Shown here: one piece after another, positions 1-31,971 of the stretch
Position numbering within the stretch: the first letter of the stretch is position 1
How the letters are laid out: each line of letters begins with the position of its first letter
Source: Bdellovibrionota bacterium
GTDB taxonomy: Bacteria > Bdellovibrionota_C > UBA2361 > JBIKWN01
Length of the DNA: 31,971 nucleotides
Direction: 5' to 3'
NCBI GenBank assembly: GCA_044356295.1
Contig: JBIKWN010000026.1
Location: 1-31,971, forward strand
The notes under the pieces: generated by a model
Database searches by the model: none
Seen by the model: only the letters and a program-made list of their open reading frames with translations
What the model was told of the DNA's origin: nothing
Translations under genes and position numbers: made by a program

Positions 1-7
1 CTTGATT

Positions 8-74
8 CCTCCGATTTTTGTTAACTTTAAAACTTCTTTCTTATTTGAAGTTCTAAAATCGGAGGTTTCTTTTT
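8..74 (+). terminator. Probable intrinsic terminator of a gene upstream of the window
   Basis: Arms CCTCCGATTTT (8-18) / AAAATCGGAGG (55-65), inner AACTTC/GAAGTT pairing, followed by TTTCTTTTT. Confidence 0.5.
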
Positions 75-100
75 GCAACTAGGCTTCTACATAACAACTG

Positions 101-177
101 CCCGTGACCGTGAGGGTAGGCCTGAGCTTGACCAAACCGGATCCGCTCACGCCTAGGCTCAAGCTCACGGTCACGGG
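101..177. repeat. GC-rich inverted repeat built from degenerate 6-bp units
   Basis: Left arm cccgtgaccgtgagggtaggcctgagcttgacc (101-133). Right arm (145-177) reverse-complements to cccgtgaccgtgagcttgagcctaggcgtgagc. The outer 14 bp are perfect. Confidence 0.8.
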
Positions 178-201
178 GGTAATCGGTTTAAAAAAGGGAG
201 T

Positions 202-230
202 TAGCACTCATCGTACTTTTACGTTACTAT
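202..230 (+). promoter_or_regulatory. Putative sigma70 promoter of sucCD
   Basis: TAGCAC-N17-TACTAT followed by a GC-rich stretch, ending 10 nt before the ATG. No Shine-Dalgarno. Confidence 0.4.
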
Positions 231-240
231 TTCCCCCGCT

Positions 241-1404
241 ATGAATCTTCATGAATACCAATCAAAAATCGTAATGAAAAAAGCAGGTCTGCCAGTTTTA
301 AATGGCTTTCTTTGCTATACCCCTGCTGAAGTTGAGGCTGCAGCGACTAACCTTGGTGGAAAAATCTGTGTTGTTAAGGCACAGGTCCACGCAGGGGGTC
401 GAGGCAAAGCTGGCGGCGTGAAGCTTGCAAAGTCACCTGATGAAGCAAAAAAACACGGCGAAGCAATCTTAGGTATGACACTTGTAACTCCTCAAACTGG
501 AGCAAAGGGTAAACTCGTATCAAAGGTATATGTCGAAGATGGCTGCAACATAGATAAAGAATTCTACATTAGTCTTCTTGTTGATAGAGCAACAAAATCT
601 ATCTCAATTATTTCATCAACTGAAGGTGGAATGGAGATTGAAGAAGTTGCCCACAACCATCCTGAAAAAATATTAAACACTTCTGTTGATCCAAAAGTTG
701 GACTTCAAGCATTTCAGTGTCAAGAAGTTGGATTAAAACTTGGACTTGATGTCGAGAAAACAAAAAAACTTTCAAAAGTATTGATGGGCCTCTATCAAGT
801 TTTCGTTAGTAACGATCTTGCGATGATTGAGATCAATCCTCTTGTTCTTACAAAAGAAGGTGAGTTTTTAATTCTCGATGCTAAATGCGCAGTTGATGAT
901 AACGCATTATTTCGTCATCCCAACCTGAAGCTCTTTATGGATTATGATGAGATGGATACCAGAGAGATCAAAGCATCTAAGTATGGTTTAAGTTACGTTG
1001 CGCTTGATGGAAACATCGGCTGTATGGTTAATGGTGCCGGTCTTGCGATGGCTACAATGGATATTATTAAATCCTACGGCGGCGAGCCTGCGAACTTTCT
1101 TGATGTTGGTGGGGGAGCTACTAAAGAAACTGTTACCGAAGCATTCAAAATTATTCTCTCTGACGATAACGTGAAAGGAATTCTCGTAAATATTTTTGGC
1201 GGAATCATGAAGTGCGACATTATTGCAAATGGTGTTGTCGAAGCCGCAAAAGAGCTCGGGGTAAAAGTGCCTCTCGTCGTTCGTCTTCAAGGTACAAACG
1301 TCGATCTTGGTAAAAAAATATTGAGTGAATCAGGATTAAAAATTATTCCTGCAGACACAATGAGCGATGCTGCAACTGCAATCGTAAAAGCAGTCAAAGG
1401 ATAA
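241..1404 (+). CDS. sucC: Succinyl-CoA synthetase beta subunit
   Basis: MNLHEYQ start, [19 protein letters not shown]-grasp motif, [15 protein letters not shown] and NFLDVGGGA motifs. Confidence 0.98.
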
Positions 1405-1425
1405 GGTAGGGGAGTTAGAAGAATC

Positions 1426-2295
1426 ATGAGCGTATTAGTTAATAAACATACAAAAGTAATTACCCAAGGAATGACTGGAAAAACTGGAGCATTTCACACA
1501 AAAGGTTGCCGTGATTACGGTACACAGATGGTTGCTGGAGTTGCGCCAGGAAAAGGTGGTCAAGACTTTGAAGGTATTCCACTATTTAATACAGTAAAAC
1601 AAGCACGAGATAAAACCGGTGCAAATGCATCTGTTATTTATGTTCCACCTCCGTTTGCTGCAGATGCAATCATGGAAGCAGTCGATGCAAATCTTGATCT
1701 TGTTGTTTGTATTACTGAAGGTATTCCTGTTCTTGATATGCTTAAAGTTAATGCATTTCTTGAAGGCAAACATACAAGACTTATCGGTCCAAACTGCCCA
1801 GGGATTATTACTCCAGGTGAGTGTAAAATCGGAATTATGCCGGGACATATTCATAAGCCGGGCAGAATCGGAGTAGTTTCTAAATCAGGAACATTAACCT
1901 ATGAAGCAGTATTTCAGCTTACTGAACTTGGGTTTGGACAATCTACCTGTATAGGAATTGGTGGTGATCCATTAAACGGCACTAACTTTATTGACTGCTT
2001 AAAGCTCTTCAATGACGACAAAGATACAGATGCCGTTATCATGATTGGTGAGATCGGTGGTAATGCTGAAGAAGAAGCATGTGAATGGATCTCTAAAAAT
2101 TTCAAAAAACCGGTTGTTGGGTTTGTTGCTGGGGCGTCTGCGCCTGAAGGTCGACGAATGGGTCATGCAGGGGCAATAATTTCAGGAGGCTCTGGTACTG
2201 CTGAAGCTAAGTTTGAAGCGATGAAAAAAGCAGGAGTGATTGTTTCTCATTCTCCTGCGGATCTTGGTAAGAAGATGAAAGAGGCGATGAAGTAA
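1426..2295 (+). CDS. sucD: Succinyl-CoA synthetase alpha subunit
   Basis: TQGMTGKTG CoA-binding motif, [16 protein letters not shown] phospho-His motif. Follows sucC with an SD-like GGGAG. Confidence 0.98.
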
Positions 2296-2576
2296 TTCTG
2301 AACTTCGCCCCTTTCAAATTTTGTAGGAATCCTCAATCAAGTTCTTATTTGTATTGATTAAGCTGGGCACTCCATCTGTTCACTCTTATAGGAGCCTCCT
2401 ATAATTCGACCTCTTGAATCTCTATTAGAAATTGTTTAATTGCTATCAAACGCTTTTAGTAGTGATCTATTGAAGTAAAAGGCGAAAAGTAAGAAGCAGA
2501 ACCAAATCGGATTTAACGTAAATGAAACTCTTTCTGACCCAAGAGCTGTTATCAGCAAACGTGACGAGATCTAAAA

Positions 2577-3032
2577 TTACACCCACACATCATTTTTACT
2601 CTGCGATCGAATCTGACCAGAGGTCCTAAGCTCATCAAGGATTTTTAAAATCCGACGCTGTGCATCTTCGACATCAGAAAGTTTTACTTTTCCAAGCGTC
2701 AGAAAATCATCGTTCACAATTGCAGCTTTTCGTTCTGACATGTTCGTCAGGAAAATCTCTTTGACTGGGGCTGAAGCAGTCTTAAATGACATGACCAAAT
2801 CCCGATGATCGATCGCTGAAAGAAGAACTTGAATCCCTTGAGCAGTTAAAGAGGCGATATCGTCAAAGTTAAACATATTGTCTGCAACTTTTAAGGATAT
2901 CTGTGGATCTTTCTCTTCAATCGCTTTCAATAATTTTCCGCGATGCTCTTGTGGCATTGCTTGAAGGATTTTGGCAGCAATTGCTGCGCCGTCTACTGTT
3001 TCGTCCTCTGGCTTGGAAGTTTTCTTGCTCAT
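2577..3032 (-). CDS. Stand-alone FliG C-terminal domain protein
   Basis: MFNFDD (MFXF motif), NMSERKAAIVNDD torque-helix-like segment and VEDAQRRIL. Only 151 aa, whereas full-length FliG is ~330 aa. Confidence 0.8.
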   Translation of the reverse strand: MSKKTSKPEDETVDGAAIAAKILQAMPQEHRGKLLKAIEEKDPQISLKVADNMFNFDDIASLTAQGIQVLLSAIDHRDLVMSFKTASAPVKEIFLTNMSERKAAIVNDDFLTLGKVKLSDVEDAQRRILKILDELRTSGQIRSQSKNDVWV

Positions 3033-3115
3033 ATCTATATTAGATGAAAGTTACCCCGTCTGTGATGCTTTTGGCGAGGGGAAAAAATTGGAACTTGTTG
3101 AATTTACAGTGTTGT

Positions 3116-3145
3116 TTGCATTAAAAAGGGCTCCTCGTTTATACT
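3116..3145 (+). promoter_or_regulatory. sigma70 promoter of the tRNA
   Basis: TTGCAT-N18-TATACT followed by a GC-rich discriminator (GCCCCCTGC), typical of stable-RNA promoters. Confidence 0.65.
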
Positions 3146-3166
3146 TGCCCCCTGCAAATTTGATAT

Positions 3167-3240
3167 GGCGGCGTAGCTCAGCTGGTTAGAGCGTGGGATT
3201 CATAACCCCAAGGTCGGTGATTCGAGCTCACCCGTCGCCA
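3167..3240 (+). tRNA. tRNA-Met (CAT), elongator type; CCA not encoded
   Basis: Cloverleaf: acceptor GGCGGCG/CGTCGCC, D-arm GCTC/GAGC, anticodon CAT at 3201-3203, T-arm GGTGA-TTCGAGC-TCACC, discriminator A. The paired G1:C72 argues against an initiator tRNA. Confidence 0.93.
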
Positions 3241-3272
3241 CTCTTTTTTCGGACTAGTGGTTTTTTAGATTA

Positions 3273-4070
3273 GTGGTTCTAGCGGGCGTTATTGCAGTAA
3301 AGTTATACCAATACTTTTCCGATCTTATCCTTATGCATTCACTTAGCCCGTTCCCTATTCGACTCGGTACCCATAACACAAGTTCTCAAAAGTCTTCTCT
3401 ATTCCACTTTTCATTACTGTGCCTTTTCTTCTTCCTCATTTTGTTTTCACAAACTTGTACCGCTCAAATTAAAGTTAATCCAAAAGTTATTGGCGGAAGC
3501 ATCGTAAATCCTTCTAACTATAGCGTTGCTGCATTAGTAAGCTCTCAGGGAGATTTATGTTCAGGATCTGTCGTTTCAAGAAGATCAATTTTAACAGCTT
3601 CTCACTGTGCGTTTATCGCAAGTAAGGCTGGTTCATTCGCGTATATACGAGGAGTTAAATATCCATTACAGGGTGGAAGGAGAGCACCTGGTGGAATCGA
3701 TGTAGGTATAGTCAGAACAACTGTTGATATAAAAGCTTCCAGATTTGAAGTTCCGCAAGGAATCAAGGCTCCTATTGGTCAACGATTTTTACTTCTAGGT
3801 TTTGGCGATCCAAATCCTGGCAGATTGTCACAAGGATATATGACAGTTTCTAGCTATCCGAATTCAAATGAGTTCATAGCTTCATCCTACAAGGGTCAAA
3901 ATGCCTGTCCAGGCGATTCAGGTGGCCCAGCTATTGTCTCTTATAGGGGCAGGGCAAGTATTATCGGAGTAGTCAGTCGAGGACCCCAAGGTTGCCGCTC
4001 AGGTAATAGTGTAGTTTTTCCTATGACAACTACTGATAGAATGGCCCGTTGGATACGTCAAAACGGCTAA
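3273..4070 (+). CDS. Secreted S1 (trypsin/chymotrypsin-like) serine protease; true start probably further downstream
   Basis: Hydrophobic signal-like segment, K|VIGG activation site, and the catalytic triad in LTASHC (His), DVGIV (Asp) and GDSGGP (Ser). Confidence 0.9.
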   Translation: MVLAGVIAVKLYQYFSDLILMHSLSPFPIRLGTHNTSSQKSSLFHFSLLCLFFFLILFSQTCTAQIKVNPKVIGGSIVNPSNYSVAALVSSQGDLCSGSVVSRRSILTASHCAFIASKAGSFAYIRGVKYPLQGGRRAPGGIDVGIVRTTVDIKASRFEVPQGIKAPIGQRFLLLGFGDPNPGRLSQGYMTVSSYPNSNEFIASSYKGQNACPGDSGGPAIVSYRGRASIIGVVSRGPQGCRSGNSVVFPMTTTDRMARWIRQNG

Positions 4071-4190
4071 TTCCTTCGAAAAAATCCTATTATTTCAAGC
4101 TACTTAAAATAATAGCTATTCCCTTTCGAGCAAAGATAGCTTACTGTTCCCGCGTTAAAAATTTAAGATTTTTCTGGTGGTTCGAATACA

Positions 4191-4637
4191 ATGAAGGGTG
4201 CAAAAACCAAAAAAACTGAAGGCAAAGATCGTGATGTTGAACTTCTTGAGATAAAAGATCTTCTCAATCAAGAAAGACTTCGCGTAACTACTGAACTCAA
4301 AAAAACAGAGAGTCGTCTCGAAGTTGATAGAGATGAAGTAACTGGTGATGATGCTGATATTGCATCAGCTCAGCTTCAATCTGCTGAAGCAAAGAAACAT
4401 GGTAGCCGTCTTTTAAAGCTTCTCAAGAAAATCGATTATTCTCTTTCTAAATTTGAAGATGGAACGTTTGGTGTCTGTGAATTGACAGGAGAGGATATCC
4501 CTGTCGCGCGACTTCGAGCACGTCCAACAGCATTGTATACTGTTGAAGCTAAAGAAGAGTTAGAGCGTAAAGAGAAGCGATTCCGTTCAGGAGAAACTGA
4601 CGAAGACGGAATGGATTTCGATGATGATGCTGAATAG
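4191..4637 (+). CDS. dksA: DksA/TraR family RNA polymerase-binding transcription factor
   Basis: Coiled coil with DxxDxA tip (DDADIA) and globular domain GTFGVCELTGEDIPVARLRARPTA. Confidence 0.88.
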   Translation: MKGAKTKKTEGKDRDVELLEIKDLLNQERLRVTTELKKTESRLEVDRDEVTGDDADIASAQLQSAEAKKHGSRLLKLLKKIDYSLSKFEDGTFGVCELTGEDIPVARLRARPTALYTVEAKEELERKEKRFRSGETDEDGMDFDDDAE

Positions 4638-4679
4638 TTAGGATTTCGTTTCTTAATCTATGATTTATCAATGGCGCTT

Positions 4680-5768
4680 TTATGCGCCATCATCATTTTC
4701 TCTATTTTGAGATCTTAGTCCGGCCTGATTGATGAAGAAAACACTTCTTTTAAGACTTACAATCCTATCAATAAAATCATTGCATTCGGCTGTTTTTTCA
4801 GTGCGTGGGAAGCGTTTCTGAATGGAATCTATATTAGTATCCAAAAGAAAGCTGTTTGATGGATCAAGATCATTGCTAAGCATGTCATCATAGAGAATTG
4901 TTCTTAGCAATTGCATAGCTTCAGTTGCTTCTTCTGTATCGCCTTGTGCAAAAGCGCAGTAGGAAAAATTAAGAAGTGAATTGGAAACATGAAGAGGTGT
5001 TCTGAAAAAAGAAGCTATATTGGATATGGGTTCACTATGTTCTTGGGAAGGAAGAAGTAAGATATACGAAGCAATCATTACATTTTGATTAGTTGAGTCT
5101 GTAAAATCTAGCTTTTCTTCGAGCCGATTAAAATATCCGTTTAAAAATTGCCTAAGTACGGAAGGCTTGGCAAAACACTCTTCAAAACCCCAGTGATGCT
5201 CAATAGTTTGCAATGCAATAGTAGCGTTACTGAATTCATTCACAAGAGCAACTGCGTTTTCTGGACAAGCAGATAAAATATCATCCGCGACAGCTTGACC
5301 TGCCCATTCAAAATAGGAAGTTTTTTTTGTAGCAGGAGAATCTTCAAAGGGGTTATTTTTGCTATGCCACAACGCCCAGCCAATTTGATGAGCAGAAGGA
5401 ATTCCAGTATTAAGAAGATTTTTACTGAGAGATATTTTTAAATATGGACAATCAACACGAAATACATAGTCTGTAAGGATCGCAGTAAGTAATCCTACTT
5501 GACCAATCTTAGTTCCATAGGGCTTGAAAAGGTTTGGATTTTGAGTTTCAGAGAAAAGTGTCGCAAAGCTTTCAGCAAAATAATCAATTTCTTGATTATT
5601 CCAGGATTTTGGATCTAGATTTTCCAGAGGTAGTTTTTTGTCAGCTGCAACAGACCGCCCAAAAGGTGGTACCTCAAATAATTCGTTAATTTGGTCTAAG
5701 ATTTCAACTCTGATGAGTGTTATATTCTTTTGAGTTGAGCCTTGTATTGCTGGATCACGAGAGAACAT
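4680..5768 (-). CDS. Hypothetical protein (362 aa)
   Basis: Long open frame filling the dksA-yip1 gap, with TACAAT 9 nt before the ATG. No recognised motif. Confidence 0.7.
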   Translation of the reverse strand: MFSRDPAIQGSTQKNITLIRVEILDQINELFEVPPFGRSVAADKKLPLENLDPKSWNNQEIDYFAESFATLFSETQNPNLFKPYGTKIGQVGLLTAILTDYVFRVDCPYLKISLSKNLLNTGIPSAHQIGWALWHSKNNPFEDSPATKKTSYFEWAGQAVADDILSACPENAVALVNEFSNATIALQTIEHHWGFEECFAKPSVLRQFLNGYFNRLEEKLDFTDSTNQNVMIASYILLLPSQEHSEPISNIASFFRTPLHVSNSLLNFSYCAFAQGDTEEATEAMQLLRTILYDDMLSNDLDPSNSFLLDTNIDSIQKRFPRTEKTAECNDFIDRIVSLKRSVFFINQAGLRSQNRENDDGA

Positions 5769-5821
5769 GTCTAATTTATTGTATTTCCAAACCGTATTCT
5801 GAGGGATAAAGTGCCATTATT

Positions 5822-6400
5822 ATGAATCTTAATCAAATCAAAGAAATCACCCTAGACCTTATCATGGATCCTACATCTGGGTGGGAAAAGCACAGATCTG
5901 ATTTTACAAGTGAAAATCAGATCCTGACCCAGTTTGCTGTTCCGCTTATTGCGCTTGGAGCCCTCGCTGGTTTTGTGAAGCTCGGTATCTTTAAAGGTGC
6001 TATTACAGGCGCTCTTGTTTTATCAGCAGTGCAGTTAATTGTTGGGATTGTTGCTTTATATATAGCTTCTTTTGTTGTGAAGTTTATCGCTGAAAAGTTT
6101 GATGGTCATCCAACTTCTCTAGATGCTTTTCGATTTGTCGCATTTGGTAATAGTGTAGGTTGGATAGGTGCAATACTAACAATTGTCCCTATACTTGGCG
6201 CTTTGGCTAGCCTTGGTCTAACGCTTTATGGGATCTATGTAATGTTTAAAGGGATTACCCCTTGTATCGGAGTTCCACAAGAAAAACGAATGACCTTCTT
6301 CATTGTTACTGGTGCAATTCTTATGATTATTTCAATTATCTTGGCTGCCATTATAGGGCTAGCAACGGTGAGTGTGCTTGGAGTTGGAATGCTTGCTTAA
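5822..6400 (+). CDS. Yip1-family (DUF1282-like) membrane protein
   Basis: N-terminal P-x-x-x-W pattern, about five hydrophobic helices, YGIYVMFKGI...VPQEK pattern typical of bacterial Yip1 proteins. Confidence 0.75.
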   Translation: MNLNQIKEITLDLIMDPTSGWEKHRSDFTSENQILTQFAVPLIALGALAGFVKLGIFKGAITGALVLSAVQLIVGIVALYIASFVVKFIAEKFDGHPTSLDAFRFVAFGNSVGWIGAILTIVPILGALASLGLTLYGIYVMFKGITPCIGVPQEKRMTFFIVTGAILMIISIILAAIIGLATVSVLGVGMLA

Positions 6401-6487
6401 GAGCTGTACGGTTGAAGTTTTTTTCGTCATGCTTTAGTTATCTTTAATACTCTTGAATATCGTTCTTCCCATGCTTACACGTAGAGC

Positions 6488-9100
6488 ATGGATATTTCTA
6501 AATTTACGATTAAATCGCAGGAAGCGCTTTCAGAGGCTCAAAATGTTGCAGTTCGTCTGAATCATCAAGAAGTTGATGTAGAGCACTTGTTGCTAGCGGT
6601 TATAGCACAGCCTCAAGGTATCATTCCGCGGGTGTTTGAAAAACTAGCAATTTCCCCTGAAAATTTTCAAGAAGCACTCAGAGCCGAGCTTTCGAAACGA
6701 CCTGCAGTCACTGGTAGTGGTTTTGAACCTGGTAAAGTTTTAGTCACGCAACGTTTAAACCGTTTAATGCTCGCAGCTGAGGATGAAGCGAAACGATTAA
6801 AGGATGAATATATCTCTGTTGAGCATTTATTCCTTGCAGCTCTTAGTGAGTCTGATAGAGGAGGGCTTGCTACTCTCTTTAAAACATTTTCAATAACGAA
6901 AGATAAATTTTTAAAAGCATTAATTGATCTTCGAGGAAATCAGCGAGTACAAAGTGCCAATCCTGAAGAAACCTATGAAGCATTGAAAAAATACGGCAGA
7001 GATCTCGTTGAAGATGCAAAAATAGGAAAAATTGATCCTGTTATTGGACGAGATAGTGAAATTCGAAGAGTCATACAAATCCTTTCTAGAAAAACAAAAA
7101 ACAATCCGGTTCTTATTGGAGAACCAGGAGTTGGTAAAACTGCAATTGTTGAAGGGCTTGCCCAGCGTATTGTTCGTGGCGACGTACCTGAAGGATTAAA
7201 AGATAAAACTATTTTTGCACTCGATATGGGAAGCCTAGTAGCAGGGGCTAAATTTCGTGGTGAATTTGAAGAGCGCCTGAAAGCAGTTTTAAATGAAGTA
7301 AAAAATTCAGATGGAAAAATTATTCTTTTTATCGATGAACTTCACACCATTGTTGGTACTGGGAAAGGAGAGGGATCACTTGATGCTGGAAATATCTTAA
7401 AACCTATGCTTGCTCGAGGGGAGCTTCACTGTGTTGGAGCAACAACTCTTGATGAATATCGTCAGTATGTTGAAAAAGATGCAGCGCTTGAAAGACGGTT
7501 TCAGCCTGTTCAGGTAGATCAACCCTCGGTTGAAGATACCATTTCAATTTTACGCGGTATCAAAGAGCGATTTGAAATCCACCATGGTGTTCGCATCCTT
7601 GATAATGCACTTGTTGCTGCAGCAACTCTTTCTGATAGATATATCTCTGACAGATTTTTGCCAGATAAAGCAATTGATTTAATGGATGAGGCTTGTGCTC
7701 GTATCCGAACAGAGATTGATTCCATGCCAGCTGAACTTGATGAAGTTACCAGACGATTGATGCAGCTTGAAATTGAGGCTGCTTCACTTCGAAAAGAAAA
7801 AGATAAGGCAAGTGCTACTCGTTTAGAAGATTTGGGCAAAGAGATAGGTGATCTTAAATCCCAAAGTACTGCTATGAAGGATCAATGGGACGCAGAAAAA
7901 AAAGCAATCCATAGTCTTCAAGGTTTACGTGAGCAGATTGAAAAAGTACGACTCGATATACAAAAGGCCGAGAGAGATTATGATTTAAACCGTGCCGCTG
8001 AATTAAAACACGGCACGCTGCCTTCACTTGAAAAAAAACTTCAAGAGGAAGAAGTAAAAATTGTTGGAGAGAGTGGGTCAGGGAAACGATTAGTTACTGA
8101 AGAAGTTAATGAAGCAGAGATTACCGAAGTTGTCGCACGTTGGACAGGAATCCCTGTTACGAAACTTGTCGAAGGAGAGCGCGAGAAATTATTAAAACTT
8201 GATTCCATACTTCATGAACGAGTCATAGGACAAGATGAAGCGGTTCAACTTATCGCAGATGCAGTGCTTAGAGCTCGAAGTGGAATTAAAGATCCTCGCC
8301 GTCCAATTGGATCATTTATATTTTTAGGTCCAACTGGAGTTGGAAAGACTGAACTTGCTAAAACACTCGCTGAAAGCCTCTTTGATAGCGAAGACAATAT
8401 GATTCGTATTGATATGAGTGAATATATGGAGAAGTTCTCTGTATCTCGCTTGATTGGTGCACCTCCAGGATATATTGGATATGAAGAAGGTGGACAACTC
8501 ACTGAAAGTGTCAGAAGAAAACCGTACAGCGTGATACTTTTCGATGAAATAGAAAAAGCGCATCCAGATGTATTTAATATTCTTCTTCAAGTACTTGATG
8601 ATGGAAGAATTACAGATTCTCAGGGTCGAACTGTCGATTTTAAGAATACAGTTATTATTATGACCTCGAATATTGGTTCGCATTTTTTACTTGAAGGTAT
8701 TTCCAAATCTGGTGAGATATCCGAGTCTGCAAAAAGAAATGTGATGGAAGAGCTCCGTGGAAAATTCCGACCAGAGTTTTTGAACAGAGTAGACGAAATT
8801 GTATTGTTTAAACCTTTGCAACTAAAAGAAATTGTCAAAATAGTAGATCTACTTGTTTCGGACGTTAAGAACCGTCTTTCAGAACGTCAGATTCAATTAG
8901 TCATTACTGATTCTGCTAAAGAGATTATTGCTCGTCTCGGGTATGATCCAATATACGGAGCACGACCGTTAAAACGGTTTATACAACGCGAAGTTGAAAC
9001 TAAAATTGCACGTGCAATTATTTCAAATCAGATTGTAGAAGGCGGAAGCATTTTGGTTGATGGGAATGGCGATGAGATTAGTGTGGAGTTATCGCATTAA
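6488..9100 (+). CDS. clpB: ATP-dependent disaggregase ClpB
   Basis: Clp N-domain, two AAA+ modules ([16 protein letters not shown]), long coiled-coil M domain, GARPLKR. Confidence 0.97.
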
Positions 9101-9111
9101 ATCCATTTTGA

Positions 9112-9190
9112 GTAACGCGAAGGCGCGAAGTACGCGAAGTGATTAATTGTTTTCTTCGCGTACTTCGCGACCTTCGCGTTACAAAATTTA
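9112..9190. repeat. Hairpin element of (CGCGAAGnn)3 units, copy 1; likely also a bidirectional terminator
   Basis: Arms gtaacgcgaaggcgcgaagtacgcgaag (9112-9139) and cttcgcgtacttcgcgaccttcgcgttac (9154-9182) pair with one bulge. Lies between convergent clpB and the TonB-dependent receptor. Confidence 0.88.
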
Positions 9191-9274
9191 ATTGGAAAAA
9201 TTATTAACTCTTCTTTTTAGTCATAACTTTTCAATCACTTAAAGTATACTCAATTTTCTTCAGCGGTGAGTAAT

Positions 9275-11374
9275 TTAGAAGTGTATTACCAGCGTTGCCC
9301 CAATAGAGAAAGGATCACCAAGTTGTTTATACAGTTTTGCTGGATAATCAGGAGGTTCTACACCAAAATTAAAACCACGAATGGCATACTGTTTATCGAA
9401 TACATTTCTCGCCCAGAGTGAAAGTGTATACCTATCTTGTTGATATCCGATTTCAGCATTTACAAGAGAATAAGGTGTTGAGCGTTGATTGAAAGAATCA
9501 TCAAAATAAAATGATCCCATTCCTGTCACTTGTACTGCCGAATAAAGTGCATCAGTGAAAAAATATTTAGGCATAAAAGAGTATGACCATGAAGGTGCAT
9601 GTGAACGTGCTCTGTTTTGTAAAAGTCCAGGTGTGTTTGCATCCAATTCAGTTTGCAGTAGTGATGTTTGAGCAGTCACTGAAAGTCGATCTGTGAGGTG
9701 TGAAGAAACTTCCCATTCGACACCTTTTGAAAAACCTTCAGCAGCGTTATCAGTGATGTAGGTAAAAGTCAGCGGATCTTTTGGATCAAGTTGATACGCT
9801 CCTTTGACTTGAGCATTTCGAGATTGCTGTAGAAAAAACGAAAGATTCGAAGTAGTTTTTATCTCTTTAAAATATGACTTTGTTCCAATTTCATAGTTCC
9901 ACAGTGATTCATCATCAAAGGTTCTTTGGGATGGTTGGATGTTTAGCCCAGTATTAACTCCGCCTGCTCGAAATCCTCGAGACACAAGAGCATATCCAGT
10001 GGTTGAATCTGTAATGGCATGATTTAAGGATACTGAACTTCCAATCATTGTGTCTTTAGGATCAGCATCTGTTTGTCTTGAATCAGTGTAACGAGCTTCT
10101 TTTTGCTCTAATCGAATGCCGGTAGAGATTGAAGTATCATTCCAGAGAGGTGTTTCTCTCTCAGCATATATGGCTGCGGTTGTGGCGCGGTAGGAAGAGT
10201 TGAGTTTATCGTATGAAACGTTATCTTGAAGGTTATTATTCGAAGAATCTTCAAAAAATCGATTCAGGTATCCTGCAATAAGATACCTTGAATCTTTACC
10301 AAGTTTATAGTCGGCATTGTTGTCAGTAAATCTAAGATCCTGCCAAAATGCATTACGCTTCCTGGTGCTTTCATAGGAATAATCATAAGGAGCATTCACC
10401 CCCCAGAATGGATTATTGCCCCAGTCACCATCAAAACTGTAATCTGTTTTTGCGCCTGTAAAACTTGTAATAGAAGTTAGCTTCCAATCTTTTGAAAGCA
10501 CTTCTGTATAGCGAGCACTAGTACCAATAATATTTAGTGAGTCGATCCCAGGGCGATCACTTTCTGTTTGAAATGAATTATCAATTGTAAACGCATCATA
10601 TCCGTTGTCGGTATTTATATTTAAAAGGCTGAGCACAATTGAAGAATCATTAGAAAAATCATGTCGAAGTTTAAAGATTCCCTGAGATGTTTCACGACCA
10701 TTTGTATCATCACGATTGAGGAAATCATTCGACCTAAATCCATTCTGGCTTTCACGAAACAAACTCATTCGAGCTTTTGTTTTACCATCTGATGAGGATC
10801 CTAATAATGCGACTCCGGTATTATTTAAATCATCACTTCCAAAACTAAATCGGGCTGCTTGAGAATCATCAAAAGCACCTGAGTTTAAATGAATGATACC
10901 CGCCAGTGCATTTGCACCATACGCAGTTGGTTGTGGTCCTCTAAGGATCTCAAGCGAATGAATATCAAACATTGAAACTCCACCGATCCCGCTCAGATCA
11001 ATATCATCAAGAAAAAATCCTACACTGTAATTGGGAGCTCCTTCATATTGTTCGAGTTCGCCGATACCACGTATTTGGAAAAAGCGTGGGGTATTTGAAC
11101 CACCTGCTGAATTAATATTAGGCGAAAGAGAGAGCGATTGTTGTAGCTGTTGGCTTCCTTGATTTTGCAGAGTACCAGATGGAATGACGCTGATACTTGT
11201 TGAGAAATTTTGAATAGGGCGTCCTATAGGATCCGCATTAATTATAATTTCGTTTGGAGAGCTTAATTCTTTTGTCTCTGCGAACACTTTATTGGGAAGG
11301 TTCGACAGCGAAAATATCGATATAAAAATAAAGATAGAAGAGTGGAAATAAAACAGAGAACGAATAGAAAACAT
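9275..11374 (-). CDS. TonB-dependent outer membrane receptor, probably for thiamine or a precursor
   Basis: Signal peptide, TonB-box-like EIIINA, plug motifs QIRGIG and EILRGPQ...YGANALAG, C-terminal Phe. Preceded by a TPP riboswitch. Confidence 0.9.
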   Translation of the reverse strand: MFSIRSLFYFHSSIFIFISIFSLSNLPNKVFAETKELSSPNEIIINADPIGRPIQNFSTSISVIPSGTLQNQGSQQLQQSLSLSPNINSAGGSNTPRFFQIRGIGELEQYEGAPNYSVGFFLDDIDLSGIGGVSMFDIHSLEILRGPQPTAYGANALAGIIHLNSGAFDDSQAARFSFGSDDLNNTGVALLGSSSDGKTKARMSLFRESQNGFRSNDFLNRDDTNGRETSQGIFKLRHDFSNDSSIVLSLLNINTDNGYDAFTIDNSFQTESDRPGIDSLNIIGTSARYTEVLSKDWKLTSITSFTGAKTDYSFDGDWGNNPFWGVNAPYDYSYESTRKRNAFWQDLRFTDNNADYKLGKDSRYLIAGYLNRFFEDSSNNNLQDNVSYDKLNSSYRATTAAIYAERETPLWNDTSISTGIRLEQKEARYTDSRQTDADPKDTMIGSSVSLNHAITDSTTGYALVSRGFRAGGVNTGLNIQPSQRTFDDESLWNYEIGTKSYFKEIKTTSNLSFFLQQSRNAQVKGAYQLDPKDPLTFTYITDNAAEGFSKGVEWEVSSHLTDRLSVTAQTSLLQTELDANTPGLLQNRARSHAPSWSYSFMPKYFFTDALYSAVQVTGMGSFYFDDSFNQRSTPYSLVNAEIGYQQDRYTLSLWARNVFDKQYAIRGFNFGVEPPDYPAKLYKQLGDPFSIGATLVIHF

Positions 11375-11376
11375 AA

Positions 11377-11463
11377 TAACTTCCTCGCGCCGGTATTAAC
11401 CGGATCAGGTTCGATGGGTATTTCTCAGGCGTCAAAAAGAAAATCTAGACACCACCCCAGTTA
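11377..11463 (-). ncRNA. TPP riboswitch (THI-box)
   Basis: Minus strand reads TAACT-GGGGT-GGTGTC...GACGCC-TGAGA-aat-ACCC-atcgaa-CCTGAT-CCGGT-TAAT-ACCGG-CGcgAGGA-AGTTA, giving P1-P5 and the conserved TGAGA and CTGAT/TAAT motifs. Confidence 0.95.
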
Positions 11464-11529
11464 GCGTACTTAGGTGTATCTAATTTTATTAATTAAATCA
11501 ACTAGCTCTTTATTAATATGAACAATGTC

Positions 11530-12333
11530 TTATTGACGAACCGTTCTCATCCAGTGCAGGAGATGTCCATTTTTAAGCCCACGGATAGGGGTGATATCAA
11601 TTCCACCACGACGTGTAAAACAGCACATAACAGAAAGTTCTTCTGGTTGACATTGCTGGTTGATATCAAAAAATATTCTTTCGCAGCAAGCTTCATGGAA
11701 TCCTTGGTGTCTTCGAAATGACGCGATATATGCATGAAGTGCATCAGGAAAAATCTCTTTCCCTCTATACATGACAAAAACAGTTGCCCAATCAGGTTGA
11801 GCAGTTACGGGACAAAGGCTTCTTAAATTATGAGAAAATAGAATCTCGTCACGATCCATATTGCCGGTCTTTAGAAGGGAAGGAGATATTATATTAAATT
11901 CAGGATTACGAAGGGTGTGAGTATCAATGCAGTATCCTTTTGGATGGGTTTGAGGAACAAGGTTAGGCGCATCCTGTGAAAATAAGGTTACTATTGGCAA
12001 AATTCCAAGCCCTGCTTTGAGATCTTTTTGTATGGTTTCAACTGCAACAGCGGATGAAGCAAGTCGTTCAAAAGCAAATGAGTTCAGATAAAGTTTGAAC
12101 GATTTTGACTCAACGATATGTGTGGACGAAGCAGGAATGTCTAATCTTACAATCCCTGTTTCGGGAGACCCTCGCTCATCAAGCCAAGAAAACTCGTAAG
12201 CATGCCATACATCTGAACCTTCAAAGTGAGTGCTTGGGTATTGAGTTCTGCTGATGCTACGGGGAATAAAATCGAGCACTTCAGGTGTATATGTTTCTGG
12301 AATAGATGAGGTATTACCCAATTTTGTTTTCAT
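11530..12333 (-). CDS. queF: NADPH-dependent 7-cyano-7-deazaguanine reductase QueF (bimodular type II)
   Basis: QueF motif VESKSFKLYLNSF, catalytic CPVTAQPD, FHEACCERIF and TRRGGIDI. Confidence 0.95.
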   Translation of the reverse strand: MKTKLGNTSSIPETYTPEVLDFIPRSISRTQYPSTHFEGSDVWHAYEFSWLDERGSPETGIVRLDIPASSTHIVESKSFKLYLNSFAFERLASSAVAVETIQKDLKAGLGILPIVTLFSQDAPNLVPQTHPKGYCIDTHTLRNPEFNIISPSLLKTGNMDRDEILFSHNLRSLCPVTAQPDWATVFVMYRGKEIFPDALHAYIASFRRHQGFHEACCERIFFDINQQCQPEELSVMCCFTRRGGIDITPIRGLKNGHLLHWMRTVRQ

Positions 12334-12570
12334 ATTCTTTGCCAGTATAGAGGATTCTCTACTAATCCTAAAATAGAGAATAATATACTACACAATGTAT
12401 GCACGTGGTGCAGTGTCTGTGAGCCTCAATAATTGAGTAATACCAGAAAAATTCTTAGAAAAAACCCAGTGAATTCGTAGGCTATTTTTTACTTAGATAC
12501 CACACTTTTCCCCAGTCTTTGTCGATAACATATATAGAGTTTGTTGCTAAACGTGAATCGACGAGTCGTG

Positions 12571-12768
12571 ATGGAAAAAAAAATCAGATTAAATAAGCAA
12601 AAAGGAGCATCACTTGTAGAGTATGCGCTCACTGTAGCTCTTATTTGTGTAGTCTCAATCATATCCATTAATTCTGTAGGTGAATTAGTTACAGAAAGAT
12701 TTGAGTACGTTAATAATGAATTTAATGCAGGCAACTTGCCTCCTGCTCTTATTGACCCTGGTCCCTAA
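12571..12768 (+). CDS. flp: Flp family type IVb pilin
   Basis: Short basic leader, G|ASLVEYAL prepilin cleavage with Glu5-Tyr6, hydrophobic helix. ATG at 12571 preferred over TTG at 12541. Confidence 0.85.
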   Translation: MEKKIRLNKQKGASLVEYALTVALICVVSIISINSVGELVTERFEYVNNEFNAGNLPPALIDPGP

Positions 12769-12778
12769 AATTACTGAT

Positions 12779-15280
12779 TCAGAAAATCGAATCCCAAAAT
12801 CCATGATCTGTTGATCGATTTCGCTGCTGTTCTTCATATTCTTCTGCAATACTTCTTGATCGACTAGGTCGTAATTCTTGATCTGAACTTTCAGTATTTT
12901 CAAAACCACTATAGCTATCATCATCAACAGGAGGAGGAAGGTTAAGCTCCTCACCACTACTACATGTAGTTTCAGGTTCAGTACCTTTCAGGAACACTTC
13001 AGGTTTTTCATTTCCTGAAGCAGGGCACGCGGGATCAATAACTCGGTACGTTGCTGTATCAATCGTACGAGTAACAACGGAAGGAGGGGCTAAGAACTGG
13101 TTATCTTCTAGATATGGTTGAATGCATTTCATAAAAGAAGTCCATATTGGAACTGCTGCAACGCCACCAGTAAGACCGATCTTTTTATTATCATCAAAAC
13201 CAACCCACACACCTGTTGCAAGATTTGGAGTAAACCCAATAAACCAAGCGTCCCGTGCGTCATTCGTAGTTCCTGTCTTACCTGCAGCTGTGCCAGAAAA
13301 CCCACCTGAACGTATACCTCGTGCAGTACCACGCTCTACAACACCTTGCATGATATTAGTAAGAATATAGACAGCACCTTCGTCAGCGACAGTTTCTTCT
13401 TCAATTGGTACTGACATTGAAAGCTGCCCATCTCGGCTGATGACACTCGAGAATAATCGTGGATGGACATACTTACCACCATTGGCAAGTGCGCTGTATG
13501 CTGAGGTAATACGAAGGAGGGTGGTATCAAGTGCACCAAGTGCTAGCGAAGGCACGGGATCAATACTATTAGAAACATGAAATCGTTTTAATACATCAAC
13601 AATATTTGGAATTCCAACTCTTTGAGATAAATATACTGCAGGAACATTTAAAGAGTTCTCGAGTGCATAACGAACAGTAACATCGCCTCTAAATTTTTTA
13701 TCGTAATTTTGGGGTTCCCATGCGCCACCAGGAACTTTGATAGATATTGGTTCATCTCCAAGAATACTAATCGGCGTAGCAACTTTATAACTATTAAATT
13801 CAGGCGAAAGTGCCGTCAAATACACAAATGGCTTTATGGTTGAACCAATCTGTCTCTCAGCTTGGCTTACATGATTAAATTGGTTTTTTGAGAAATCCCT
13901 TCCTCCTACCCACGCTTTTACGAGACCACTAAAAGGTTCAATAGAAACTAAACTTGCTTCCAGAGGTACATCTTTTCTTTTAAGAGAGGGATGATTTTTT
14001 TCAAGAGCAGCAACTCCTTCACTAATGGCAGTTTCTGCACATTGTTGATATTCACGATCGATTCCAGTAAATACAGAAATTCCTGAGGCAATAGCACCCT
14101 CCATATCAATAGCTTTAGATAACTCTGATTCGAGTTGTGACATAAAGTGGGGGGCGATTTGACGATGTTGATTCACTGTTGAGACAACAATTTTTTGAGC
14201 TTTTGCTTCTTTTGCTGCATCAGCAGTAATAAATGAAGCGTCCATCATTTCTTGAATGACTACATCGCGACGTTCAAGTGCTTTTTTTAAATTTTTTCGA
14301 AGTGCGTACGTTGAAGGAGCTTTCACCATTCCAGCTAACGTTGCGGCTTCTGATATGGTTATATCTTCGATTTTCTTATTAAGAAATGAAGAAGCCGCTT
14401 CACTAACTCCGTGGACTGATACAGAACCATCACGACCAAAGTATACTTCATTGAGGTAGAGCTCTAAAATTTTATCTTTTGAAAGATGTCGTTCAAGAGA
14501 AACAGCAGCAAATGCTTCTTTGATTTTTCTAGTCAGACTTTTTTGAGAGGTAAAAAATAAATTTTTAGCGAGTTGTTGAGTTATCGTACTACCGCCTTGG
14601 ACAAACCTACGTGCAGCGATATTCTTCATCATTGCTCTGAAAATTCCGAATGGATCGATACCAAAATGTGAATAAAACCGCTGGTCTTCAATTGCAAGAA
14701 ATGCTTTAGGAAGGAACGGGGGAAGCTCTGTTAGTTTTTTATAACGACTAGCACGGACCTCTTCACCTCCAAGGCTAGCAATGGGGATTGGCTCAAGAAC
14801 AAGCTCCTTTTTTAGAAGATCGAGCTTATTTATAATTGAACCAGATTGAAAATTATACCAAATGAGAGCTGGATCTCTGGTCTGTCCATTAGGTTGAGTA
14901 AAAGAGCGAGTAAAAATTTTTAAAACAGAACCATCAAATTTGTATTCACCGATCTCTTTTGGGTCTTCAAGGGACACCCCATATTGCCGTTTCGTCAATT
15001 GTCTACGAAGCGCATCTTCTGAGGACTTTTGTCCCTGAAAAATCATAAAAGGTTCTGAATAAATTGCAGATACTTTTGAAGAGCCAAGCGTTGAAAGATT
15101 TTCAACGACAAGCTCATCGGTAGCTTTATAAAGATACACAAGACTTGCTGTTCCAAAGACAGCAGTAAAAGTGGTGAGTAAGATGAGAATAACTTTAAAG
15201 TTACTACGAACAGGTACAGCCTTTTTTTTTGACGGGGCTCGGGGGACTTTAATTGATCGGCGTTTGGTTGGTTTGTTCAA
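12779..15280 (-). CDS. mrcB: Class A penicillin-binding protein (PBP1B-like, with UB2H region)
   Basis: N-terminal TM, transglycosylase motifs EDQRFYSH and GGSTITQQ, transpeptidase motifs STIK, SLN and KTG. Confidence 0.9.
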   Translation of the reverse strand: MNKPTKRRSIKVPRAPSKKKAVPVRSNFKVILILLTTFTAVFGTASLVYLYKATDELVVENLSTLGSSKVSAIYSEPFMIFQGQKSSEDALRRQLTKRQYGVSLEDPKEIGEYKFDGSVLKIFTRSFTQPNGQTRDPALIWYNFQSGSIINKLDLLKKELVLEPIPIASLGGEEVRASRYKKLTELPPFLPKAFLAIEDQRFYSHFGIDPFGIFRAMMKNIAARRFVQGGSTITQQLAKNLFFTSQKSLTRKIKEAFAAVSLERHLSKDKILELYLNEVYFGRDGSVSVHGVSEAASSFLNKKIEDITISEAATLAGMVKAPSTYALRKNLKKALERRDVVIQEMMDASFITADAAKEAKAQKIVVSTVNQHRQIAPHFMSQLESELSKAIDMEGAIASGISVFTGIDREYQQCAETAISEGVAALEKNHPSLKRKDVPLEASLVSIEPFSGLVKAWVGGRDFSKNQFNHVSQAERQIGSTIKPFVYLTALSPEFNSYKVATPISILGDEPISIKVPGGAWEPQNYDKKFRGDVTVRYALENSLNVPAVYLSQRVGIPNIVDVLKRFHVSNSIDPVPSLALGALDTTLLRITSAYSALANGGKYVHPRLFSSVISRDGQLSMSVPIEEETVADEGAVYILTNIMQGVVERGTARGIRSGGFSGTAAGKTGTTNDARDAWFIGFTPNLATGVWVGFDDNKKIGLTGGVAAVPIWTSFMKCIQPYLEDNQFLAPPSVVTRTIDTATYRVIDPACPASGNEKPEVFLKGTEPETTCSSGEELNLPPPVDDDSYSGFENTESSDQELRPSRSRSIAEEYEEQQRNRSTDHGFWDSIF

Positions 15281-15340
15281 AGTAATTGGGGATTATAGTA
15301 TATTTGAAATATCGCCGCCATTTACCCTGAAAATGGTAGT

Positions 15341-15628
15341 TTGTCTCTTGGTGACCATCTAAAGAAGTACTCAAGAAGGATTCCCACAGATCACAAAAGA
15401 GGTAACAGTAGCGTTTTGCCCCGACCCGTTATCAATGTTTCTGAAGTTACACCTCCAGAGTTGAGGGCTATCATCGAAAGGAAACGTGCTTTTAATCGCA
15501 ACATATTGAGAAGAAGTGCATCCGCCACCGAGAGATACTTTGCCGGCAGGGCATGCTTGATCAATCGTTACGGCAGAACCAGCAGGAAAAAAAAGGAACT
15601 GTCCATCATCATAGTGAACAGTTCTTGA
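15341..15628 (+). CDS. Possible small basic hypothetical protein (uncertain)
   Basis: 95-codon frame with a TTG start in an otherwise empty 560-bp gap. No motif or clear SD. Confidence 0.3.
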   Translation: MSLGDHLKKYSRRIPTDHKRGNSSVLPRPVINVSEVTPPELRAIIERKRAFNRNILRRSASATERYFAGRACLINRYGRTSRKKKELSIIIVNSS

Positions 15629-15810
15629 AAGTGCTGGAGCAGTAAGCCCTGAAAAAAAGCTAAGGAATACGAAAAATCCTTAGTATTCCTCTAGTTTGCT
15701 AAATTCTCTTTATAAATTTAGCTTCAGAATCTTTAATTGCCAAACTAATTCGACGACTTTATGTACGTGATTTTACTAACTTACCCCTGGTTGGTGAGTA
15801 GTAGCTTTAC

Positions 15811-15825
15811 GCACAAGGATTGTGT
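15811..15825 (+). promoter_or_regulatory. Putative CsrA/RsmA binding hairpin in the flagellin leader
   Basis: GCACAAGGATTGTGT forms a CACA/TGTG stem with an AGGAT loop. A second GGA overlaps the start codon (TTGGATG). Confidence 0.65.
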
Positions 15826-15842
15826 TTTAGAAAGCTTATTGG

Positions 15843-17699
15843 ATGAGTGGTTTTTTTTCGTTAAAGTCTAACGTCGCTTCACTTAGAGCGCAGCGACAGG
15901 TTGCAAACGCAACTGATAAGCTTTCATCAAGTTATGAAAAGCTTTCTTCTGGATTGCGAATTAACAAAGCAAGCGATGATGCTGCAGGGCTTGCAGTATC
16001 ATCAAAACTCAAAGCAGATACACGAATATTCACACAAGCAGTAAGAAATATTAATGACGGCGCAAGTACCCTTGCAATCGCCAGTGGCGCTGTAGAAAGT
16101 TTATCCAATATCGTAACAAGGCTCCAAGAACTTGCTGAACAATCAGCAAACGGAAGCTACAGTGTCAAGCAGCGCGCTTCTATGGATGCAGAAGCACAAG
16201 CTCTTTCGAAAGAATACTTTCGAGTATCTAGAGCCACTACATTCAACGGAATAAATCTTTTTGATGGAAGCACTCAAGGCGTTTCAATTCAAGCCGGTTA
16301 TGGTACTGGTGGTTCGATATCTTCTTCGCTTGGAGGGATGCTTGGTACTGGGAGTTTTAAGGAGAGAACAACTTTTTCGATGGATGCTGTTGCTTTTTCA
16401 GTGGTCCTTGGAGATGTAAACGGTGACGGCATTCTTGATATGGTGTCAACAGATTTAAATACCAACAGCGCCATAGTTTTTCTTGGAAATGGAGATGGTA
16501 GTTTTAAAGCAAAAATGTCTTTTGCTTTAGGTACGACCGATACATCAGCTATACTTGGCGATCTTAACGGGGATGGTATCCTTGATATTGTGACATCAGG
16601 AGGTAGTAATAATTTCTCGATACTCCTTGGAAATGGAGATGGTAGTTTTAATGCTATGAAATCTTTTGCTTTAGGAAGTGTTGTTAACTCTCTTATCCTA
16701 GGAGATGTCAATGGAGATGGAATTCTTGATGTGCTCACAACGGATTCTATCGATAATACTTTCTCAGTTATGCTTGGAAATGGTAATGGAAGCTTTAAAG
16801 CAAGAACATCAACTCAACTTGGCAATCAGCCTTTATCTATTGCCGCTGGCGATTTAAACGGTGACGGTATTCTTGATATCGTGACAACAGATACATCAGA
16901 TCATAACGCATCAGTACTTCTTGGAAATGGAGATGGTAGTTTTAAAGCTAGAACTTCTATGTCCACAGGGTTCACTCCGGGTTCTGTTGCTCTTGGCGAT
17001 CTGAATGGGGATGGGATACTTGATATTGTAACAGCAGATAGTGATGAATATGCCACTTCAGTTTTTCTTGGTAACGGTAATGGAAGTTTTAAGGCAAGAA
17101 GCTCTTTTAGTACTGGTCCAACGCCTCTTTCTGTGAAACTTGGAGATCTAAATGGTGACGGTGCTCTTGATATTGTAACGGTAAATCAACTTGACAATTC
17201 TACCTCAATTCTTCTTGGAAATGGCAATGGAAGCTTTAAGGCAATGGCTACCTTTCAAATAGGTAGTATCGCTTACGGCTCTGCTCTAGGCGATCTAAAT
17301 GGTGACGGTGTTCTTGATATCGTAATATCTGATAGCGACGATAATACTGCATCTGTATTGCTTGGAACTACCAAAGACGGCATCTCACCAATTCTTCCTT
17401 TTTCACTAAAATCTATCGCAGATGCAAGACAAGCAATGTCAATTTTTTCTAACACTGCAAATAACCTTGGAATTCAAAAAGGAAAACTTGGCGCATTTGA
17501 AAGTAGGCTCTCAGTCGCTGTAAAGGTCGTACAATCAACTGTTTTGGAATACCAGGGAGCATATAGTCGTATCGCTGATGTTGACGTCGCAGAGGAAAGT
17601 TCACGCATAGTCAGCACAAAAATTCTTCAGCAATCAGCTGTTGCTGTTCTTGCTCAGGCTAATCAAAGTCCTGCATTGGTGCTTCAACTACTTGGATGA
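15843..17699 (+). CDS. fliC: Flagellin with an inserted seven-repeat FG-GAP/VCBS beta-propeller domain
   Basis: Flagellin N-domain (EKLSSGLRINKASDDAAGLAV, RLQELAEQSANG, TTFNG) and C-domain (SRIADVDVAEE...LAQANQSPALVLQLLG) flanking seven GD[LV]NGDG.LD repeats. Confidence 0.93.
   Translation: MSGFFSLKSNVASLRAQRQVANATDKLSSSYEKLSSGLRINKASDDAAGLAVSSKLKADTRIFTQAVRNINDGASTLAIASGAVESLSNIVTRLQELAEQSANGSYSVKQRASMDAEAQALSKEYFRVSRATTFNGINLFDGSTQGVSIQAGYGTGGSISSSLGGMLGTGSFKERTTFSMDAVAFSVVLGDVNGDGILDMVSTDLNTNSAIVFLGNGDGSFKAKMSFALGTTDTSAILGDLNGDGILDIVTSGGSNNFSILLGNGDGSFNAMKSFALGSVVNSLILGDVNGDGILDVLTTDSIDNTFSVMLGNGNGSFKARTSTQLGNQPLSIAAGDLNGDGILDIVTTDTSDHNASVLLGNGDGSFKARTSMSTGFTPGSVALGDLNGDGILDIVTADSDEYATSVFLGNGNGSFKARSSFSTGPTPLSVKLGDLNGDGALDIVTVNQLDNSTSILLGNGNGSFKAMATFQIGSIAYGSALGDLNGDGVLDIVISDSDDNTASVLLGTTKDGISPILPFSLKSIADARQAMSIFSNTANNLGIQKGKLGAFESRLSVAVKVVQSTVLEYQGAYSRIADVDVAEESSRIVSTKILQQSAVAVLAQANQSPALVLQLLG
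16341..17366 (+). repeat. Seven coding tandem repeats (~147 bp, 49 aa) of FG-GAP type inside the flagellin
   Basis: Asp codons of DxNGDG at 16413, 16560, 16704, 16851, 16998, 17145 and 17292 (spacings 147, 144, 147, 147, 147, 147). Confidence 0.95.
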
Positions 17700-17720
17700 G
17701 ATGCAAATAAGGGTATCCAG

Positions 17721-17799
17721 GGGGACGCTCACCTTTATAACCAATTGATTTTTATCGAACTTTTCATCATTTCAACAACTCATACAGGTGAGCGTCCCC
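17721..17799. repeat. REPIN/MITE-like inverted-repeat element, copy 1
   Basis: GGGGACGCTCACCTTTAT (17721-17738) pairs with ATACAGGTGAGCGTCCCC (17782-17799) at 17/18 positions, with an AT-rich spacer. Lies between convergent genes. Confidence 0.85.
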
Positions 17800-17805
17800 A
17801 AAATG

Positions 17806-18327
17806 CTAATTCGAATTTAGTGCACATACCGCATGTGCTGTAATAGTTGCGTTAACAGACGTACCAGAAATATTGCGGAATCCACAGAAATAGGAGTAAA
17901 AGCTTGCAGTTTCATCCGGATATCCATAGTAAACTACAAGACGAGAATCTGAGCTTTCACATCCACCGCCGGTTGGTTTTTTGATACCAGAGCAAGTGAC
18001 AAAGACCCCAGTAGTTGCTCCACTTGCAACAGTTACAGTATCTGAACTTTCTTCAAGAACTCTTCCAGAAATACCATTTGAGCCCGCCTGACCTTGAGCT
18101 CCAGTATCACCTTTAGGCCCAGTTGCGCTCGAAGGACCGGTTTCTCCTTTTAATCCGAGCTTGGAAAGCACAGATACACTTGCTTTTTTAAAAGGAGAGA
18201 CGCATTTTGAGGCAATCCTAAAATTTCCTTTCGAATTAACGCAGAGCACTTCCGAGAATGAATCAGATGTAAGATGAAAGAAGAAAAAAGTTGCGAGTAA
18301 ATAAGTTATCGATATTTTCATATTCAT
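17806..18327 (-). CDS. Small secreted protein with a short collagen-like G-X-Y segment and a Cys-containing C-terminal domain
   Basis: Signal peptide, then GLK GET GPS [SAT] GPK GDT GAQ GQA GSN GIS GRV, and CSGIKKPTGGGC...AVCA. Confidence 0.8.
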   Translation of the reverse strand: MNMKISITYLLATFFFFHLTSDSFSEVLCVNSKGNFRIASKCVSPFKKASVSVLSKLGLKGETGPSSATGPKGDTGAQGQAGSNGISGRVLEESSDTVTVASGATTGVFVTCSGIKKPTGGGCESSDSRLVVYYGYPDETASFYSYFCGFRNISGTSVNATITAHAVCALNSN

Positions 18328-18416
18328 ATCTACAAACAGTAATTTAATAAACGAAAAATGTCACTCTCAAAATAAACCCATTTTTTGATTTTCTTCTTTT
18401 AAGTTATAACCACATC

Positions 18417-19766
18417 ATGAGTGGATTAAATAATCGGATAACACTCTCTGCTTTAACTGCTCTTCTATTTTGTCAAGTAAGTGGAGGACCTAATGGTTTA
18501 GAAGAAATTGTACAATCAAGCGGTGCACTTGCTTCGCTTATATTAATCCTGATAACTCCATTTATCTGGGCAATTCCTGCAGCACTTGTTACTGCAGAGA
18601 TGAGTACTGCGATTCCAAAAGAGGGAGGGTATTATCATTGGGTAAAAGATACGTTGGGACCGAAGTGGGGTTTGTTAAGTGCTCTCTGGATGTGGATCTA
18701 CTCTTGGTTTGATTGTGCGTTGTATCCAATTATATTTGCAGAGATAGTTATTCATTCTTCAATTCTTGCTGGATGGTTACCTCAAGAAGCATCCTCTCAC
18801 ATGGAGCTAAGATTTCTTCTGTGTCTCGTGTTAATTGTTCCTTTTACTATAATCAATATCATTGGTGTTAAAAAAGTTGGTCAATGGGCGATTGTTCTAA
18901 CTACGTTAATTTGCATTTCATTTACATTTTTAATTCTCTGTGGACTTTTTAGTTTTTTCAGTAATCCAGTTCCATTAGTTACGGTGCTATTGAATGATGC
19001 CGTTGCTCCAAATTTTATAGATTCATTAGGTGCAGGGCTTTTAATTGTTATGTGGAATTATCTCGGATGGAGTGGGCTTTCAACTATCACTGCTGAGATC
19101 GATAATCCCAAAAAAATATTCCCGAAAGCATTACTGTATTCAATGGTATTAATTATTGCTCTTTATTTTCTTTCTGTCTTTGCTGGACTTCAGGTATATC
19201 CTGATAAAACTAAATGGGAATCTGGCGTTTGGCCCACAATCGGTTATCACGCAGGCGGGAATTTACTTTTTATATTTTTAATTATAACGAGTATCGCCAG
19301 TGCCATGTCTCTTTTTAATGCGCAAGCGCTTGCTGCTTCGCGGATACCGTATGTGCTTGCTCTGGATGGATATTTGCCAAAATGGTTTGCTAAACTGAAT
19401 CCAAAGAGCGAATCACCTGTTCGAGCAATCTGTTTTTGTTCTGTTATTTATTCTCTTCTTTGTTTGAAATCTTTTTCAGAGTTAATAACTTTAGACGTGT
19501 TCTTATTCTCAAGCACATTACTCCTCCAGCACATAAGTTTTGTTGTTTTTAGATTAAAAGACCCAGATAAAGAGCGTCCATTCAAAGTACCTGGTAATTT
19601 TTATGTCATTTGTACTATCGCAGCAGCTCCAATTATTCTAGCTATGGTTGCTACTTTAAATGAGATGCGAGACCCCGACCAATTGAGCAGCGTCATTATC
19701 TCTCTAAGTATCATTATTCTAACGAGTTTGTTTGCATATTTTTCTAGGGGACGCTCACCTTTATAA
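18417..19766 (+). CDS. APC-superfamily amino acid/polyamine permease
   Basis: About 12 hydrophobic segments, VSGGPNGLEE, AEMSTAIPKEGGYYHWV, WNYLGW...AEIDNP and RPFKVP. Confidence 0.9.
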   Translation: MSGLNNRITLSALTALLFCQVSGGPNGLEEIVQSSGALASLILILITPFIWAIPAALVTAEMSTAIPKEGGYYHWVKDTLGPKWGLLSALWMWIYSWFDCALYPIIFAEIVIHSSILAGWLPQEASSHMELRFLLCLVLIVPFTIINIIGVKKVGQWAIVLTTLICISFTFLILCGLFSFFSNPVPLVTVLLNDAVAPNFIDSLGAGLLIVMWNYLGWSGLSTITAEIDNPKKIFPKALLYSMVLIIALYFLSVFAGLQVYPDKTKWESGVWPTIGYHAGGNLLFIFLIITSIASAMSLFNAQALAASRIPYVLALDGYLPKWFAKLNPKSESPVRAICFCSVIYSLLCLKSFSELITLDVFLFSSTLLLQHISFVVFRLKDPDKERPFKVPGNFYVICTIAAAPIILAMVATLNEMRDPDQLSSVIISLSIIILTSLFAYFSRGRSPL

Positions 19767-19830
19767 GTACTTAGATCTAGGTGTCGTGATTATCTATGAT
19801 CAACTAGTTATAAAAGTGAGCGTCCTCTAG
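19744..19830. repeat. REPIN/MITE-like inverted-repeat element, copy 2, overlapping both flanking gene ends
   Basis: CTAGGGGACGCTCACCTTTATAA (19744-19766) pairs with TTATAAAAGTGAGCGTCCTCTAG (19808-19830) at 21/23 positions. 19747-19766 is identical to 17721-17740. Confidence 0.88.
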
Positions 19831-21012
19831 TGATGCTACAAAAGTAGTAAGAAATGCATTAGCCTGCACCCCATCTAAAACCCGATGATCCAAAGTCAGT
19901 GAAACGTATACCATTGGACGAATCACCATCTGATCTTTCCCATCAACCTCTTTAACAATAACTCGTTTCTCTAACTTTCCAATGCCAAGAATCCCCGATT
20001 GTGGTTGATTAATAATGATCGGAGTCGCAATTAAACTTCCAGTCATTCCATGATTGGAAATTGTAAAAGTTCCATCTCGCACTTCTTTTGGATCAAGGGT
20101 TTGTGTTCTAGCTTTTTGAGTGAGCTCTTGAACGAGGGATGCAATTTGAAAAAGATCAAGGTCGGCAGCATTTTTTATAACAGGAACAATAAGTCCACCT
20201 TGTTCAAGTCCTATCGCAAGTCCGATATTGTGAAAAGGAAATAGTTCAAGCGAGTCATCATGCCATCTGCTATTTAATTGAGGAACAGCTTTTAGTGCTT
20301 TAACAGTTGCTTGAATAAAGTAGGGGGTCAGTGTGAGCTTCACACCCTTCTTAGCGAATTCTTCCTTATGAGCATCTCGATGTTTTATTACTTCAGTTAA
20401 GTCACAGTCGAAAACGCTGGTAACGTGCGGAGCAGTGTGCAGCAGACTTTGCACCATATGTGAAGCGATACTTTTTCGCATCTGATTATGCGGGATTCGT
20501 GTTGATTCACCTGCAGCAGTAGTACTCGCAGCTGGTTTATGAGACTGATGAAAGTTCTCAATATCTTCAATAAGTATTCTTCCCCTTGGTCCTGTGCCTT
20601 TAACATCAGTTGCAGAGATTCCTTTTTCTTTAAGGAGTCTTTTTACAGCAGGAGTAAGTTCTAGTGCTGCATCTGTAGATCTAGAAGAATCGTCATTTGA
20701 AGATGCAGATTTTGTTTTACTAGCATTTTTTTCTTTTGATGTAGTTGGAGTACTAGCAGAGGAAGCATCGCTTAGCTGAATTCGACCTAAAATTTCACCA
20801 GGATGAATATCTTCATCAACAACTTTTATTACTTCAATCAGAATGCCCGAAGCAGGTGATGAAATTTCAAGGCTTACTTTGTCAGTTGTCACTTCGATGA
20901 GTGGTTCATGCTCTTTAACATGTTCTCCAACTTTCTTAAGCCAAGTGCTTAAAACAGATTTTGTTCCTTCCTCTTGTTCAGAGGTCATTTTAATTTCAAT
21001 TATCTCAGTCAT
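19804..21012 (-). CDS. Dihydrolipoamide acyltransferase (E2) of a 2-oxoacid dehydrogenase complex
   Basis: One lipoyl domain (EVTTDKVSLEI), peripheral subunit-binding domain (TPAVKRLL...GTGPRGRI) and catalytic DHRVLDG. Confidence 0.95.
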   Translation of the reverse strand: MTEIIEIKMTSEQEEGTKSVLSTWLKKVGEHVKEHEPLIEVTTDKVSLEISSPASGILIEVIKVVDEDIHPGEILGRIQLSDASSASTPTTSKEKNASKTKSASSNDDSSRSTDAALELTPAVKRLLKEKGISATDVKGTGPRGRILIEDIENFHQSHKPAASTTAAGESTRIPHNQMRKSIASHMVQSLLHTAPHVTSVFDCDLTEVIKHRDAHKEEFAKKGVKLTLTPYFIQATVKALKAVPQLNSRWHDDSLELFPFHNIGLAIGLEQGGLIVPVIKNAADLDLFQIASLVQELTQKARTQTLDPKEVRDGTFTISNHGMTGSLIATPIIINQPQSGILGIGKLEKRVIVKEVDGKDQMVIRPMVYVSLTLDHRVLDGVQANAFLTTFVASLEDAHFYN

Positions 21013-21035
21013 AGAAATTTCAGTAACTAAAAAAT

Positions 21036-23141
21036 TTAGAAGTTTAATAAATTTGTAATCTTTTGTGAGATCTGAGAAGTGGAAGGAACAACACTTTCCA
21101 TCATAGGTACATTATAAGGAATAGGGATGTCTTCAACTGCCAATCGATCAACTGGAGCATCAAGGTGTAAGAAACATTCATTCGCAACGACTGCAGCTAT
21201 CTCACCACCAAAACCACATGTCATACCGTCTTCATGAACGATTAAACATCTTCTGGTTTTTTTCACAGATGTAATTACTGATTCTTTATCCCAAGGGCTA
21301 AGCGAACGAAGGTCTATTACTTCAACCTGAGAATCAAACTCTTTTGCAGCTTCTTCACAACGCTCAACCATTGCACCCCAACTAACCACTGTAATCGCAG
21401 ATCCCTCTTTGGTAATAGTTGCTTTACCAAATGGCACAACATAATCATCCCCCGGATACGGTCGCCGTGCCCAAAGCGCATCATACATATGCCTGTGTTC
21501 AAAAAAGATAGTTGGATTATTGCTTCGCATTGCAGATCGAAGAAGCCCAACTGCATCTTGAGCATTGGACGGCATCACAACTTGCCAACCAACGGCATGA
21601 ATCCAAGTCGTTTCACCAGAAACGCTGTGCCATGGATCGCCACATTTTGCAAAACCACCAGCAATTCTGACAACAAGAGGTGCAGCAAATCGGTTTGCTG
21701 TTCTCCAACGCATTGTTCCACAATTATTTAATTGTTCAGTTGCAGGATCTGCATATTTTCTAAACTGAATCTCGACTACTGGCATAAGTCCAGCAACTGC
21801 CATTCCAACTGCGCGTCCCACAATACCTTCTTCAGAAAGGCTTGTATCAAAAACTCGATCTTCTCCAAACTCTTCTTGAAGACCAAGAGTCACTGCATGC
21901 ACTCCACCTTTTGGTCCAATATCTTCACCAAACACTAAAACTTTTGGATTTGTTTTTAGTTCATGAGACAAAGTTTTTCGAATTGCAGTAACGAGGTTAA
22001 TTCTTGTAGGTTCTTCATTCGGAGTAGTAGATGATTTTGGGAAAGTATGTCCCTCATAAAGAAGTCCACCCTGTAATTGTACTTCTACATTGCCATCAGA
22101 ATCTGTTTCAGAGAACTGATATTTTTTTACATCGGCAATTGAAGGATCATTTCTATTAAGTGCTCCTGTAAGTGCAAGATTTACATCATTCGCTGCTTTC
22201 TCACGAAGTGATGACCATTCAGATTCAGATATAACAGCAGGTACAAGATATTTCTCTAATGAGAATATTGGATCTTTATTTTTCTCTTCTTTAATAAGCT
22301 CTTCTTTTTTATAAGCTTGTGTATCTTGCCCAGAATGTCCCGATAGTCTTGGAACAACAAGCCTTACAAGTGCTGGACCAGTTCCACTTCGTACGAAGTC
22401 TGTTGCTTCAGAAAGAATTGCAGAAGTTTCTGCTAAATCAGATCCATTGCCATCAAATATTTTTAGATTTTTAAATGACGCTAAATTGTCTGCAATATTG
22501 CAACCAGGAGTTTGGAAGTGAGAAGGAACAGAGAGCGCATATTGATTATCTTCAATATAAAAAAGCATCGGCAGTTTTAATGTTGTTGCCATGGTAAGTG
22601 CAGACCAAAAACCATTCGTTGCAACTGATCCTTCGCCCCCAAGAACAACAGAGATACATCCTTTAAAATTTTTATCCTTAAGAGTTTGTGATCGATACAC
22701 AATACTCTGTGCCCAACCAGCTGCAGGTGTATATTGAGATCCAACGTCACCCGACATTGGCAAAACTATTGCGCCTTCTTTTTTTGGAAGGTTACAAACA
22801 ACACCGATGTCTCGACCATCACTAAAGCCACCGCTTTTTCCCATCGGTCCAGCAAATGCATCTTCGAAAGATAGTCCAAGTGATAAAAGCAGAGGTCGAG
22901 ATCGATAATAAGCGCTTGCTGAATCACGCTTACCAGTTAGCAAAGATCCAAGTATAATTTGTGGGACATCGTGTCCCCGTGCTGAGAACTGATACAGAAT
23001 TTTTTTTTCAGGAAGTAATTTTGTTTCTTCAACTGCATCAATTGCCCGTGAAGCAAAGACCAGATAGGCGACTTTTTTCCAGTCAATTTGAGGATTCAAT
23101 CCTAAAGAATCTGCTACTTGGCTCATTGCTGCTACACCCAT
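21036..23141 (-). CDS. Fused E1 alpha/beta TPP-dependent 2-oxoacid dehydrogenase (branched-chain/aromatic type)
   Basis: SARGHD, TPP motif variant GEG...EDN, RLSGHS, and beta-part motifs FGEDIG, DTSLSEEGIVG, WHS and EVIDLRSL. Confidence 0.92.
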   Translation of the reverse strand: MGVAAMSQVADSLGLNPQIDWKKVAYLVFASRAIDAVEETKLLPEKKILYQFSARGHDVPQIILGSLLTGKRDSASAYYRSRPLLLSLGLSFEDAFAGPMGKSGGFSDGRDIGVVCNLPKKEGAIVLPMSGDVGSQYTPAAGWAQSIVYRSQTLKDKNFKGCISVVLGGEGSVATNGFWSALTMATTLKLPMLFYIEDNQYALSVPSHFQTPGCNIADNLASFKNLKIFDGNGSDLAETSAILSEATDFVRSGTGPALVRLVVPRLSGHSGQDTQAYKKEELIKEEKNKDPIFSLEKYLVPAVISESEWSSLREKAANDVNLALTGALNRNDPSIADVKKYQFSETDSDGNVEVQLQGGLLYEGHTFPKSSTTPNEEPTRINLVTAIRKTLSHELKTNPKVLVFGEDIGPKGGVHAVTLGLQEEFGEDRVFDTSLSEEGIVGRAVGMAVAGLMPVVEIQFRKYADPATEQLNNCGTMRWRTANRFAAPLVVRIAGGFAKCGDPWHSVSGETTWIHAVGWQVVMPSNAQDAVGLLRSAMRSNNPTIFFEHRHMYDALWARRPYPGDDYVVPFGKATITKEGSAITVVSWGAMVERCEEAAKEFDSQVEVIDLRSLSPWDKESVITSVKKTRRCLIVHEDGMTCGFGGEIAAVVANECFLHLDAPVDRLAVEDIPIPYNVPMMESVVPSTSQISQKITNLLNF

Positions 23142-23398
23142 AAAATGCCTCTAGAGTTACTATACTTTGAAGACACCCTTGTCTCATTAAGAGCGAGTAA
23201 ATGTCAAATCAAAAGTTCTTCAATGAATTGATATCATTAGGTTTTTCCGATGCATTTCAATTCATTTAATGATAGAAAGAGTTGTTCAAAAAATTGCTGC
23301 TACGGTTGCTACTGATAACTACTCGGAATTCTTCCTTGATTTGGTACTTTCGTGGTAAAGAACTCATGCAAAACAATTAACAATCAAGAGAAATACTT

Positions 23399-24187
23399 GT
23401 GTCTGAATTTAAAAATATTCTGTGTGAAGCTTCTGAAGGTGTTTTAGAGATAACACTCAATCGACCTGATGTCCTCAATAGTTTTAATCGAGAGATGTCA
23501 TCTGAATTACAGATTGCTCTCGATCAATCAAAATCAAAAAATATTCGAGCAGTGCTTTTAACTGGGAAAGGAAGAGGCTTTTGTGCAGGGCAAGATCTTT
23601 CAGATGTAATACCTAAAGAAGGTGAGACAACAGAGTTAGGAAAAATAGTTGAAAGTTGTTACAACCCAATTATTCTAAAAATTCGGTCAATTGAGAAACC
23701 ATTTATTTGTGCAGTAAATGGAATTGCTGCCGGGGCAGGTGCTAACTTAGCACTTGCTTGTGATATTGTTTTTGCAGCATCCACTGCATCGTTTGTGCAG
23801 TCATTTTCAAAAGTAGGGCTTGTGCCTGATAGCGGAGGGACATTTTTTCTTCCACGACTTATTGGTTTTGCACGTGCAACTGCCCTTACGATGTTGGCAG
23901 AGAAAATTACAGCGGAAGAAGCACTAAGAATTGGAATGATTTATAAAGTGGTGTCAAGCGAAGCGCTGTTAGACGAGGCAAAAAGTATTGCCAAGTATTT
24001 AGCAACGCAACCTACAAAAGGGTTAGGACTTATTAAGCGAGGATTGAATCGATCGCTTTCAAATTCACTTGAAGACCAATTGCTCTTAGAAAGAGATCTA
24101 CAGGATGAGGCAGGTAAAAGTTTAGACTATGCTGAAGGCGTAAAAGCATTTGTAGAAAAACGCGCCCCACAATTTAAAGGTGAGTAA
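23399..24187 (+). CDS. paaG: Ring-1,2-epoxyphenylacetyl-CoA isomerase (crotonase fold)
   Basis: LNRPDVLNSFN, FCAGQDL, AAGAGANLALACD and GLVPDSGG (catalytic Asp of PaaG); paa cluster context. Confidence 0.88.
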   Translation: MSEFKNILCEASEGVLEITLNRPDVLNSFNREMSSELQIALDQSKSKNIRAVLLTGKGRGFCAGQDLSDVIPKEGETTELGKIVESCYNPIILKIRSIEKPFICAVNGIAAGAGANLALACDIVFAASTASFVQSFSKVGLVPDSGGTFFLPRLIGFARATALTMLAEKITAEEALRIGMIYKVVSSEALLDEAKSIAKYLATQPTKGLGLIKRGLNRSLSNSLEDQLLLERDLQDEAGKSLDYAEGVKAFVEKRAPQFKGE

Positions 24188-24188
24188 C

Positions 24189-25373
24189 ATGAAGTTAGAT
24201 TCTACAACAATTGTTGGAGTTATTGGTGCAGGTACGATGGGGCGGGGGATTGCTCAGGTTGCAGCAAGTAATGGGCATCAAGTGATTATTTCAGATGCTA
24301 ACGAAGTAACCCTTAGTAACTGTAAAAAAAGTCTGAGTGAAACATTTGAAAAATTAATCGCAAAGAAAAAAATTAGTAAAGAAGAATCTGAACAGATCCT
24401 TTCTAGGATATCGTATGCAACAAATTTAGAATCACATGCTACGTGTGGGATAATTATTGAAGCAATTATCGAAGATCTTGGAATTAAAAAACAGCTCTTT
24501 ACCTCTTTAGAAGCTATCGTCAAAGACACATGTGTTCTTGCAACTAATACGTCGTCTCTTTCGATTGCGTCGCTTTCAGCTGCTTGTAAGAAAAAAGAGC
24601 GAGTTATTGGAATTCATTTTTTCAACCCAGCGCCGCTGATGGCACTTGTCGAGATTGTTCCGTCATTGTTAACAAATCAAACTATTACTGAGTCAGTTGT
24701 TGAACTTATTTCATCTTGGAATAAAAAAACAGTTCTAGCAAAAGATACACCTGGTTTTATTGTTAATCGCATTGCGAGACCGTATTACGGTGAAGCGCTC
24801 AGAATATACGAAGAATCAATCGGTTCATTTCAAGAAATTGATGCTGCAATGAAACAACTCGGTTCGTTTCGAATGGGTCCTTTTGAGCTCATGGATTTTA
24901 TTGGCAATGATATAAACTTAAGTGTTACAGAGACTGTCTTTAAAGAGTTCTTCTTTGATCCTCGGTATAAGCCCTCGTTTACTCAGAAAAGAAATGTTGA
25001 AGCTGGGCTTTTAGGCAGAAAGACTGGAAGAGGTTTCTATAATTATACTGATTCAAATGTAAATGAAGTCTCGCAAAATATTAGTTTTGATAAAGAGCGA
25101 GGGGAGATAATTTTTCTCAGGATCCTAGCTATGCTTATTAATGAAGCAGCCGACGCATTATATCTTGGAATAGCTTCGAGAGATGATATTGATTCCGCAA
25201 TGACGCTAGGAGTGAACTATCCAAAGGGATTACTTCGTTGGTGTGATGAAGTTGGTCTTGATACGATCGTAGGAGTGCTCGATGCACTTTACGAGGATTA
25301 CCGAGAAGATAGATACCGCGCAAGTGTATTGCTTCGAAGGAAAGCAAAAGAGAAATCTAATTTCTATTCGTAA
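24189..25373 (+). CDS. paaH: 3-hydroxyadipyl-CoA (3-hydroxyacyl-CoA) dehydrogenase
   Basis: GVIGAGTMG Rossmann motif, NTSSLS, HFFNP, PGFIVNR, duplicated C-domain. ATG at 24189 follows an SD-like AAGGTGAG. Confidence 0.88.
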   Translation: MKLDSTTIVGVIGAGTMGRGIAQVAASNGHQVIISDANEVTLSNCKKSLSETFEKLIAKKKISKEESEQILSRISYATNLESHATCGIIIEAIIEDLGIKKQLFTSLEAIVKDTCVLATNTSSLSIASLSAACKKKERVIGIHFFNPAPLMALVEIVPSLLTNQTITESVVELISSWNKKTVLAKDTPGFIVNRIARPYYGEALRIYEESIGSFQEIDAAMKQLGSFRMGPFELMDFIGNDINLSVTETVFKEFFFDPRYKPSFTQKRNVEAGLLGRKTGRGFYNYTDSNVNEVSQNISFDKERGEIIFLRILAMLINEAADALYLGIASRDDIDSAMTLGVNYPKGLLRWCDEVGLDTIVGVLDALYEDYREDRYRASVLLRRKAKEKSNFYS

Positions 25374-25395
25374 ATTTATTGAGGAGTATTCGAAC

Positions 25396-26607
25396 GTGAA
25401 TAAAAGTTTTATTATAGATGGTATTAGAACTCCGATTGGAAATCATGGAGGATCTCTATCACCGATTCGAGCCGATGACATGGCAGCTCTTGTTATAAAA
25501 GAGCTTATCAAGCGAAATCCATCAGTACCGACTTCAAAGATAACAGATGTTATTTTCGGATCTGCAAACCAAGCTGGAGAAGATAATAGAAACGTTGCAC
25601 GTATGGCGGCACTTCTTGCAGGGCTTCCTGTCGAAATTCCAGGTGAAACTGTAAATAGATTGTGTGCTTCTGGAATGAGCGCGGTCATCAATGCTGATAG
25701 ATCGATTAAACTAAGTCAAGCAGATTTTATGATCGCAGGTGGTGTTGAAAGTATGACACGGGCGCCGTATGTACTTTCAAAAACTGCAACTCCTTTTGGT
25801 CGTGATGCTGAGCTTTTTGATACCAGTATCGGTTGGCGTTTTGTAAACCCACTGATGAAAGAAATGTACGGTACTGATTCCATGGGTGAAACAGCTGAAA
25901 ATGTTGCAGCTCAGTTCTCGGTTTCTAGAGCTGACCAGGATCAGTTTGCAATGCAATCCCAAATGAAAGCATCTGCGGCACTAAAACGGGGAAGGTTTGA
26001 ACGAGAAATTGTTTCTGTTGAAATCCCAAAAAAGAAAGGTGAAGTACTACATTTTTCTGCTGATGAATTTATTCGCTCAGGAACAACTCTTGAAACCTTA
26101 TCAAAATTAAAACCTGCATTTCGAAAAGATGGATCCGTAACTGCCGGAAATTCATCAGGTATCAATGACGGTGCATGCGCACTGCTTCTTGCGAGTGATA
26201 CAGCAGTAACGTCATTGAAACTTAATCCACTAGGAAAAATTATCTCTTCGGCTGTTGTTGGAGTTCAACCAAATATTATGGGGATAGGTCCAGTAGCTGC
26301 ATCTGAAAAAGCATTAAAAATTGCGGGACTTACCATCAAAGATATAAATATTATTGAACTTAATGAAGCTTTTGCCGCACAAGGTATTGCCTGCTTAAGG
26401 TCACTTGGACTTTCACAAGACGATGAACGAGTAAATCCAAACGGAGGCGCAATTGCTCTTGGGCATCCACTAGGAATGTCTGGAGCACGATTAATCTTAA
26501 CTGCGCTTCATGAACTCAAAGAGCGAAATCAAAAATATGCTTTGTGCACAATGTGTATCGGTGTTGGGCAAGGAATGGCTTGTGTTGTTGAGAATAGCAA
26601 TGGGTAA
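25396..26607 (+). CDS. paaJ: 3-oxoadipyl-CoA/3-oxo-5,6-dehydrosuberyl-CoA thiolase (PaaJ/PcaF type)
   Basis: NQAGEDNRNVARM, NRLCASG, NEAFA, GHPLGMSG and CIGVGQG. GTG start at 25396 follows GAGGAG. Confidence 0.9.
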   Translation: MNKSFIIDGIRTPIGNHGGSLSPIRADDMAALVIKELIKRNPSVPTSKITDVIFGSANQAGEDNRNVARMAALLAGLPVEIPGETVNRLCASGMSAVINADRSIKLSQADFMIAGGVESMTRAPYVLSKTATPFGRDAELFDTSIGWRFVNPLMKEMYGTDSMGETAENVAAQFSVSRADQDQFAMQSQMKASAALKRGRFEREIVSVEIPKKKGEVLHFSADEFIRSGTTLETLSKLKPAFRKDGSVTAGNSSGINDGACALLLASDTAVTSLKLNPLGKIISSAVVGVQPNIMGIGPVAASEKALKIAGLTIKDINIIELNEAFAAQGIACLRSLGLSQDDERVNPNGGAIALGHPLGMSGARLILTALHELKERNQKYALCTMCIGVGQGMACVVENSNG

Positions 26608-27217
26608 TATTTTTGAATTCAACGGTTTTCAGCCAGTAATTCACGAAAGCTCTTTTATTCATCCCAATGCAACTGTTGTGGGTAATGTTGTAATTGGAAA
26701 AGATGTTTATGTCGGACCAGGAGCAACAATTCGTGGAGATTGGGGAGAGATCATTATTGAAGATGGTTGCAATATTCAAGAATCTTGCACAATACATATG
26801 TTTCCAGGTTTGACTGTCACACTGAAGCAATCAGCACATATTGGGCACGGTGCTGTTATTCATGGAGCCACAATCGGAAAAAATTCCCTTGTTGGTATGA
26901 ATGCTGTAGTCATGGATAATGTTGTTGTCGGTGATGAGTGCATCATCGGTGCTCTTTGTTTTGTACCTGCAGAGATGATAATTCCAAATAGAAAAGTTGT
27001 TGTTGGAAATCCCGCGAAAGTTGTTAAAGATGTAACCGATGAGATGCTTGATTGGAAAACTGAAGGGACAAAACTCTATCAATCACTTCCAGAATCACTA
27101 CGACAAACACTAAAAGAATGTGAACCACTCAGGGAAATCCCAAAAGATCGCAAAAAAATGGCTTCAGATTATAAGCCGTGGAAAACAATTGGAAAAGAAA
27201 ATAAGAGTCAGGAATAA
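26600..27217 (+). CDS. paaY: PaaY-like hexapeptide-repeat (gamma-carbonic-anhydrase fold) protein
   Basis: Hexapeptide repeats, RGDWG, NIQE..H and HIGHGAVIHG. ATG at 26600 overlaps the thiolase end. Confidence 0.85.
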   Translation: MGNIFEFNGFQPVIHESSFIHPNATVVGNVVIGKDVYVGPGATIRGDWGEIIIEDGCNIQESCTIHMFPGLTVTLKQSAHIGHGAVIHGATIGKNSLVGMNAVVMDNVVVGDECIIGALCFVPAEMIIPNRKVVVGNPAKVVKDVTDEMLDWKTEGTKLYQSLPESLRQTLKECEPLREIPKDRKKMASDYKPWKTIGKENKSQE

Positions 27218-27223
27218 AAAACT

Positions 27224-29266
27224 ATGAAACCACAAAGTTACGCACAAGGTGAATGGCATACTGGAAGTGGCAAAAGCATGCCGTTGTTCAATGCGGTCAC
27301 AGGAGACGCAATCGGCGAAGTCATTAGTGGAGGACTCGATTATCAAGGGATGCTCCATTATGCACGCACTGTTGGTGGAGCTGCACTGAGAAAGATGACT
27401 TTTCATGATCGTGCCAGACTCTTAAAAAAACTTGCACTCTATCTTATGGAGCAAAAAGATCAGTTCTATAAGATCTCTGCATTTACCGGTGCCACAAAAG
27501 CAGATTCATGGATTGATATTGAAGGCGGTATCGGTGTTCTTTTTACATATGCAAGTCGTGGACGTAGAGATTTTCCAAATGAAACAGCATATGTTGATGG
27601 TGCACTAGAGAATCTTTCTAAAACTGGAAGCTTTGTTGGGCTTCATGTGTGTACTCCGATGTTAGGGGCAGCGCTTCATATCAATGCATTTAATTTTCCG
27701 GTCTGGGGGATGCTTGAAAAAATTGCTGCTAACCTTATTGCCGGAGTCCCTGCAATTGTAAAACCTGCAACAGTGACCTGTTATTTAGCAGAAGCAGTTT
27801 TTAAAAGTATGATTGAATCAAAGATATTTCCTGAAGGTTCTCTGCAACTTATTTCAGGAAGTGCTGGTGACATATTTGATCATTTAGGATGCGAAGATAT
27901 CGTGACCTTTACTGGCTCAGCAGAAACAGGCAAAAAATTAAAAAGCCATCCAGGAATAGTAAATAATTCTATTCGATTCAATATGGAAGCTGATTCACTC
28001 AACTGTTCTATTCTTGGAAGTGATGTGACTCCAGATAGTGAAGAGTTTGAGATTTTTATTAAAGAAGTTGCACGCGAAATGACAGTGAAAGCTGGACAGA
28101 AATGTACTGCTATTAGACGTACAATTGTACCAGCATCTTTAGTCGAACCAGTAACAGCAGCACTCAAGAAAAGATTAAGCCAAGTAAAGATTGGAGATCC
28201 CCAAGCAGAAGGGGTCCGCATGGGCCCACTTGCTGGATTGGATCAGTTAAAAGAAGTTAGAGCAAAAATTTCAGAGATTCAAAGCGGTGCACAAATCTTA
28301 CTAGGCGCAGAAATAGATTTTGAAGTTATAGGCGCCGACAGGAATAAAGGTGCTTTCATATCACCAACTTTACTTTACTGCGATAAACCTTTTTCAAAAC
28401 TTCAACCGCATAACATTGAAGCGTTTGGTCCGGTTAATACAATTTTGCCGTATGCTACAGTGGATGAGGCAATTGAATTGGCTCAGATGGGTAAAGGCAG
28501 CCTTGTAGGGTCGTTAGTAACAGGGGACGACACTATCGCTAAAAAAGTTGCTCTCGGTGTTGCTCCGTATCACGGACGCTTAGTTATTCTAAATAAAGAG
28601 TGTACAAAAGAATCAACTGGACACGGATCCCCACTTCCACAGCTTGTTCACGGTGGACCAGGCAGAGCCGGCGGTGGAGAAGAAATGGGTGGAGCAAGAG
28701 CAGTTATGCATTACATGCAACGAACGGCACTGCAAGGATCACCGACAACCCTTGGAAAAGTTTGTAACGAATGGCTTAAAGGTGGTGTCGAGCTTCGCGA
28801 AAAAATTCATCCATTCAGAAAACATTTCGAAGAGCTACAAATTGGTGAAACCCTTATAACTGAAAAAAGAATAATTACAGAAGAAGATATCTTAAAATTT
28901 GCAGCACTCAGTGGCGATCATTTCTATGCCCATATGGAAGATTCAATCTCTAAAGAATCTATTTTTGGTCAACGAGTTGCGCATGGTTATTTTATTGTTT
29001 CTGCAGCAGCGGGGCTTTTTGTAGATCCTGCTCCTGGGCCTGTTCTTGCAAATTATGGTTTAGAAGGGCTTCGCTTTACTAAGCCTGTTTTTGTGAACGA
29101 TTCAATCTGTGTTCGATTGACCTGTAAAAAGAAGACTGCAAAGGATCCAAGAGAAGGCGAAATTCCGCAGGGAGTTGTTGAATGGGATGTCGAAGTTAAG
29201 AATCAAAATGATGAAGTTGTTGCTGTATATAGTATCTTAACATTAGTGAAGAGATTGGTTCATTAA
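27224..29266 (+). CDS. paaZ: Bifunctional oxepin-CoA hydrolase / aldehyde dehydrogenase PaaZ
   Basis: ALDH domain (HINAFNFPVWGMLEK, EADSLN, GQKCTAIRR) fused to a MaoC hydratase domain (SGDHFYAH, VAHGY). Confidence 0.96.
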   Translation: MKPQSYAQGEWHTGSGKSMPLFNAVTGDAIGEVISGGLDYQGMLHYARTVGGAALRKMTFHDRARLLKKLALYLMEQKDQFYKISAFTGATKADSWIDIEGGIGVLFTYASRGRRDFPNETAYVDGALENLSKTGSFVGLHVCTPMLGAALHINAFNFPVWGMLEKIAANLIAGVPAIVKPATVTCYLAEAVFKSMIESKIFPEGSLQLISGSAGDIFDHLGCEDIVTFTGSAETGKKLKSHPGIVNNSIRFNMEADSLNCSILGSDVTPDSEEFEIFIKEVAREMTVKAGQKCTAIRRTIVPASLVEPVTAALKKRLSQVKIGDPQAEGVRMGPLAGLDQLKEVRAKISEIQSGAQILLGAEIDFEVIGADRNKGAFISPTLLYCDKPFSKLQPHNIEAFGPVNTILPYATVDEAIELAQMGKGSLVGSLVTGDDTIAKKVALGVAPYHGRLVILNKECTKESTGHGSPLPQLVHGGPGRAGGGEEMGGARAVMHYMQRTALQGSPTTLGKVCNEWLKGGVELREKIHPFRKHFEELQIGETLITEKRIITEEDILKFAALSGDHFYAHMEDSISKESIFGQRVAHGYFIVSAAAGLFVDPAPGPVLANYGLEGLRFTKPVFVNDSICVRLTCKKKTAKDPREGEIPQGVVEWDVEVKNQNDEVVAVYSILTLVKRLVH

Positions 29267-29325
29267 ATGATGATTAAATACAATAGATTAAGATTCAGTA
29301 TGAGTTTTTTCGATAATTTTTTAAG

Positions 29326-29354
29326 TTGATGTCCTTCCCTATGGTTAGTACAAT
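29326..29354 (+). promoter_or_regulatory. Internal sigma70 promoter for paaABCD
   Basis: TTGATG-N17-TACAAT in the 129-bp paaZ-paaA gap. Confidence 0.6.
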
Positions 29355-29395
29355 TGAAGTAACTGATTCGAAAAGTAAAGAGTCATAGGTATATT

Positions 29396-30346
29396 ATGGA
29401 AGAACAATCACAATTAGATAATTTTGAAAAACGGATTGCTTCTGGTGAAGTAATAGAGCCTAAAGATTGGATGCCTGAAGCCTATAAAAAGCAACTTATC
29501 CGAATGATGTCCCAACATGCGCACTCTGAAATTGTAGGAATGCTTCCGGAAGGAGAATGGATTACTCGTGCTCCATCGCTTCGCAGAAAAAAAATCCTTA
29601 TTGCAAAAGTTCAAGATGAAGCAGGGCATGGGCTCTATATTTATAGTGGTGTAGAAACCCTGGGTTCTGACAGAGATCAATCAACTCGCGACTTGCTCGC
29701 TGGCAAAGCCAAGTATTCAAGTATTTTTAATTATCCAACTTTATCATGGGCTGATATCGGTGTTATCGGATGGTTCGTTGATGGTGCGGCAATTGTAAAC
29801 CAAACAATGCTTGCCAAGTGTTCATACGGTCCCTATGCACGTGCGATGGTAAGAATTTGCAAAGAAGAAAATTTTCATAAAAAGCAGGGCTATGAATTAA
29901 TTACTGCCCTCATGAACGGAACCGCTGAGCAAAAAGCAATGGCGCAAGATGCAGTCAACAGATGGTGGTGGCCATCATTAATGATGTTTGGACCAAGTGA
30001 TAAGGATTCCCCTAACACGCCACAGCTTTTAAGGTGGCAGATTAAGAAAAAAGGCAACGACGAGTTAAGGCAGCGATTTGTTGATTTAACTATTCCTCAA
30101 GCAAATGCAATTGGGATTACTCTTCCTGATCCTGATCTGAAATATAACGCAGAGCGTAAATCTTGGGATTTTGGTCAGATTAATTGGGATGAATTTAATA
30201 AAGTTGTACGAGGCGACGGTCCTTGTAATAAAGACCGTATACGAACACGGCAAGAAGCCTATGATAATGGTGCTTGGGTACGTGAAGCTGCTCTAGCCTT
30301 CGCCCAGAAACATGAAAATCAAAGGGACGTTCAACATGTCAACTAA
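29396..30346 (+). CDS. paaA: Phenylacetyl-CoA epoxidase catalytic diiron subunit
   Basis: [20 protein letters not shown], diiron motifs DEAGH and EENFH, and RWWWP. Confidence 0.97.
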
Positions 30347-30641
30347 TACTTCTGAAATAAGTAGTGAATGGCAGTTATGGGAAGTCTTTGTTCAAAGTGA
30401 ATATGGTGCTGCCCATGAGCATTTTGGATCAGTAAGGGCACCTGATAGAGAACTAGCACTTCAAAATGCACGAGACCTGTATGCTCGCAGGGGGACGGTT
30501 CTTAGTATGTGGGTTGTTCCTTCTAATGCTATTACAGCAAGTACACCTTCCGAGAATGGGATTTTTTTTGATCCATCAAATGATAAGCCGTACCGCAGCA
30601 CTCAATTTTATACAATTCCTCGAGGAGTGAAGGGCTTGTGA
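30336..30641 (+). CDS. paaB: Phenylacetyl-CoA epoxidase subunit B
   Basis: WEVFV, H.GSVRAPD.ELAL.NARDLY.RR and DKPYR. ATG at 30336 preferred. Confidence 0.93.
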
Positions 30642-31411
30642 TAGATAATTCAGCAGTATTTAAATATCTATTAAGATTAGGGGATGACAGGCTAGTCCTT
30701 GGGCAGCGTATTTCAGAATGGTGTGGTCATGGTCCAGTGCTTGAAGAAGATATTGCTCTTTCAAACATTGCTCTTGATCTGATTGGACAAGCGAGTTCCT
30801 TTTTAACATTAGCCGGAACTTTAGAAGCAAAGGGTAGAACCGAAGACGACCTTGCTTTTCACCGAGACTCGAGCCAGTTTTCTAATCTTCAATTAGTCGA
30901 ACAACCACGTGGTGATTTTGCAGAAACTATTGCAAAGCTTTTTCTTTTTAGCTCATTCTCCTTATTATTTTTTAAACATCTTAGTGCCTCGAAACATCCA
31001 GAAATTGCTTCACTAGCAGAAAAAGCAGGGAAGGAATACCAGTATCATCTTCGTCACAGTTCTGAGTGGATAGTACGGCTTGGTGATGGTACTGAAGAGA
31101 GTCATAAACGAATTCAAAATGCATTGAACCACTACTGGCAATTTTGTTCTGAATTATTTTATATGGATGAAATTGACGAAAAACTAATTCTTGAGGGTAT
31201 TGCCCCTGATATCAGTGCACTAAAAATAGAATGGACCTCTTCAATCAATCAAGTCTTAACACGTGCAACGCTGTCTGAAACTCCAAAAGATATCTTTTCA
31301 GAATCGCAACAAAAAAGAGAAGGAAGAAAAGGTATTCACACAGAATACCTACAAGAGATGCTCTCTGTAATGCAAGTACTTCCCAGAACATATCCAGATG
31401 CTCGTTGGTAA
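30638..31411 (+). CDS. paaC: Phenylacetyl-CoA epoxidase structural subunit C
   Basis: LGDDRLVLGQRISEWCGHGPVLEEDIA and WIVRLGDGTEESH. Confidence 0.95.
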   Translation: MIDNSAVFKYLLRLGDDRLVLGQRISEWCGHGPVLEEDIALSNIALDLIGQASSFLTLAGTLEAKGRTEDDLAFHRDSSQFSNLQLVEQPRGDFAETIAKLFLFSSFSLLFFKHLSASKHPEIASLAEKAGKEYQYHLRHSSEWIVRLGDGTEESHKRIQNALNHYWQFCSELFYMDEIDEKLILEGIAPDISALKIEWTSSINQVLTRATLSETPKDIFSESQQKREGRKGIHTEYLQEMLSVMQVLPRTYPDARW

Positions 31412-31420
31412 TGTCATCAT

Positions 31421-31912
31421 ATGATACCTACCGTTGAATCAATTTTTGAAATCTTACATGAAGTAAAAGATCCCGAGATTCCAGTCATAGATTGTATTGA
31501 ACTTGGTATTATCCGTAACGTTAAGATAATTGAAGATAAAGTTATTGTTGATATCACTCCAACCTATTCAGGATGCCCTGCAATGAAAGAGATTGAAGAT
31601 GATGTGAAAGCAACACTTCATAGGCATGGATTTGTGAATTCACAGGTAAACTTAGTATTTTCTCCGGCATGGACAACTGATTGGATTACAGAATCAGGTA
31701 AACAGAAATTAAAAGAGTATGGTATTGCTCCTCCTAAAAAAGTAAGTGATGAACCACAAAAATTATTTCAAATTGGTAAAAAAAATACCCAATGCCCATT
31801 TTGTAATTCAATGAGTACTGTTCTGAAGAGTGAATTTAGTTCAACTGCTTGCAAGGCGCTCCATTACTGTAACTCTTGTCAGCAGCCGTTTGAGAGGTTT
31901 AAGAGTCTCTAA
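31421..31912 (+). CDS. paaD: Phenylacetyl-CoA epoxidase maturation subunit D (DUF59 + Zn ribbon)
   Basis: DPEIP, TPTYSGCPA, PAWTTDW, CPFC...STACKA...CNSC..PF..FK. Confidence 0.95.
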   Translation: MIPTVESIFEILHEVKDPEIPVIDCIELGIIRNVKIIEDKVIVDITPTYSGCPAMKEIEDDVKATLHRHGFVNSQVNLVFSPAWTTDWITESGKQKLKEYGIAPPKKVSDEPQKLFQIGKKNTQCPFCNSMSTVLKSEFSSTACKALHYCNSCQQPFERFKSL

Positions 31913-31971
31913 ATTTTGTAACGCGAAGGTCGCCAAGTACGCCAAGGAAAAAAACAAATACTTCGCGTACT
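31910..31971. repeat. Hairpin element of (CGCGAAGnn)3 units, copy 2 (inverted relative to copy 1, truncated by window end)
   Basis: taaattttgtaacgcgaaggtcgccaagtacgccaag matches the reverse complement of 9154-9190 with 2 mismatches. The second arm begins cttcgcgtact. Confidence 0.85.

Follow-up and report, generated by a model that had tools for sequence, protein, structure and literature searches.

A flagellin gene from an uncultured Bdellovibrio-like bacterium with a predicted seven-bladed FG-GAP propeller as outer domain

We analyzed a 31,971-nt stretch of DNA from a Bdellovibrionota bacterium (assembly GCA_044356295.1, contig JBIKWN010000026.1; hereafter the window), in which a first-pass annotation had pointed out a flagellin carrying an FG-GAP insert. 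The open reading frame, Pfam searches and a predicted structure confirm this observation (Table 1). The gene opens with an ATG and encodes 618 aa plus a stop codon. It is monocistronic and has housekeeping neighbours, namely PBP1A upstream and an amino-acid permease downstream, so the earlier statement that it lies outside any flagellar operon holds for the window. An Rfam search gave nothing at the gene; its only matches, in other parts of the window, were a TPP riboswitch and a tRNA.

Table 1. Features of the propeller flagellin locus (positions within the window).
Feature	Position	Strand	Basis or remark
Candidate sigma-28 (FliA)-type promoter TTAAT-N15-ACGACTTT	15733..15760	+	110 nt upstream of start
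CsrA-site-like hairpin CACA-AGGAT-TGTG in 5' leader	15812..15824	+	GGA in loop, at -31
Propeller flagellin gene	15843..17699	+	ORF, Pfam, NCBIfam, PDB sequence matches, AlphaFold2 model
N-terminal D0/D1 helices and D1 hairpin, residues 1-163	15843..16331	+	Flagellin_N; model helices
FG-GAP beta-propeller, seven blades, residues 164-511	16332..17375	+	Pfam, motifs, repeat register, structure alignment
C-terminal D1/D0 helices, residues 512-618	17376..17696	+	Flagellin_C; model helix
Palindrome, 18-nt arms 94% complementary, 43-nt loop	17721..17799	.	22 nt past stop

Both ends of the protein are those of a flagellin. Flagellin_N (PF00669) matches residues 9-143 (E 3e-34, 118.5 bits vs 26.6, profile positions 3-137 of 139) and Flagellin_C (PF00700) matches residues 536-617 (E 1e-16, 61.4 bits vs 23, profile positions 5-86 of 86), and this nearly full coverage of both profiles supports the earlier claim that the D0/D1 termini are intact. 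An AlphaFold2 model of the 618-aa protein (pLDDT 88.2, pTM 0.81) places helices at residues 11-35, 38-102 and 108-131 in the N-terminal part and at 525-617 in the C-terminal part. Sequence matches in the PDB are to flagellins only, the best ones from Vibrio. Together the two parts amount to 272 aa, compared with 286 aa for the short flagellins of the genome, and the N-terminal part is equally similar to these short flagellins (E 1e-43 to 1e-32) and to the other long ones. All of the approximately 20 NCBIfam flagellin models (e.g. NF009444 and NF006468) scored below their curated cut-offs (best 177.1 bits vs 332). Each of them matches the protein in two stretches, and such low scores are expected when a match is split by an insert, although they still give no membership pass. 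An identity as FlgL was rejected (TIGR02550, 67.9 bits vs a cut-off of 127.2), and a separate flgL adjoins flgK on another contig (C98). The JGI name 'flagellin-like hook-associated protein FlgL', found on relatives, is a generic label.

Between the termini, FG-GAP_3 matches seven stretches (E 7e-72, 238.4 bits vs a gathering score of 26.9) and the FG-GAP family reaches 79 bits (gathering score 22.1), which completes a Pfam architecture of Flagellin_N, FG-GAP_3 and Flagellin_C in which all three scores lie far over the curated cut-offs. No WD40 family is among the six Pfam families that match the protein at E <= 0.01. The blades are 48-49 aa long and in register (182-230, 231-278, 279-327, 328-376, 377-425, 426-474 and 475-~511), and form a repeat family (D4) of seven copies spaced 147/144 nt apart. 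Every blade contains D[VL]NGDG[IAV]LD, the strict motif D.[ND].DG..D is present in seven of seven, and there are six G[ND]G[DN]GSF linkers, in line with the repeats and linkers that the first-pass annotation had described. These D-x-[DN]-x-D-G-x-x-D loops are putative calcium sites in all seven blades, and in the model the motif is placed between strands 1 and 2, as in integrin-type propellers. The last blade ends at residue 511 with 'ASVLLG', and the N-terminal piece 'LGGMLGTGSFKERTTFSMD' (164-181) aligns with the 'LGNGDGSFKA...' part that is missing from it. Because the N-terminal piece supplies what blade 7 lacks, the two ends of the insert together make up one repeat, as had been proposed. 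Consistent with this register, the model predicts that the seven blades close into one ring, with the N-terminal strand-4 piece pairing with blade 7, and it places this closed propeller at the outer-domain position with its ends adjacent. Residues 170..514 of the model align with the entire propeller of integrin alphaIIb (Z 36.0, rmsd 2.2 A, 321 aligned residues; VIA-align), and a Foldseek search with the model returned flagellar filaments and seven-bladed propellers. A complex prediction with two copies of the propeller (residues 164-516) gave a score of 0.00 ('no answer'), which counts neither way.

Integrin alpha heads have the same seven four-stranded blades (Z 34-36, rmsd 2.2-2.5 A, 317-324 residues) and the same loop between strands 1 and 2, at 15-17% sequence identity to the flagellin propeller. 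Integrins carry calcium loops in three or four blades, whereas the flagellin propeller has them in all seven, has no beta-subunit partner and forms part of a flagellin. The two are alike in fold, not in function. The PVL/AAL2-type fungal lectins (Psathyrella velutina lectin, 2bwr/4up4) are also seven-bladed and integrin-like (Foldseek E ~1e-10, 21-22% identity), but the 618-aa copy falls below the cut-off of the PVL-type lectin model NF052348 (41.2 bits vs a curated 200), and its propeller has no Trp and only two Tyr. Its top-face loops are short and polar, unlike a typical sugar pocket, and the adhesive or lectin filament of the first-pass annotation stays a candidate. Through the core, the best Foldseek matches of the model are flagellins with large outer domains. 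The flagellins of E. coli O157:H7 (H7, 7sn4) and Geovibrio thiophilus (9au6) and the flagellinolysin-type HEXXH proteins combine the D0/D1 core with a foreign domain at the D1 hairpin, but this domain is Ig-like, a beta-barrel or a peptidase and not a propeller. Real flagellar filaments accommodate outer domains of 300-500 aa. Such large-outer-domain flagellins have been seen in filaments by cryo-EM, whereas the propeller flagellin is known from its gene and a model.

Given its repeats and its origin in a metagenome bin, the gene could have been an assembly artefact or a dead gene made from mis-joined repeats. Logan contigs do end within the repeats, one contig from a lake-water run (X2) omits 438 nt, with 31 letters common to both sides of the joint, and one paralog (on contig C120) has an in-frame TAA. 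Against this, the frame is open, and another lake-water run (X1) tiles the gene with 0 differences. Run X2, which comes from a different study, likewise shows 0 differences across 15600-16479, 16560-16802 and 16918-17800, the interior piece being at similar depth. Moreover, the DNA-level repeat has a period of 147 nt with just 65-79% identity among copies, and TRF called no tandem repeat at the DNA level, so the blades are old and reflect neither recent amplification nor assembly stutter. The same length also recurs in dozens of independent assemblies (median 620 aa). We therefore regard an artefact as extremely improbable. Fourteen further runs (X3-X16) contain only small shares of the gene's sequence words, and X3 and X4 gave only short pieces, and the search of sequencing runs found no RNA run carrying the gene.

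The first-pass annotation had found the location of the gene consistent with an accessory (minor) flagellin. The gene is no lone extra: it is one of 10 propeller flagellin genes in the 2.96-Mb genome, which also encodes about 9 short flagellins. The 618-aa copy has calcium loops in seven of seven blades and its nine paralogs have 5-7; it starts with MSGFFSLKSN..., while most paralogs start with MPITI(G/A)SNI, and no orthologue of it was found in the same genus. In a tree of D0/D1, a single branch (support 90/83) sets all 10 long copies apart, which suggests a single origin of the propeller flagellins of this genome. A more divergent flagellin-like FG-GAP protein of 689 aa is encoded on contig C38, with a Flagellin_N match below the cut-off and no NCBIfam family. 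The export and hook-associated gene set is complete (motAB-fliLMNOPQR-flhBA-flhF-flhG-fliA, flgK-flgL-csrA-fliW, fliD and fliS). Filaments of several flagellins are known from Vibrio (FlaA-E), Caulobacter and Bdellovibrio (FliC1-6). As in those systems, there are several paralogs per genome and a mixture of sigma-28 and sigma-54-type candidate promoters among them, but about 19 flagellin genes in two size classes, half of them with a propeller, is far above these models. Glycosylation of Ser/Thr-rich loops was considered and found no support: a search of the genome (93.6% complete) for a Maf-type flagellin glycosyltransferase (PF01973) gave no match.

The region upstream of the gene carries candidate control elements. 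The pattern TAA[ACT]-N14-16-nCG[AT]..T[TA] occurs upstream of 9 out of 19 flagellin genes and of 94 out of 1856 other ORFs, but it was drawn by eye from the same upstream regions, so that a sigma-28-type promoter before this gene is suggestive only. A strict sigma-28 pattern (TAAA-N14-16-CCGATA, one mismatch) was found upstream of none of the 19, a sigma-54 pattern at one site among them, before the short flagellin C38_29773, and a sigma-70 scan did no better than chance (7 found vs 7.3 in shuffles). Besides the GGA of the hairpin, the leader has another one that overlaps the start codon (TTGGATG). Of the 19 flagellin genes, 13, this one included, have a 4-bp hairpin with GGA in its loop <=50 nt from the start, as do 7 out of the 10 long ones, compared with a background of 142 out of 1884 ORFs (7.5%; binomial p 4e-11). 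We regard these apparent CsrA-type leaders as a new observation. In Bacillus subtilis, hag is a flagellin regulated by CsrA and FliW; the likeness, as judged from the DNA, consists of the leader hairpin near the start and the presence of csrA and fliW, which here adjoin flgK-flgL on contig C98. Downstream, the palindrome represents a dispersed hairpin element: the 13-mer of its arm has 30 copies in the genome, with no specificity for flagellin genes. Contigs from several runs branch at 17721/17754. The element possibly also serves as a terminator.

Full-length relatives were found in 57 out of 124 genomes of the same phylum group, in numbers of up to 10 or more per genome, and the family is thus large and patchy across one phylum group. 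Of 120 relatives listed, 74 have the full architecture; seven calcium loops occur in 33 of these and six in 22. A scan of named genomes gave six full-architecture frames at four loci in three genomes, among 73 loci scanned; most of the 74 named-genome loci are ordinary flagellins because the search patterns fell in the conserved flagellin N-terminus, and the scan is no measure of the family's taxonomic range. Current annotations of such genes read 'FlgL', 'VCBS repeat protein' or 'FG-GAP repeat protein'. The first-pass annotation knew of no characterised FG-GAP flagellin, with the reservation that one might exist. We indeed found none in the literature searched, but the architecture itself is abundant in public data and has already been published: Fields et al. 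(2024, Nat Commun 15:9500; PMC11532411) list it as outer-domain cluster #55, with 40 members and the label 'WD40-repeats'. In Supplementary data 1 of that paper, 16 rows of cluster 55 list Flagellin_N, Flagellin_C and PF13517 (FG-GAP_3), the architecture of the 618-aa flagellin; these are 545-670 aa long and all from uncultured bacteria. The cluster is covered there by one sentence and a supplementary figure, without experiment, and its fold is described merely as a 'rigid scaffold' (PMC11532411). WD40 propellers resemble the 618-aa protein only in their seven-bladed shape, and its Pfam matches are to FG-GAP, not WD40, with integrin-alpha propellers as the best structures. The passages on the cluster (PMC11532411) make no mention of calcium loops, of ten-fold paralogy, of variation confined to one face or of CsrA-type leaders. 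Overall, the gene belongs to a large, catalogued and uncharacterised family of uncultured freshwater Bdellovibrio-like bacteria.

When the propellers are compared, GDLNGDGxLD and LGNGDGSF are conserved registers, and the 2-3 loop, the 4-1 loop and strand 4 are variable. Paralogs of this genome share 42-60% identity in the termini and 28-38% in the propeller, and recent paralog pairs are 82-96% identical in the termini and 14-37% in the variable registers, a contrast that is partly circular because the register classes were set on the same family. Variation gathers on the face opposite the calcium loops (2-3 and 4-1 loops). That paralogs share their termini yet appear to diverge strongly in the loops on the far side from the calcium sites is, to judge from these alignments, a new feature of the family. 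Estimates of dN/dS are 0.5-1.1 in variable registers and 0.03-0.17 in termini, values that are rough because dS is mostly saturated. In one pair (G034 L103/L108), the termini have a dS of 0.15 and the propeller 1.6-1.9, a difference suggesting that the termini underwent gene conversion or that modules were swapped. There are lineage-specific expansions (nine copies in one G015 clade and three in G034) as well as tandem arrays. Five copies in the same-genus genome G072 each have their own 1:1 counterpart among the paralogs of this genome, which makes these paralogs old. One same-genus orthologue pair (C8/G072_L114) has propellers that are 89-93% identical with a dN/dS of 0.03-0.05; its propeller is thus conserved under purifying selection, which is another new observation.

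We propose, with a probability of about 0.55, that the gene encodes a filament flagellin with a calcium-loop propeller, that it is under flagellar control and export, and that it has a paralog-specific contact role. The core of the filament would consist of the conserved D0/D1 termini, and the propeller would be the entire outer domain. The subunit would be made under the late sigma-28-type promoter with a CsrA/FliW-type check at the leader, would pass the flagellar type III channel unfolded and would polymerise beneath the FliD cap; the propeller would then fold outside the cell, where calcium would enter the seven loops and lock the ring. Because both D1 linkers leave the 3-4 connection of blade 7, on the calcium-loop face, the face of the 2-3 and 4-1 loops and the rim would point outward, an orientation and lattice fit that we infer from topology and general lattice dimensions. 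Since this distal face differs among the ten paralogs, the cell could vary an acidic, calcium-loaded flagellar surface, with each paralog making its own contacts with surfaces, particles or other cells, most likely by binding and not by catalysis. Relatives such as Bdellovibrio have membrane-sheathed flagella, and a sheath of this kind would bury the propeller, which counts against a role in surface contact. A bolder version of this proposal, which we consider doubtful, is a programmable recognition flagellum with at least 10 swappable heads, each with a different top face that is maintained by selection and matched to a different prey, particle or surface. The heads would stay unfolded in the low-calcium cytoplasm, fit the narrow channel and close on extracellular calcium. 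Such fold-on-exit triggered by extracellular calcium is known from RTX proteins. If true, the choice of flagellin would decide what the swimming cell sticks to.

The same propellers could instead form a structural or protective coat, a rigid, acidic and calcium-stiffened layer without a specific ligand. Such a layer would change the mechanical properties of the filament or protect its core against proteases, flagellotropic phages or grazers. In favor of a coat, the ten propellers are acidic without exception (net -14 to -28, pI 4.05-4.22), lack Cys and have short polar loops, some other flagellins have outer domains described as forming lattices that alter motility (PMC8931119; PMC10256154), and 'rigid scaffold' is the very wording of Fields et al. 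for the fold (PMC11532411). A coat, however, leaves unexplained why there are ten deeply diverged versions that differ on one face, and why one version is strongly conserved between species, and we consider it possible but less than likely. It is also conceivable, although in our view improbable, that variation is itself the function, with modules swapped on a common scaffold to evade flagellotropic phages, predators or competitors. H-antigen variation is a model for this kind of change of the flagellar surface. The expansions and tandem arrays, the dS contrast in G034 and the higher dN/dS of the variable registers are in line with this idea, but the age of the paralogs and the strong purifying selection throughout the propeller of C8/G072_L114 are not, and no inversion or switching element was seen at the locus, the downstream palindrome being a dispersed element.

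Finally, the protein might leave through the flagellar gate without polymerising and then bind its targets in a calcium-dependent manner, either free or attached to the cell; Campylobacter FlaC is a flagellin homologue secreted via the flagellar export gate. The distance of the gene from flagellar operons, the very high gene number and the divergent 689-aa protein would fit export alone, but D0 and D1 are complete at both ends and the termini are under purifying selection by their dN/dS, which makes this quite unlikely.

For the filament flagellin that we favor, the wider interest lies in the outer domain, which is the site where flagella acquire functions besides swimming. Thousands of integrin-type, calcium-loaded propellers round a filament would be a new filament surface. 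No structure of a propeller flagellin exists, and the only mention that we found in print, in the account of cluster #55 (PMC11532411), gives the wrong fold name; genes now labelled FlgL, VCBS repeat protein or FG-GAP repeat protein should be named flagellins. With a conserved scaffold and a diversified face, the family is a natural system for questions of export, folding and repertoire: how large beta-rich domains pass along the flagellar export channel, how calcium may control folding outside the cell, and how multi-flagellin repertoires are used.

The reading frame that the first-pass annotation gave for the propeller flagellin was verified, and its proposal of three parts, Flagellin_N, FG-GAP and Flagellin_C, was borne out by Pfam, which found no WD40 match in the protein (see the table of features). 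A PDB sequence search with the protein returned flagellins only, the best being Vibrio-type flagellins. With blade boundaries anchored on the calcium motif, D[VL]NGDG[IAV]LD occurs in 7/7 blades, which are joined by six 'LGNG[DN]GSF' segments. Blade 7 terminates in 'ASVLLG', and the piece preceding blade 1, 'LGGMLGTGSFKERTTFSMD', has the same register as the segment missing from blade 7 and supplies it, so that the two ends of the insert together form one repeat, as had been suggested. In DNA, the blades appear as a repeat family (D4) of seven copies at a spacing of 147/144 nt. The repeats are old, because these copies are only 65-79% alike and TRF reports nothing on the repeat region. The propeller of this copy contains 0 Trp and two Tyr.

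Features of the window and related loci elsewhere in the genome (G000)
Feature	Location	Strand	Remark
Stand-alone FliG C-terminal domain, 151 aa	2577..3032	-	Pfam FliG_C 1.9e-29; TIGR00207 109 bits vs cut-off 226.7
tRNA	3167-3240	+	
TonB-dependent receptor gene	9275..11374	-	
TPP riboswitch	11364-11469	-	62.5 bits
sucCD, ClpB, TonB receptor, QueF			farther upstream of flagellin
PBP1A			directly upstream of flagellin
Candidate CsrA-type hairpin CACA-AGGAT-TGTG	15812-15824		leader of propeller flagellin
Propeller flagellin ORF	15843..17699	+	ATG start, 618 aa
Flagellin_N	residues 9-143		Pfam E 3e-34, far over gathering score
FG-GAP_3, seven stretches			Pfam E 7e-72, far over gathering score
Blades 1-7, 48-49 aa	residues 182-230, 231-278, 279-327, 328-376, 377-425, 426-474, 475-~511		
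Flagellin_C	residues 536-617		Pfam E 1e-16, far over gathering score
Palindromic hairpin element	17721-17799		arm GGGGACGCTCACC...; also at 19747
173-aa protein	17806..18327	-	
Small secreted collagen-like protein, amino-acid permease, 2-oxoacid dehydrogenase, beta-oxidation genes, paa genes			downstream of flagellin
689-aa FG-GAP protein	G000:C38:25619-27688 (L094:5620-7689)	-	FG-GAP_3 E 3e-31; Flagellin_N 24 bits vs 26.6
Short flagellin	G000:C38:29773-30636		TGGCA-N6-TTGC at -110
Additional FlhA-like (FHIPEP) genes	C100 (L127:8717-10879); C18 (L128:9097-10956)		

An AlphaFold2 model built with a 61-row alignment (mean pLDDT 88.2, pTM 0.81) has long helices at residues 11-131 and 525-617 and is all-beta over residues 147-511. 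Foldseek leads from the core to flagellar filaments and from the insert to seven-bladed propellers (BBSome, ITFG2, the PVL and AAL2 lectins, CRTAC1, and integrin alpha-v). The NCBIfam PVL-type lectin model reaches 41 bits, far below its cut-off of 200. VIA-align superposed model residues 170..514 onto the complete integrin alphaIIb propeller (Z 36.0, rmsd 2.2 A over 321 residues), with integrins alpha-v, alpha-4, and alpha-5 next (Z 33.6-34.5). The predicted model thus speaks for a ring of seven blades, closed and of the integrin-alpha type, in line with the earlier expectation of a closed propeller. It places the calcium motif of every blade in the loop that joins strands 1 and 2 (for example strand 1 at 330-336, loop at 337-344, strand 2 at 345-350). 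The calcium sites of integrins occupy this position too.

The gene stands solitary amid housekeeping genes, which agrees, within the window, with its earlier placement outside any flagellar operon. On the opposite strand just 3' of it lies a 173-aa protein with a hydrophobic N-terminus, a short collagen-like G-x-y run, and only weak, sub-threshold matches to collagen-like adhesins. The hairpin element after the flagellin stop has 30 sites genome-wide, with copies upstream of the propeller flagellin on contig C128 and at many unrelated places. The FliG C-terminal domain protein is distant from the flagellar clusters, and a tRNA is also present. The gene for the TonB-dependent receptor carries a TPP riboswitch at its 5' end, which suggests thiamine-regulated uptake.

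The genome (2.96 Mb, 128 contigs, 93.6% complete, 1.07% contamination) has 22 Flagellin_N matches and, in the ORF catalogue, about 19 flagellin genes, numbers that are lower bounds, as many copies lie at contig ends. Ten are long (573-628 aa) and carry the propeller in 10/10 cases (C123, C96, C8, C82, C74 with a tandem pair, C128, C113, C120, where the copy has an in-frame TAA, and C12); about nine are short (roughly 286 aa), and FlgL is present in addition. Further contigs in this tally are C15, C95, C38, C45, C124, C47, C33, and C93. The flagellar apparatus is complete, with motAB-fliLMNOPQR-flhBA-flhF-flhG-fliA on C128, flgK-flgL-csrA-fliW on C98, and both fliD and fliS, so the possibility that the genome lacks export and hook genes falls away. 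Adjoining two short flagellin genes is a 689-aa protein with FG-GAP_3, a sub-threshold Flagellin_N, no Flagellin_C, and no NCBIfam family, an additional propeller protein that is flagellin-like but far more diverged; genes for a carbamoyltransferase and a family-2 glycosyltransferase are close by. Beyond the flagellar flhA there are two FlhA-like genes, one inside a tad-pilus-like cluster (two T2SSF, a T2SSE ATPase, and a ParA-like ATPase), the other adjoining a YscJ/FliF-family lipoprotein, a TPR protein, and sigma factors, near which no further export-gate genes were seen.

A single branch of the D0/D1 tree sets the ten long copies apart (UFboot 90, SH-aLRT 83; 91% of the bootstrap trees), which would fit a propeller that was inserted once in a gene that was then duplicated. 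Identity among the ten is 42-60% in the termini, with 83% for the tandem pair, against only 28-38% in the propellers, where the tandem pair reaches 36%. Each of the ten propellers is acidic (net -14 to -28, pI about 4.1) and without Cys. Per-column entropy folded onto the blade register gave two classes: a conserved one, made up of the calcium loop (GDLNGDGxLD) and the turn LGNGDGSF, and a variable one, made up of the 2-3 and 4-1 loops and of strand 4 together with the residues preceding it. Because the 1-2 and 3-4 connections of a four-stranded blade share one face and its 2-3 and 4-1 loops lie on the other, the variation is, on the predicted fold, concentrated on the rim and the face opposite the calcium loops. 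The two D1 linkers both emerge at the 3-4 connection of blade 7 and thus on the conserved side; the variable face would accordingly be directed away from the filament.

In a second tree with five other genomes, five copies from a genome of the same genus (G072) pair 1:1 with five different paralogs (SH-aLRT 91-100), and lineage-specific bursts comprise one clade of nine G015 copies and one of three G034 copies. The window copy groups with copies from G034, G047, and G015; it has no same-genus partner in this tree, the two genomes concerned being only 62% and 86% complete. Recent in-genome pairs are 82-96% identical in the termini, 46-72% in core registers, and 14-37% in variable registers, classes defined on the same family as is compared. 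Nei-Gojobori estimates, in which dS is mostly saturated, put dN/dS at 0.03-0.17 for the termini vs 0.5-1.1 for the variable registers. For the G034 pair L103/L108, dS is 0.15 in the termini vs 1.6-1.9 in the propeller, a pattern suggesting that the termini underwent gene conversion or that propeller modules were exchanged. Between the orthologues C8/G072_L114, propellers are 89-93% identical vs 85.5% for the termini (dN/dS 0.03-0.05).

Short hairpins with GGA in the loop, at most 50 nt from the start, were found for 13/19 flagellin genes (7/10 long) and for 142/1884 other ORFs (7.5%; binomial p 4e-11); the window gene has another GGA, which overlaps its start codon. Bacillus and Campylobacter have a CsrA-FliW flagellin check, and the GGA leaders with csrA/fliW beside flgL have the same layout. 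A sigma-28-like motif precedes 9/19 flagellin genes vs 5% background, only a hint of such promoters because the pattern was made by eye from the same upstream sequences; a strict sigma-28 consensus found nothing upstream of the 19. One short flagellin, unlike the others, carries a sigma-54-type motif, hinting at two promoter classes, as among the flagellins of Vibrio and Helicobacter.

All three parts occur in 74 of the best 120 matches from 5.8 billion proteins searched (median 620 aa), under source names such as 'flagellin-like hook-associated protein FlgL', 'FG-GAP-like', and 'VCBS repeat-containing protein'. The survey of range and paralog number proposed earlier found full-length matches (E <= 1e-60) in 57/124 phylum-group genomes (39/64 genera; 32/73 high-quality genomes), some with ten or more copies. 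Related genomes show 10-16 long copies, again as lower bounds, some in tandem arrays (e.g. G114:C33 34.8-58.4 kb); with all candidates scored, G047 has 11 matches and G015 has 16. In a limited scan, the named genomes with the full architecture were uncultured Bdellovibrionales/Bdellovibrionota MAGs and one unclassified bacterium, which makes it likely that the genome of the window is Bdellovibrio-like as well. The architecture is already in print: among 682 clusters of 16,948 AlphaFold flagellin outer domains, cluster 55 ('WD40-repeats', 40 members in the supplementary table) includes 16 rows combining Flagellin_N, Flagellin_C, and FG-GAP_3 (545-670 aa; sources labelled Deltaproteobacteria, SAR324, Bradymonadales and the like), so that, by these rows, it has the architecture of the window protein (Fields et al., 2024; PMC11532411). 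The paper reports a cellular homologue, shown in a supplementary figure, and its main text contains none of the terms FG-GAP, integrin, lectin, and Bdellovibrio. Further literature searches found nothing on FG-GAP propeller flagellins; no characterised example came to light, in agreement with the first-pass annotation, although the architecture had been catalogued.

The feature is real and well formed, and an assembly artefact can practically be dismissed. Two lake-water metagenome runs contain most of the gene, and the one from a different study shows 0 differences over 15600-16479, 16560-16802, and 16918-17800; one of its contigs jumps 438 nt at a 31-letter shared word, which we take for a k-mer collapse, since the stretch passed over does occur at similar depth.

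We favour, at a probability of roughly 0.55, a filament subunit that would present an outward layer of calcium-loaded propellers with a paralog-specific distal face, contact or recognition being the most likely use; an adhesin role is a candidate claim. The seven calcium loops would keep the domain unfolded until it is out of the export channel. The same outward layer might instead be a structural or protective coat without a ligand, a possible but clearly less probable reading. That variation as such is the function seems to us doubtful, and export without polymerisation more so. The window protein, a member of an abundant, catalogued, and uncharacterised family, is a good structural target.

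Follow-up and report, generated by a model that had tools for sequence, protein, structure and literature searches.

A fused E1 (alpha-beta) and an E2 component of a 2-oxoacid dehydrogenase, encoded head-to-head with genes of the phenylacetyl-CoA (Paa) pathway in a genome of the Bdellovibrionota, are probably the core of a dedicated phenylpyruvate dehydrogenase that makes phenylacetyl-CoA, a reading whose basis is genomic context only. The window, 31,971 nucleotides in length, is the entire contig C123 of a metagenome-assembled genome (128 contigs, 93.6 % complete). On it, the E1-E2 pair on the reverse strand is separated by 257 bp from paaG-H-J-Y-Z-A-B-C-D on the forward strand. A sequence-only reading had described this divergent arrangement, and its coordinates and domain content were all borne out. 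Its observation that the window holds neither paaK nor an E3 gene was confirmed as well, the other large open reading frames encoding no CoA ligase and no dihydrolipoyl dehydrogenase. The route from phenylpyruvate to phenylacetyl-CoA that it had proposed gains support as a genomic-context argument from the linkage to paa genes, the co-occurrence with PaaA, the missing PaaK and the position of the E1 in a distinct clade.

The E1 and E2 components

The E1 gene (21036..23141, reverse strand) codes for a TPP-dependent decarboxylase component of 701 aa, with an alternative ATG five codons downstream, at residue 6. The Pfam domains E1_dh (PF00676, residues 48-330, 100.1 bits), Transket_pyr (PF02779, 381-553, 105 bits) and Transketolase_C (PF02780, 572-687, 114.8 bits) were all over their cut-offs, hence the domain set of a heterotetramer-type 2-oxoacid dehydrogenase E1 is present within one fused protein. 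GGEGS at residue 168, EDNQY at 197, SGHS at 267, FGEDIG at 404 and PWHS at 503 contain the TPP/Mg motif (G-[DE]-G...N) and the catalytic His and Glu motifs. The beta half was closest to the solved E1-beta chains of branched-chain 2-oxoacid dehydrogenase (BCKDH) and pyruvate dehydrogenase (PDH), with about 240 bits, and the alpha half was weakly similar to solved E1-alpha chains (62-72 bits). No PDH, OGDH or BCKDH equivalog cut-off was reached (NF006667, 242 bits with a cut-off of 321; TIGR03181, 118 bits with a cut-off of 411). The E2 gene (19804..21012, reverse strand) encodes a dihydrolipoyl acyltransferase of 402 aa. Its lipoyl domain (Biotin_lipoyl, PF00364, 15-78), peripheral subunit-binding domain (E3_binding, PF02817, 120-152) and catalytic domain (2-oxoacid_dh, PF00198, 168-398, E 9e-70) were over the Pfam cut-offs; the lipoyl-lysine site (TDKV, residue 43) and the catalytic DHRxxDG motif (DHRVLDG, residue 375) are both in place. 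All NCBIfam E2 equivalogs stayed under their cut-offs, the best being NF004309 with 286 bits (cut-off 449).

The paa-linked fused E1 proteins, including that of the window, formed one clade of 41 rows with an SH-aLRT support of 100 and a stem length of 1.51, apart from the split E1 proteins and from a second fused E1 type, which occurs in relatives both with and without paa genes. The phylogeny, which had been suggested as a check, thus separates the clade from other E1 proteins. In an alignment of the window E1 with 99 other E1 alpha parts, the TPP-site segment of the clade reads ATNGFW...EDN, against [SQ]xGDF[HY]E...NN in the other E1 proteins compared. The GEG variant of the TPP motif, singled out earlier in place of GDG, is indeed present, but has no distinguishing value: the orthologues themselves vary between E and D at this position, and the paralogous fused E1 proteins can have GEG too, so it was rejected as a specificity marker.

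The paa cluster and the intergenic region

All paa genes lie on the forward strand. The epoxidase is represented by the catalytic subunit gene paaA (29396..30346; TIGR02156, 514.5 bits, cut-off 280), paaB (30312..30641, alternative ATG at 30336; TIGR02157, 111.3 bits, cut-off 85.45), paaC (30638..31411; TIGR02158, 284.7 bits, cut-off 133.35) and paaD (31421..31912; TIGR02159, 184.1 bits, cut-off 108.15). Ring opening and the lower pathway are covered by paaG for the 1,2-epoxyphenylacetyl-CoA isomerase (23399..24187; TIGR02280, 363.6 bits, cut-off 345.15), paaZ for the bifunctional oxepin-CoA hydrolase/aldehyde dehydrogenase (27224..29266; TIGR02278, 977.9 bits, cut-off 562.8), paaJ for the 3-oxoadipyl-CoA thiolase (25282..26607; NF006551, 632.5 bits, cut-off 605; TIGR02430, 625.5 bits, cut-off 597) and a paaH-type gene for a short form of the 3-hydroxyacyl-CoA dehydrogenase (24180..25373; NF006124, 513.8 bits, cut-off 508), which scored 447 bits on TIGR02279, under the cut-off of 669. 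The start codon of paaJ is uncertain: the ATG at 25282 overlaps paaH, and the thiolase domain begins at residue 40 of the reading frame. The paaY-like gene for a hexapeptide-repeat protein (26600..27217; TIGR02287, 237.4 bits, under the cut-off of 319.6) has an open reading frame from 26510 and a likely start at the ATG at 26600. A search of the window's genome for the epoxidase reductase PaaE was negative (best TIGR02160 score 43.9 bits, cut-off 420.8), and none of five relatives searched had a match over this cut-off; the activity of the Paa pathway in these organisms is therefore itself deduced from gene content.

The divergent intergenic region (23142..23398, 257 bp) holds an imperfect inverted repeat with arms of 16 nt (23219-23234 and 23254-23269) that could be an operator. 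A conserved operator was rejected, as nothing comparable occurred in the intergenic regions of seven relatives, and promoter-like sites were no commoner in the 257 bp than in shuffled sequence. Convergent with E2 lies a gene for an amino acid permease of the APC family (18417..19766, forward strand; Pfam AA_permease_2, E 1.9e-46), whose NCBIfam matches were all under their cut-offs. It may be a partner for the uptake of amino acids. No such gene adjoined E1 at the loci of the relatives, and this neighbour is thus not conserved.

Distribution of E1, PaaA and PaaK in the phylum

In seven of nine relatives of the same order, belonging to other families, the E1-E2 pair was likewise divergent from paaG-H-J(-Y-Z). 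Among 124 genomes sampled from the phylum, PaaA was over the cut-off in 28. An E1 orthologue (58-71 % identity) was present in 27 of these, and the remaining one, G006, carried a 66 %-identical E1 piece at a contig edge, a partial copy; none of the 96 PaaA-negative genomes had an orthologue. The pairing of E1 and PaaA was kept in families of mixed presence (1/7, 2/7, 4/5, 4/5 and 1/3).

The contig ends 59 bp 3' of paaD, and a paaK beyond the window therefore had to be considered. Neither a TIGR02155 match at E <= 0.001 nor a tblastn hit with two PaaK proteins revealed PaaK in the 128-contig assembly, and in the phylum sample none of the 28 genomes with PaaA had PaaK; PaaK-like genes occurred in four of the 124 genomes, all PaaA-negative. 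The genes 3' of paaD differ among the relatives and include neither paaE nor paaK. A location of paaK or paaE just off the contig end was rejected on these grounds, neither having been found in the rest of the assembly or in the relatives, and the objection that a ligase next to the window supplies the pathway fell with it, since the assembly and the phylum's 27 other genomes with PaaA yielded none. Domains of ferredoxin-type 2-oxoacid oxidoreductases (POR/IOR) were also absent from the window's genome. A single Lpd was over the cut-off (554.3 bits) in this genome, on contig C6, adjoining a paralogous E1/E2 pair; the paralogous E1 is of the second fused type and comes with an E2, an Lpd and a LipB of its own. 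No aminotransferase or E3 gene adjoined E1-E2 in the Bdellovibrionota loci.

Orthologues in other lineages

Orthologues at 52-70 % identity adjoin paa genes in Gemmatimonadota and Alphaproteobacteria. In other lineages, paa genes were found at 21 of 34 orthologue loci, and at 15 of the 17 loci with full 10-kb flanks; together with the same-order relatives this provides the conserved neighbourhood that the sequence-only reading had called for. Where the orthologue was unlinked, four of five genomes still had PaaA elsewhere. Gene order varies: paaG-paaH-E1-E2 are co-directional in Gemmatimonadaceae, E1-E2-paaJ-ABCD-E... lie on a single strand in Thioclava, the genome of which has no PaaK, and E1-E2-Lpd adjoin paaJ-ABCDE in Cognatishimia, which does possess PaaK. 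In the gemmatimonadotal and alphaproteobacterial loci, E1-E2 were often preceded by a gene for an aromatic-type aminotransferase and once followed by E3. Directly 5' of E1-E2 in Allosphingosinicella and Sphingosinicella are genes for an AsnC/Lrp regulator and an aminotransferase; the latter scored 492.7 bits (cut-off 377) with NF006719 ('aromatic amino acid transaminase'), which as a subfamily model takes in AspC/TyrB enzymes of broad specificity as well. Among the cultured carriers are Allosphingosinicella vermicomposti KCTC 22446, an isolate lacking PaaK, and Enterovirga sp. CPCC 101701.

A second order (that of genome G041; 151 genomes, 13 E1 carriers and 138 non-carriers) had PaaA in 11 of 13 carriers vs 46 of 138 non-carriers, and among the PaaA-positive genomes PaaK was missing in 6 of 11 carriers vs 6 of 46 non-carriers, kin in both comparisons not being independent. 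PaaA was not found in the carriers G164 and G185 of this order (2/13), nor in the Chloroflexota genome G137. PaaK and the complex coexist in the other 5 of the 11 PaaA-positive carriers, in Cognatishimia and at the loci L063 and L078. The expected absence of paaK thus holds for the PaaA-positive genomes of the phylum, but is not universal among carriers elsewhere, and the complex is not simply a replacement of PaaK.

Distant loci (L083-L128, 31-44 % identity) were rejected as fused homologues, for they contain ordinary split E1 alpha and beta genes. Five of them, in Bacillaceae, are still near paa genes. In this family an operon of amino-acid dehydrogenase-E1a-E1b-E2-E3 adjoins paaX/paa genes and has a 4-hydroxyphenylpyruvate dioxygenase gene as its last gene; it is possibly an independent parallel with split subunits.

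Proposed route and alternative explanations

Phenylalanine, probably taken up or freed from digested protein, would be converted to phenylpyruvate by transamination or deamination. The E1 would decarboxylate phenylpyruvate on TPP and reductively acylate the lipoyl-lysine of E2, which would then transfer the phenylacetyl group to CoA. An E3 encoded elsewhere, with the Lpd on contig C6 beside the paralogous complex as candidate, would reoxidise the lipoamide with NAD+. The phenylacetyl-CoA may then enter PaaABC(D), followed by PaaG, PaaZ, PaaJ and PaaH. This route would bypass both free phenylacetate and PaaK with its need for ATP. Substrate, product and physiological role, and likewise the sharing of an E3, are all deduced from gene content and context.

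The complex could instead be an ordinary branched-chain 2-oxoacid (or pyruvate) dehydrogenase, adjacent to paa through shared regulation or shared beta-oxidation-type enzymes. Close homologues are publicly annotated as '2-oxoisovalerate dehydrogenase E1 component' or 'pyruvate dehydrogenase', the beta half resembles BCKDH and PDH chains most, and the Lrp-type regulator with an aminotransferase recalls bkd operons, the branched-chain operons that also combine these two genes with E1/E2. Like BCKDH, including its fused E1 alpha-beta form, the window's proteins have the three E1 domains, an E2 with lipoyl, E3-binding and catalytic domains, and retained TPP/Mg, His and Glu motifs. Unlike BCKDH, the paa-linked E1 proteins stand apart as a clade, on a long stem with full support, and show a TPP-site signature of their own, the alpha half of the window's E1 only weakly matches solved chains, the Bdellovibrionota operon has no E3 gene, and the phyletic pattern (28 of 28 PaaA-positive genomes, one with a partial copy, vs 0 of 96 PaaA-negative ones) tracks PaaA and not general amino-acid catabolism. 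Moreover, no NCBIfam PDH or OGDH equivalog fits, the second fused E1 type occurs irrespective of paa and has in the window's genome its own partners, and carriers in other classes have SucA and another two or three E1 genes of the split kind. We regard an ordinary dehydrogenase as quite improbable.

Slightly less improbable, though still unlikely, is a complex that feeds Paa or a related route from other or broader 2-oxoacids such as 4-hydroxyphenylpyruvate, indolepyruvate or longer phenyl-substituted acids, with phenylpyruvate as one or a minor substrate. The linkage fits any substrate ending as phenylacetyl-CoA or a close analogue, the adjoining transaminase family is itself broad, and the analogous Bacillaceae operon has the 4-hydroxyphenylpyruvate dioxygenase gene at its end. 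Against it, E1 co-occurs with PaaA specifically, phenylpyruvate would be the one common 2-oxoacid that yields phenylacetyl-CoA by oxidative decarboxylation, and PMC7497051 and PMC13186573 describe the Paa epoxidase pathway for phenylacetyl-CoA. A regulatory, detoxifying or anabolic role in true association with paa, e.g., phenylacetyl-CoA supply for a secondary metabolite, seems very unlikely: the window and its relatives have the full catabolic set including paaJ, paaH and paaZ with its aldehyde dehydrogenase domain, and biosynthetic genes were not seen in the annotated flanks, even though the sole printed precedents found for a passage from phenylpyruvate to phenylacetyl-CoA that avoids free phenylacetate are biosynthetic, namely PglB/C (PMC7089894) and the precursor supply for tropodithietic acid and roseobacticide in Phaeobacter (PMC7497051).

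Relation to known systems and significance

For the phenylglycine biosynthesis of Streptomyces pristinaespiralis, PMC7089894 proposes that a PDH-like E1, PglB/C, turns phenylpyruvate into phenylacetyl-CoA. Compared by description only, the reaction and the use of a 2-oxoacid dehydrogenase E1 are those proposed here; PglB and PglC differ as two separate subunits in an antibiotic operon for which no own E2 is listed, while the window's protein is a fusion that is paired with an E2 of its own and stands in a catabolic paa context. For Pyrococcus and Desulfococcus, formation of arylacetyl-CoA and CO2 from arylpyruvate and CoA by IOR/PPFOR is reported or proposed (PMC5109826), the same net step with a bypass of free phenylacetate. 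These enzymes belong to an unrelated family and use ferredoxin instead of lipoamide and NAD+, and the window's genome is without POR-family domains. In Phaeobacter, phenylalanine is reported to reach phenylacetyl-CoA via phenylpyruvate, in passages of PMC7497051 that name no enzyme. The PaaK entry delivers this thioester to PaaABC(D)E as well, but consumes free phenylacetate and ATP.

A literature search, with most subscription journals and supplements outside its scope, yielded no description of a catabolic phenylpyruvate dehydrogenase complex. We lean, by a narrow balance, towards a lipoamide- and NAD-dependent phenylpyruvate dehydrogenase as a third, so far undescribed way into the aerobic Paa pathway, in addition to PaaK and the ferredoxin oxidoreductases. 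Lineages without PaaK, such as the Bdellovibrionota that carry paa genes, would have no other entry, making theirs a phenylalanine and not a phenylacetate pathway, and the complex would have arisen at least twice, in the fused clade and in the split-subunit operon of Bacillaceae.

If this is true, a pathway gap would be filled in every sampled member of the Bdellovibrionota with paa genes, as well as in several Alphaproteobacteria and Gemmatimonadota, all of which otherwise lack a substrate source for Paa ring opening. A large clade of environmental proteins, at present annotated as 2-oxoisovalerate or pyruvate dehydrogenase, would have to be renamed. Surveys of the Paa pathway anchored on paaK will miss PaaK-less E1-E2/paa clusters. 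Carriers without PaaK should grow on phenylalanine, not on phenylacetate. The two ATP equivalents of PaaK would be saved and one NADH gained, and such a route would suit organisms living on protein-derived amino acids.

Gene content of the region and completeness of the cluster

The window makes up the entire contig C123 of a metagenome-assembled genome of the Bdellovibrionota, an assembly that comprises 128 contigs (2.96 Mb) with a completeness of 93.6 %. An ORF listing and Pfam/NCBIfam scans bore out the gene map of the sequence-only reading. The minus strand carries a gene for E2 (19804-21012), with lipoyl, E3-binding and catalytic domains, and a gene for a fused E1 of 701 aa (21036-23141), with E1_dh, Transket_pyr and Transketolase_C domains. 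A gap of 257 bp separates E1 from the divergent paaG, followed on the plus strand by paaH, paaJ, a paaY-like gene, paaZ, paaA, paaB, paaC and paaD. Curated cut-offs were reached by E2, E1 and every paa gene except the paaY-like one; paaH passed the cut-off of NF006124 and obtained 447 bits with the PaaH equivalog TIGR02279 (cut-off 669). The TPP/Mg motif and those of the catalytic His and Glu are intact in E1, as are the lipoyl-lysine motif and DHRxxDG in E2. The scans of the ORFs revealed neither a CoA ligase nor an E3 in the window, whose other genes are sucCD, a FliG-like gene, a protease, dksA, clpB, a TonB receptor, queF, PBP1, an unusual flagellin, a collagen-repeat protein and an amino-acid permease. 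The flagellin (15843-17699, plus strand, 618 aa) has normal N- and C-terminal helical regions around a centre of FG-GAP/beta-propeller repeats (PF13517, 238 bits, 7 stretches), and the ORF at 17806-18327 (minus strand, 173 aa) contains a short collagen-like triple-helix repeat with weak matches under the cut-offs. The divergent promoter region includes a 16-nt inverted repeat (23219-23269; 88 % complementary, arms 19 nt apart) that had no counterpart in the regions of the relatives. The stretch 19804-25373 was near-complete (0.83 of sampled words) in one sequencing run labelled lake water metagenome (X2) and was also present in run X1, which may be the source; no RNA run was among the runs listed as containing it.

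The contig ends 59 bp past paaD, so a paaK just off the contig had to be considered. This possibility, which the sequence-only reading had named as fatal to its proposal if such a gene accounted for flux, was rejected: across the whole assembly, the PaaK model TIGR02155 gave no match at E <= 0.001, and two PaaK proteins of other loci, used as tblastn queries, found nothing. For PaaE (TIGR02160) the best match in the assembly reached 43.9 bits (cut-off 420.8), and none exceeded the cut-off in five relatives of 92-95 % completeness (G010, G013, G021, G029, G036). In these six genomes the search retrieved only FNR-like frames of about 260 aa at 29-63 bits, several of which contain internal stops in the relatives. 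The genes 3' of paaD in relatives are unrelated and variable. Since PaaK and PaaE are absent from the assembly, PaaE also from the relatives, and the genes after paaD vary, the cluster is not visibly truncated at the contig end. In some relatives, though not in the window, paaH and paaJ are separated by PaaI-type thioesterase genes.

The genome of the window has no POR/IOR-type oxidoreductase domain (PF01558). Elsewhere it encodes an AspC/TyrB-like aminotransferase, an amino-acid dehydrogenase and HPPD. An Lpd over the cut-off (554.3 bits) is located on contig C6, with LipB and another, paralogous fused E1 downstream of it: C6:11002-15001 carries Lpd, a nitroreductase-like gene, LipB and the paralogous E1 running off the contig end, and C7:1-2154 opens with the tail of an E1 beta part, after which comes E2. 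This is probably where the two contigs meet, which would make up the second fused-E1 complex of the genome along with its E3. With this Lpd the genome has an E3 that could be shared with the paa-linked complex.

Linkage and co-occurrence in the Bdellovibrionota

Nine other genomes of the same order, drawn from several families, have orthologues of E1 (62-69 % identity), and in seven of the nine E1-E2 are arranged as in the window, divergent from paaG-H-J(-Y-Z). In the two exceptions, PaaA is encoded on the same contig at a distance of 17 kb (G010) or on a different contig (G039). In G010, where E1-E2 stand apart from paaG, the gene immediately 5' of them, on their strand, encodes an M29 aminopeptidase, and a flavin amine-oxidase-family gene is nearby (L045:11105-14386). 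Among 124 genomes of the phylum, 28 had PaaA over the cut-off; an E1 orthologue (E <= 1e-150) was present in 27 of these, and the remaining one, G006, has at a contig edge a partial E1 of 66 % identity. The orthologue was absent from all 96 PaaA-negative genomes, which include two others of the genus of the window, 62 % and 86 % complete. The pairing of E1 and PaaA was kept in families of mixed presence (1/7, 2/7, 4/5, 4/5 and 1/3) and is therefore not one inherited block, although related genomes are not independent. PaaK-like genes (456-525 bits) occurred in four of the 124 genomes, none over the 646-bit cut-off and none in a PaaA-positive genome.

Orthologous loci in other lineages

A collection scan yielded 34 orthologue loci with 52-70 % identity (one, L051, duplicates G007, being the same contig) in Gemmatimonadaceae, Allosphingosinicella, Sphingosinicella, Enterovirga, Thioclava, Cognatishimia, Maritalea, Calditrichota, Chloroflexota and more Bdellovibrionales. 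Genes of the paa pathway were present in 21 of the 34, and in 15 of the 17 with full 10-kb flanks, the exceptions being L059 and L065. Thus the predicted linkage of E1 to paa genes was confirmed both in the order and in the collection. Five genomes with a paa-free locus were searched, and four have PaaA elsewhere; the fifth, from Chloroflexota, has no PaaA, and its E1 copy is the most divergent and without an adjacent E2. The Calditrichota E1 also has no adjacent E2. Gene orders vary: paaG-paaH-E1-E2 in one direction in Gemmatimonadaceae; an AsnC/Lrp gene divergent from E1-E2-paaJ-paaABCD-paaE-...-paaZ, all on one strand, in Thioclava, in whose genome no PaaK was found; and E1-E2-Lpd, an AsnC/Lrp gene, paaJ-ABCDE, a TetR gene and paaK in Cognatishimia. 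Between E2 and paaJ of a Thioclava MAG, a short stretch (L079:13323-13616) with 63 % identity to Lpd of Cognatishimia falls within a long ORF spanning paaJ as well; it may be the remnant of a former E3 gene of the operon. In Allosphingosinicella and Sphingosinicella, AsnC/Lrp and aminotransferase genes are directly 5' of E1-E2 in nearly every locus with upstream DNA.

PaaK was absent from eight of ten other-lineage carrier genomes searched and present in Sphingosinicella sp. GR2756 and Cognatishimia; paaK also occurs at L063 and L078. Cultured carriers that lack PaaK are Allosphingosinicella vermicomposti KCTC 22446 and Enterovirga sp. CPCC 101701. In a second sample, 151 genomes of the order of A. 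vermicomposti, 13 carried E1, and PaaA was found in 11 of these 13 versus 46 of 138 non-carriers. Among the PaaA-positive genomes, PaaK was missing in 6 of 11 carriers versus 6 of 46 non-carriers (Fisher's test, p = 0.007, overstated since the genomes are related). As to the proposed correlation with paaK absence, PaaK was missing from all 28 PaaA-positive genomes of the phylum and present in 5 of 11 PaaA-positive carriers of the second order. The complex is thus tied to the Paa pathway and commoner in genomes that lack PaaK. It also occurs alongside PaaK, as would be the case if the one enzyme handled phenylalanine and the other free phenylacetate.

Phylogeny of E1

In a phylogeny of E1 beta domains (100 rows, three alpha-only matches omitted), the paa-linked fused E1 proteins group together in a 41-row clade (SH-aLRT 100; stem length 1.51 changes per column), apart from the split E1-beta proteins. 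The second fused type of Bdellovibrionota is a separate clade (10 rows, support 99); the two join at support 91, on long branches that leave the join unsure. The TPP segment of the paa-linked clade reads ATNGFW...EDN, that of the other E1 compared [SQ]xGDF[HY]E...NN. The GEG variant noticed earlier is present in E1, but is not specific to the clade: it interchanges with GDG and GDA within it, and paralogues carry it too.

A separate clade of split-subunit E1 (6 rows, SH-aLRT 100), represented by Bacillus salacetis (L126:8548-15656), B. timonensis (L091:8509-15951) and Exiguobacterium undae (L127:8385-14222), has paa genes within 10 kb in five of six loci. The operon, in the order Glu/Leu/Phe-family amino-acid dehydrogenase, E1-alpha, E1-beta, E2 and Lpd, adjoins paaX or paaK/paaA, and a 4-hydroxyphenylpyruvate dioxygenase gene is next in two loci. 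Its E1-alpha is over the PDH E1-alpha cut-off; its amino-acid dehydrogenase matches best the Trp dehydrogenase ScyB (344-378 bits, under the cut-off). It may represent an independent version of a paa-linked dehydrogenase.

Role of the complex

A 2-oxoacid dehydrogenase co-inherited and co-located with the Paa pathway, which has no 2-oxoacid intermediate of its own, is most simply read as an entry enzyme, and we infer oxidative decarboxylation of phenylpyruvate as the 2-oxoacid reaction giving phenylacetyl-CoA. E1-E2 would thus lead from phenylalanine via phenylpyruvate to phenylacetyl-CoA, a route consistent with the upstream aminotransferase and Lrp-type regulator, with the E3 gene in one operon, and with the lack of both PaaK and IOR in the genome of the window. 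From these gene contexts the complex is probably a phenylpyruvate dehydrogenase. The aminotransferase of A. vermicomposti matches NF006719, 'aromatic amino acid transaminase', with 492.7 bits (cut-off 377); this is a subfamily model, and broad AspC/TyrB enzymes fall under it too. That the complex acts on a wider or another set of aryl-2-oxoacids appears unlikely. An ordinary BCKDH or PDH is quite improbable. The similarity of E1 to solved chains is ordinary in the beta half (about 240 bits) and weak in the alpha half (62-72 bits versus E1-alpha). Other carriers have two or three more split E1-alpha genes plus SucA, so the paa-linked complex is an extra one.

Conversion of phenylpyruvate to phenylacetyl-CoA by PglB/C, a PDH-like E1, was proposed for phenylglycine biosynthesis (PMC7089894). 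For the complex described here a non-catabolic role is very improbable. Passages of PMC7497051 report a direct conversion via phenylpyruvate in Phaeobacter, and those of PMC5109826 indolepyruvate:ferredoxin oxidoreductase as another known alternative. A 2026 survey of paa clusters uses paaK as anchor, and in those of its passages that were searched the terms phenylpyruvate, oxoacid and pyruvate dehydrogenase do not occur (PMC13186573). In the literature searched, which excluded subscription journals and supplements, we found neither a catabolic phenylpyruvate dehydrogenase complex nor a paper combining 'phenylpyruvate dehydrogenase' and 'phenylacetyl-CoA'. As far as these searches reach, the module is so far undescribed. 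It is a real and conserved variant of the 2-oxoacid dehydrogenase complexes, the genomic evidence argues strongly for a role at the entry of the Paa pathway, and with carriers in culture the predicted function is open to direct testing.
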